From Balanoglossus misakiensis (taxonomy: Eukaryota > Animalia > Hemichordata): a DNA stretch of 64,000 nt. The notes beneath the pieces were generated by a model. The model saw only the letters and a program-made list of their open reading frames with translations, made no database searches and was not told where the DNA came from. A program made the position numbers and the translations under genes. This document shows, piece after piece, positions 1 through 64,000 of this stretch. The stretch lies in assembly GCA_040954595.2 (NCBI GenBank), contig CM082584.2:3317344-3381343 (forward strand). Direction: 5' to 3'. Position 1 is the stretch's first letter; every line of letters begins with the position of its first letter.

Positions 1-988
1 ACGAACGAAACTTCTGTGTGAACAGCATTAGAAATAAACAGTCACCTACGTCAATTTAGCCACAGTCACCATTGGAATTCAAGATCTCACCAATATTTTC
101 AACGAGTTAGCATACGAAAGAAATACATTATCACAAGGTTATCACACAACTTACATGCGTGCTTTTAACCAAATAATGAGTCATTAAGTAAATTAGATAT
201 GATTGGATGACAACAGGAGTATGACAGAAACTTATATTTACAGATGATATCGCCATTGGCAATGTGACACTAACCTATACAATGGGTAAGATTCCTATAA
301 CACATCATTTCTGAATATAGATAATATATAACATTCACACTAACAATGAAGTTTTGTTTCGGGGTGTGGGGGTGTTGATCTAAACAGAAAAAAGTTTTGA
401 AACCAACAAGCTGAGACAACGTTCCTAAGATTATGGTCAGTATGAAGCATACTGGTACAGTTTGTTCTTGTGGTCATAACTTGTAGATACTATTATATAT
501 GGCTAGCACATTCTATGTGTGACAGATGATCTTGCTTCCAAGTATTAAAGCCTCAATTGCTGCCACTATTATCATATTTTAAAGGCCCTTTCCACGTTCC
601 CAGGGCAGTACAATGAAGGCAAACTAGAAAGACTTTGTGTTAGCATGTAACTGTGTTGTTGTTGTTTTTTGGAAACAAAAAAATTGACCAACTGTTGAGC
701 AAGGCCTTTATTCAGTAGAGTACTTTATATTCTCCTTATGCTAAGTTGAAAAATGACACTACTACTGGAGATTTTAATAGCCATACCTTATAGTTGTGTT
801 CTTTTGCATTAGGCAGTTGAATAAAGGTGTGCGGCACCATACCTGTTCATGTTTACATGTACAGTCACACTCTGAAGTTGTGTCTGTGTATACCCACAAG
901 TTAGCTCACTTAAATGGACCATTCTAAGTTTGAAAGTAAAATCATGGAAAAGCATTCAAGAAACGGAAGCTATTTTGGCTTTAACACC

Positions 989-1426
989 TGTCATGTCTCC
1001 CAATTGTAGGGTAAAACACGTTCTCGGGTGATGGTGATGATGGTTGATGAAGAGATGGGAACACGTGCGGGGTGTAGATTTAAACGCCAATGACTTTATT
1101 TAGAAAGGCCAGCCGTGGACACATACAGGACAAGCCTGCAGTCCCGGCTGGACCAGCGGAACAACCGCACTCCTAGAATTCTCGAACTGAACTCCCCCCT
1201 TACCAAGATACAGAATCATTTTTAAACACATCAAACTGCCCGCGTGGGGTCTTTACATAACACTATTGTTCTTCGCCTAAGCTGTGAACGCCAGTAGTCA
1301 AAATGTAAATTACTTACAGCTAGCCACCAGTACGTAAAATTCTTTATGTGAGTGTGAATTGGTGATTTCGGATGGAATTTCTGGCGTCCCCGCAGCCCCT
1401 AACAACGTCATATTGATGTCATGACA
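989..1426 (-). repeat. 3' LTR of the 989-3283 element
   Basis: TG...CA ends; direct repeat of 2845-3283. Confidence 0.85.
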
Positions 1427-2844
1427 TGGGCGTTCCGAGCTCGATGGAATGACCTCACTCCATGAAAGGAGTAGGTGTTCAATCGAGTAAAAATATAAGT
1501 GTACAGTATGATTATGAGAATCCTTCAAAAATACATTTCTATAAGAGAGGAAAGTCTGAAACACATATGATTTACAATCAGAAAATGCGTGGTCTCTATT
1601 CAAATACTTTCCGCATCTTTGGCGGTTAAACATATCGCTGGAACGGCTTTTAGAGAAAAAAATGCGTACTGTGCGCGTGAAGAAGCGATGGCGGACTTGT
1701 TGTGTCACTCGGCCCATCAATATATAGTTTTGCCGTCAGCTTAAAATAATAATATAGCCTTTTGAAATATTAAATCATATGAAAAACACGATGGCTTTAG
1801 CGTAAAAAATGGGGACCAGGCACTGGTGTTTCGAAATGCCTCTAATAATGCATGCCAAAAAGATTCTCAACCGTCCTCGGAACAGAATATACACAATACA
1901 TTAAATGAGCAACGATAATTATAAAAACTAGACATGAACAAAAATTGCATGCATACATTTTTTTAAAAAGTCTTATGTTGTAACATTTTGAGTCCTAATT
2001 TCTTGTGTCAGTTGTTTTCTTCTCATGGGTAAAAGTTGTTAGCGCACCAAAGAAATGTCTTTACGTTTTCATTCGTAAGGCAGTCTTTTGCTTCTTGAGT
2101 TAACTTGATGATTCCTTTGCTTGTTTTTGGTGCTTGTAAATTCGAGTTCGTAGGGAAAGAGTTCCATGTTGGCATTGGTTGTTCGATAAAAGATTTTCCT
2201 TACAGTGATTCTACTAAGCGAAGTCGATGTTTGAAAATTTTCTCGCAATGAATACAGAGGAACATAACAATTTCGAAACGTCGATACTGTCGAAAATTGA
2301 AAACTTAAGAAATCTTACTCAGAAATTCCATTCTTTCCCAACCCGCTTGTGTATGTGTATTATTTTTGTATTTAAATTTCCCAACCCGCGTATAGGCTCG
2401 TAGAATATGCTATGCGTTTGATCTTTAAAATAAATGAGCCATTTGAAAAAAAGAGAAATTTAAGAGCATGTTTCTTTTGATTCGACAATACAAACATTGG
2501 TCAAAGCTAACACTCTAAATTTCAAAACTTACGAATCGCAACAATATAACCACTGCGGAGTAAATCTTCACCATTTTTGTCGATGTGTGTCACTGGCAAC
2601 GTAGATTCAGTTACATACGTCTTTTTGTATCGGGGAATAGCTCATGGAACCTCTTCGTTCGTTGATCGGGGAATTCGCTGGACGATAGCTCGGTTGGCAA
2701 CGATGGGCAGCGACGTGAAGTCTGGCGTGTAGCTTTGTTCTTCGGGAATTTCCACTCATCTGGTAGAGTTCCTCCTCTTGGCCTGCGAGAGGTGTCTGGC
2801 GACCCAAAGCCAGTCTTGGTACCGGAAATTCGGATCCTCCATCA

Positions 2845-3283
2845 TGTCATGTCTCTCAATTGTACACGTTCAACACGTTCTCGGGTGATGGTGACGATGG
2901 TTGATGAAGAGATGGGAACACGTGCGGGGTGTAGATTTAAACGCCGATGAATTTATTTAGAAAGGCCAGCCGTGGACACATACAGGACAAGCCTGCAGTC
3001 CCGGCTGGACCAGCGGAACGACCGCACTCCTAGAATTCTCGAACTGAACTCCCCCCTTACCAAGATACAGAATCATTTTTAAACACATCAAACTGCCCGC
3101 GTGGGGTCTTTACAAAACACTATTGTTCTTCGCCTAAGCTGTGAACGCAGGTAGTCAAAATGTAAATTAGTTACAGCTAGCCACCAGTACGTAAAATTCT
3201 TTATGTGAGTGTGAATTGGTGATTTCGGATGGAATTTCTGGCGTCCCCACAGCCCCTAACAACGTCATATTGGTGTCATGACA
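2845..3283 (-). repeat. 5' LTR of the 989-3283 element
   Basis: TG...CA ends; followed on the minus strand by a PBS-like sequence. Confidence 0.85.
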
Positions 3284-3529
3284 CACCCATGCCTGTAATA
3301 GGTGTACATGTGATGTGCATAATTTTGTGCTTACAGGTGACACCTTTTCCTGGTGAATCTACCAGATCAGCTATGTTGCTTCAGATACAGCTGGCAACCA
3401 TGCACAGTGCAACTTTTATATATACTGCGTGAGTGAATTGTTATCTTTCATGATATAAGCTGTACAAATTAATTAATTGTCATCCCTGTCTCATGTAATG
3501 TCTTGTCCCATACTGTAACACGGGAAAGG

Positions 3530-5941
3530 CCATGTGTACAGGCATATGAAAAACTAAAACGAGGCGAGTTCTCGACCAGTTCACGGGTATCTATTTTCCT
3601 ATCGATTGTTAGCCGCTACCTTATCAATGAATGTACAACATATCACATGTGTAGCCAACATTCCAACAGATTACGCAAGCCGCCATCCTGCAGAATGCGC
3701 TGACAAGAGCTGTCAAGTTTGCAAGTTTATTATAGATATGGAAGAGTCCGTTATCCACTCTATTTCCATCTCAAATGTGATTGAGGGGACACCAAAGATG
3801 TCTTTTACTAATCGCGCAGCTTGGAGAGCCGTTCAACTTGAATGCCCAGATCTGCGGCGCACCCATTCTCATTTGGCGCAAGGTACCCGGCCATCTAAGA
3901 AGATGGTTGAAATACAAGGTGTCAAACGGTATCTGCGCGATGTTACCATTGCCAACGATGGTCTCTTAGTAGTAACTAATAATCAGCCATTTCAACCTAC
4001 CAGAGAACGTGTAGTAGTGCCTACATGTAGATGTGTCACATGTAGATGTGTACTCACTGCTATTCATGTACGTTTCCATCATCCCACTAAACACCAAATG
4101 AAACGCCTCCTTCAAAGATACCTCTATGCACTCGATATGGACAAGGCCATCGAGAACACCTGTTGTACTTGCCACCATTGTCTCTCACTAAAATCTGTGC
4201 CCACAAGTCTGATCCCACAGTCCACTTCATCTCCCCAACACCAAATTGGGCGGTCGTATGCTGCAGACATCATGCGAAGATATAAACAGTGTTTTTTGTA
4301 CTTCGTGAAACTGCCTCATCCTTTACCATGACAACACTTATTGACAATGAGCGCCATGATACAATAAGATATGCTATCATATCCCTTAATGCTGGTATTC
4401 GGCCACTTGGAGATGATGAGATAACGATCCGTATCGACTCAGGTCCTGGATTAATCGCTCTTACCAAAGACCCTCTTTTGAGAAAACTACATATCAAGCT
4501 GGACAATGGCGAGGTGAAGAATGTAAATAAAAAACCAGTAGCTGAAAATGCATTGAAGGAATTAGCCCTTGAATGCCTGAACATCAATCCAGATGGGGGT
4601 CCCCTGACTAGTGTCACGTTGGCACTAGCAACGGCAAGCATGAATGCTAGGATTAGACGTGATGGATTATCCGCTAGAGAAATATGGACTCAGCGAGACC
4701 AGATCACTGGCGAACAACTTACCCTGGATGACAAACAAATTATCCTAAATCAACACTTCAGTCGCATACAAAACCATGCATCAAGTTCCAAAAGCAAAGC
4801 CCATGGTAAAACAGTTATGGCAACCAATAACTTCTAAGTTGGGGATCTCGTCTACCTGTATAGAGCAAGAGATAAAACCCGTGCCAGGGATAAATATCTG
4901 GTAACCAGTATAATCGACGATAAATGCCAAATAAGCTGCAGATACGCTCGAAGTTGTATGACGTCAAGCTTTCGGACTGTCATCCTATCAGGCCCACTGT
5001 ATTGTCACAGTCAGGTCCAATCAGGGGCCTTGACGAGAGTAATGATGACGATGTTACCGATGCAGCTCCCATGGAAGAAACAAGCCAAACCGTGTCAAAA
5101 TCTCTTCTGCCGCTGACACCAGCAGAGCCAACGCATACACATTCAGTAATATCTACACCAATTTTGGCGGACATACCAAATGCTGAATGGACTATACCGG
5201 CACCACCAAATAGCTCACCAATAGATATAGCGCCATCGCCACTTTTATCACCAACATCATCACCATGCAAGGACAACAGCAACAAAAGTTCGTCCCCAGT
5301 GAAAGAGCTACGTCGATCCTCGAGAATTAGGAAACCACCATCGTGGCAAGAATCTGGAGACTGGATACTTAAATAAGTACTGCTTAAAATATAGGCCATA
5401 ATGATGCCTGTAACAAGGTGAGAGCCTAGCGCCGCCCACTTTCATGCAACTCGGTGTCACTGTTCCATGAACAGTCGACAATCATCAAGACATAAACAAG
5501 AATCTGCAGACTGGATACTTACCCGAGCATGCACTGTGTTAGATATAGGCCATAATAATGCCCCTGACAGGGTGAGGGCCTAGCGCCGCCCGCTTTCGTG
5601 CAACTCATTAATGATATTTTGGTGTGAATTTTGTCAATGTGAGTATTAATATTGTATAAATTAATTGAGTTTTGCGACTTTGTGATGATGTTTTGACTAA
5701 TTGAGTTTTGTGGTCTAACAGTTTGATTAGTAGTAAATTTTTGTCTCCTGAAAAGGGAGGAGGGGGAGGAGAAGTGATAACGCCAACACATTACATTGTT
5801 ATTGTATTGTTATTTACTAAGTATGTGTGTTTGCCGTTTGTTGTCTCTTGTTATTGCTCGCTAATAAAACGGTTGCAGTTCATTGCACGTCAAGTTGTTC
5901 TGTCTTTATTGCCGTAGGATGTAAAACAAACATTTCCTACA
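3530..5941 (+). mobile_element. Degenerate Gypsy-like LTR retrotransposon 3' portion: RNase H end, integrase, PPT and 3' LTR (ends approximate)
   Basis: ORFs 3606-4331, 4289-4837 and 4924-5376 are broken by frameshifts and stops. Motifs: N-x-x-x-DY-A-SR (RNase H end), H-x4-H...C-x2-C zinc finger, IRIDSGPG...NKKPVAE integrase core, LRRSSRIRKPP tail. Polypurine tract 5750-5774, then TGATAAC (LTR start 5775) and AATAAA at ~5863. Confidence 0.8.
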
Positions 5942-6369
5942 GATGTTTAACCGGTTCAGACCAGCGTTTGTCAGTAAATCCACCTCCAAGAACAAATGAT
6001 CCACCAAATGTTGCAGAGCCTGCATTGTATCATTTTGAGATTATACATTTCGAAGTAATTCGCAAATACGCCCTATTCATACGTCTGGCGCCCTCACGTA
6101 GACATGAAAAGCGTGTATCCCTAACATCTAATAAAGAAAACACTCATGATCATAATGATGTAACACGGTCAAACACGTGAATTTGGATGTGTGAAGAGTA
6201 TTGCTGGCCACGTCGATACCTTTCCAGCCATATTTCTAACACATTTTGATATCTGATGCAGTCAAAGTGACTGTATACAGTTCAAAGTGCACGTTCGTTT
6301 TGGAGTGCCACAGGGTTCAGTTCTTTGCCCTATTTTGTTCACGATCTATATATCTCCATAGGGAACCCT

Positions 6370-7238
6370 TATTCGTCAGCACAACCTACAATTCCATCAA
6401 TATGCAGATGACAATCAGATTTACCTTGCCTTCTCTCACACCGATTCATCTTCCGCTATAACATCAATTGAGGCCTGTATCCGTGACCTCATTGACTGGA
6501 TAACCCAAACCAAGCTTCAACTCAACGACTCCAAAACTGAGTTCACAATTCCACCACTCTGCTGATGCTATTGACAAGATTACCATTGGTTCAAGCTCTG
6601 TTCCCATTGTCAAATCAGCTCGCAATATTGGGGTAACATTTGACAATACGCAAATGCATAAAGATCACATCAAGACAACTTGTCAACTACTTTCGCCATG
6701 TCGGACAAATCAGGAAATTTCTTAGCAAAGCAACATATCAAACAGTGATTCCTATTGACAGCGAAACTCGACTATGGTAATGCATTGATGTATATGGTCT
6801 ACCAGAAAACAGTCTCAACCTTCTACAACGCACACAAAATACAGCGGCAAGAATCATAAATCTGCCCATATAACGCCTGTTCTTCAACTTCTTCATTGGT
6901 TACCAGTTCGCTACAGGATCGAGTATAAAATCATTCTGCTGACATACAAAGCCTTAAATAATCTCGCTCCGAACTATATTCGCGATCTCATTGGGACATA
7001 TTCTCCTGGTCGCAGTCTTCGTTCAGCTAATAAGAGCCTTTTATGCACTACAATGTACAAACGTTCATCATACGGTGGCCGAGCATTCTCACATGCTGCA
7101 CCGAAACTCTTTACCACAAGACATTCGCCAAGCTCCAAGTTTGAGCATCTTAAGAAAAGACTGAAGACGCATTTTTTTCGCAAGAGCATATGGTGTGGGC
7201 CAATGAGCGCAAGCGCCTTTGAGTATGACAAATTTCTC

Positions 7239-7306
<68 letters not shown>
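6370..7306 (+). mobile_element. 5'-truncated L2/CR1-group LINE remnant with (ATTG)n tail
   Basis: Broken frames give YADD-like (tatgcagatgac), KLQLNDSKTE, LDYGNAL and LHWLPVRYRIEYKIILLTYKAL; ends in an (ATTG)n microsatellite at ~7238-7306. Confidence 0.85.
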
Positions 7307-7307
<1 letters not shown>

Positions 7308-7492
7308 TTTGAAAGTGCATAGCGTAGATGCTGAAAAGCCTTAGAACAACTCAGGAACAATTTGGAATGAGAGCAAATAAAATGACATCCGAATTCATGT
7401 TACTGTTTCATGCGAAGTCGGCATAGACCCGACTTAGTGTAAAAATGGGAGGAATGTAATCTTGATTAAGAACCGTTACGATGAATGCTTAC

Positions 7493-10233
7493 CTTTTAAG
7501 ACACCGAGGGAAACGTCGAGAAGAGACTCATATTCGCGCGGTTTGTTTTTATTTTTGTACCACTCCGCAACCTCTGTCGCAGTCTTAAGTTCACTTTCCT
7601 TCTGGAAGTCACACCCAATTTTAACATAGTATTTACCTGTAATAAAAAGTTGGTACAAGCAATAACTACAATCCTATGATAAAGGTCAATCAGTTGAGTG
7701 CTCAATTTGGTGTTGTTACCAACTGATCTACCCATCTTTATATTGTGATAAATATGGGTCATTGTGTTGTAGTACAAATTTACGTGCATGTGAAGGCTAA
7801 CAGAACCCTTAAAAGGGACATTACCTGTATCTATTGGCTTTTTTTCAGTATTTTTGTTCTGTGCACCAAATGCAATGCTTGTCTTACTCCAGAGACTAAT
7901 TTTATTATACCCAGTACATACTCTGCTTATCAACATAACCTGTATGTGTGTAACGTCATTATTATTGTTGACAAGTGAATTGCAATCCGGACTATAATAC
8001 AAATTATATTATATCATGCTACCGTCCACCATTCTGATTGGACGAGAGCGATTGAAACATACTGTTTTACCACTGGTAAAACGGGCCCCTGAACTAGCAT
8101 GCAGCAGAGAAAATGTGTGGTTAAACCACAGTCGCACGGGATTAAACCAAATAAATAACATAAAACACTTGCATTTAGGGACGTTTCATTTTCGAACTGC
8201 TCAGCTCTGATTGTTTTGCACTATGGTCACTTTTTTCGTCTGCTTCATGTTTAATGCTTGACCCCGGGCCGCTCGTGTTTACATTCATCGTCGCAATGTT
8301 GGTTCACGATCGTAATTTCTCTTTCTGACGCCGTTTCGTCAAGATTTGGGCACACTTCGCTCCATATAGCACTCGCCTAATGGCTCGTGCTATATGTCTC
8401 GAATTGAACCCAAATCTCGTGTATACCGCCTGCGGCGGAGGTTATTGCTTAATTAATATGCACAATAACAATGCTGACGATACACGTATTGTGTTGTGTT
8501 AATAAGCTGCATACTGGGAATTTCATCGTGTTTCAGGAATTTGAACGAGAAAATCCAGTACATACACAAGTGAAACATACTGACAGTGAAAAGTTACAGA
8601 TAAATGAGCTTTAATGCAGGGATCAACATACCATCCGGGTATTTGATTGGCGGGAAAAACCCATTTGTGTAGAAGTTGCCATTTTCTTCGTGGTACAGAA
8701 GGGTGGAAGGCATGTCCTTCATCCTCTGCGCGTCTGTGTCTTTGACCTCAATGAATACAACAGTAACACCAGTTAATTCTGTGTCTAGTACCTGTCGCTG
8801 TGGGAGCAAGTCCCTGAATGCGGTAAATGCCCCCGTGGTAAGGAGCACTCTTCCGGCGAAGATATGTCGACCCGTGGCTGTGGTGACTTTCACGCGTCTA
8901 GAACCACCCGGCTCAGTGGATTCTCCCACCTTGTCTACCACGTCGTCTATTACATCACAACCCTGCAGCCGGGCCAGTTTCTGTTCTGCGGCAAGCATTG
9001 CTCGCGGGTTGACATGCCCGGCTCCCCGACACTCAAGTATACCTTCTCTGTCAGCATCGATTGATATGTATGGGAATTTCTGAGTAACTTCCTCCTGATT
9101 AAGTATTTGGATCGCCACTTTTAAATCTTGGGCATTCTTCCTAACATTTTCTCTCAGGAGACCATACTTTGGCAAAAGTGACATGAAGCCAACTTCGGTA
9201 TAGAAAATGATACCTGCGTGAAAAGTGAGATGCAAACGGTATCTGTAATACACCTGCAGCAAACCGTAATATAAAAATACACTATTGGAATGCATTCATA
9301 AAGGAAATATACGTTTAAATTAAAAGGGGGAAGTGATTGGGGTTTGTTTTGTTTTGTTTGAGGAGATGTTATTATCACACATAGCGGTCCATACCACTTT
9401 TTCTTGTCAACTGAGACTGAAGTTATAGAAACTCCCAGTCGATGCTCAACAAAAATTGAGGGACTGTCATTTTTCTGTTAAATATAAGTTTCTATCTTTA
9501 CCCGATTTTGCCTCCAGTTCCCGGTATCTTCCAATGGACCTTTTCGCGAGTTCTGCCCAAGTTGGATCGGGATCGATCGTCCTAGTAATTCGAGCTTCGT
9601 GAAAGTGAGCTCCGAAAATTCCATGCTGGCATTCAAGGCGATTCTGAAATGTCGTTCAGATTATGATTTCAGACTCGTGTACATCGATTTCCTTTAGTTA
9701 CTTCTCGGAAGAAATAATGGTGTTTTGTTATTGCAGGGCAAACACATCTGACAGTCTGCGCCACTAATAAATACATAACGGGCAACCGCTATCACCACTT
9801 AAGTTTTACAGGCTTCTTATGTATATACATCAATCCATCACACTAAGCATGCTGTGATAACAATGATAATATTTTAGAATTAACGGTTTGATTCTTACAT
9901 CGGTTGGACTACAGCCATACAATGTCGACTTCGTTTTTTTTTTTTTAACAGGTTGCCTTGAAAAATTACTCGAATGTTGGCTTCCCAATTAGCAATTCTT
10001 AGGGAACATTTCACATTTTCGATTTTGTCACAGAATTCTATAGCGTCAGAGGAAATTTAGCGCGTGCTACGAAATCTGAGCTATATAAGCTTACCTACCG
10101 CAGGTTCTTTTGGTCCGACAAGAACGACTCGCAAATCCGGTGAAATAAGCGTCGCGTGTCTCGCGGCAGCAGAACCAATCAGACCAGCGCCCACAATGCA
10201 CAGATCATACACATCTTCGCTGCGATTGGACAT
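7493..10233 (-). CDS. FAD-dependent oxidoreductase, sarcosine oxidase/DAO-like; 4 exons visible, terminal exon not found in window
   Basis: Exons 10233-10099, 9643-9502, 9213-8632 and 7636-7493 with GT-AG borders and matching phases. Motifs YDLCIVGAGLIGSAAARH (Rossmann GxGxxG), GAHFHEARITR, AGHVNPR, VLLTTGAFT, PPIKYPDGKYYVKIG. Confidence 0.85.
8006..8457. mobile_element. Non-autonomous insertion (Crypton/Helitron2-like) inside an older repeat; ends approximate
   Basis: Flanks 7930-8005 and 8458-8610 are collinear with an uninterrupted copy at ~30505-30730. Internal hairpin atagcac-tcgcctaatggctc-gtgctat at ~8367-8394. Confidence 0.55.
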
Positions 10234-11220
10234 CCCACTGTTTGAAAATTTAAAAAAAAGGAAAATTGATAATGTGTCATGTGGTGCTGTCGATAAAAAA
10301 ACATAATTAATATGTTTGACAACCATATTAATATCCACGCCACACCTACCCAAACTCTAATTAGTTATTGCCATTTTGGACCTAACTCACCTGTTCAGTA
10401 TTGTTGAGATATGTTCTTAGACCAGTCCCACAAATTAGACCAAATCATATCGAATATATGTGTTAACTTGATTTCCAACTCACTTTCTCAACGCACTGCT
10501 GAGACAAGTTCATGAATTTTTATCGTCAAAAAACATGGGTCGATCACTTAGAACATGTTCAAAAACTTCAATTGCTTCTAAAAAATCTCACATGCAACAG
10601 CAGAACAACAGTAAATGACCTGGAGAATTTTGAATAGAAAGGGCTCAGTTTTGACGGAGTATATATGTGGGTTGATGTTGTGAACTCGGGTCGCACACCC
10701 TCGTATGAAATTAGTGGGAGTACGCTGACCAGCGACCGACAATCATCACCATTTCATTCCGTTCACAACACGGCTTGTCCGCTCGTTGTTAGGTTGAATG
10801 TATATGTCATACGAATTCAGCTGCGTGCATGTTCCCTGCATCCAGGTTGAGTGGGTACGACTTCAGCTGCATACTGTCCTAGTTTGCAATTTTGCTAGCA
10901 ATAGAATTGAACTAACCTGCTCTAGCTCTCTGGTCTGAGGCTCAGCAGTTGACTCACTGACCTAAATTTTCTTTAGTGAATGGCGTCGTCCAATCGCAAT
11001 CAGCTGATCACGGGTGACCTGCATATAACTAGACTGAGAGATTCGGTGGTGTGCGGGCGCTGCGACTCCCCGCCTAAGACCCTTTCCAGGGACAGGCATT
11101 TTCGGAGCGCCCGCACACGACTGAATCTTTCAGCCTGGCACACGAGTTCATCAATCCAGTCATCGCCGGTACATACAGAGATACACGACTGAGAACCGGC
11201 GTATGCACGGCAACGTCATC

Positions 11221-12987
11221 ATGACTACTATATTGCCGGAAGTGGAACAGCTTTCCTCGAGGGTGATTCGCGTTCTCGGATCCAATCCCGGTCCTTATAC
11301 CCTTCAGGGCACCAATACCTACTTGGTTGGCACCGGAAAGAGGTAGGTGAGATCCGTGAGTTGAACCCGGATATTTTTCTGTCGATCATGTTTGGCACCA
11401 TCGGCTCCTGCAGGTCTGGCAATGCATTCGTACATGTATTTGTACCAGCAACACAAAATTGAGTGCATGGCTGCTGACCCACTCAAAACATACATACATT
11501 GCTTTAAAAGCAGATACCATTTCGGAGAGTGCTCTGGATTTAATCATACAGGCTGAAATGAGGGAAACACTCTACATTAGGGATAGGCCATGGGATAATC
11601 TCTGGGGGGATTCTCTAAAAATAAATGTTGCCCCTCCCCTCCCTCCGTGAGCCGGCAAAAGCGTTTGTGATATATTGTCTTTTACTCACTTGTGGCTCGT
11701 ACAAGACCAAAAAGTCCCAACTCGTGTGAGAAATATATATACCATCATGATGGGGAGGGTGTGAGATTCTATTACTATTAGACCGTGTTGTTTTTCAAGG
11801 CCGACTTTCTACCGCCATATTTTTCTCAGGTACAAATAATCATACACTTTACAGGGTACCTGTATCATCTTTAAACAAATTGTTAGGGTTAGAGTAACGT
11901 ATACCTTTCTTCGCAGACAAAAGATATTATATTCAATTCATGCCTGATTATAAAATATGATTCATATCAGTATAAAGCAGGTTACTTTGTATATTCCGGA
12001 AGGTACAATTCAGTGTACATGTACTGGTTATTTGTTTTCTGTGTACACCAGCATGGAAGATTTTCACGAGTCTGTGAACACTGATTTGATATACCAGGTC
12101 CGAAACAGTTATGATAATCTTACAAAATATGCAGCATAAAGGGGTCACATTGTAAACTTTTCTAGTAACGGGACAAAGTTTTTCCACATTTACTAAAATT
12201 TGAAATTCAGAAGGGATTAATTTTCGTGTCTGTGTAGGCGCATCCTGATAGACACTGGCGAACCCAATGTACCGGAATACCTGTCAACGTTGAGGGCGAC
12301 CTTGAAGAAGCGCAACATTTAGATACAGGAATTTTTATGCACACATTTGCACACGGATCACGTTGGCGGAATAGCCGGAATCTGTGAACAAGTACAGAGT
12401 GGTATGGGTTTGCCACAATCGATTGGTTATCTTTTGACATTACTTTCATGATTTTAGTTTCAAAGTTTTAGTGATATCAAATAATGTATTTGTACAGCAA
12501 ATGTACTAGCCGACCACCGATTACTCATATTGACATGTCTGTACTCGGGAAACATTCCTCTTGCGAGAAACAAAAGTGACTGAAAGCTCATCAAACGGTT
12601 ACTGGTCTGTTAAGAGACAGCAGCGTTCTATCACTCCATATATATTCCACTATAAGCTCAAACCTTCATTTATTGCGATTGAATAAAATTCCGCATAACA
12701 AACTTATCATAAACAACTGAAAGAAGGTCTTCGTCATCACAAAATTGCTAACCAATTCGTAGGAAAATGCAAAGAACCCAGTTTTGATTAGCTTTGTGTT
12801 TGTTTAATACACGTTGTCGTATATTTAATAGTTTTTTTACGTTAATTTGGCGTCAAAGAAAGTGTCCCAAGAATTTCAAATTACCAAGAATTCCCAAGAT
12901 AAAGTAAGATGTTATAAGCTCCGATGCCATAAAATATACGTATCTCAGTCACGGTGACGTGATTAAGACCGAGGGTGCTACATTGAA
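11221..12987 (+). pseudogene. LACTB2: LACTB2 (metallo-beta-lactamase-fold endoribonuclease) 5' fragment, exons 1-3, with nonsense codons
   Basis: Exon 11221-11342 [40 protein letters not shown]. Exon 12238-12401 RILIDTGEP...THLHTDHVGG (HxHxDH) with in-frame TAG at 12320. Exon ~12858-12987 KLPRIPKIK*...GDVIKTEGATL with TAA. Later exons not found. Confidence 0.9.
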
Positions 12988-13223
12988 GTACGTACTATGA
13001 CAGAACCCCATGGCTTGATCGTGCAAGCACGGCGTACCGGCCAGAAAAGTTACAAGGTAGATTTGCCGCGAGACTAGACCTCAAGAATTACTACATTTGT
13101 ATAAATCAGCTGTCAAATCTCAAAGATTGGCTGACGTGAAATGTCATGCGACTTCCACTACTTCAAGTCACTGACCCCCCCCCCCTTTCCAAATCGGTGC
13201 GTTCTTGTAAGAACAATTAGAAA

Positions 13224-15688
13224 TTAAAGCTGCAAGCAGCGTTGGCGGGGCACAAGCGGTTCCCATGGTGACCAGCAAATGCCACGGCTGTATCTGCTGG
13301 GGATACCAAGATATGGGAAAGTAGGTCAAAGGTCACCTGAGGTCACCCCAAATTTGGGCAAAAAAATTGGACCCCATACTAGTCTAGATCCAACAAAAAA
13401 CCAGACCCCTAGCCCTATTGGTTCGCCTGCAATTAGGTATGCACATAATTAATGAGGTCTTGTGTAAGACTCCATTATGTGCTCAATACCCATACAAGCC
13501 AGGGCTCTAACTGCTCTGGAGGCTGAAATATGGGAAAGTAGATCAAAGGTCACCCAAGGTCACCCAAAATTAGGGCATAAAATTTTGACCCCAGACTGGG
13601 CCATGTCCAACCAATACCAGACCTCTTGCCCTATTGGGTAGCATGGAATTAGATATGCAGAAAAATGATGTTTCAGAAATAGGTCAAAGGTCATTGCCAA
13701 AATTACCAAAATATTTGTGTCATGTCCTGGCAGCATTGGTACCCATGTCCACAAAATTCATGACTGTGGTGCTTTTACAAGAGGAGGTATGGGGAATATG
13801 CATATATAATTAGTTGTTTTAAAACTGGGTCAAAGGTCATGTGAAAATTGCCCCGAAAAATTGTGACAACTTCCGGTCATATGATGACTCATATCCAAAA
13901 ATAGAATTTCCGTGCTGTCAATATTTTGGCTACAAAACGGAATTTTCATTTTTCAATGGTTTTCCGAAAATCCAACATGGCCGCCATAATGATCGACCAA
14001 TCACAGTGCGCTTCGCAAACTTGATAGACATAGGTTAGGTGACCACATGCCCCAAATCCCGTGACTCGGCAATCGCTGGTTCTGGAGAAGAAGATTTTTA
14101 AAGTTTTAAGTAGTTTTTCAGAAAAACAATTGTAGCAAAAAAACTTTATGTGTGACGTCATGATTTCAATGGGGTAAAATGATGGACAGAAGGTAGGCTA
14201 CCTGCACACCAAATTTGAACTCGATCGGCCCAGTAGTTTTTGAGAAGGACTCGTTTAACGATTTTCAGGAAATCCAATATGGCCGCCAGGTCACGTGACT
14301 AATTAAATATTCACGAGCCACTGCACGTCTACTCATTGGCCCCTATCACCCTACCAAGTTTCAGCCCCCTAGGTGCTGCGGTTTTCCAGATCTACCTGGC
14401 CGAATTTCTCGGAAGAAGAAGAATAATAATAATAATAATTAAAGCTGCAAGCAGCATTGTCCGGGCCCAAGCTCTATTATCTGATCTGATGCTGATATAG
14501 TGTTAAGTAGGTCAAAGGTCACCCGAGGTGACCCAACATTTGGGCAAAATATTTTGACCCCATACTTGTCCATGTATAACAAAAACAAAACCTCTAGGTC
14601 TATTGGTTCATCTGTAATTAGGTATGTGCATATTTAATGAGGTCAGCAGAGGTCAAAGGGGTCATGAAAAGTAGCAAAATTTTTTGATCACATACGAATC
14701 CACATACATCAAAAACCAAAATGATAGCCTTAAAGGTTAGCCTGGAATTAGATATGCAGAAAAATGATGCGTCAAAAGTAGGTCAAAGGTCATTGCCAAA
14801 ATTACCAAAATATTTATAGCTTATTCTTGGCATATGATGATTCATATCCATACAAAGAATTTCTGTGCTATCAATTTTTAGGCTAGAAAGGGAATTTTTA
14901 CTTTTTAATCGTTTTTCACAAAATCCAATATGGCCGCCATAATCTTCGACCAATCACATTCCCCTTCGCAAACTTAATAGACATCTGTTTAATGACCACA
15001 CACACCAAATCTTGTGACTCGGTTATCGCCCGTTCTGGAGAAGAAGATTTTTGAAGTTTTACTATGGTTTTTCGAAAATCCAATATGGCCGCCATAATCT
15101 TCGACCAATCACAATGATCTTCGCAAACTTGATAGACATCTGTTAGGTGACCACATACCCCAAACGGCGTGACTCGGTTATCGCTGGTTCTGGAGAAGAA
15201 GATTTTTGAAATTTAAGCCAGATTTCAGAAAAAAAATTGTAGCAAAAAAACTGCAACATTGTCAGCATAATTTCCAATTACAAAAATGATGGGCAGAAGG
15301 TAGTCTACCAGCATGCCAAATTTGAAGTTGATCTGACTTGTAGTTTCTGAGATCTGAGATTTGCATTTTTTTAGAAAATCCAAGATGGCCGCCAGGTCAC
15401 GTGACTAATTAAAAATTCACAGGTTCAATGCACGACTACTCATTGACCTTGACCACTGTAGCAAGTTTCAGAAGTGTACCTGCAGCGGTGTCTGAGATCT
15501 AGAGCGACAAAGAATTGACACAAGAATAAAGAAAGAAAGAAAGAAAGAAGAAAGAAGGAAAGACAGAAAAACCCCAACGAAACCAATAGGGCCCAAGCGC
15601 TGGTATGCGCTTGGGCCCTAATAATAATAAAGAAGAAATATTCCAACAATACCAATAGGGGCACAAGCCCGATAGGCTTGTGCCCCTA
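13224..15688 (+). mobile_element. Helentron-type non-autonomous element (DINE/HINE-like), outer copy
   Basis: Head ttaaagctgcaagcagc plus subterminal ggggcacaagc; microsatellite; 3' hairpin taggggcacaagcc...ggcttgtgccccta at 15656-15688. Confidence 0.65.
14439..15620 (+). mobile_element. Helentron-type non-autonomous element nested in the (AAT)n tract of the outer copy
   Basis: Same head plus gggcccaagc; internal ~135-bp tandem duplication; 3' hairpin tagggcccaagcgc-tggtat-gcgcttgggcccta at 15587-15620. Confidence 0.65.
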
Positions 15689-17171
15689 ATCATTAACATG
15701 ACAATTGTGGGTACTGCTGCCACTACTTTCCTCTTATTTCTCGGAAAACATTTTCTCACACTCCTGGCATGCTGAGAGTGTGGGATCAGAGAGTGAGAAC
15801 AAATCAATCTCACACTCTCACTGAATCGAAAGCTGTATATGATGCGAGCAATGATTGGATGACAAAGCGTTCTTATGCAATGGCGCGATGTGCATTATAG
15901 GGACAGAGACTACAACGTGCCCAAACGACAGTTTGTTCAATGTTTTAATATGAATTTGGCTAATTTGTGACCGTGTGAGACATATAATCTCATACACCAG
16001 GGACCTGGGATCATATCTCACGCTTGTTGAGTATTTTTTGTCCCACACTCGCATGTGGCTTGTGTTGGACAGTAATCCCCAACTCGTGTGAGAAATATGA
16101 TCCCAAGTCCTTTGGAGTGTGAGAGTCTGTTAATCTCCAACATGTGAGTGACATTACTTTTTAAGGGGCATTGGTTCCCCTTTGATTAATTGCTATCGGG
16201 TGCCAACATGTCAATAGAGGGTGAATGATTGCATGCTCATTGCTTAGTAGATATTTTTTAGCGTCAGTCGCTGTGGCTTACTCAGGAAAGGTATATTATA
16301 TATTAATACACATTCAGGCAAAAAATGCCATAAGCTTTGTGTTCATATCCCAACCAGACAGTATTGTTAATTAATGTTAATGTTGTCTGTTCTTGGCTAT
16401 TCGTAGAAATTTCAGGAATTGTTCAGACTGTTTCAGGAAAAATATCAACATTCCCCCCAAAAATTTCTTAGGTCAGTATATTTGCAAGAAAAACATGTTA
16501 AACTTTGGCCTTGGAGTACCGGGTAGAATGATGTATCATGAGTTCAGACACAGACAAAGAGAAAGAACAGACTAGCAACGCTGCATGTCCCTTTGATGTC
16601 TTGTTCACCTCTGCAAACAACGGCAAACAATAGGCTTCAAATGTGTCAAATGTGTCAGACACCGCAGAGATTTCCCAGAATGCTTTGTCGTTGCGTCATT
16701 ATTGACAGCTGCAGTACCTTGCCTGACACAGCTTTGCACTCAGGACTCGACTGAAACACTACTTCACGACGACCAAACTGCACACGTTAGAAGTCGAATT
16801 TGCACTTACAACCCGTGCAGGTTTACAAAACACGATTCGGCGAACCGGAATCTATTTAAAAAATCGAGATTGATGATTAAACCTTTTCACATTTACTCGA
16901 ACACACTTACTATATATTCAAATTTTTTATATTAAAATGGTCAAACTCATCTCTCCGATGCTCAAACTTCCTCAAATTTTCGCTGTCCACTCACCTTCCG
17001 TCTACAGCTGACTGACAACAACAACACGAACTTTTACGAAAACCCTTTCATTTTATAATCGAGAAAAATCCGGACATTGCCGAAGTGGATACGTTCGGAA
17101 ATCTTCGGTGACAAGCTGCACCTTGAAGGCGAGCCGAGGCATGCACACACTGCATGAAAAGTTGTGTTTAA

Positions 17172-17676
17172 AGGCACGTAAGCTGTAACTTTTGGGATAA
17201 TTTTCATAATTTTTGTTTCAAACTGAACTACCATTAGTCCATGCAGATGAAGGCAGTGAACTATACACAAGCATTATAAACCCTAAATATGAGTGCATAT
17301 GCAAGTTTTAACCAGATAAATAATAAAGCTTTGCCGCAAGCGATTATGGCCGCCACCGTGGGAAAATGCAAGAAACAATGAAAATGTTGCATTTCCGGTT
17401 GTGAAACTTCATAAACAAAACATGATCTCATCCACTTGAGCTCATGGATGTAAATGTACACCACTGAGACATCAGATTTTCATTTTTCATTGCAATATTG
17501 CACTTTTTTTTAAAATTGCAGGAATTTTCGTTTTTCTTTAATTGTTGGCAATTTTGTCATAAATAAGTGTTGAGCTTGATATATTATCATGAAATATCAT
17601 TAAATAGACATAATTAAAAGCATATATGAGATTAATAAAAACTTTATTTTTTTATCCAGTTGCAGCTTACGTGCCT
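17172..17676. mobile_element. Kolobok-type MITE (TTAA TSD)
   Basis: TTAA|AGGCACGTAAGCTGTAACT ... AGTTGCAGCTTACGTGCCT|TTAA. Confidence 0.8.
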
Positions 17677-17725
17677 TTAAGGCAGACCTATGGAAAGCCA
17701 TAACTGCCTTAAGTGAACTGAACTC

Positions 17726-19190
17726 ATGTTCTCTTGTGTATTTAACATGTTGTCTTGTACATTTAATATGTTGTCTTGTGTATTTAACATGTTTTCTTGT
17801 GCATTTAACATGTTTTCTTGTGCATTTAACATGTTGTCTTGTGCATTTCATATATGGTCCTGCGCATTTAACATGTTGTCTTGTGCATTTTATATTGTCT
17901 TGTCCATTTAACATGTTGTCTTGTGCATTCATATACGCTGTCTTGTACATTTAACATGTTGTCCTGTGCATTTCTATATGTTGTCTTGTCCATTCATATA
18001 CGTTGTCTTGTGCATTTCTATATGTTGTCTTGTGTATTTCTATATGTTGTCGTGTGACTTTATTATGTTGTCCTGTTCATTTTTATATGTTGTCTTGTCC
18101 ATTTATATACGTTGTCTTGTGTATTTCTATATGTTGTCTTGTGCATTTCTATATGTTGTCGTGTGACTTTATTATGTTGTCCTGTTCATTTCTATATGTT
18201 GTCTTGTCCATTTATATACGTTGTCTTGTGCATTTCTATATGTTGTCTTGTGCATTTCTATATGTTGTCGTGTGACTTTAATATGTTGTCCTGTTCATTT
18301 CTATATGTTGTCTTGTCCATTCATATATGTTGTGGTGTGACTTTAACATGTTTTCCTGTGCATTTCTATATGTTGTCTTGTTTATTTATATACGTTGTCT
18401 TGTGCATTTCTATATGTTGTCTTGTCCATTCATATATGTTGTGGTGTGCCTTTAATATGTTGTCCTGTTCATTTCTATATGTTGTCTTGTTTATTTATAT
18501 ACGTTGTCTTGTGCATTTCTATATGTTGTCTTGTCCATTCATATATGTTGTGGTGTGACTTTAACATGTTGTCCTGTTCATTTCTATATGTTGTCTTGTC
18601 CATTTATATACGTTGTCTTGTGCATTTCTATATGTTGTCTTGTCCATTTCTATATGTTGTCTTGTGCATTTCTATATGTTGTCGTGTGACTTTAATATGT
18701 TGTCCTGTTCATTTCTATATGTTGTCTTGTTTATTTATATACGTTGTCTTGTGCATTTCTATATGTTGTCTTGTCCATTCATATATGTTGTGGTGTGCCT
18801 TTAACATGTTGTCCTGTTCATTTCTATATGTTGTCTTGTCCATTCATATACGTTGTCTTGTCCATTCATATACATTGTCTTGTACATTTCTATATGTTGT
18901 GGTGTGCCTTTAACATGTTGTCTTGTTCATTTCTATATGTTGTCTTGTCCATTCATATATGTTGTGGTGTGCCTTTAACATGTTGTCCTGTTCATTTCTA
19001 TATGTTGTCTTGTCCATTCATATACGTTGTCTTGTCCATTCATATACATTGTCTTGTACATTTCTATATGTTTTTGTGTGCCTTTAACATGTTTTCCTGT
19101 GCATTTCTATATGTTGTCTTGTCCATTTATATACGTTGTCTTGTGCATTTCTATATGTTGTCTTGTCCATTCATATACGTTGTCTTGTGC
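17726..19190. repeat. Subterminal minisatellite of copy A, ~21-22-bp unit (catttctatatgttgtcttgtg), ~109-bp higher-order period
   Basis: Directly visible; repeat-derived ORFs recur at 109-bp spacing (18003/18112; 18395/18504/18613). Confidence 0.95.
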
Positions 19191-19303
19191 TTGTGGTGTT
19201 TTATAATGATTATCAAAGTATATACCATAATGCAACAGTATGAGCATGCTCAGTAGATTTTTTACATAATAACACGCAAGAAAGATAGCGTTGAAGAGGT
19301 ATC

Positions 19304-20662
19304 ATGGCATCTATGAGAGACATTCTAGAAAGTCTACAAATGGGGAATCTCAGTGACAACTTTGAGAGTGAAAAGGTAACACCAGAATTAGTGTGTAAAC
19401 TTTCTGTGCCAGAACTGGAGGAGCTTGGTCTTCAAAACAGGGCAGACATGATGGCATTACGTATTGCGTGCACCACAAGTGGAGGGGAAACTCCAACAAA
19501 AGCCCATGGATTATATGGTGGTGCTCCAGAATTTGTCATTCCCAAATGCATCTTAGAACATTTTTTTGATGAAGGATTCACAGTTACTGAAGTGGCATCT
19601 ATGGTATCTGTTTCGGAGCGTACTATTTACCGCAGAATGATGCATTATGGGCTGAGTAAGATGAATTTCTCTGATATCTCTGATGGTGACCTGGATGATA
19701 ATGTACAGCAACTGACAGTGGAATTCCCTTATTGTGGTGAAAATATGATCAAGTATATGTTGCAAGAAAAGGGAATTAAAGTCCAACGGATGAGGCTCCG
19801 TGATAGTATCCACAGGGTAGATGCTGAGGGTGTTAATTCCAGAAGAAAAGGTCGTTTACAAAGACGTGTCTACAATGTGAAGGGACCAAATCACTTATGG
19901 CATATTGATACCAACCATAAGTTAATTAGATGGCATTTTGTGATATTTGGGGGCATTGATGGCTTCAGTAGACTACCTGTCATCCTATCCTGCAGCAACA
20001 ACAATAAGGCACCCACATTGCTGGAATACTTCAAGTCCAGTGTTGAGAATTTTGGTCTTCCCAGTCGTGTAAGGTCTGACATGGGTCGTGAAAATATACT
20101 GATAGCTGAGTATATGATTGAGAGACGGGGACCCAACAGGGGAAGCATGATTACAGGCAAAAGTGTGCATAATCAGAGGATTGAGCGATTATGGAAAGAT
20201 GTGTATGAAGGTGTTCTGAGCCTTTACTACCAACTATTTTACTTCATGGAAGAAAGAGGTGTACTTGACCCACTGAATGTACTGCACATTGCAGCTCTTC
20301 ACTATGTGTTCATGCCTAAAATAAATGAAAAGTTAGAAATCTGGAGGAAAGCTTGGGCTCGACATCGTATGCGTACAACAAAGACATCACCTCTGCGTTT
20401 GTGGATATCTGGACAGATGAATGATCCAGTTGGTATTGATGACTCTGACATTGGTTTGTATGGAGTAGAGGGTGTCATCAATGATGATTCAGAGGAGACA
20501 GACTCGCGACCAATCATCGAGCCACCATCATTTCAAATGGGTCAACAGTGTATGGATGCACTATCTCAGCACATATTACCAAACTGGACATCAGACAACT
20601 ATGGCATTGACATTAATAATATAGCAGTTCAAATCATACAGGACAATGCTGATCAAAATTAG
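19304..20662 (+). CDS. DDE transposase (IS3/IS481-like integrase core) with N-terminal SAM-like domain and HTH, 452 aa
   Basis: Intact [26 protein letters not shown] and HNQRIERLW give a D..D34E triad. [25 protein letters not shown] pattern [37 protein letters not shown]. Confidence 0.93.
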
Positions 20663-21432
20663 TCAATAATTTTCAAAGTGCTTAAGTCGCACATATTTGA
20701 CGGATTAAAAGAAATGACAATACTTTCAATTTTACTGATCATGTGGATTTTTGGTTTCTCATTTGTATGTACATGTATAATGACAATCTGTAAAAAATAT
20801 AGGGGTCACCACGCTTGTTATCGAAATACAAGGCCGCGAATTTAGTCCCTAATGCTACGGAAAAAGATGAATACATGCAGTTTTTCAGTTTGTTGTGCAT
20901 ACATCATTAAGAGCATTTGTACACAGAGCAGTAAAAGTTTTAAATAATATACCTTCACAGGCGAAACTGTCCCAATACTTTTGTTTCACTCATTTCACTC
21001 TTTCCGATACTATTGTTTTTTCTTATTACAGTCTCTAATGAATATGCTATCATTTCTTCACATTTGGGAATAAAACAGCTTTAAGTACACATTTTTAATA
21101 GAGAACAATGACAACTTTATTGACCATTAAATCATGACCGAAAAAAGAAACTGAACATCTCAGACAGTAAACATTTACCAACAGCTAACAGATTCTACTA
21201 TATTGTATTATATTCTTTCTACTTTAGACTGATATTGATTTTCATCTGTCAGCCAAATCAGTATTACCGGTAAGATGTATGTTTAATAGATTAAAATGAA
21301 ATAACATGATACATACCATGGTCACACTGGTAAAAATGTGAAACGTTTCATATGGGGTCACACATACACCATTAAGACGTTTCAGAAACATCTCAGATCA
21401 AATACTGGCGTAAATTATGCGTAAACGGTTTA

Positions 21433-21777
21433 AAGGGACAAAGTCTCTCTCTCGCTGCCCTATTCCCATTATGTTTAATACAAGACACTGTTTATGTTAA
21501 TGTAGTAAATGTGGATATATAATCAACGTTCAACCACACACACCTTCCATCTCACTTGTAGACACGAGAGTGAAAAAAACTCGCCAAATGAATAATTGTT
21601 CTCAACCATTTTTTTCATTTTGAGCGAGTTTTTACTCTCATATCATACAAGCAGAATGGAAGGTGTGTGTGGTTGAACAGTCATTCACTACATATACACA
21701 TGTATATTAACATAAACAGTGTCTTGTATCAAACATAATGCAAACAGGGCAGTTAGAGAGATAGGCCGTGCACATTA
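21433..21777. mobile_element. Palindromic Kolobok-type MITE (AGGGACAAAGTCTCTCTC family); ends approximate
   Basis: TTAA-AGGGACAAAG head with inverted halves; related pieces at ~22345-22564, ~24683 and ~42395-42600. Confidence 0.6.
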
Positions 21778-22074
21778 ATAAAAAAATGGTGTCAAGGACA
21801 CTGTGGTCCCATTTGAGGATTACGCAGAAATAGGTAAGTATACACCAGATGATCAAAAGGTGTAACCTCACACATGGTAAAATTTGAGACACTATTTGTG
21901 AACACAGGGTAAAATTTGCCTATGGTAAACAGAGAACATAAATCCTTACAGTTTCCTTGTGTCCACACAAGCAAAGTTTATGTATAGGCGCTGAGCCTCG
22001 GGGGCCCCATAGACAATGGGTTGAGGAGAGGTGTTAATCCTTACACTGGCTCAGGTCTGAGAAATGAGTGCATA

Positions 22075-25000
22075 TCAAACATTACCAAAAAACCTATTGG
22101 AAAAAGCTAAATCATACAATGCAAACAATTGTGCTGCCGATGGTACTGGATGTGCAGCTGTTGGTCTCGGCAATGATAATAAATTTATACATGTGTTTGC
22201 AGTCGGCAAAAACGACTGCTGCACGGGAACAAATGTTATTGCCGGACTTATGCAGAAACCGAGCACTGGCTCTTCTTCAGCCCCTGTCACAAACTGGAGG
22301 ATATCAGTAAGAGTGACAGATCCTCTTCTCCCACCTGAAACAGATTAAAGACAAGAGTAAAAAAACTCACCAAAATAAATAATCGGTCTCTACCATTTAT
22401 TCATTTTGGGCAAATTTTTACTCTCATATCATACAAGCGGAATGGAAGGTGTGGTTAAGGTTGAACGTTGATTCACTATATATCCACATGTACATTAACA
22501 TAAACGGTATCTTGTATCAAACATAATAAATAGGAAAAGGACCGGGAGAGAGACTATTGTCCCTTTAATGATTATGATTGGGGATAGGATACATATGATA
22601 CACAGCTAAAGATTGACAGACCTGCACCAGGTTTGTCACATGCATACATCATACCTGACAGGACAGGTCTGCTGCAGGTCTGAGAGGACATACATGGTGC
22701 AGGTCTAACAGGTCTGACCCGCACCAGGTCTGATCCAGCAGACTGCTGCAGGTTTGCGTCCATATCGCTGCACATGACCTGTTGGTCAGACATGCACCAG
22801 ACCTGGTAAAATTTAGTTGTGTTGTACCCATGGAATGTTAATTTTCAAAAGCAGTTTCTGTATACATATAATTCAAACTGTCACTAAAGTGCAAAAGACA
22901 GGTGGCAATGAATTGATTAGGGTGCAGTACAAGTAATTGAGATATCTGGCTCAAATTTGTCACAATGCAAGCTGTCGTATTGCTCTTTTAAATTAAGTGT
23001 GTCTCTGAATTTCTTGGAAGATTTTGTCATAAAAATAATTTTAGAAGGTTTAAATATCCAAGACAACCTTTGGAAAATCATGAGTAAAGCTTGTACTCAC
23101 ACAAATTTGTGGCATTGCAACACAACATAGGCAAAAACTTACTTTTGAAGCATTATGCAAATTACCTTTCATGTGATAGTCATGTAAACAATGGTGACAG
23201 TCTGGTAACCACAATTTCTTAGCAAATATATAATTTATGGGGGTTCTGAGCTCATTAACCATTAAGGAATTGTTAGATTAAAAATGTCAATACATGTACT
23301 TGAGTTTTGAGATTCTCGCAAGACATACGAAAACGAGTCTGAGGGTGAGCATGTACTGTGCACACAGACCGAGATTACACGTTCGGTGACTGATAAGTTT
23401 ATTAATATCCATACACTTTCTCGTTCCATGACGCCCGTGGTCGAATTAGCTGCTTTCACTATCACTCTGACAGCGAACAACCCGCCATGTGTTGTTGACC
23501 CTCAGCCTTGTTTTGAACTATTCTCACGCCTTGTTCGAGAATCTCGTTCCGGATCTCAAGAACAGAGTATTCCTTGTACTGCACCCAATCCTAACGATGC
23601 CAAGTCAGTTGAAAGGGGTTTGATTTCCAGTGTGCGTAGAATTCTGGCACCCAGGCCTGTTAGGCTGCCAAATTTGCAAAATTTAATCTTGGATATGCAG
23701 GAAACACAACACAACACATCCATATACAATCAAAATGTTCAACTTACTTGCGACTTCACGTAGGTATTTGATAAATACTGCATACACTTCACCCTCAAAG
23801 CGTCTGTTATTAGAACCTGCATCTGCGAACTCCGGTACCAGTAGGGATTTGATTTTATTCATCGTCAATGTACTGGCTGTATTTTGTTGGAATAGGTATT
23901 GAAACACAGGTAGGTCCAAACATAACTGGTAATGCAAAGAAAACCAATGATGACATAGTCCTTGCTGCTTCAATGTTGTTAAAATCTTTGGTACTCCATT
24001 ATTATTATTATTGAAAAATAATGATGACTTTGTACATAACAATTGTACACAGATCATCACAGATCGAATGCCATTAACAAATAATTTCATACCAAGTTTA
24101 GATGACAATAATCTAAGAATTGGCATTGCAGTACAACTGAATTGTGACACATTTAGTCATTTGTTTTCTGAAGTAACATTTGGAAATATTGCAATGTGCA
24201 TCAGAGCAAATTACTAGGGTATTACTGATAGATATGGCAGAGGAAATCTTCCTGTTTCAGTGGACCTACCTGATATATCCCTAAAGTGCTCAATCCATCC
24301 TTCAGCTTCATGATACATAATGGTATCTCTTCACCTTCAGAACCTTTAAACAACCATCGTAGTACATCTTCACTCAAAAACTGAGCTAGCTTTCCGTTCT
24401 GTATCATACTTAGAGCTGTAAGAAAAACTTATTATCATTACTCGTTTTATCTTTAAAGAAAGAATTACAGGAGTTTTACCATACCATCCACTTGTCAGCA
24501 TAATTCTAATCTGCTCCTTGCAGTCATATATTTCTGTGAATATGGAAAGGCTTTTATTTTTAGACTTGAGGTGTTCGGCACCCCGAAATCGCTGACTTCT
24601 GAACATTTAATCTTGGGAATAAAAATTGGAGGTCAACCTGCTAGATTTTTGGAAAAAGCACCCTCTATCTAGCACCTCTTTAAAGGGACAAAGTCTCTCT
24701 CTCGCTGCCCTTTTTCCATTACCTTTAAGTTTTTGCTAGTCTTTGTAGATCTTTGTGAAACGGCTTCACAAAGAAGTTTTTTTGGAAGGTCATCATATTT
24801 TTTACCATTATAGAATCTAATCTAAATGAATGTTTTATTTTTAGTAATTTTGAGATTTCATCTTGTTCAGTATGATAATCACATATCAATACAACTACGG
24901 TATTAAATTAAACACAGATTTGCCTAAAAATCTACTTTTATGTAATTTTTTACCATTTCTAGATAAACTTTTTTAAACCTGGTAGATCCTTGTTTGAAAT

Positions 25001-28000
25001 ATATCAAATCAATTTAAGGGGGGAAAATGGTGGGTCACCGCGCAAATTGTTGAGACACAGGAAGTACGTTAAACATGGCTTTCGGGCTGTAATCTGATTG
25101 TCCTGACCACAACATGAGGTTCAACGGGGAGCTTCTATGGGAGTTGGTCAGATGTAGTGTGAGGCAACAGCATAAGAATACTGTACTGCAAAGCAAAAGA
25201 TGTTGCCTTACCCTACATCTGATTTGAATCAGATTGGGTGATCACATGACCGAGGTAACAAGGTCATGTGCCAAATCAATCCCCATATTCGGTCTATATC
25301 TTTATTACATGCCTTCCCGACAATATATATTCATGATAACTTGTATTTACAAGTAAAAAAATAAATTATAAATGTCATTTTCGTGATATCAAGAGGGAAA
25401 ACAACAATTTTATCAAAACACTAAGCTTTAAAGTGTATGAATTATTATTTAATTGAAAGTGAAGTGGATCCCTGGGTGTTTCAGTTTCTGTACCGATCAA
25501 CCATCATACATGAATAATCTGGTGCAGTTTTTGGAAAATATTGCTATTTCATCATTTGCAACGTACGATGTTGTATGGATTGAATTTTAATGTGTTCAGA
25601 AATAAATTATTGTAAAAGCAAAAGTGAATCACTTTTTTCGTTTGGTTTCATATCGATAACAGTTCCAGGTCATCTTGTCGGCCAGTGGTGATTTTGCAGC
25701 CCGCTACGTCATGAAACGTTTGATATACGAGGCATTGTAATAAAGTTAGCATTTGACATGTACTTGTCAGGAACTGATTCTCTACCATTGAAAACACACT
25801 TGGCCATGATGAGGCTATAAAATCTTACCTATAATTATTCCTACTGTGGTGTAGTCCTCATGAAGGTGCTCTTTTAAGGTGTCGAAATATTTTTCTTTCA
25901 TTTCTCTCATAATCAATGCGAAGAATTCTTTTCTTGGTCCTCCATAATCCTTTGCTTGCTAATGAACACAGAGAAAAATAGTGTGAAATTGTTATATAAA
26001 GACATGAAGCATATGCTCAAAACATGACAAAGTTACTCATCCTGTGACCAGTTTGAGTTTTCTGCAAATAAAGAGATAGTTTGGAGCACTGCACATGCAC
26101 CATCCAAGCGAACGGGAAGTAGCATTTTTCTCAGGTTACACATCCAATATAGGGTATTTTCAGCTCTCGTACATGGCTAAATAGAGTGTCATTTTTGGTC
26201 AAGTTCATAACCAAATGCAGCCAAGATGTTCAGTCAATGTCATGGCTGCCGGCGAGCATGAAAAGTTCAGAATCCCCGAAAATTTGGGCCTAACCATTCT
26301 GCAGTCATCTCTGGTTTCTGCAATGTTACTCCAGAATATTTATGATTTCAGTTGGCTGTATTCAAATCTATTGTACAGTGTCTTTTAGAGGATCCATTTT
26401 TCCTTCATATAAATATTAAATATTCTCATTGAACAATTAGTTGACAAAATGCCAGCATTGTATATAATTGCACAATGGGGGACAATGTGGACGCTCGTTC
26501 TATGCATCACACATGGTGCTAGTAGGTGGGTAGCAGGTAGGAGGAAGTTTCGTTAGAAGAGATTAATCACATCACTTCTGGGGTCAATTTAAAATAGGTA
26601 AAAGAGTTAAGGTTCAAAGACAAGTAATTGATCCTCTTAATCTAAAAATTTTGTTGCTTAATAAGCTCAGAAGTCAGAACCTCATCAAAAGCCTACCACG
26701 GACATGCAATTTGCATAACCTTTAATAAATCAATTTGCCCAATGGTTTGTTTTAATGCTTTGAGGTATCACGCTCAAATTTGCGAGAAAGCAAGCTGTCA
26801 CAATGCTTTTTCCAAAGTGTGTCTCATATTTTTTATATCTTGGTTATTTTAGTGTTAAATGATCTTAAAGTTTGTTAATCATAACATTTGTTTTAGAAGA
26901 TTAAAAAAAATCTGAGACACACTTCAGTCAAGCATTATGACAACTTGTAACCACAACAATTTCAGGCACATTTAGTTGTTGTTGCAATAATATGCAAATT
27001 ACTTGTCATGTGACAGCTATGTAAACAATGGTGATTCAGTGGAATCAAAGATAAGCCCAAAGCTAGTTTTCTCCACTTCTATCCCTGATAAATTGATACA
27101 TATATGTTGCTAAATTTCATAAATACAAGAAATCCTACATTGTACTTTCATTGAACACATCACTCTGAAATATCCAACAAAGTCAGACTTACCTCTCCAT
27201 AAAAATCAACTTCCAAAGTTGTACACAGCTCCTTCACAGATAATGTTGTTATCTCATCAAATCCAGTTTGGAGAACTGACAACCTGTCAACAGTTATGGA
27301 AGTGGTTCTACCCTCAACATGCTGACTTGTGGACTTCAACTCTAATGGTCTGCCTGTCATTACTACTGACTGGTAAAATCGCAGAATTTCAACTGGATTT
27401 GTGACTGCATTCTCCTTGCAATATTTCACGGTTCTCTGTACAGCATTATTTACCCATAACATGCCATCTTCAATCTCTGGTTCACTATCAATACCATCTC
27501 CAATTCCAAATATACTGCCTGAATTATCTTCATTATTCCTGGTCTGAAAGTAAACAAATCATTGTAATGAGTTTAATGACACATGACAAATATAAAGTAT
27601 TTAAACGTTCCCCTTTTCAGGTAGGCCTAAATCCTGTCATGTTCTGATTACAGGACGTATCATAGGTGTTAAAGCAAATACTAGTACATGAATAAATTAT
27701 CCAAATATAAGGTTCAACCATATACAAGTTCTCTTGTTGGTGGGACCATAGCAGACTTATGTCACAATTACGAACACAATTGAGCATATTAATTTAAATA
27801 ATAACACATGTTATAATATACACCATGCTAATACTGTGTCGTGATTTGCCAGAATCCGTCACGTGATAGGAAAAGAGTATCAACTATGAATCCCTAGGTA
27901 AATAGCAGAAAAAATATAAACCGGTCACGTGACCAACGTGAGTGAGGTTTATTATAAAACACCTATGGCCTGACGTCCGTGAAGTTGGCCTCATCCTCAG

Positions 28001-30140
28001 CTTGAAAAGTCACGCGAATATGAGGATGAGGATGAGGCCAACTTCACGAATGCTGGGCCTGGGCTATATTCGGGCCATTGCAGCCGTTTTTACCCCCTAG
28101 TGACTGTGAGTTACCATTTTTTTAAATTATTATTATTATCATTATTTAAACGGTGTTTTCTCCAGGATGTTGAGAGAAGGGGGGAATGTCCCCTCTTAGT
28201 CCAAAATTATTGGGGGATTTGGTCAAAGTAGGGGGGAATCATGATTTGCATAATTTATGTTAATTAGGTAAATTTCAAGGAATAACAATTTTGAACGTTA
28301 TCTTACTAACTGCCTTCATTCCAGCAACTTATGAAGTGCTGGGCTTGCCAGCGTAGGTAGTAGGTACTGTGCAATCTTGTGTGACCTGAGCTACGTAGTG
28401 ATAGCGAGACAGAATTACAACATTTTACATGTTAACATGTGACATCTAAACAGTTACAGATTTTTACTACTTTAAATTTGTAGATTTTGCAGAGGAAGAC
28501 ACCAGCTTGCATAACTTTCAGGGCATGTAATTTTAAAAAGGCCGGAGAGCTGAAAATAACCCCTGAAATTATTTACACAAGTGGTAGGAGAGTGACTAAC
28601 TGCTCCCCTGGCAAGGAGAGTGAAATGAATAAAATAAATGCAACTGGAAAAACAAGTGTCTTTCTTTAAAACTATACCTGGGAAAAAATTTCTTGTTTGA
28701 TTTTAAAAGTTTCAGTTTTTTTAGCTGTCAAAATATTATATTGTGAAACTATTAATAGTGAAATAAATTGAAGTGGTATATTCCTTCAGATTTCTGCCTA
28801 CACTTCCCCATCTGTGGCTAGGCACACTACTCAAATAAATAGTCACTGTACATATTGAATGACTTTCCTTCCAAAGTAAGAAAACAGGTCTTGGAAAACT
28901 GATACATTCTTGATAATCGCCATGGCATGAATGCAGTTCTTTTAATTTGCATAAAATTGTTACATTCTGCCAACCCAATTTCAAATGTCTCCATAACAAC
29001 AAGATCACTTGAGTGTGTGCTCTAAACTTAGACAGTGTCCAGACAGAGCTCTTTGGCTGTTCCAACAATTGCACACTATAGCCCTTGGAGCTAAATTACA
29101 CGTAATTGAATGTGAAAGTCATTTACAACATAGTATTTGGGGGTGGGAAGTTAAAATGTATAGGCCAGCACGCAGTAATATCGGCCGTTTTCCCAGTGTT
29201 TTGACTGACAGTGCATGCTACGAGGCTTGGACGCGCATGTACTGGCCGGGTGGGCTGCTCAAGAAGGGGCGATTGTCGCCCCCTGAACTTGTTACAAGGG
29301 GCGCTTCAAGTGGGGGGAATCGCGCAATCGCGCGTCCCGGAGAAAACACCAGAATCATACCCCTCAGCAATTTCGATCCCCGTTAGAAACAGAACAAGAT
29401 GATTAAAACTTACATGATCCTGTTCAGCATTTTCAGTCAGATCAACAACCATATTGTTCGGAATTTCTTGCGGTGTATCTCGATGTTCAATAGGTCCGAG
29501 AGGAAGCTCTGGGTCTTCATCCGACTCCGATTGAAGAACTGGCAAACACCAGTCGATATGACTGCGTAATTTGTCAATCGTGAACTCTGTGTTGCAACCT
29601 CGGCACTTTTCTTTCAGACTCGTCCCATGGCTGGTTTGTTCTGTTTCTGTGACGTTCAGATTTTTTTGAATAGGGCGCAAGTATAATTTGGCTTGAGAGC
29701 CGACATGGCGCTTTAGCTCCTCGACGCTCCAAGAACATGTTATCGTTTGCAAATTTCGGCAGTTGCCAGTGCAATGCATGATTTCGAAACCTCCGCATTC
29801 ACTTAATTGTGGATATTCCGCCTTGATTTTGTTGGCAACATCTTCCTCATCATCGTGGCAGAAAAAAATCATCTTACGTTCCCCAAGTCCCGCCTTGTTA
29901 AGAACTAGCTTTTCAGCAACTGTTGGAATTCTCTGTTGAAGGCGATCAGCCACACACAAGACACGGACTGTCCATGTCCGGGCCTTTTTGGCGGTTTTCT
30001 TATCTCGACCGACAGTACCAGACGGGGCACCAGCCCGCCCACGCCCACCATTGCCTCTGGCGGGGATAAATAACATGTCTCTTTCAGAGCGTACGGTCTC
30101 AGAGAGTCTTCCATAGTTGCTAGAAGATGCAGATGCTATA
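22075..30140 (-). CDS. Transposon-borne HECT E3-ligase-like gene (G2E3-like), copy A; 5' end (SAM domain) deleted
   Basis: Exons ~30140-29414, 27543-27193, 25958-25829, 24415-24270, 23925-23748 and 22334-22075. Motifs LEVDFYGE-QAKDYGGPRKEFF, ILQFVTGAEE, FLPTANTCINLLSLP (catalytic Cys), C-terminal FFGNV*. UBZ-like CRGC-x11-HIDWC. Confidence 0.85.
22601..22821. mobile_element. Small CACTA/EnSpm-like MITE
   Basis: CACAGCTAAA...TTTAGTTGTG ends with many internal CAGACCTG/CAGGTCTG motifs in both orientations. Confidence 0.55.
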
Positions 30141-30240
30141 TGGGCTAAGAGGGCATACTGATATTGTCCATATAGAAAGTGGATATAAATACTGTATTGT
30201 GTTTTCATTCTCTAACGCATAAACCACTGATTTTTGCCAG

Positions 30241-33200
30241 GTTGTGAAAGTGTGGGACCGGCGATCCAGGATGGAGAAAGCCCTGAAGATGGTCCAGTTG
30301 GAGAAACGGGAGAGTCGAAATAAGACTCTAAGAATTGAAGTTAAAATGCTCAGTTGGGTCAAACAAAACAGTCCTGGATACAATGTTCACACAGGTAAGA
30401 TTAAAGAGACTTTTGGTTTTAATTTCAGTATTTTTCTTCTATTTATCAAATGCGATTTCTTGTTCTACTCCAAATAGTATGCTAATATACTAAGTACTAC
30501 GCTTGTCAACATAGCCTGTATGTGTGTAATGGTCATTGTTATTGTTGACAAATGAATTCTGGTCCGGACTGGTATACAAATTTTGCACAATAACAGTGAT
30601 GACTATATAGGTATAGGTTGTGTTAATAAGCTGGATAGTTCACATTACATTATGCTTCAGGGAGTAGATACAGTAGATACACAAAACAACAAAAGTACTG
30701 AAAACAGTGAAAAGTTACAGCTAATAAAGCTTTCAGCCAGACTGTAAATATCGCACAGACTATCAAACAATAATACCATATGTGTTTTAACTACTGGTAA
30801 TTGAGATTTCATTGTGCTCCCCTCTTTTGCATGGAGCTTGTTGAATTTCATGAATTTCTGTTTCATTTCTAGTGTTAGACACAGTCACATGGAGACAGGA
30901 GTAGATTTATTGTTCATGTACCTGATATGTTTGATAATTGTTGTGATTCATTCTTTCTAGTTATGATGGAATCAGCGTTTCAATACAAGAACTCGCTCTG
31001 TATTACAATGCCATTGTACAGAAGGAGTCTGCGTGACCAAATCAATAAATCAAAAGCCAAGAGACTTTCCTTGGGTGTGGTACAAAAAATTACCAGACAG
31101 GTGTTGGAAGCCTTGGAATTCTTGGGTAGTCCAAGTGTGGGTCTCCTTCACTGTGACCTCAAGACAGACAACATCATGCTGAAAGATCTCAAGAAGATTG
31201 ATGTTAAACTCATTGATTTTGGCCTGGCACGTCGCAAGAATGAGTGTGTAAGTGGACGGTCCAGTTCTCTCATTAATTCACATAATGATTGCAATCAAGA
31301 TTTTCTTTCAACTACTGTGTATATTGTCTAAGTCTTATAACTTACTATTAACTTTAAAATGTTGTGTTTTGTTTTATGAATAACAGGTTAAAGGAGAAAA
31401 CATACAAACTTGTTGGTATAGAGCTCCTGAGATAACTTTCGGTACAGACTTCGATGCAGCCATCGATATGTGGAGTCTTGGAACCATTGTCTGTGAAATG
31501 TACACTGGAAATAGCCTAGCTCTTTCCTGCTTATACACCAGTAAGTTTGAAAAAAACCTTATAGATCATCAATAAATTATTCCATGGAGTTTCAACTTCA
31601 TTTAATTAATCTAAATACATGTACATGATATTGACATTGTTGTCTTTGATAATACATGTACATTTATACATGTATGTTGTCATCCTTTCACAGTCACAGC
31701 TGGTAGGACAGTACATCGAAGTCTTGGGAGATGTACCCAAATCAATTCTGGACAATGGAATGCATACTGACACGTTTTTCTGTCAAATACCCGATGGAAT
31801 GTATTTATTCAGAGGTATACCAGGTGGACCTCTGGTGAGTATCAGAATAATAAATTCTTACCCCCAGTTTCCGTGTTCTTTGGTTAAACCCCATAGTGTA
31901 CGTACGTCCGACTACATAGTTGGACTCGTCTATCATGAAATAGGGGTGAAAGGGTGCATTACTGATGTTGACAGGATTTTACCATGAGCACACTTGAGTC
32001 AAGGGAGCTTACTACTGGGTATAGCCACGGGTATATGTGCAGTTATTAGGGGCATCCAAGAAGAGCACAGAGGTGGAGAAACACAGACACATATAGGGTG
32101 ACTGGGAGATGAAGTACTTTGCTAAAGGAATTTCACAACAGCGACTTTATAGAAGCTTTCTATTATGTCAAACAAAGTCTACTGAACTTATATCAACTAC
32201 AGTCAGAACTGGACAGGTTCTCACATACTATGCTAATTGAAAATAAAGTATTCTTTAATTTAAAACAGTGACAACACATCGATGGTTACAAGACTAAGTT
32301 TTAAAATTTCTTAACATTTGAAATTGCCACATGATAGCTAGGTGATGGTATATTTGAACTGTTATGCCCTCAATTTTTAGGTAAGGCCACTGACCAGCCC
32401 GTTAGAAAGTAGGGTTAGATACGTTGACGCTATCAAGAATAAGTCAGGCAGACTCCCTGAAAAGAAGGACTTTGTCAATTTTTTTGATTTGGTGAAAAGG
32501 TTAGTTGTAGGGAAATAATCACAGTAAGATAACATTAGTCTTTGCAGAGTTTGAAAAATAGTTTAGATTTTATCAATATTAGTTGTAGGTATAACAGATT
32601 AGTGTAGTAAAACAGTGCTTTGAGTTGTACATGTACTTGTAGATTTTTAGTGAAAAGTCTAGTATCGCTTTAATAGGAACATCTAATCTACCATGAACTG
32701 ATTACTAATAAAGGTGTAGGATTAGTTACATGTACATATACATGTATGGCTAGGACTTAAGATATAATTGCTTTGTGCATGAAACTTCATACCATAATAA
32801 ACAACTAAGTAAATTTGTAATGAAATACATCCAGTTGGAATACTTTTAAGGCACATTAGCTGCAACTGCTTGATATTTGTCATTCTCAAAATGTCTTTCG
32901 ATAGGCAAGGAATTTGTTTTCAGTTTAAAATAATATTCTAACACTTTTCATATACAAAAATAGAGAATATATTGTCACAGTAGAGTAAATTCAAATCCAT
33001 ACATTTCCATTCATGTCCTGTAGATGGCACAATGTTATGTCTGTAAAGATTGTATGTACTATTTCAACTGTTTATTGTATACTTTCATGAATGTGTTTGA
33101 GAAGGACATCCATTTATTATTTATTTATTTTATGCAAATTTGTAAAATTTACATTCCCATTTCATGATCAATACTGTTACAGATCCCTTAAATAGTACAT

Positions 33201-35756
33201 TTACAGAACCAATTATAGTTTGAATGTAAAATAGAGAATAACGTGCTCTTCTGCCTTTAATTTTTATCCATTCATATATCTGTTTATGATATTGTTTTCT
33301 CATACTGTTATCACTTTACTTTTTTCCTTACATTCAATAGTTTTAATAATTCAGGTGTTATAAAGATTGATTGAGTTATTACGGTGATAGAAGAATCACT
33401 GTACAGGAAGCTCTATCTCACCCATTTATAAATACAGACAGTGATATACAATCAGTAAAGCCAAGCCAAAGAGATGTACCATCTGCCCAGGTACAACAAA
33501 GTGCTCAAGACGTTCCCACTACATCCATCACTCAGACAGCCAGTGGAAGCGATGCTGCCAGTGAGCCAAAAGATGCCAACTTTGTCACCCCATCATCTGG
33601 CCAGTCGATGCTCACAGAATCTGTCGACACAGCCAGGGATAGCGAACAGGAAACTATCTCCCCATCATCTGGTCATCTTGAAAATAAAAAGCCTAGTGTG
33701 ACTCTGGCTGCTGCAGTCAAAGATCCTGCCACTATGGAATCCAAAGTTGAAAAGTCGGAATCCATCACTGTAGCCAGGGATAGCAAACAGGAAACTTCAG
33801 TCGTTCTGTCGCCAACTTGTGTCAAAAAGGGGAACAGTACACAGGTTTCTGAAGCTCAAAATCAGCAGCCACTCGATAACATGAAGAAGGAACTTACCAT
33901 GCAGGTACCTGACAAGCCAATAATGCAATCAGCTGAAGTCAAGGATCAAATGGACATTATACAGACAGCTGATGTCAGAAGCTTTCCTACGTTGAATCAG
34001 ATGTTGGAGCAGACATCTGAAACAGCTGAACCTGATACAGACAATAGAGGTACCTATATTTTATTTGCAAGTAAGTAGCGTTATAATGTGGAACCTCGTT
34101 CGTAATAACAATCAACAGTGCAGTTACAGTATCGTCTTAGATGGTGCAGAATTTTGACCAATATTGTAACAGTTTAAGAAAGGTTTGTTTGTCTCAAGCT
34201 GATGTGTATTCAAGAAACCAGACAGACAAACATGTAAAAATGTGACCTTGATGCGAAGAAAAAATTGATTAATACAGTCAAAACCTGTCAAAACTGGACA
34301 CCAAAGGAACTAAGAATATTATGTTTGTTATTTTGTAGACATGTCTGGTTTATAGAGGTTCTTTTAAAAGTTTTATGTGAAGGGGACTAAAAACAGTGTT
34401 TGGTATAGACAGGATTTCAGATGAGACAGGTTTCAGTTTAGACAGATTTTACTGTAGACAGATCCCTTGATATCTCCTACTTTGAGCATCAAACGTGAAA
34501 CAATTCTAATATTATTGCAGCTCAACCTAAGAAGAAAGCACGTCGTAGGATTGGCTCATTTGGAAGAATTCTGCTTAGTGCATTTTGTATGACAGTTGAT
34601 GTCGACACTGGTGATGATGAGAATACTGAAAGAAATACAGGAACTAAGAAAGAAGGCCGTACACATGGTGTTAAAGGTAGGCAACATTTCTTGACTGTTC
34701 AAATGGTTTTTGGCTCTCGTTTGCTATATAGATGTACCGGTATACATGTATATTGCAAGGAAGCTACATGTAATAGTATTTAATATTCAACTGAATCTCT
34801 GTAAAAATATCACTTTCTGCTCAGATGAAAGTGCCAGGGATGATGCATCTCAGAAAAAAAATCGAAAAGAAAAGGCGACTCCCAAAAATCTGGAAGAAAA
34901 ACAGGACATCTCAGAAATAAACATGCCAATTATAAATACTAAAGGTAGGTAGTCTTCTATGGTTGGTCAAAATATTTTTCCTCAGATATACAAGATGTAT
35001 TTTAAGAAATGCCAGAAAACATAGTTAAGGCTTGGCCCATCTATCCAGCAATTCTTCAAATGATATTGGGAGATATCTAAAATGTTACACATTAAGAGAT
35101 ATTTCATATTTCATGACTATGATTCAATATGATGGGGTTGCTGGATGTCTAAAAACAACACAGAAATGCCATAACAGATTTCCTTCGAAATTGCTGGAAC
35201 AGATTCTTGTGGTTACATTCCCCAAAGAAGAAGAAATATGGAAAGTAAAAATAGTGTTTGCTCCTCACATTATTCACATCCTGATCAGTAAATTCTTTCT
35301 TTACTGTTATTGTTTTTTCATTTGTCACTTACTCAAAAGCAAATGTCACTTCTTCTAAAGCAACTGAAAGACATACACTTGCATTGGATGTATTTCCACC
35401 AAAATTACATTTATACTGGTAATACTTGTGAAAGTCAAAGGGAACATTCTCAGTAAATTATGTGCAGACAGAAAAAGCAAATGCTGTTATAACAAACATA
35501 GGTCAATAAAGTGCTGACACATGATGTATTCAGATTCAGTATGTCAATCACATCTTGCTCAAAAATTGAGTATTTTTCTACAGAAACATATTCCTGTCAT
35601 CTTTTACTGGTCATAATTTGTAATTGTTCTGTTTTTATTCTACCAGACTTGAAACAAGACATGTTGGATACCCAAGACAGATCCAGGTCATGTCATGATA
35701 ATGAAAGGACAGCGTTTGAACATTTGGGAAATATTGAAGAAGAGCTGGACTATTGA
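30241..35756 (+). pseudogene. DYRK/HIPK-like CMGC Ser/Thr kinase, 5'-truncated and frameshifted
   Basis: Exons 30241-30394, 30961-31247, 31387-31540, 31694-31833, 32381-32499 and ~33367-34049, plus small 3' exons to the stop at 35756. Motifs ALKMV, LHCDLKTDNIML, IDFGLA, IQTCWYRAPE, IDMWSLG, RITVQEALSHPFI. Gly-rich-loop exon absent. Frameshift at ~31510-31520 (LFPAYTP lies in the shifted frame). Confidence 0.8.
34275..34454. mobile_element. Tc1/mariner-pogo type MITE
   Basis: TA|CAGTCAAAACCTGTC ... GACAGATTTTACTG|TA. Confidence 0.65.
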
Positions 35757-37859
35757 ATTGTCTGAGAAGTGGTGAGTGTCTTCTGCACCAATGACGCACA
35801 CGATCACCACAGGTGCAGTGCGCCCTCTATAGACACATGTAACTGTGCTGGCCAGTATGACAAGCGATACCACTGATGCTGTGTTCCCTTTAAAGTCTCT
35901 GTAACGTTTGCCGCGCCTACAAAACCACCACAGTGAGACACTGGTGTAGTGTGCTGCTCTAAACCAATAAAGGGTGTGATACAACCGATGATGTTAATGT
36001 GCCAACTGAACCAGAGCAATGAAGCACTTGGGCAATGAAGACTTCCAGTGACGTTAAAACAGAACTATTTAATGAAAACTCAGTCTCTTTTTACAAATTG
36101 TCTCATTGACCTCCAACCCAAAACTTTCATATTTACAACTGAATTGATATTGGGGAATAGCATTTTTGATTTTGATTTTCAGTAATAAATTGCATAATCA
36201 ATTTTGTTGTTGTTTTTGTTGTTGATGATGATGGTGATGATGAAGATGATAATATTGGGATTTTTTTTAATTTCTAAGCCTGGAAAATCACATAGAAGCT
36301 CCAGGAACTTTGAGCTGTTTTGCATTTGAGAGGAACCACCTGTACTTTTGTGCTTGTTTAAGCTGAACAATAAACTTGCTACGTTTTCCCGTGTATACCG
36401 TAATTATGTAAAGGACAATTCTCATCATAAATCAATCAATTACCTTCAAAAATCCAGTTCAACTTTCAAATATGTTTTCTCTTTCATACAGCCTGATCCG
36501 GTTTCAGAAATAATTTATGTAAATTGACCATTTCAAACAACAGACACGCCAGTGGAAATGGTGTAACATCAGGCGTCAAGACAAAACAAAGCATATGTTA
36601 TTCAAGGTAAATTTATTTACAGGCAGTGGATGCCTAGTGATAAGTTGCTATATATACATATTTAAATTTGTTCAGTTTGAATCTCAAGATTGCTGTCATG
36701 GTAGTTGTTGGTACGCTGTATTGTGACACTTTGGAATGTACAGTTTGTAAAGGAGAAATAAAACTTGTCGCCTTGTTTGGGACAACCTTGTTTGAAGTCA
36801 AGTGGACACATGGTTATGATTGAGGTATGTTGGTGCATAATAGGATTTGAACTGCATGATTTTAATATTTCCTGTGTGAAAGATTAGACTAAAAAAAGGG
36901 GAAAACTTGGTTTTGATAACCCATATATATTCAATCATGGTCACTCCACATTGTGATTCAAGTAAGCTTGAACTTTTTACAATCATGCAAAGATTTAAAA
37001 GTTTCCCACCTGTGTAGATACTGGTACCTGGTTTTTGAACATAATTATATTAGAACTGTAACCAGGTGGAAATTGATGAATATAAATGTTTTCTTGAGAA
37101 GTGGAATAAAAAAATTTGTGCCAAACGTTTATTAAATAATGATTGCATATCACCTCTACATGTATGGTTATAAAGGCATGTCTATGTCTTTGATTAAAAA
37201 AGTGGACTATGATGACATCTGTGAATATGCTCTAGCAACCAAACCCTTTTGCAGCCTATCCTGGGCTGTTGAAAACGCCCGAAAGCCATGTTTAACTTCC
37301 TGTGTCTCAACAATTTGCATGGTGACTCCCTATTTTTTGGCCTTACCTGGGTAAATTGATTTGATATATTTCAAGTTTTAAAAAAGTCTAGAAGACTAAG
37401 AAGTGAAAAAAAATTATGTAAAAGTGGATTTTTATACAATTCTGTTTCATTTATGCGATTATACTGATCAAGATAAAATCTCAAAATTGCTAAAAGTAAC
37501 ATATTCATTAAGTTTACATTCTATAATGGTGAAAAAATGACCCTCCCAAAATACTTATTTATGAAGCCATTTTACAAAGGTCTATGAACACTGGCAAAGG
37601 CTGGAAGAGGTACTAAATAGAGATCGCTTTTCCCAAAAATCCAGCTTGTTGACTCCCAATTTTTATTCCATAGATTAGATGTTTAGAAGTCATAGTATCA
37701 TCCAGGGAGTATCATCAGTATTAATTTCAACATGATCAGATGACCTTTCATTTCGAGGTGCGTAACACCTTACAAAGTTAATTGCCCTACCACTGCACAT
37801 GCGCAATAAGTAGGCAAATACAGTAGGATGAAAACTTGTCGTCTGGTCAGACTTCAACT

Positions 37860-38650
37860 GGAAAGCGATAGATTCCAGCAGTTTTCCTCAAATTGTTGTT
37901 AGGCTAATTGGTCTGTAGTTACCTGGTTCTGATTTACTGCCTTTCTTAAAAACCATATTCTACTCTTGGTCTCACCAGTTGCTTATACAATCTCTTAATT
38001 ATGTCTGTTGATTTGTGGGTAATAGTTCTTTTGATGATGCCTAACATGTTATTAGCCTTTTTTGCTGCCTGGATACACTGTGTTGAAGGTTTGAGGCTAG
38101 AATGTACTGTTACACCAAGATCTTTTTCCTCATCTGTGTGCTGCAATGGTATGTTCTACAAGGTTCTTTTCATACATGATCTTTGCATACTTAATTTCAC
38201 TCTTCACTTTCTTCTGTTGTCTTTTGTATTCTTCATACACTTCTGAATTGTTTGTTTGGGTATATTTGTGCCATAGCTTCCTTTTCTTTCTGACAGATCG
38301 AAGTACCTTCCTTGTCATCCAGTGTGGTTTCATGCGTTTACTGCGTTGTTTCATGGGGATGCAAATATCAATTGTATTTTGGATGATATTTCTCATGTGA
38401 CACCACATCTCATTGGCTGACTTTTCACTAAGTTCCTCTTCCCAGTTGACTGATCCCAAAATATTTTGGAGTTTGTCTATGTCTGCATTTTTCCAGTCTG
38501 GTATTAGTCCTGTTGCAGGTTGAGATTCAGTCTGTACATGGATTTTAAATTCAATCATAAGGTGATCACTGTTCCCAAGATGACCTATGACATTGACTTC
38601 GCTTATCATATCAGGTTCAGTTGAAAGAATCAAGTCCAAGCAGTTGTCCA
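37860..38650 (-). mobile_element. CR1-group LINE ORF2 remnant, internally rearranged
   Basis: LDLILS...HLGNSDH (endonuclease end); EEKDLGV...LYKQLVRPRVEY (post-RT region); FKKGSKSEPGNYRPISLT (RT start). Confidence 0.85.
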
Positions 38651-38701
38651 TACTGAAGCGAAAATCAAAAATCAAAAACGACAAAGAAAAAAGAGAAGCT
38701 A

Positions 38702-39690
38702 ATTAAAGCTGCAAGCAGCATTGGAGGGGCCCAAGCATAGAGTTAATAACCATTAGACTCCATTCAGGGTTGTACCATTCAAATGCGTAGGCTGTATTTG
38801 CTCTGGATGTGGAGATATGGGGAAGTAGGCAACCACCCGAAATGGGTGTCTAACAAGTACAAACACAACAACCAAAGGTGAACTTCTACGTTGTAAGTAC
38901 TTCAGTAAGTATACTTCAAAGGTCAGCTGAGGGTACCCAAAAATTGGGCCAAAAATTAGGATTCTTATTTGGTTCATATTCAAGACAACGGAAAATCCTC
39001 GCTGTTTGGGTTTGTCAAATTAGATATGGCCATAATAATGAGTTACACAAGTAAGTTAATACAGGTGGCCCCAGGAATTTAGCATTTCATGACGCAGAGG
39101 GTCCTACCCTACCCCTCCAAACACCTGACAAAAAATTTTCATTCCTGTTTATGTCATGTGCAACAAATCCTACATTTGCAGCCCTTTCACTTTGCCTACC
39201 ATTAGGTATGCACGTAATACATGAATCGTGATTTTCCAAGGACTACTGCAACCCGCCAGAAGTGAGTAGCCTGCTAATGAGATCTCCACAACATTACGTA
39301 ATGATGGTCAAAGTCCGATGCCCCAGTGTCCGTCCTCAGCCCACCAAAAAATGCGAAAAAATATTACAAAAATCTTCTTCTCAAAATCGACGTGGCCTAG
39401 GACCTTGAAATTTGGCACAGGGGATTTTGGCCACATGGTCTACAAAAATCGCGAAAAGAATGTACATGCCCCCATTAACGTGCAAATTAGGTCAATTTGA
39501 AAATTTCGCTCGATTATAGCCACAAAGTCACGTGACTATTTACAAATTCAAAGGGCAGGTGCACCAGTACTCATGGGCCCCAACCACCGTGCCAAATTTG
39601 GTAGGCGCAGCTGCCGGAATTTCAGAGAAAAACGGGCGCAAAAAAACGACTCAAGAAGATGGAAGAAAAACTGCAGCAATAACTAAAAAA
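38702..39690 (+). mobile_element. Third Helentron-type (HINE-like) copy lacking its 3' hairpin; end approximate
   Basis: Head attaaagctgcaagcagcattggaggggcccaagc shared with 13224 and 14439; shared gtcacgtgacta and ccaaatttg motifs. Confidence 0.55.
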
Positions 39691-40538
39691 GAAGCAACTC
39701 ACGCTCACGTCCACCTGGCTGGTACCAAAAGAAATGAAGAAACGAAGCTCCACGAGGACGTCGAACGATGAAAAAAACACCTGTAGAAATACTCTTCTTG
39801 GATTGGATAGAACACACCAGTAACAACCAATGATCTTAGCCAAAAGGCCGAGAAGCGATACTGGCTGTCGGCCCGGAACTCTAGATGGTATCAAGCTCAA
39901 CAAAACTTTGATTGGTTTGATTGGTTGATAAGTTGGCTCTTTAATCAAGGTCGCATGTTTTATTTTTTTACAAATCAAAACGGCTAGTTATACTTTGCGA
40001 AACAACGAAACAGCGAAACAGCGAAACGACGAAACCATTATTAAAATAGGGGCCAGTCATCAAGACGGTGGCGTATGATTTTTTTAAAAGTTTCCAAATT
40101 AAAACGTAAGCGAGCCAAGAAAACTATAGGTCAGATAAATTGTTTTCTCGGAAATTCAACATTAGAATCAAATTTGGCGTTGGAAACAAACGGCGGGTCG
40201 CCAGTTCCTGGTCTGCGGATTGGTACGAGTGGTAGAGTCTTGTGCGCGCAAACGATTCATGCCAAACTGCTACATATACCGTACACAGTGAATACGTGCG
40301 CGCACAACGAAACCACAAAAGATCGAAACCTCAAAATGCGGCATCAAGGCGGGGAGGAAAGTGATTAATGTGCGGGTTGCGGGCTGCGGGCTGACAATGA
40401 ATAAAAATAAAATCAGAATAAAAATCGCAGCGATGATCGAATGCATCTCTGTGTCACGTTGTGGTTGTGAAATGATCTGATATAATGCTGATATGTTCGG
40501 ATCGACATGGTTTCCATGCAGTGGCTGATTACTCCCAC

Positions 40539-41085
40539 GGATAGCTGCAATGATTGTAGCGGGTGCTGCTAGGTGCATAACCGCTACAAGGCCTTGTGTG
40601 TAATTTTCCAATCAACTTTCGGTCGTCAGCTCAGTTACGGGGTTTAACTCTTACCTCCGGTAACATTTGAAAACCGAACGGGTGCATCCCCCCTCAAAAA
40701 AACACCTCCGACGGCAAAATTTCCCCCAAAATTGTCCTGCTTCCATTAAAAAAACGATAAATCTACTGCAGTTTCACCGATGTGTTCCGCCATGTTAGAG
40801 CAAACATGGCGGACAAAGTTTGTAAACATCGGCGAAACTTCAGTGGATGTATCATTTTTAATGGAAGCAGGACATTTGGGGGAAAATTTGAGCGTCGGAG
40901 GTGTTTTTTTTTTGGGGGGGATGCAACCTATCGGTTTTCAAATGTTATCGGAGGTAAGAGTTAAACCCCATAACTGAGCTGACGACCGAAAGTTGATTGG
41001 AAAATTACACACAAGGCCTTGTAGCGGTTATGCTGCACACCAGTCAACCAAGCAGCACTGGCCGCTACAATCATTGCAGCTATCC
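40539..41085. repeat. Long imperfect palindrome (foldback MITE, ~230-270-bp arms) inside an outer inverted repeat 40370-41545
   Basis: 40575-40795 is the reverse complement of ~40802-41033. Outer gcgggttgcgggctgcggg (~40372) pairs with cccgcagcccgcaacccgc (~41525-41543). Confidence 0.85.
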
Positions 41086-43371
41086 CACGGACAGCTAGCT
41101 GCGGGCCAACCCCATTCTATATCGTGTAGTTGCAACGACCCGACTTGTGTAGGAACATTTAAACGGCAACAGAAAGCAAAGTGAGCGTAATTCAATAAAA
41201 CGACCTATACAAGCCTGAACTCTGATTATTTCTGGTCCCAAAACTCCTTTCGTGAAAAACTCACTGGAGTCAGTGTTTACGTATTTCAGCGAGTACTACC
41301 GCTGGAAGTGACTGGGATTATGGCCGATTAATTTATGCTAATGAGGCCGCGCACACAGTAGTGAGTGTGAGGGTCAAAGTCCGCCGCCGGAGTTGTGGCG
41401 CAAATCGCGTAAATTGAACTTCTGGGAAGCAATCATTTGATCGTTTCTGTTGACATATAATATTATTATTCTTTCATTATCAAAACACAACTATATTTTA
41501 CGACCCGTAATCGGCGACCCGCAGCCCGCAGCCCGCAACCCGCAATTTAACGCTTCCCACTTTCAAAGATGTGACCACTTTTCCGTTGTGATGAGGTGTA
41601 TGTTCCATCGCTTACATACAGTGCCATCAGCTCTCCTACGCTAAAGGTATAGCACTAACTCGCAGGAACAGAACATCGCTCTCCGTATCCATCTGGCCAA
41701 AAAGAACGGCGATTGACGTGTCAGCGGAGAGTTTTGCGAAGGGTGCAACTACCAGAAAACAAAACTAAGCGTATATCGAAGGACAGAGTAAGTTGGTTCA
41801 AAATGTTAACATTCTTCATTTCATTCCCGCTGCCTCAATGATATACGATCACCCATGCAAATTTAACCACAGATATCACGGTAAGCGGGGATGTACATGT
41901 AGCCAATCGCTGATTTTCACGTGGTGGCCACGCGAAGAAAGTGCGCCACTACACGGTAATCCGAAGCCTAGACACGCTCTCTTCAAGAATATACAACGCA
42001 TATGTAAATTAAAAGGGGTTGCAATCCTTTAGCAGATCCATGCTTTCTCATTTGGTCGGCACGAATTTCAAGATGGCGGATTTCTGACATTTTATGAAGT
42101 CGAAGACTGTCGCTTCTTATGCTCTTTGAAGCTGGTTTACATTGTAAAACAGTTGCAATTTGACTAATTTTATGATTTAGTGTCCATGACCAATGGCCCT
42201 GTGTTTAGAATATTAAATGCTACATACATCTATAATACATCATTGGAAAAGCCATTCGAAAATCTAAGGTTTAGGTAGATGTACTATGCTAGTCAACCGT
42301 CTCCCGTATCCCATTCCTATTTCGTCAGTAAGCGTGTAGAAGCGTGTAACAGCAAACCTAAACAGGGACAAAGCCTGAGAATTTTCAATGTTAAAGGGAC
42401 AAAGTCTCTCTCTCGCCGCCCTTTTCCCAATAATTGTGTTTGATACAAGACACCGTTTATGTTATTCTACGTGTGAATATATAGGGAATCAACGTTCGAC
42501 CACACACAACTTTCATCCCATTAGCAGGATATGAGAGTAAAAATCTCGCCAAAATGAATAAATGGTAGAGACCGATTATTCAGTTTGGCGAGTTTATTTA
42601 CTATCGTGTTTGTTGTCGTGTTGTCTACTATCTTTACTCCCGCACCTGTCTTTAAAAGGGTTTGGGTAGACTTATTGAAACCACGCGCCATTTTGACCTA
42701 AAATTGTGAGTTTTTTTGGCATATCCGCAAGGTTCTTAAAGATGTACGACCAGTAAAATTGAAAGTATTGTCATTTCTTTTAATTGTGGATTTTTGTTTT
42801 CTTATTTATGTGTATAATGAAAATCCGTAATAAAATGTAGGGGTCACTGCGCTTGTTTTTGAAATACAGAGCCATGAATTTAGTCGAAAATAGAAGAAAA
42901 TTGCTGACTCAGCATTTTTCACCAATGGTTTGTCTATGGACAAATATTTTAACGAAATTTATCTCAAAATAGAGCGCAGTGACCACACGATTTTATTTGA
43001 CCAATGAATTTATATTTACTGGACTGAGCTATGTGTAAAATTTCATGAAAATGACAATAGTAGAAGTGGGTTTTCTAGCTATTCTCAATATAATCCTATG
43101 GCCCAGAAAAAGACGAATGCGCTCAGTTTTCCAGTTTATGTTCTGCGTGTACATCCTTAAAGAAATCAAATATTCACGGCCTCACAATCACACCAACAAC
43201 AGTGAATTACCAAGTAAGGTAAAATAAATCAGATAGACGTTGTCATTACAATATAGTCGAATATCACGATTAACATTTCATGTTTTTGAAAAATAAACAA
43301 CAGTGGCCAGTGATGGCGCCTCATCGACATGAATGCATCCAATATACAAACAAACTCAGGTTTCGGTTGTT

Positions 43372-44027
43372 TTAGTTGTTTATCATTGTATCCTCGATCC
43401 AGGTGATCACATTTGGCACGTATCCGTACAGACCCGGTTTGTTGGGCACGGCGCAACCGTGGGTGACACGGTCTCCAATGACACCGACCAGGTAATATCT
43501 GTCTTCAGATGCCATGTAGTACATCATGGGGCCACCATCGTCTCCCTGGATTAAGAGAGATTAATTTTTCTGTTACAAACTTTCAGAATGGGGGGCGACG
43601 CAGTATCTCTGTATCTCGCGAACTTCCATTTCATAAGCATGGCAAAAATCGGCCATCTTGAAATTGTGTCCACCATACGAGATTTTAATGACTCACCTAG
43701 GTACTAAACCCTATTTAATATAGGTAGTGCCTAGATAGTTTATTTCATCAGGCTAGGGGATCAAATTACAACAATGTTTTGAGCGTGGCGTGGACACGAG
43801 CAATGTGAGCTTTCAAATGCGGGGGTCACGATTTACTTACATTGCAGACATCTTCCCCTCCGGTGCCTTCGCCACAAATCAAGCTGGGAGTCACATCACC
43901 ATTCCAACGCGATGGGTCGTTGCAGTAATCTCTGTCGTAGATGACAATGCTTTGTTGCAGAAGAACTGGACTACCTGTATCCAAAGAGAATTGATTACCC
44001 ATTGAGAAAAAAAATTACTGAAACTTG

Positions 44028-44065
<38 letters not shown>

Positions 44066-47000
44066 CCCGCCACTCAGTGTTGTGTCTTCTATTGGTTTGA
44101 AATTCAAACAAAACCTCTCCTTGCCCTTTCCAAACATCAAGCTGACTCAAGCTAATGATAAGCCTCCCCAGTATACAGGCTGAATTTAACCGTTTCTGTA
44201 TAAATAGAAAAAAAAGAGAAAGACAAAAATAGAAAAAAAAGAGAAAGACAAAAATTACATATACAGATGTATATACCTGAGATGCTATCGCCGAATCCAG
44301 TGATGTACGTGGCGGTACCATTGGAGTAGTTGTCATCTTGGTCTGGCAGACAGATGTCCAAGTGCCAATCATTTATAAACGCAATGGCGCCCCTGATTTT
44401 GAGCAGAGCAAAGTTGTAATCGTCCTTGAATGGCGCGTACGAGGGATGGATGTGGATGCTTTCGACGTCGTGAATTGTCTCATATGGGTCAGGCTGGGTG
44501 TACGCATGGTTACCGGAAACGACGTCGTACACCTGAGGGTTGTTCCTGAACCTGTACGATGCGAAGTAAAATGCTTGCATTAAAAACAGATGAAACAGAT
44601 TGTTTTTCAGAGCACTTAGCCAATTTCTCATCGAAAAATAGATGTACTTGGACATCTACATGTAGGGTATACAATTGATACACAAAATTCAATTTCAGTA
44701 AAGTCCTGCCCCACACCAACGAAATCTACTTGGTAACATAAATGTTGACATTATAGTCGTAAAGCCTTGAGAATGACTTGACTTAATGACTTCCATCTGA
44801 TCACACACAGAGCATAGTCTCAAAGTTTGACAGAGTTTTATGAGTGACCAAAACAAACTTGCTCCATTGGGAAACACTGGAATTTGGGCAAGTCTGGAAT
44901 TTTGCAGGGTTTAAGGAAATGTCCATCATTGACTATCTGTTTGATCTTAAGCTAAATTAATTGATTTGTAATGAGCAAGAATCCTTATATGTAGTTAGAG
45001 GAGGTATACCACTATCTGTATTTGGCAAAGAGGTGGCGACAATTATTATAATTGTAGCATGCCGGGTAGTTTGAGAAGCACATGGAAAACTTGAGTGCAG
45101 TGTACGGCTTGGCTAATGTCAGATGTGTGGTCTAGTGCCTCTGTGTGCATGAACTGACAGTAAACTTGTTGTGTTAGAGTCTTATACTCCTTGGAAGTTA
45201 GAGTACTTCAATAAACCAAAGGAACCATATATATATATAACTACGCTCGTCTGGATTGTCTATTGAAGAGTGTAACATACACAAGCCGTGTATTTTCATT
45301 AAGCTGGTTAAATCGGAAATTGGATAAGTTTAAAAGCAGAAATATAGTAGTGTATCGTTCAAAAATAATTTGACTTCAAGAGTGCACGTCGCTATAGTTA
45401 CAGGCAAAAATGTAGTGATCTCTGAGTGAGCGGGAAATTGCCTATTGGCCAAAGTCTCTGGATAATTCCGGAATTTGTGACGTCCTTTCCTGTAACGGAA
45501 TACTCACAGGTATATGCAGGTGGCGGCCGTAAGCACCCAGCGGTTGTCCACGATCGTGGCTCCACATTTGTGCTTGAAGGATTCTTGGATGGAAGCCTGC
45601 AGGAGTAAACCGTTTTTTTTTTGTAAAGCAAACCGTGTTTACCCTCGCGTGACGTGCACAAGGCGAAACTATGGGATATAACACCGTGGTGTAATAGTAG
45701 TACATGTAAATAAGTCTTTTCACACTATGTAATACAACGAAGGGCTCTGCTAGTGAAGCCGAACTAGACGAGCGGTAAGCTATTTTTTGTGGACTCCAAA
45801 GTTGCCAGCATCATTTTTTGGTCAACTGTAAAACCATGTGTATCTCTTTTTACGTGATTGGCAATACATGATTGATTGATTAAATTGGTTCATTCTGAGT
45901 CAGTTGTTCGCGCTGCCGCAATGGAAATGTTCATAAAGGTGTTTACCATCCAAGGCCAGCTGCCGGGAACTGCTTCGTATCCACCCACGGAGCCGTTAGG
46001 AGGAGCAAGAATTGGGTCGATGACTTGTTGGCCGCATCTTGGAGAGTTACCTGTCAAAGGAAGCCATGGCATCAATCTCTGGCATGGGGTTTCAAAGCAA
46101 TGATGACAACAGAAAAAATTGCGTCAGGGACACGGTGGTCCCATTGAGGGATTACACAAGAAAAAGTCTACACCGGAGTACATGGCCATATACATACATA
46201 CATACAGACAGACAGACTCACACACACACACATAGAGAGAGATCAATGGGCAAACACTGACTGACCCATATAAGCTGCCAATGGCATAGGTACTGTACAT
46301 ACCGGTACACTAAATAGAACAACTGGTCTCTTAAAAGTTATGTAATCATGCAGGAATTTGCTGTGTATATATACATCACAGGACGGGGTTCCTTGACCTA
46401 ATTATAAAGAACTCAATAAAGTAAATACACACCACTTTGCAAAGCAATCTGACCAGTAGTTCTTGGGTTACCGAGTTTTGATCAAATTCACATTTTTCCA
46501 GATAATTTGCATATTTTTGGCAATGGCAACTTCATTTGAACAAACTCCCATCTACAGCCCAACCTGCATCTGCATACCAAATTTCAAGGTGATACACGCA
46601 GCGGTTTTCAAGTTTTTTATGTGGACAGACATACAGACATCCATCCATCCATCCATACATACATACATCCATACATACAGACGCAACTGATCCCATAAGG
46701 TCCCATGGTACATACCAATGGGACCCAAAATTTCTTGCCACCTTTAATAAATGTATTTTTCACGTTGCGCTAGGGAGTCAAAACACATTGTAATGATCAC
46801 ATTGTGGGCAAAAAGTGAGACAATTCACTGTAATAAGAATCAATTATGATGATAACCTGTATTTCATGGATACACTCTGCTTGGAGAAGTAGACTTTCAA
46901 CAAGAAACCCACCTTTTGCCCCATGCAAAAGTTGCCAAAAACGTGAATACGTTTCAGCCACACTACTATTACATTTGAACACGTGATATTGAAACTCTTT

Positions 47001-48140
47001 GGTGCTGGAAGTTTTCGAGCCGGAAATGAGGTACTAAATGTGAATGAATCTGAAACTGTGCACAAGGAGCGCAAACTCACTTGGGCAGCCTCTTTTTTTT
47101 GTTTCCTTTTTTCTCATTGTCTTGTCCTATTTTTCAGAAATGCTCAATAAAAACTATTTAAAAAAAAACTCACTTGGGCAGCCAACTTCGTCCTCGCCGT
47201 TGGTACAATCCTGGACGCCATCACATCGTTCCTCAATTGGGATGCAATAACCATTGACGTCGTCGCCGCAACGGTATGTAATGCTGGTTTCGCAGTCGCC
47301 TACAAAGACAGAGATAACAGAATATTAGTGCCCATATGCCTCCATTTACGCAAGATAGTTTGGCGAACAATCGGTGGTCTATTAGAAAACCAATGTCTAT
47401 AGAAAACCAATGTCCCACAGCAAGCGCTGGCATAGGGACTTTACCTAGAGATACGTATTTTTGGAAAATGTGATTCTACAAATGTGTCAGGCATGCAGCA
47501 TTACTGTATCACAGCTGTAACAGTAACAGTGGACAGTAATGTAGCAGCGAAGTAGACGCATCTATGTAACATTCATGTTGGTTCAGACATGAAACACCAC
47601 TGTCAAGACAGGGCTGTAACATGGCAGTTCCAACATTGCTGTAACAGCGCTGTTGGAACAGGACTGTAGCACCCATGTTCCAACAGCACTGTTAGGCATG
47701 TCACAGGGTACTGTGATACTTGATTTGTTTTCATTGTACAATAACATGCCTCTCATTTCAATATCATTGAATATGTTCATCCTCAGCATGTCAAATGTTG
47801 ATTACGAACACAAAGACTAACATTAAACTCATGTACTCATCATTGCCATTTAAAATCTTTTTATTTATACCAAAAATAACCAGACAAAGTTGTCAGACAG
47901 ACAGTTACATGTATTTGCATGTGTGTACGGTATTTTTCATTTGATGAAAAATGTATTCAGACGATAGAATGGATAAATATCTTCATGCGTGTACTTGTGC
48001 TGCCCATTGATCCTCTTCACTCTGCAGGTAGTATAATCGCAACAATGAATAAAACACTTTTAACTGATTATATGACATGATTCGAATGATTCAGTGTCTT
48101 CAGTTAGTCTGAAGACCTCACAATTAAACTTATCAAATCT

Positions 48141-48176
<36 letters not shown>

Positions 48177-51100
48177 CATCGTCAGTCTTCGGTAGCTGCA
48201 GCAGCCACATCAGTCAATCCAGAAAACGTCCTCCGCTTGAGTTTAGCGACAGCCATGGTGCGGAGAAGCAAAAGAAAAAAGGCAAATTGACAGATCAGCG
48301 CGAAGAAAGTGAGTATTATTATGTAATAGCTGAACATTTCATGTATCATTGCCACGACACTGCATGCTCTGGCCGATGTTTTGATTTTGAACAGGAATTC
48401 CCTGTTACAAAAACTCCGCCCATTCCCATTGTTCGTGATTTTGCATATGAATAAAATATCTGAATACACTTCTATCTGTTTGCTGAGGGGGAATCCCCAC
48501 ATCGAGAATGTTTATAATTTAAAGTAATTTACGCATTCACCATGTTGCAATAACTCATGTTGGTACACACTTCACCTTAATAATTTCACTTATTATTAAT
48601 ACACAGATTGGGGAACACAATGCCCAACCAACGAAACACGAAAACACGACAAAAATAATGGTTTCAAGTCCAAGAACAGAACAAGTGCCCCCACCAATAA
48701 CAACAACAACAGCAACAACACATCTGGCAGTAGCACCAGCCTTCTGCGCAACATCTATGATGTTGTGCAGCAACTAAATTCTAAAATTGACAGATTGGCA
48801 GAAGACCCCCAAAAAATCAAATCAATCCTTTTCAAATCAACAAAAGTACAAGCCCAGCAATTTGAAGTCAGGAAAGGCTCCTATGAATATGTAAGTACCG
48901 TAATCCAAGTTTGTTTGGAATATAATTTATTTAATTCAATTACAATATCAAAAGAACACAATCAAAGTGTCTCTTTTTTTTTGGCCACCATGTAAAAAAT
49001 TATTGAGCTGTTATTCCAAACTGTGATTTGTGACTTTTTATTCAATATAACTGAACAAATGGAAAAACAAATGATATTCTATTGTGTTAGTATGTTCAGT
49101 ATCCAGACTGTTCCACAACAACAAAAAATGACAGCAATAATATTAATTTTTTTTTTTTTTCTGTATTCACTTTTGTATGTAAAGAACACCCTCATAGAAG
49201 GGACAGCAAAGCTGTATTTGATCGCTCCAACAATGGAAATACCAAGACAGGACATTTATGTGAGTACTGTACTTAATAAAGTTCACCTGCATGTAGAATA
49301 CCTACACCTAAACGTGTGATGATTCCAAACCTTGTAAGCATGACCTATACACACCAGTATACATTACAAGCCTCAGAAGGGGAATAATCATCTGGTGTAC
49401 TGAAGTATTATAGATCATGTGTAAGCTGCAATTTACAATTTTGTAAAAATTAATATTTGTTGAAATGGTAAAGCACTGCTAATGACATTCTTAACATTTT
49501 AACAAAAGTAATAATTTCAATGTATTTTCAAGTATCTTTCCAATATATACAGTAATAGGAACCTGACCTTAAAATGGTCAGGTTCCTAAACTGTGTATCA
49601 CGATTTAACTGCACCATAATTAAAGAAACAATTTCTATTGATATGACTATATCAAAGAAGAATTTCCTGATTATAATGCAAATGCAGTCAGGAAAATGAT
49701 GACATTTTGCCAGAGAAAGATTAGTGAGCGGAAACAGGAGGAAGTGCGAAAGGTAAAAAATCAGACACACACACACACATTGCACTCAAACTATTAAAGT
49801 AAATGCATGTTTAACCGTATACATTGCTCACCCACATATGTACCATGCTGCATGTTATCCAATATGTCAAATATAATTGCACCAAATCTAAACTGCTGTC
49901 ATCATTGTCAAAATAAGACATTGAATTGAATTGTGTGCTTTTCAGAGTAATGGTTTTTAAAGGTTTACATAATTATAGTACATATTGTTTTAACTTCTAT
50001 TTTATCAGATCATCTCACACGAAGAAGAGAAAAAGCAGTACGCCTCGCCCTGTATGGGCACCCTGACTCTGGCAGAGACAATCTGCAGACCAAAAATGGT
50101 CAATGTGTCGCCGAAGATTTTGTATTGTCTGGCGCTGGTTGTAAGTACATGTATTTGAAATGTTTTGATAAATACTTGTAAGCAATTAGTACCGTAATCG
50201 AGCCTTCTGTTCGACCAGGAAAAAATAATTATGAACCGAAGGCCCGATTACGGTAAGTTTTTTTACTAAAGTTTACCATGTATCCAAAAGCAGCACTGTC
50301 TCTGATCATTAGGACTGGCACACACTCATTTACACAGACAAACATGCAAATACTGTTGATATTGATAGTACACATTCTATCAAAACAATTAGAGGTTATA
50401 AATAGCAATTAACAATGGTACCATTCTGGATAATACAAGTTCTATCGGGTTAAATAATAGCATTTTTTGGTTTATATATACTCACCTCGTTTTGTGATTA
50501 CTGCTACCAAATTGCTTATTTTCTGTGGTCAATAAATTTCAAAAGCAACTACCGGCATATTTTTCAAGCAACTTTTGCATGTTTCTTGTCCTAAAATGTT
50601 GCATTTTGACAATACAAGGTCACACGTATGGGGTCATGCAAGTGACATCATTTTTTCACAGACTGAGCTATGACAATTATACTGGACTCACAAGTGTTTC
50701 TGAGGTGTTTTTCCCCCTTTATTATAGAGAAAATATTATCGAGATGAGGCGCCAGACAGAAGCAGCTTCTGGACCATGTACCTTAATTGGTACAACAACA
50801 TTGGCAAGAAGCTGCAGATAGATGATGTAATGGCTGAGGATGAGGAGTTTTACGATGATTTTGAACAAATATAAATTAATTTGTGTGTTTGTTGTTTGTT
50901 TCTTTATATTGTTGTTTCATAAAGTTCTTGCCGTTATTTAACCCTTTCTGGCCGGATATCCTATATATAGGAGAAATTCGGATACGTTCCCAGAAAGCCA
51001 GGCTTGAAAGGGTTAATATTTGATCTGTATTATTTTTTTCTTGATATTAATAAATGATTAAAAGTAATTTTACCTTTAGGTCTATAAATGTGATAATTGT

Positions 51101-53462
51101 GCACTCACAAAATGAATTATAAAATTCAATTACCATCATTTCTCACTGACAGACACATGACAACAGACATTCGGAAAAAAAATTGCATATCAAAGTTGTA
51201 TCAAACTTATTAAAAAAGACTGGGGTATTACAGTAGTGTAATAGTAAGGCCAGAGAGAATAAAAATCTTGTTCATCGTATTTTTTGGACCAAGTTCCAGG
51301 AGCGGTGAGCGAATATTTTTATTTTATTTTTTTTAAGGCTTAAGGTAAATGCGGTTCTCTGGCATATTTGCACAGATGCAGACAAGGTGAGAAATTGGTT
51401 CCCTTTTTACCAGAAATATCTCAGACAAAAACACTGATACATGTACTTGTAACTGAATTCAATACAATAGTTCCCAACAATAACATAGGCCATTACATTT
51501 ACAGTTGGTGTTTGCACAACATATTCTGGCCACCAGCGCCAGTTATAAGAATTTTCTAACGCGGAAGAAGAATTTTCCGAGATCCAAAAAAAAAAAATTT
51601 TCCAAATCAGCCAAAGTAGAAGCGGCGATTCCGATGAACAATTTATTTTTTCTTCCTGGCCTAAGAGCTTTATTTTGAACAAACAACACAGTTGTTTTCA
51701 AAAAGCACTGTAACAGTACTGCTGGGCGAGTCATGTTACAGCACTGTACTAGCAGCGCTGTAACATGACTGTCAAGGCATACATGGAACATTCCTGATAC
51801 AGCAGTGTTCCTAGCATGGTACATTGCAACACCAGAGTTGCAACATAAGTGAAACACACATGTCAAAACAGACATGAAACATTGATGTGGCATGACTGTT
51901 TCATGTCTGTTATGTTACATTGCTGTGGACTTTTAGCTTGACAAGAATCCTATTCATTTAATATGGGTGGTTAGCGAAGACGAAGTATGAACACTCCGTC
52001 ATCCTGAAGAATGCCAATGCGTCTTGTAGTTCGTTTCTTAACGATAACAGTGGTGCAGTGGGAGTTAGGGGGAGGGGGTCTTTCCTCATGTCTGGCTATG
52101 ACTATACGTGCACTTTTTCGTGGCATAGGTATAAGACACGACATGAAATGACAACTAATCGTCTGTAGCAAATTAGTTTTATCAACCTGGTTGGTCATTC
52201 AAACCAGGAAATGAAAGTCTTGTGTCAAAAAAATGCTTGATGTGTATCTGATCAAAATCTGTTCCCAATTTTTAACATTTTAATTCACGTCAGATTCCAA
52301 TGTCCTCATCGCATGAACCAAAATTCTGCTCAAATCCTATAACGGCATTTTGATATTTTAGAAGATGACAGTAATTGCGGCGCGACTGTTGTGTGGAGTG
52401 GATATCACATATACATGGAGTAATTTCTCTAAAGGAATGAGAGATCAGTCTTAAAGTTTGTTCTCACGAAATACAGCATGGCCTGTCCCGCTGCCACAGA
52501 ATGCTAGGAGTCATTGGTGCCGTCTTCGAGCAGCAAATTTAAAAAATAGCGTCAAGGACACTGTGGTCCCATCTGAGGATTACGCAGAAATAAGGATACA
52601 CCAGAATAAAAATTACAGGTGACATTGCGAGCAGATATGATCTTACCATATAGAAATATGGGATGTAAAAAAATTAACAAGGAACATGCCCAATAAACTG
52701 TCATGTGTCATGGCATACTTACAAGTGGTGCTAGAACAAAAAATGTTTTGACCAAAAATTGTCTGTACAAACACAAATGACAAGCAACTTCTTTCAGTCA
52801 GTCCTGGAACAGACAGACAGACACACACACTGACCTGCAACTTGTAATTAAAAATTTAATAGCTGGTGGTCTCTGGAACAGCTGGCCTATTAAAGTTATG
52901 TAAACATGTCTAAGTTGGGGGTAACAACTCCTTGTCAACAGTAACTTTCAAAACAACTGGACAATTGGTTTAGGAGAAGATTTGCTAACCAAAAACAAAG
53001 AAACTTACAAAGAAAACTCGCTAAATATTGAATATTTCTGATATCAGAATTGAATAGAAATTGTATCCTAAATTTCAAAGCAATCAGAGAAAAAACTAAT
53101 TTCAAAGCAATCCAACAAGCAGTTTCACAGAAAATATTTGTTCAAAAGTGGCAAAAACACAAATATCACCAAAATTGTACAATATCTTACTTCAAGCACA
53201 TACAGACATACATCCATCCATCCATCCATACATACATACATACAGACGCAACCGATCCCGTAAGGTCCCATGGTATAAACCAATGGGACCTAAAAAAACT
53301 TGATTAGAAAATTTTGTGAAAAACCTATGTCAGTGCCTTTGGAATGATAACCATCCCAGTCGAGGTTAGGATGACGTCACATTACATGGCCGCTAGGCTG
53401 ATTTCGTTACCTTGCCCGTGGGCTCCCGCCAACAGTGTTGTAACGGCGATCAGAAACAGCAT
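43372..53462 (-). CDS. Secreted trypsin-fold serine protease homolog (catalytically inactive), ~275 aa, 6 exons
   Basis: Exons 53462-53411 (signal peptide MLFLIAVTTLLAGAHG), 46050-45947, 45596-45508, 44551-44277, 43974-43841 and 43545-43372; all GT-AG, phases match, 828 nt open. Motifs VGGYEAVPGSWPWM, HKCGATIV..WVLTAATC, DYNFALLK, ICLP, CNGDDGGP, CAVPNKPGLY. Confidence 0.92.
50192..50253. mobile_element. Tiny Tc1/mariner-type MITE
   Basis: TA|CCGTAATCG ... CGATTACGG|TA. Confidence 0.55.
50942..51012. mobile_element. Tiny piggyBac-type MITE
   Basis: TTAA|CCCTTTC ... GAAAGGG|TTAA. Confidence 0.65.
51248..51661. mobile_element. Harbinger/Zator-type MITE (TAA TSD)
   Basis: TAA|GGCCAG..AATAAA..TTGTTCATCG ... 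CGATGAACAA..TTTATT..CTGGCC|TAA. Confidence 0.65.
52552..53293 (+). mobile_element. DINE/HINE-like element (second family)
   Basis: Head caaggacactgtggtcccat (also at ~21793); (CATC/CATA)n microsatellite; 3' hairpin ggtcccatgg...ccaatgggacc (also at ~46699-46725). Confidence 0.6.
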
Positions 53463-53649
53463 GGTCCTCCTTCAAGAAACTCGCTTCACAGAATACAGGG
53501 TGCGGTGGAACGAGTTCCGTATTCTACACCCAGGTTAGTCAACAAAGTCTGTGAACATTCAGAAATACCGTCACCTGTGGCCGTCGGTGATGTATTGTAT
53601 AGCGTTGATCGCTATGGAAAGCCACAGCTGTCTTAAGTCCATTGTTACC

Positions 53650-54480
53650 ATTATACGACGCTCATACATCTTTATACAATGTGCATTCATCATTATACGA
53701 TGCTCATACATCATTATACGCTGTTCGTACATCATTATACGACACTCGTACATCATTATACAATGTGCATATATCATTATACGATGGGCATACAACATTA
53801 TATGCTGGTCGTACATCTTTATACAACGCTCATACATGATTATACGCTGCTTGTACATCATTATACGACACTCGTACATCATTATACAATGTGCATATAT
53901 CATTATATGCTGGTCGTACATCATTATACGACGCTCATACATCATTATACGCTGCTCGTACATCATTATACAACACTCGTACATCATTATACAACGCTCG
54001 TACATCATTATACAATGTGCATATATCATTATACGATGTGCATACAACATTATATGCTGGTCGTACATCTTTATACAATGTGCATACAACATTATACGCT
54101 GGTCGTACTTCATTATACAATGCTCATACATCACTATACAATGTGCGATCAGTATACGCTGTGCATACATCATAAAATGACGCTCATACATCATTATACA
54201 ATGTACATACATCATTATACACTGCCCATACATCATTATACGCTGTGCATACAACATTATACGCTGGTCGTACATCATTATACGACGCTCATACATCATT
54301 ATACAATGTGCATACGCCATCATACGCTGTGCATACATCATTATACGTCGCTTATTCACCATGATACTATGTGCATACATCATTATGCGCTGTGCATACA
54401 TTTTTATACGACGCTCATACATCATTATACAATGTTCATACAACATTATATGCTGGTCGTACATCATTATATGCTGATCA
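53650..54480. repeat. Left subterminal 21-bp minisatellite of copy B (catacatcattatacgacgct-like)
   Basis: Directly visible; contiguous with the TIR. Confidence 0.95.
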
Positions 54481-54659
54481 TGCACCATGATATGATGCTT
54501 GTTCATTACATTACAGCAGAGACACCTTTATTGCAGGCTGTTTGTTAACTGGTTCCTAACAGTGTATTTACGATAGAGGGCATGTACTCTGATCAGCTGT
54601 TTCTATCGGCCATTTTGGATGTCAAGTATTTGATTTGTAAGTCTTCACAATTTGGCAAA

Positions 54660-56024
54660 ATGGCATTGTCTCCTATGTCCACCATACTGCAGCGACTGAA
54701 TTTGAGCAACCTTACTGGAGTGTTTGAAAGGGAGAGGATCACTCCAGATATTGTTGGTAAGCTATCCAGCTGGGAAATGGAGTCCCTTGGAGTGGTTAAT
54801 CCTGGAGACAGAATGGCTTTGAGCGTGACTTGTACCACCTATGGGATGCAAGTTCCACCTAAGGTTTGGGAAAGTGGGGGTGCACCACAGTTCATCATTC
54901 CAAAAGATATCCTGGAGAACCATTTAGATGAGGATTTTAGCATCTCTGAAATAGCATCAATGATAGGAGTTTCAGAAAGTACCATTTACAGAAGAATGCG
55001 ACAATATGGTCTTAGCAAGATGGACTTCACAGATATATCTGAAAGTAATCTAGATTCATATGTCATTGAATTGGCACGAGAGTTCCCATACTGTGGAGAG
55101 AGAATGCTAACTCACATTTTGAAGAATAGAGCAGGCATTAAAGTCCAGCGGATGCGCCTCCGTGACAGTCTTCACAGAATTGACTCAGATGGTGTAGATG
55201 CAAGACGAAGGGGTCGTTTACATCGCAGAATATACAATGTTAAAGGACCAAATCACTTGTGGCACATTGACACAAACCACAAGTTGATTAGGTGGCATTT
55301 TGTGGTAATTGGCGGTATTGATGGTTTTAGCCGTCTGCCAGTCATGCTTCAATGTCGGGACAACAACAAGTCAGCTACTCTGTTACAGTGTTTCAAAAGT
55401 GCTGTAGGCGAATATGGCGTTCCAAGTAGGGTGCGCTCCGATCAGGGCATGGAGAATGTTGGCATAGCGGACTACATGATATTAAGCCGTGGGCCTAATA
55501 GGGGAAGCATGATCACAGGGAAAAGCGTACACAATCAAAGAATTGAGAGGCTGTGGAAAGATGTTTTTGAAGGTGTTCTTGCGTTATATTACCAGTTATT
55601 TTATTTTATGGAGGAGAAGGGTATTTTAGATATACTGAAGCCAAGCCATATAGCTGCACTTCACCATGTGTATTTATCTAGAATAAATCATAAATTAGAA
55701 ATATGGAATAACGCATGGGCCAATCACAGAATGAGGACGACAAGAACATCACCTCTGCGCTTATGGGTTTCCGGTCAGTTGCAGAACCCAGTTGGGATTG
55801 AGTTAGCTGCTGATGAAGTCACAGAATATGGCGTTACTGGCGTGATTCGTGAGGATGCTGATGAAGCAGATTCGAGACCTGTGATCGATGCACCATCATT
55901 TGAGTTAAATGAAGCCTGTACGGAAGAACTATATCGCACCATTCCACAAACATGGACATCCAATAACTATGGTATTGAGAGGTACCTAGATGCACTATCC
56001 ATAATTAATCATCACCATGATTAA
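54660..56024 (+). CDS. DDE transposase with N-terminal SAM-like domain and HTH, copy B
   Basis: Intact ORF (open from 54582; ATG 54660 aligns with the copy A start). [28 protein letters not shown] pattern [46 protein letters not shown]. Confidence 0.93.
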
Positions 56025-56569
56025 TTCTGTTCGTTCTAGACTTAGAGCGGCAATAGCTGTGATTTTGAACATTTTTTGGCACTAATAACACAGGAAATGT
56101 TTTATTAAAAATAAAAATCAGAGAAAACAGATCGATAGTTCAGTACAATTATTGCTGCTTTAACATATGGAGCACTTAGAAAACAAACAGATACAATGTA
56201 TCATTTGACAATGCATGTTTATTCAAAGAAAACATACACAACTTCTCGACAACAATGAGTTTTACTAGCCAAATCCTCAAGGTCAAAACGAAATGACAAC
56301 AACACCGGCGCCGCCGATAACACCAAGTCACATGAATGAAAAAAACAGCTGATCACTGGAAAGCAGGTCACTGCAGCGCAGATGCTCTATGGACTGCAAT
56401 ATTACTCTGAAGGGCCATCCATGAAACAGTAATTGTTAACGTTTGTCAGTTGGAACTTGTAACTTATACATGTAGTATAAAGCAACTAAACATATACCCC
56501 CAGTACTCAAATGGTTGCCATATTATGTATCCAATGCATAGAAGGAAATCAAACCATACAGGCACCATG

Positions 56570-59500
56570 TCATACTCTACCAAAATGTCTAGTGGTAAAT
56601 GCATAATCATACATCTCATGCATCCTATCTACTGACAATAGGTCATGCTCAAGAGTGGGTCTCGGTAGCTTCAATAAATTGATGCAAGTATCTGACGTTG
56701 GAATAAAAGATATTTCATATGGAATAAATTCAATACTTGGTGCAGTTCCAAACCCTAACACTGGTTCTTGCTCTAAACCATGAAAGTTATATTTTAACCC
56801 ATTGATATAGCCAAGACATTACTTACTTGCAACTTCACGAAGATATTTGTTGAATACTGCATATACTTGGCCTTCATATCTTCTATCATTAGAACCATTC
56901 TCACTGAACGATGGTGTTAGCATTGCCTTTAGCCTTGGCAAAGTGAGTTTTGAGGATGTATTTTCACGCAGAAGATGCTGGAATGTAGGCAGCTCTATAC
57001 ACATCTGTATTAAGTAATATATAGTGTGTAATATATGTGTATTAATACACTTCTCTTTTAGACACACAAAAAACATGACAATGGAAGCAAACCATATACA
57101 ATGTAATAAAGTTCATGTTTATGTTCTCAGTCTGACAATAATATAGAGAGACTTCAATATGAACACTGATTACAATCACCCCACAAAAGCACTAGAGATT
57201 GTATTTAGTACTCCCATTGTGATATACATGTATTGTGACAGTATACTACTACCGGTAGTAGTGTTGTTTAAAATTCCAGTACTATAATGTTTTTTTAATG
57301 AATTCTGACCAAGACATGAATGGAAAAGTTGGCTAAGTAATATCAGATACATGTAGATAAGGTATGCAATACCTCAGTTTGTAGTTTCAACACTTTGTTA
57401 AAAGGTGATTTTTGACCGTGTATGAAGTGAGTTATTTACATCTGTCCTATATCTTATATGGACCAAACCAAAATTTTACCAAAATACAAGAAATTATGGT
57501 GGAAATCAGTTTATGAATAAGCCAATTACTACCAGTTAAAATGCATGGACTGATGCTAAAAAGTGATTGTTCTATACATTACATATGTTAACAGTGTACA
57601 TGTTCATAGAATCCTACCCTATATTTATTAAACTATGAAACTATTCAATTCTATTTAATATCCAAATTACCCTAATTAAAATAAACCAATGTGCATAAAA
57701 AATAATCAAATCTTGTATTTGTTGCATTTGTCTTTTTTTATATTCTAAGCAAGATTTTCGTACTGACAGACATCCATGACATAAGACATGGTGGCTATTA
57801 ACCACTAAAGCTGTTATAACTCAATAATCTATAAATAGTTGTTTAAACTCACCTTATGTATCCCTAATTTGTTTAGGCCTTCCTTTAATTTCTCCAGACA
57901 TGGATTTAATGACACTAAGCCTGTAGAGAACAGCTCTGATAAGACATCGGCACCTAGGAATTGAGGCAATACTCCATTCTGCAATATGCTCACAGCTATA
58001 AGAATCAATAATTTAAGTTACATTTTGAAGAGCTCCTGTGTGAGTTGCGAGAAGTTCTGTCTAACGAGTCATATAACATGAACCCATGTGTATGTCTTGA
58101 TTGCCATTCGTGAACTAATTTAACATGCAATTTGTCCACACAATACTCGTAGATAAGCATTAGTCATGCATATTCCATGTTTGAATGGGTTTTGGCATTG
58201 GCATGAATCAACTTCGAACCAAAGAAAGTTTAGAAAGAACTCCCGTGTTCTGAGGGAATCGCAATAGTAAAAGCAATTTGATCCACAGTATTAAAATTTA
58301 CAATACAAACAGAAAACCCTACATAACCCCTACATGTGCATAATCCCAGAATACCAATAAGTATACCAGCTAACAGCTGAAAAATTGGCTAATTTAGGTT
58401 TGTCTTATTGAAATTTCTAGAGCTATCAGTGGAGCAGCTAATAAATTGCAATTTATTATGCAAATTAGATAATTAATATGCACTGGTGTCAACCAAAAAG
58501 TATAATCAGATCTTCGCATTTTCCAAATGCATCTGTGTATCAAGTTTCATTGGAATCTGTTGAACGGTGCATGAGATATCAATGGAACAGCTAAGAATTG
58601 GCTAAGAATGGCTGGCATGTCATAACAGCAGAAGTAAAAAAGGATGTCCATATGAACATGCCAGAACAAAAAATATCTTACCTAAGATCTGACCAACAGT
58701 CACGTAATCATCACAGAGGTGGTCTTTTAAGCCATTGTCAAAATATTTCTCTTTCAATATCCTTAACATTGAATTCAAAAATTCTTTACGTGGACCGCCA
58801 TAGTCCTTTGCTCTCTGTGTGAAATTAATAATATAAATATTGATGTTAGTATATGGTAATAGATTAATCATTTTAAGGCAATAAAAATCCATTCAAACAA
58901 ATGTTTTTCTTTATTTCAAATTACCTCTCCATAAAAGTCTACTTCAAGCGTTGTTCGTAGTTGCTGTATAGACAAGGCAGACATTTCATCAAAACCAGTT
59001 GATGAAAGGCACAGTCTGTCAACGCTAATCACAGTTGTATCGCCTTCGTCACACTGATCCATTGCTTTGATTTCCAGAGCTCTACCAATGATCATTTTAG
59101 CTTGATAGTACCGGAGAATCTCCACAGGGTTTTCTATACTATGCTCCTTACAGTAATCAACAGTTTCTATAACAATAGCTTCCACTTTCCTCTTTTCTGC
59201 ATCATCTCCCACTTCATCTTCTTCATCGACCACCTACAATGGGCAAAACAAGATTAATAATTTAACATAAGTTAGGAAATGTCTATATACCATATTTGGT
59301 CCAACAAAGATCAATAATGATATACAATCTGTCAATGTATATAAAAATGACTGCCCATATATTTTCCTTCTTTTAAACTGGACTGATTAGGGAGTTTGTG
59401 TACATTTTCTGTACCTTTTTGGCAGACATCCGTGCATATTAATTTTCACCTAAAATTGCTTTTTTGAGACCACAAAAATATGTAATATTAAATTAAAATA

Positions 59501-62434
59501 TGTAAAAAACAACATTTTCAACTTGATTTTTTTACAATTTACCAGTTAGTGGCCCAAAAAAAGGAAACTCACAGGAAAACAAATAATTAAACACTTACAA
59601 AATTGTCTCGCTCCATTTCCACATTTATATCAGAATTGGTCTGATTTTCATCAGATACAGCAGTAGCTGTAATATAATCATTCCTGAAAGAAAGAAGATG
59701 GTCCTCTTTTCAGTGTCATATTCTCTATGTTATTATTATATTATATGTAGAAACGTCCATAAGATTATATGTCACAGAAACAGACGACTAGAACTTGGGT
59801 GCTTCCATTGTGGCAAGAATTTTAAAAGAAATTCATTTGTGCCCACATATACAGATCTGATGGTTTATATGTTAAAAGTTAAAACGGTGTAATCTAATAT
59901 TGGATGAATATCCTGACTGTACATAGCGTATTTACCCTATTAGTAACGCATGCTCTTTCGAAATGGCAGAGGTTTGTTTATGGTCAAAACAAGTCTTGTT
60001 TTAATAAGTCAGTATACAATAAATGCCACTGTTGGCTTACATGTACTTGGATTTTAGATGCGCTTCTAACGGAGCAAATACGGCATACTTAAAGGGAGTA
60101 GATCGTCACATACGCATGGATTCACTGTAGCCTCTGGTTACGGCAGGTAAACATTCAATCCCATAATTCCGTACGAATATCAAACTCTATAAAATGGCCA
60201 CCAAACTACTCGCTAAAACTAGTAAAAGCCTTACTTGGGTATTCTTACACTGTTTGGAATGAAAAATAACTAAATATGACCACCATTCAAATTCCGAATT
60301 TGCAGCACAAATTTCAGTGAGAGAAGCCTGTGTACCGCACGATGTATTCACACACCAATCGCCATTACCAAGCACACCTGATTCATACGGGACAACGAAG
60401 CGCCCCAAAACGCCTCACAACTTGTACAATGGCCCCTTTTTGAACTTTATGCGAGGAAGACGCAGCCATCTTGAATCTCGCTCACACACTAGCTATACAG
60501 TGCATTATGGGTAAAAATCATGTTTATCAACAAAGGATAAAAATAGGAAAATCTACCCCCCTTCAACCTATTTAATTTTACTGTACTACACACTATATTT
60601 TAGACTACACTAACAAATGAGTATAATCCCAGTTATAATGCAAAAAGTTAGTTCAGTGAATTAGCATGAACTGAAATTGCTCAGGTGTTGCAATGATATT
60701 GCACCATCTGGACAATGTTGATTGTCATTATATTTACAACTGTTCTTGTATTTACATTTTCTGATGGAATAAATTTCATTCATCATATGCAAATTAAATG
60801 GCAACATAACCAAATCAAATAAGATTATGTATTTTATTATGATGCCATGGGAACATGCACAGAAAGTGAAAGGCCAGAAACTGGCTCAAGTCAGCAGGTC
60901 ACAGGAATTTGAAATTGTTGTTGTTGAAAGAAATATACAGGCCAAAACAAAATTATGCTGGAGGTTCCTGACTTCTGCCTGACTTCAGGAGCATAGCTGT
61001 ATCAATGTGCCAAATGTAATTGAAAATGGTATTAATACTTACACATGTACCGGTACATGATCAGCAACCTCACTCATAGATTCAACAGCTGCCTATAAAA
61101 TGAAATAATATTGGAAGTAAGCTACATATCATAAACTATGTATGTACAGTGTATTATCACAAGCACCAAAACTGACCAAAATGTTCACCAAAAACTAGAT
61201 GCTAGCATATACATGCATGTATCCCCCAACCCATTGCTCATTTGCATATATCAGAATATGAATCCAGAGCAGATGCTTTTGGGTAAATATTGGTAAATAC
61301 TGACTTACAAAGACAACATTAATTCTAACATGTTGGTTATGTTCATCCCTACAATACAAACATGAATGAACACAACAAAATAGTTTGAGAGAATGAGTTG
61401 TTTTCACCAAAAATACACGAGTATTCCAAATTTTCTTTTCTCATTGCTCACAGTTGCAATTTCTTTCTTGATGATAACGAGTTATCAATCGTTTTTTCAC
61501 AAAATGTTCATAGTCCCCCCCCCTCCACCCACCCAGATTTTCAAATTAGAAAAAAACATACATAAATAAATATTAAATAATTTCTAAAATACTGTTATAT
61601 GTTCACACTTACCCCTACATCTTCATCTGAATCAGATAAACATTTACATGTCCACATGTGATCACGTAATTCCCGTACATCAATAAGTTGATTGCACCCC
61701 TGGCACTTTTCTGTAACACTTGACGAAATTCCAATGGATGATATTGGCTTTGTTGACAGGTTTCGTTGTATAGGCCTCAAATAAATCTTAGACTGTGAGC
61801 CTAAATTAGCCTTCAGATCAGGTATTGACCAGTCACAGCTTATTACAGACAGATTACGTGAGTTAGGTTGACACTGCAGTAGTTCAAATCCACCGGCATC
61901 TTTCAATTGAGAATATCCAGCCATATCATTGTCATCATCTTTCGCAGATGACAAGGTATCCAAGAACTCCCCCTGAGAACACGAAGCATCAAATTTGATC
62001 TTTTTTGGCCCTAACCCAGCACGATGTAAAACTTGACGTTCGGCAGATGTTGGAACTTTAAAGGCATGCCTGTCCGACAAACAAACAAAATTTCCTGTCC
62101 ATGTACGCTTCGGTTGATTGACCGTGCCACTCCGGCGCGTGCCTGTCCTAGGTCTACATCCCCTTGGTGCCATTCTCGGGTTAAAAAGCACACTTCTTTC
62201 TTCTCGAACAGCGCTGGCCATACTGTCATTCCTGGTAGTAGACTCACCGGTTCCGATCGTACTTGTAGCCGTTTTACACAGGTCACGGATGCGAACGCGA
62301 TCCCCCAATGTTGAAACTCCCAGTCTAGTTAATTCACCATCAGTCATGGAAAGAACCGTTGAAGGATCCACTCGTTCGTCTAGGAAACGCTGTAAGAGCG
62401 CTGGAAGTTCGAGCTTAGTCAAGATACTTTCCAT
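56570..62434 (-). CDS. Transposon-borne SAM - beta-grasp-like - UBZ-like - HECT E3-ligase-like gene, copy B
   Basis: Exons 62434-61613, (possible small linker exons), 59233-58925, 58814-58682, 57995-57853, 57004-56827 and ~56773-56570. SAM: ILTKLELPALLQRFLDERVDPSTVLSMTDGELTRLGVSTLGDRVRI. Also GGFELL...IYLRPIQ, CQGC-x11-HMWTC, DYGGPRKEF and IPTSDTCINLLKLP. Confidence 0.85.
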
Positions 62435-62599
62435 TCTGACTGGGTCAAACACTCAGATCACAAACAAATATGGCGCATGTTACGTATTTAAGTATGTTGC
62501 GCCCTCTTTGACAGAATTGCGGTTAGGCATAGCATATCATAATGACATGTCCGCATAGTATAAAGCCAAACGCGCGCCGTATGTTGAACGGGCATAGTA

Positions 62600-63192
62600 T
62601 CATGGTGAATGAGCGACGTATAATGATGTATGCACAGCGTATAATGATGTATGCACACTGTATAAAGATGTATGAGCGTCGTATAATGATGTATGGGCAA
62701 TGTATAATGACGTATTCACAGCGTATAATGATGTATGCACATTGTATAAAGGTGTATGAGCGTCGTATAATGATGTATGGGCAATGTATAATGATGTATG
62801 CACAGCGTATAATGATGTATGCACATTGTATAAAGGTGTATGAGCGTCGTATAATGATGTATGGGCAATGTATAATGATGTATTCACAGCGTATAATGAT
62901 GTATGCACATTGTATAAAGGTGTATGAGCGTCGTATAATGATGTATGGGCAATGTATAATGATGTATTCACAGCGTATAATGATGTATGCACATTGTATA
63001 AAGGTGTATGAGCGTCGTATAATGATGTATGGGCAATGTATAATGATGTATTCACAGCGTATAATGATGTATGCACATTGTATAAAGGTGTATGAGCGTC
63101 GTATAATGATGTATGGGCAATGTATAATGATGTATGCACATTGTATAAATATGTATGAGCTTCGTATAATGATGTATAAGCGTCGTATAATG
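62600..63192. repeat. Right subterminal 21-bp minisatellite of copy B with 84-bp (4x21) higher-order repeat, inverted relative to the left array
   Basis: Unit starts at 62761, 62845 and 62929 are 84 bp apart. Confidence 0.95.
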
Positions 63193-63415
63193 GTAACAAT
63201 GGACTTAAGACAGCCGTGGCTTTCCATAGATCGCGATTACTTGTTTGTTACTATATTTAGAAATCCCTAGTGCGCATGTCTGGCGCCATCTTGAAATTCG
63301 GAGAAACAAATCGGACAGCCATTGACACCGCGCAGTGTACCGTGTACCGTCGCCCCGGCTGGGTAAAATCTACCGTCGTTTTTTGCCCCTAAATTGCTTG
63401 TTTTTTTTAGTTACA

Positions 63416-63470
63416 ATGGTAGCTACTAAGCACTGTTGTTACGGTGTTTGTAAAAATGACTCCAGATACA
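63416..63470 (+). pseudogene. Truncated THAP-like N-terminus, probably a DNA transposon relic
   Basis: MVATKHCCYGVCKNDSRY (C-x4-C THAP-like start), after which similarity is lost and a stop follows at 63530. Confidence 0.4.
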
Positions 63471-64000
63471 GCTGTTGTATCGGCACTTTTCTCCCAGTGG
63501 GGACTAAATCTACCCACCAAGAAATGCAATAGCGCTGATACAAACGACAATCCGACGACCTAGAAAGATAAAAAAGCTACGGATACATGTGTAAACAATC
63601 TTGGGTCTTCGGGGTCAGGTGTCGTTCTGCCGGAACGTTGCTTTCATCTGGGACCTATGCAGGGATTCGCCTGTGACCTCTAAGGTCACAGGCCTTCTTA
63701 ATATATGCATTGGGGGTGTCAGACACCCTGATACAACACTCTCCCCCATCATATTTTTACAGAAGTTGGACGGGGGAGGACAATGAAATGAGGGCAACTT
63801 CTTAATAGCCTGGGAGCTGGCTCATTTTAAAGAAATGCAACAATTTGGGCAAACCAAACAGAAATGGGGTTAGACCAGTACAATTAACCAATTCCGTGTT
63901 CTCCAGCACCTAAATTAATCTGCTGAGATCATATGTTTGTGAGTTGGCTGGCGCGCTCGTCAGTGACGACCGATGAAATACACCCATTGAGTGCTGAGTA

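Follow-up and report, generated by a model that had tools for sequence, protein, structure and literature searches.

An IS3EU/GingerRoot transposon of Balanoglossus misakiensis with a convergent gene for a minimal HECT-family protein

A 9.6-kb transposon at 53613-63228 of the window (the whole 64-kb stretch of Balanoglossus misakiensis DNA that was analysed) bears a ligase-type gene opposite its transposase, and it is very probable that this unit, here copy 1, is an IS3EU/GingerRoot cut-and-paste element in which the HECT-family gene is a stable accessory. What is new here is the accessory protein: judged from alignments and a predicted structure, the HECT of this sub-lineage is minimal, being without the stretch for the E2-binding small subdomain but keeping the catalytic cysteine. 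The account as a whole, i.e. an IS3EU element with a long-standing SAM/beta-grasp/finger/minimal-HECT accessory that is directed at the transposase and probably disabled in the window copy, has in our judgement an even chance of being right. The structure and function of IS3EU elements have been called largely unexplored (PMC11934779), and a dedicated ubiquitin enzyme would offer a direct, testable approach to the control or protection of a transposase by its own eukaryotic transposon.

Both ends of the element read TATGGAAAGCCA, at 53613 (+) and 63228 (-), and the left end is identical to the reverse complement of the right at 49 of 50 and 55 of 57 positions. Termini of the form TATGG..CCATA with inverted repeats, flanked on either side by the 6-bp duplication GATCGC, are as expected for IS3EU, a group whose defining features are TA..TA ends and, in most cases, 6-bp target-site duplications (TSDs; PMC10045372, available part), with TAYGG..CCRTA ends in the fungal families (PMC12730594, available part). 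The open transposase frame 54657-56024 matches PF24764 (E 4e-77, Pfam profile search), with weak Pfam matches to SAM and HTH ahead of the integrase-type core, and its triad is D205, D262 and E297 (counted from 54657), both aspartates being invariant in 95 aligned transposase rows. Ahead of the core lie SAM and HTH regions with no HHCC zinc motif, in agreement with IS3EU, and the first Asp, some 200 residues from the start as in other IS3EU/GingerRoot transposases, falls within the 100-300 residues typical of the group. Among the first 12 IS3EU entries of Data S3 in PMC10045372 the nearest family is Repbase IS3EU-1_SK, whose core is identical at ~78 of 107 residues (~73%, counted by eye). The terminal repeats, the GATCGC duplication, the intact transposase and the IS3EU assignment of the preliminary description are thus all upheld. 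The near-identical ends together with the open frame suggest that the insertion is young.

Table 1. Positions of element features in the window
Feature	Position	Strand	Comment
Left target-site duplication GATCGC	53607..53612	.	
Left terminal inverted repeat, TATGG start	53613..53669	+	55/57 identical to right end
Left subterminal array, 21-bp unit, 40.7 copies	53649..54499	+	75-80% complementary to right array
Intronless transposase: SAM, two HTH-like regions, DD34E integrase core	54660..56024	+	Open frame 54657-56024
Last HECT exon, remnant	56570..56774	-	Catalytic Cys codon 56686-56684; stop 56572-56570
Deletion junction	56774..56775	-	Loses the 3' part of the intron plus the 19 opening codons of the last exon; 2-nt microhomology; cryptic in-frame acceptor remains
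HECT exon: end of N-lobe, hinge	56827..57004	-	
HECT exon spanning site of absent small subdomain	57853..57995	-	
HECT exon with DYGGPRKEF	58682..58814	-	
Exon: helical extension and HECT start	58925..59233	-	Ends FYGE
Probable small acidic-linker exon, 85 nt	59599..59683	-	Putative; in frame only together with 61092-61043
Probable small linker exon, 50 nt	61043..61092	-	Putative; sole candidate of the needed phase
First exon: SAM (1-58), beta-grasp (~110-225), C2HC finger (~240-265)	61613..62434	-	
Right subterminal array, 21/84-bp unit	62597..63192	-	75-80% complementary to left array
Right terminal inverted repeat	63172..63228	-	55/57 identical to left end
Right target-site duplication GATCGC	63229..63234	.	
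Copy 2 left end and 22-bp array	17689..19190	+	First 12 nt identical to copy 1
Copy 2 open transposase	19304..20662	+	62% identical to copy 1
Copy 2 HECT gene, six exons	22075..30208	-	HECT part whole, SAM part missing; right TIR not found

The second gene of copy 1 runs on the minus strand, convergent to the transposase. Modelled splicing of six exons, all bordered by GT-AG, yields an uninterrupted reading frame, and the two further small exons of Table 1 would fill the acidic linker. The HECT hallmarks noted in the preliminary description are present (FYGE..DYGGPRKEF, PTSDTC.N and a Phe at -4), and the last exon matches PF00632 in copy 1 (E 0.005, Pfam) and in copy 2 (E 1.5e-8), the N-lobe exons giving no Pfam match when searched singly. 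That this arrangement is no product of modelled splicing is shown by a homologue of 664 aa, P0007, in which one frame holds both the N-terminal part and a HECT; of eight homologous proteins examined, seven break off just past FYxE, at the site of an intron in both window copies. The beta-grasp part is a predicted fold (pLDDT 86) whose best fold match, the ubiquitin-like domain of TBK1 (Z 7.9, rmsd 2.4, 79 aligned), is middling and names no function; Foldseek with this model returned no match under E 0.001, and in the ESM Atlas the part falls in unnamed clusters alone (0.88-0.90), the C-terminal part falling in HECT clusters. The C2HC finger matches PF18574 at sub-threshold scores (at best 23.9 bits, E 3.7e-5, the Pfam cut-off being 25). 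Fingers of this type contribute to E2 binding in RNF125 or, as UBZ fingers, recognise ubiquitin itself.

Structural comparisons were made with a model of P0007 (mean pLDDT 82.5) and not of the window copy's own protein. P0007 matches PF00632 (E 2.8e-10, Pfam), its model matches HECTs by Foldseek (E 2e-11), and residues 360-664 align with HUWE1 3991-4373 (Z 20.9, rmsd 3.5, 269 aligned), revealing a bilobal HECT fold. With the HECT E3s E6AP, HUWE1, UBR5 and AREL1 the sub-lineage shares this fold and its N-terminal helical extension, as well as the GGP motif, the PTxxTC cysteine and the C-terminal aromatic residue; it differs from them in its SAM/beta-grasp/finger N terminus, in being ~85-95 residues shorter from the GGP motif to the Cys and in being ~70 residues shorter in the N-lobe at the small subdomain. 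The family profile aligns to the E6AP chain at 12-110 and 288-342, and the median spacing between these anchors is 111 residues in the family vs 180 in E6AP. The spacing was taken from the 118 proteins that span both anchors, among 257 collected by likeness to P0007, so that the count describes this sub-lineage only; it is 100-119 in 109 of them, shorter in seven, in the 130s in one and 322 in one. Between residues 426 and 548 the P0007 model has no strand of at least three residues, i.e. no sheet where the E2-binding small subdomain would lie. In E6AP this subdomain comprises residues 622-692, and on these boundaries and the model the ~70 missing N-lobe residues likely correspond to it.

The N-lobe is the E2-binding lobe of HECTs (PMC13018541, available part) and, with the stretch for its E2-binding subdomain missing, transfer from E2 to E3 in the usual manner is not to be taken for granted; a HECT that has lost this docking site may be no ligase. 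The catalytic Cys is nevertheless kept in 93/94 family proteins and a Phe or Tyr at -4 in 89/95, and both residues are present in the two window copies. Our literature search found no report of a HECT lacking the E2-binding subdomain; one that is under selection without the textbook E2-docking part, yet with its Cys, amounts to a natural experiment on what a HECT needs. A distant IS3EU locus (L021) carries at 1177-2349 (-) an intronless, full-length HECT convergent to its transposase, an example of the unreduced state. Since a full-length HECT stands at the same place there, the N-lobe loss is specific to the sub-lineage.

A minimal HECT of this kind might act unconventionally: as a decoy or relay for ubiquitin, or as a hydrolase, it would protect the transposase against ubiquitylation by the host, its Cys taking up or releasing ubiquitin. 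Such a role would suit a sub-lineage-wide loss of N-lobe residues beside a retained Cys and C-terminal aromatic, and the ubiquitin-like fold and the finger could bind ubiquitin machinery. The -4 aromatic of HECTs, however, serves substrate transfer, and its retention in most family proteins argues for a transferring enzyme, as the full-length HECT of L021 argues for ligase ancestry; we consider a decoy, relay or hydrolase quite improbable.

The pairing of the two genes recurs. Among 40 related loci surveyed, 20 were informative (at least 700 bp beyond the transposase), and a convergent HECT part was found in nine of these 20, or in seven after merging the near-identical L002/L009 and L035/L036. 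In all nine the HECT part lies downstream of the transposase on the opposite strand; none of the 40 loci has a HECT upstream of the transposase or on its strand. The count includes the HECT of L033, which is below the Pfam cut-off, and that of L021 (E 0.06 with the family profile, E 3e-7 with Pfam). Inverted arrays flank both genes in L036; exact ends and a TSD were sought in L035, L036 and L008 and not found. The remaining 11 informative loci are without a HECT part, most of them being short, and L016 and L034 hold N-terminal pieces of the ligase gene alone. In L016 SAM and beta-grasp pieces (2297-2757, -) sit directly behind the transposase with the HECT part gone, as in an internal deletion derivative. 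L008 (1261-4290) and L027 (~1100-3945) are bounded by inverted repeats that begin TATGGAACGCC and TATGGAAAGCC, respectively, and contain a decayed transposase alone. The HECT gene is not, therefore, obligatory in every copy of the element.

Between copies 1 and 2 synonymous sites are saturated and the proteins are conserved, both in the HECT part (pS 0.76, pN 0.30) and in the transposase (pS 0.75, pN 0.24). This comparison, of a kind that the preliminary description had itself proposed, shows purifying selection on the HECT gene and, with the recurrence in nine loci, supports its view of a conserved component rather than chance cargo. A point against is that the distances between elements measured on the transposase and on the HECT are only loosely correlated (rho 0.3, p 0.12, nine elements, L009 and L036 being dropped as near-duplicates). 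A captured host gene without a role in transposition would be in keeping with the capture of gene fragments by GingerRoot elements (PMC6839031, available part), with the broken state of the HECT gene in both window copies and with its absence from some bounded relatives. The captured fragments are, however, partial and 79-98% like their host gene (PMC6839031, available part), whereas here protein and intron positions are conserved across saturated synonymous divergence, place and orientation are the same in every HECT-bearing locus, and the accessory has a SAM in common with the transposase, so a mere passenger is very improbable.

The SAM that opens the ligase protein (1-58) and the one with which the transposase begins are homologues (36% identity, HHalign 99.2%), the domain being present in 61/64 and 95/95 aligned rows in the ligase vs transposase comparison. 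That homologous SAMs start both proteins favours, among the roles suggested in the preliminary description, those directed at the transposase, although domain shuffling inside the element, with no contact between the proteins, could also have produced them. We propose a mechanism in which the ligase would dock on its own transposase by SAM-SAM contact, the finger and/or the beta-grasp part would capture E2~ubiquitin in place of the lost subdomain, ubiquitin would pass from the E2 so held to the minimal HECT in a non-canonical charging step, and the transposase complex or its neighbours would be ubiquitylated, leading to turnover or remodelling of the transpososome. This picture of a SAM-docked, non-canonically charged ligase acting on the transposase complex falls, to our mind, slightly short of an even chance. 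The broader proposal, that the minimal HECT of animal IS3EU elements forms a new enzyme class of the ubiquitin system, having lost the canonical E2-binding subdomain, being charged through its own finger and ubiquitin-like modules and being aimed at the transpososome by SAM-SAM contact, is more tentative, and we would sooner doubt than assert it. If true, the element would be a self-regulating two-protein transposon.

The same protein might instead counter silencing, acting as a ligase on host chromatin or on silencing factors near the element, the SAM merely tethering it. Fungal IS3EU elements carrying alpha-kinase and TET/JBP genes share with copy 1 the TAYGG..CCRTA ends, the 6-bp TSD and an accessory enzyme gene opposite the transposase, and the TET/JBP genes are of the anti-silencing kind; their accessory is a kinase or dioxygenase, and that of copy 1 a multi-domain HECT protein (PMC12730594, available part). 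A divergent HECT, G2E3, ubiquitylates H3K14 and needs its catalytic cysteine to do so (PMC12920882), and the divergent 'GL-Metazoa' (class IV) HECTs group with G2E3 and UBR5; compared by description, these and the copy 1 protein are all highly divergent animal HECTs of odd domain arrangement (PMC3673628, available part). UBR5 also supplies seven of the 12 top fold rows for the P0007 model, but UBR5 and HUWE1 rows are tied within ~1-2 Z and their ranks reflect lobe orientation rather than a tree. Unlike the copy 1 protein, G2E3 has PHD/RING fingers and a 328-residue HECT (PMC9547173, available part), and neither PHD/RING nor any other chromatin reader was found in the ligase protein with Pfam. 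On balance we rate a chromatin ligase as rather unlikely, and prefer a role directed at the transposase.

The preliminary description called the element complete, and for the HECT gene of copy 1 this is not confirmed. In copy 2 the last exon begins with 19 C-lobe codons that copy 1 is without and that are kept in 30/30 chosen aligned homologues and in 94/95 homologues that span the region; the C-lobe of copy 1 is accordingly not whole. The cryptic acceptor keeps the frame, and the predicted product, without the first C-lobe helix, is probably inactive, so that the ligase gene of this copy is probably disabled by the deletion. Contigs of two sequencing runs of one sample (X1 and X2) match the window up to 56774 and then diverge. 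One X1 contig continues with 167 other letters, so at least 167 letters are missing from copy 1; the loose end of an X2 contig reads in frame EDVLVFTTGT, the motif of the family at this place, before the window's EQEPV, so that the missing codons are still present in the contigs. The 34 letters of the window past the junction are found in the runs as well, but there a different sequence follows them.

Because contigs drop rare forms, the lesion may have arisen either as a deletion private to this copy or through misassembly. If the window were misassembled at 56774, this very insertion would be whole, and no X1 or X2 contig was found to bridge the window's junction. Rare variants do, however, get dropped from contigs, the 2-nt microhomology at the junction is of a kind often seen in repair deletions, and the window differs from the contigs at several single letters, so that the window may represent another copy or individual. 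We regard an assembly error as unlikely and a disabled copy as the better reading. Within a copy 1 intron, the segment 59860-60500 matches very many unrelated contigs, and one contig joint skips 59860-60345; this is probably a nested high-copy repeat that is absent from another form of the element.

The second copy was described as extending from 17689 to 30140 with the same layout, and in part this stands: the left end, the array, the transposase and the convergent HECT gene are there, and within the HECT part the copies agree in the position and phase of four introns, as claimed. The subterminal repeat units differ, the arrays being of 21-bp units in copy 1 and 22-bp units in copy 2. The SAM part is missing, however, and the proposed right end is rejected, 30140 falling inside copy 2's open frame with no TIR there. 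Exact matches to the 12-mer end sequence occur in the window solely at 17689, 53613 and 63228; with two mismatches allowed there are seven, at chance level (6.9 expected), so exact matches alone were counted. No inverted array or right TIR for copy 2 was found across the 64-kb window. The six letters that flank its left end, CAGACC, are met again after a CCGTA at 43428 (window 43424-43434; ~0.01 expected), with no further TIR likeness or array there; one possibility is a 25.7-kb element whose far right end lies near 43428, in which case the kinase gene between would be cargo.

This multi-exon protein kinase gene (30223-34100, +; Pkinase E 2e-16; HIPK/DYRK-like by eye) starts right behind the truncated HECT gene of copy 2, and its glycine-loop exon was not found in the window. 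Both genes lack their 5' ends from ~30.2 kb, which a single deletion could account for. Small inverted repeats of one family, ~200 bp long, occur at 21440-22550 and 24680 (3' region and introns of copy 2), at 42400-42610 and elsewhere.

The pairing of a HECT with an IS3EU transposon was found in no publication, the search covering literature other than the Repbase annotation and a 2019 review by Kojima, either of which may name HECT; Repbase lists second proteins, with names ending in _2p, for some IS3EU families. HECT is unmentioned in the IS3EU/GingerRoot literature consulted (PMC10045372, PMC12730594 and its supplement, PMC6839031, bioRxiv 2021.09.26.461848, PMC11934779 and PMC4455052), as are transposons in the available parts of the HECT surveys PMC3673628 and PMC2837046. 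Named relatives of the transposase and of the ligase protein come from molluscs, cnidarians and hemichordates. If the broader proposal above is true, many multi-copy 'uncharacterized HECT' genes of these animals would be explained as genes of transposons. For annotation, divergent clusters in the hundreds (519 at E 1e-30) that are at present labelled as ligases of the host may likewise belong to transposons.

Elsewhere in the window, frames at 37949-38702 (-) resemble by eye a LINE endonuclease/reverse-transcriptase remnant, the one frame tested having no Pfam match, and fragments of an LTR-type integrase region lie at 3558-5376 (+; Integrase_H2C2, E 6.5e-4). Host gene exons are present at 8594-9295 (-), for an FAD-dependent oxidoreductase (E 8e-11), and at 44152-44655 (-), for a trypsin-like protease (E 2e-7).

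Follow-up and report, generated by a model that had tools for sequence, protein, structure and literature searches.

Do a transposase and a ubiquitin ligase that begin with the same kind of domain use it to bind each other? The question is raised by a 64,000 nt window of contig CM082584.2 of the hemichordate Balanoglossus misakiensis, the whole stretch of DNA analysed here, which contains two copies (A and B) of a transposase gene with an E3 ligase-like gene on the opposite strand. An initial annotation had noted a shared N-terminal pattern in both transposases and in the E3 of copy B, had read it as a sterile alpha motif (SAM) domain, and had proposed that the E3 is recruited to, or caps, a transposase polymer through a SAM code private to each family. 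The three open reading frames are present at the starts it gave (19304, 54660 and 62434).

Element B is a complete DNA transposon of the IS3EU/GingerRoot type, 9.6 kb in length (53613..63228, + strand). Its termini are TATGG..CCATA, and its terminal inverted repeats (TIRs) are identical at 57 of 60 bases; the ends of the known type are TA..TA, or TAYGG..CCRTA, with TIRs. A 6 bp target-site duplication, GATCGC, again as in IS3EU/GingerRoot, flanks it on both sides (53607..53612 on the left, identical to 63229..63234 on the right). Subterminal arrays of a 21 bp unit lie at the left (53649..54499, + strand, about 41 copies) and right (62597..63192, − strand, about 27 copies) and are inverted relative to each other. 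A SAM-HTH-DDE transposase gene and a convergent SAM-ubiquitin-like-zinc-finger-HECT gene are both inside this one element, bounded by the TIRs and the target-site duplication. Element B is, in short, a two-gene IS3EU-type cut-and-paste transposon, both proteins of which start with a SAM domain.

Transposase B is encoded by a single exon (54660..56024, + strand) and consists of SAM, HTH and an integrase-type DD34E core (Pfam rva_4, E = 4.6e-77, plus HTH matches). No integrase zinc-finger family is among the Pfam matches listed, leaving an integrase-type DDE protein that lacks an HHCC domain, as is typical of IS3EU/GingerRoot; an N-terminal HTH and a convergent second gene are also shared with that group. 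The core resembles, by eye only, that of IS3EU-1_CVi given in one supplement passage. The catalytic triad is nearly invariant among 110 aligned transposase sequences (D204 and D261 in all, E296 in 109). Transposase A (19304..20662, + strand) is 62% identical to transposase B and also has an N-terminal SAM. Fungal members of IS3EU/GingerRoot carry an alpha-kinase gene opposite the transposase, whereas the second gene of element B is of the HECT type. By word look-up, HECT goes unmentioned in the main texts of three papers on IS3EU/GingerRoot and in one supplement, although Repbase entries or Kojima's review may already name such a gene. Among the titles and abstract openings listed by searches of the open literature, none describes a transposase-HECT/SAM pair. 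IS3EU is widespread in animals, and a passage of PMC11934779 calls its structure and function largely unexplored.

The exon structure of the ligase genes is predicted splicing from a sequence model. Exon 1 of E3 B (61613..62434, − strand) encodes, in the AlphaFold model, the SAM, a helix, a ubiquitin-like (beta-grasp) domain and a C2HC zinc finger. The ubiquitin-like assignment is a weak one, drawn from low-scoring Foldseek matches to SAP18, RA domains, USP7 UBLs and RAWUL, and the Pfam zinc-finger matches are below cut-off. The HECT N-lobe exons (56827..59233, − strand; 59233-58925, 58814-58682, 57995-57853 and 57004-56827) have GT-AG ends and an open frame, with introns at the same positions as in copy A. 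A candidate 85 nt exon at 59683-59599 was dropped because it breaks the frame. The last exon (56570..56772, − strand) carries the catalytic-Cys motif PTSDTC and starts 19 codons further downstream than is usual in the family. Immediately before it, a 54 nt remnant (56773..56826, − strand) replaces the last intron and the part of the exon coding for the conserved GRR..VTL..LQF.TG segment, so that 19 conserved C-lobe residues are absent and the motif spacing is 176, compared with 192–195 in the family. The missing 19 codons were not found elsewhere in the window, and contigs of runs X1 and X2 depart from the window sequence at 56774, carrying extra letters. Judged from its sequence, the ligase of copy B is probably defective.

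The C-lobe is complete in copy A. Element A has a left end (TATGGAAAGCC) with a 22 bp subterminal array (17689..19190, + strand), and no matching right end occurs within the window. Its E3 gene (22075..30135, − strand) comprises six exons with an open frame, an intact C-lobe and the motif PTANTC. It begins at a phase-1 acceptor, downstream of the SAM position, and a SAM profile search found no SAM exon for it anywhere in the window.

The HECT domain is C-terminal and shares with the HECT E3 ligases AREL1 and E6AP the N-lobe motif GGP..EFF and the C-lobe motifs LQF.TG and P.A.TC. The catalytic-Cys motif, which reads PTSDTC in B and PTANTC in both A and its relatives, is present in 12 of the 15 listed proteins with HECT sequence, and the remaining three stop before the C-lobe. 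G2E3 is among the structural neighbours, and the SAM-UBL-zinc-finger N-terminus is absent from the human HECT architectures tabulated in PMC6457168. The N-lobe is about 90 residues shorter than those of AREL1 and E6AP (83–93 between GGP..EFF and LQF.TG). From its position, judged by eye, this shortening may remove the E2-binding small subdomain described in a section of PMC3077247. The HECT-type protein is somewhat likely to have ligase activity; a HECT able to function with no E2-binding subdomain of the usual kind would be interesting by itself.

The N-termini of the transposases and the E3 are SAM domains, as the initial annotation had supposed, although the pattern it wrote down fits the E3 only and has to be relaxed at two positions to fit all three. 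Taken singly, the window sequences fall below the Pfam SAM_1 cut-off of 23 bits (transposase A 12.6; transposase B 17.9, rising to 22.2 when its domain is taken alone; E3 B 21.2), while the relatives P0028 and P0066 exceed it, and SAM_1 matches were obtained for 11 of 12 transposase N-termini. The best PDB match of the transposase N-terminal profile is the tankyrase-1 SAM (E = 1.8e-6), and the E3 profile matches the BICC1 and ANKS6 SAMs at about 1e-9. AlphaFold predicts the five-helix bundle of a SAM in both transposase B (mean pLDDT 86.5) and E3 B (pLDDT 97–98 across residues 1–50), and the best Foldseek matches of both models are SAMs, with probability 1.0 but E-values of merely 0.002–0.05. 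Across the full set of 2776 six-frame segments from the window, SAM profiles recovered these three alone, the next best having E = 0.15.

Part of the apparent likeness between the two kinds of SAM is misleading. The helix-5 motif (G/A)D(R/M) reads GDR in one transposase of 110, which is transposase B itself; gene conversion was considered as its source and rejected, there being no DNA likeness by eye. Transposase and ligase SAMs fall in separate clades (support 0.98). On a possible origin of both SAMs by duplication the profile scores are mixed: with the transposase profile, 50 of 63 ligase SAMs outscore the best PDB SAM, but with the ligase profile the transposase SAMs score a median of 36 bits, below BICC1 and ANKS6 (41).

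What the two classes do with their surfaces is more informative. Contact residues of tankyrase-2, as given in passages of PMC4980433, were transferred gap-free via the profile match to tankyrase; the mapping is an ungapped extension, the match itself ending at the start of helix 5. The two sets compared (110 transposase and 63 ligase SAMs) were gathered with window-derived queries, and both share ancestry. Transposase SAMs (54675..54845, + strand, in transposase B) conserve the mid-loop face and not the end-helix: Asp25 (D902) is found in 105/110 and position 26 (V903) is hydrophobic in 107/110, while Gly44 (G921) occurs in only 3/110. Ligase SAMs (62270..62434, − strand, in E3 B) conserve the end-helix face and vary in the mid-loop, with Gly44 in 63/63, the hydrophobic knob at 43 (Y920) in 62/63 and Asp25 in only 12/63. 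Scored as whole faces, the mid-loop is kept in 105/110 transposases and 12/63 ligases, and the end-helix knob plus Gly in 0/110 and 62/63. Both faces on one domain, as in a polymerising SAM of the tankyrase type, occur in 0/110 transposase and 12/63 ligase SAMs. The pattern persists after thinning to 60% identity (transposases versus ligases: Asp25, 44/47 versus 10/42; Gly44, 2/47 versus 42/42), and over the 16 named contact positions the entropy contrast gives p = 0.008 when compared with random positions and p = 0.033 when labels are shuffled. The tankyrase pair E906-K928 appears charge-swapped, with K/R at transposase position 29 in 66/110 and D/E at ligase position 51 in 35/63. By conservation, the two classes thus show complementary faces, as would be expected of a heterodimeric SAM pair. 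A glycine in the end-helix is found in many SAMs, so its conservation in the ligases is weak evidence alone. Two of seven end-helix positions (47 and 55) are more conserved in transposases than in ligases, and the transposase helix 5 carries an invariant face of its own (M47, R50, C53), perhaps for contact with a different partner or for homodimer formation.

Reciprocal conservation of the faces favours a one-way heterodimer over a transposase polymer. That the transposase SAM polymerises head to tail, with the ligase capping or joining the polymer and each family using its own code, is very unlikely. The nearest solved relatives, tankyrase and BICC1, do polymerise, the long tandem subterminal arrays could accommodate many transposases, and transposase B has PGDR. 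The transposase SAM is closest to the tankyrase SAM in sequence and fold and retains the mid-loop contact residues, yet tankyrase needs an end-helix Tyr-Gly to polymerise (PMC4980433), which the transposases replace, mostly with Arg-Ser; a polymer is thus not expected, and this part of the earlier proposal is not supported. Nor is the family-specific code. Positions 29/51 read K/D, K/E and L/K in three candidate pairs (two presumed), a hint of covariation in a very small sample of cognate pairs, of which one is certain, one degenerate and two presumed. Against it, the SAM of transposase B ranks only 18th of 110 in identity to the SAM of its own ligase. Near-constancy of the contact residues between corals and molluscs also speaks against a code for each family. 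Any SAM contact is likely to be common to the whole SAM-bearing lineage.

That the transposase recruits the ligase, the remaining part of the initial annotation, survives as a prediction: SAM-SAM recruitment accounts most simply for the complementary conservation, and we regard it as fairly probable that the transposase SAM binds the ligase SAM. Near-invariant surfaces in corals, molluscs and hemichordates would equally fit a conserved host partner. The transposase mid-loop, which is similar to that of tankyrase, might guide insertion by docking on a host end-helix, for example one in a SAM polymer of chromatin, and the end-helix of the ligase might capture a host SAM protein for ubiquitination as a counter-defence; one-faced SAMs are known to cap the polymers of other proteins, as with Mae/Yan in a section of PMC9499636. 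This requires two separate partners where one internal contact suffices, and the apparent 29/51 charge swap pairs the two element proteins with each other. We consider host partners rather unlikely.

The gene pair recurs in relatives, in keeping with the paired reading. Of 40 metagenome loci, most of them short contigs, 10 have pieces of a convergent HECT gene downstream of the transposase: C-terminal HECT exons at L002, L003, L004, L006, L009, L033, L035 and L036, and the ligase SAM at L016 and L034. The transposase SAM is restricted to one lineage, with no SAM match at L014, L022-L025, L028 and L032. L035 and L036, which belong to a degenerate lineage further removed, have the same gene pair with a SAM detected on neither gene. 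E3 A sits in an 18-member clade without a SAM in the same reading frame; transposase A nonetheless retains its mid-loop, which counts against the pairing. The SAM-less pairs at L035 and L036, the separate clades of the two SAM classes, the invariant helix-5 face and the shortened HECT N-lobe would suit independent SAMs, that of the transposase being a helix-5 dimerisation or structural module and that of an accessory HECT protein, perhaps a scaffold and not an active ligase, serving its own oligomerisation. Such independence is distinctly unlikely, as it leaves unexplained why no other SAM surface of the transposases is as conserved as the mid-loop and why the mid-loop is lost in ligases, and the catalytic Cys is retained.

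The best explanation as a whole, to which we assign a probability of roughly 0.55, is a SAM-paired transposase and HECT ligase acting on the transposase complex. The mid-loop face of the transposase would dock one-to-one on the end-helix face of the ligase, the contact would hold the ligase on the transposase at the element ends, and the tethered ligase would ubiquitinate the transposase complex, leading to its turnover or disassembly. That this complex is the substrate is a tentative step, and somewhat doubtful. If the explanation is true, many genes annotated as uncharacterised HECT/SAM in molluscs, corals and hemichordates would be working transposon parts, and two residues would provide a handle on the ubiquitin regulation, or dismantling, of a eukaryotic transpososome.

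The proposed pairing has precedents among SAM proteins. According to passages of PMC9499636, the SAM of Mae has a mid-loop only and is unable to polymerise, and in Mae-Yan and Mae-Pointed-P2, as in the element pair, one partner offers the mid-loop and the other the end-helix. ANKS3-ANKS6 and EphA2-SHIP2, which appear among the fold matches, are likewise one-way SAM heterodimers. Unlike in these pairs, both halves are here encoded by one mobile element, the binding being predicted from conservation. Two-component DNA transposons include PIF/Harbinger, with a transposase plus a Myb-like protein, and RAG1L/RAG2L; as in these, the second protein encoded by the element is predicted to bind the transposase. 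Transpososomes require active disassembly, and that of MuA is remodelled by ClpX. In contrast to all three systems, a ubiquitin-ligase-like enzyme, predicted to dock through a SAM, fills the partner's role in element B. More speculatively, and with greater doubt than attaches to the choice of substrate, an animal transposon lineage may have split one SAM polymer interface between two proteins, its transposase recruiting a stripped-down HECT ligase, possibly without the E2-binding subdomain, for ubiquitin-driven disassembly or destruction of the transpososome. This would be a eukaryotic parallel to ClpX acting on MuA, encoded by the element itself.

The window comes from an animal genome and contains spliceosomal introns as well as two related DNA transposons, elements A and B. 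Element B is a single transposon (53613–63228, termini TATGG..CCATA) within which the SAM finding falls entirely. Its terminal repeats are identical at 57 of 60 bases, it is flanked on both sides by a GATCGC target duplication, and mutually inverted arrays of a 21 bp unit lie just inside its ends (53649–54499 and 62597–63192). These end, duplication and array features are those described for IS3EU/GingerRoot transposons in PMC10045372 and PMC12730594. Element A starts at 17689, and its right end is absent from the window. Its array (17726–19190) is built from a 22 bp unit, and the long subterminal arrays of the two elements are unlike each other.

Both elements carry one single-exon transposase gene (at 19304 in A and 54660 in B), encoding a SAM domain, HTH and rva_4 core (Pfam), and a second, multi-exon gene on the minus strand, convergent with the transposase. 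The exon models of these second genes, the ligases E3 A and E3 B, have intron positions in common, and the C-terminus of the product resembles HECT. The predicted fold of E3 B exon 1 runs from a SAM through a helix and a beta-grasp-like domain to a C2HC zinc finger (AlphaFold, Foldseek), the beta-grasp matches being weak (Foldseek E about 0.02–0.06). Full-length relatives that combine SAM and HECT in a single chain are recorded in scallop, mussel, other bivalves and one hemichordate, and convergent pieces of a HECT gene were found in 10 of 40 metagenome loci retrieved with the transposase, the majority of the remaining loci being short. In two related loci with internal deletions, L016 (298–2766) and L034 (1341–1551), the transposase is followed immediately by the ligase SAM exon, which is encoded on the other strand. 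More distant IS3EU-like transposases (L035, L036 at 8100–13000, L014, L022–L025, L028 and L032) gave no SAM match. L035 and L036, although degenerate, retain a convergent HECT gene with a longer N-lobe, so the pairing of transposase and HECT gene may be older than the SAMs.

The initial annotation took the N-termini to be SAM domains, and this was borne out by profile matches to tankyrase, BICC1 and ANKS6, by five-helix models and by SAM fold matches. A SAM was matched in 119 of the 122 transposases examined (the best 120 of 1624 matches, plus A and B), a share that is not a superfamily-wide frequency because the query itself contained the SAM; 110 complete domains were retained. Among ligase relatives, 71 of 154 had a SAM match; 9 partial domains were removed, and the other 62 with E3 B gave a set of 63. 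The proposed shared helix-5 motif, (G/A)D(R/M), was drawn from transposase B, the sole GDR among the 110, the usual form being ADM, as in its sister A. Transposase B also departs from the near-invariant helix 5 (54798–54830, plus strand) at Arg46 (1 of 110) and at Ser50, where 108 of 110 have Arg; these changes may reflect a partly regained end-helix face, or decay.

Tankyrase-2 contact residues, those named in PMC4980433, were transferred by profile alignment, extended ungapped into helix 5. Transposase SAMs keep the mid-loop face (Asp25 in 105/110, a hydrophobic residue at 26 in 107/110) and have lost the end-helix face (Gly44 and hydrophobic 43 in 3/110 each). Ligase SAMs are the opposite, with Gly44 in 63/63, hydrophobic 43 in 62/63 and Asp25 in only 12/63. 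The pattern persists after thinning to 60% identity, and across 16 named contact positions the contrast gave p = 0.008 and p = 0.033 in two shuffles, in the expected direction at all nine mid-loop and five of seven end-helix positions. The charges of the tankyrase E906–K928 pair seem to be swapped between transposase and ligase. Mae is described in a review (PMC9499636) as a SAM with a mid-loop face only, making polymer extension impossible. A transposase SAM of this kind likewise could not extend a polymer, and the likely unit, judged from sequence, is a heterodimer of transposase mid-loop on ligase end-helix. That both SAMs instead bind host SAM proteins is unlikely, and that the two act independently somewhat more so. 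The least probable reading is the one proposed initially, a transposase polymer with a private family code: the hydrophobic knob and Gly44 occur together in 0/110 transposase SAMs, and core contacts are nearly constant across the sampled elements, so a code is probably not set per family and non-cognate pairs should cross-bind. When the 110 transposase SAMs are ranked by likeness to the SAM of E3 B, that of its own transposase, B, comes only 18th. Specificity could be adjusted at positions 29 and 51; of the cognate pairs available, only one was certain, one more was degenerate and two were presumed. Specificity more likely resides in the subterminal arrays, as candidate family-specific transposase binding sites, than in the SAMs.

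Under the heterodimer reading, the transposase HTH would most likely bind the subterminal arrays and ends, and the SAM of each subunit would hold a single ligase. The ligase would then ubiquitinate the transposase complex, helped by its ubiquitin-like domain and by the zinc finger, which we take to resemble ubiquitin-binding UBZ fingers, and the transposase would thereby be limited or dismantled.

E3 B is without 19 C-lobe residues which copy A has, as do 5/5 aligned annotated relatives and loci L002, L004, L006 and L009. Contigs of two runs from one sample diverge from the window sequence at 56774, with extra letters there, so the lesion is likely peculiar to this one copy or to the assembly. 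The HECT of E3 A is intact, and the gene model starts at an acceptor just past the SAM position; E3 A clusters (support 0.93) with 17 relatives that are also without an in-frame SAM, several of which show, by eye, acceptor-like sequence at the same point. An upstream exon is therefore likely, but a SAM profile search of the window found none for E3 A. A multi-exon, DYRK/HIPK-like (by eye) protein kinase gene (30241–35760, plus strand; one exon matches Pfam Pkinase at E = 1.6e-16) lies head-to-head with E3 A at a distance of 105 bp; its first visible exon begins after the Gly-rich loop. Both genes are without a 5′ exon and element A is without its right end, which is most simply read as a deletion junction; a contig of run X1 stops at 30137. 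Elsewhere in the window are a retrotransposon-like integrase zinc-finger fragment (3606–4837, plus strand), an FAD-dependent oxidoreductase ORF (8594–9295, minus strand), a trypsin-like protease exon (43400–47300, minus strand) and several families of short interspersed repeats (13200–15420, 21430–24730, 38700–39550, 46110–46740 and 52540–53300), some within E3 A introns.

In the literature on the known superfamily, searched without reaching Repbase or one review, neither the HECT gene nor the paired SAMs were found described; new from this window are the reciprocal way in which the SAM faces are divided, the arguments against a polymer and a code, and a short HECT. The last is seen in E3 B (56570–59233), in E3 A (22075–27543) and in ligase relatives P0028, P0049 and P0291, with about 90 residues fewer in the N-lobe. 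The E2-binding small subdomain is part of the HECT N-lobe, according to PMC3077247, and from their position the missing residues are possibly this subdomain. Compared with AREL1 or E6AP, the family HECT is 83–93 residues shorter between anchor motifs, the difference lying in the N-lobe, whereas the catalytic Cys is retained wherever the C-lobe is present.
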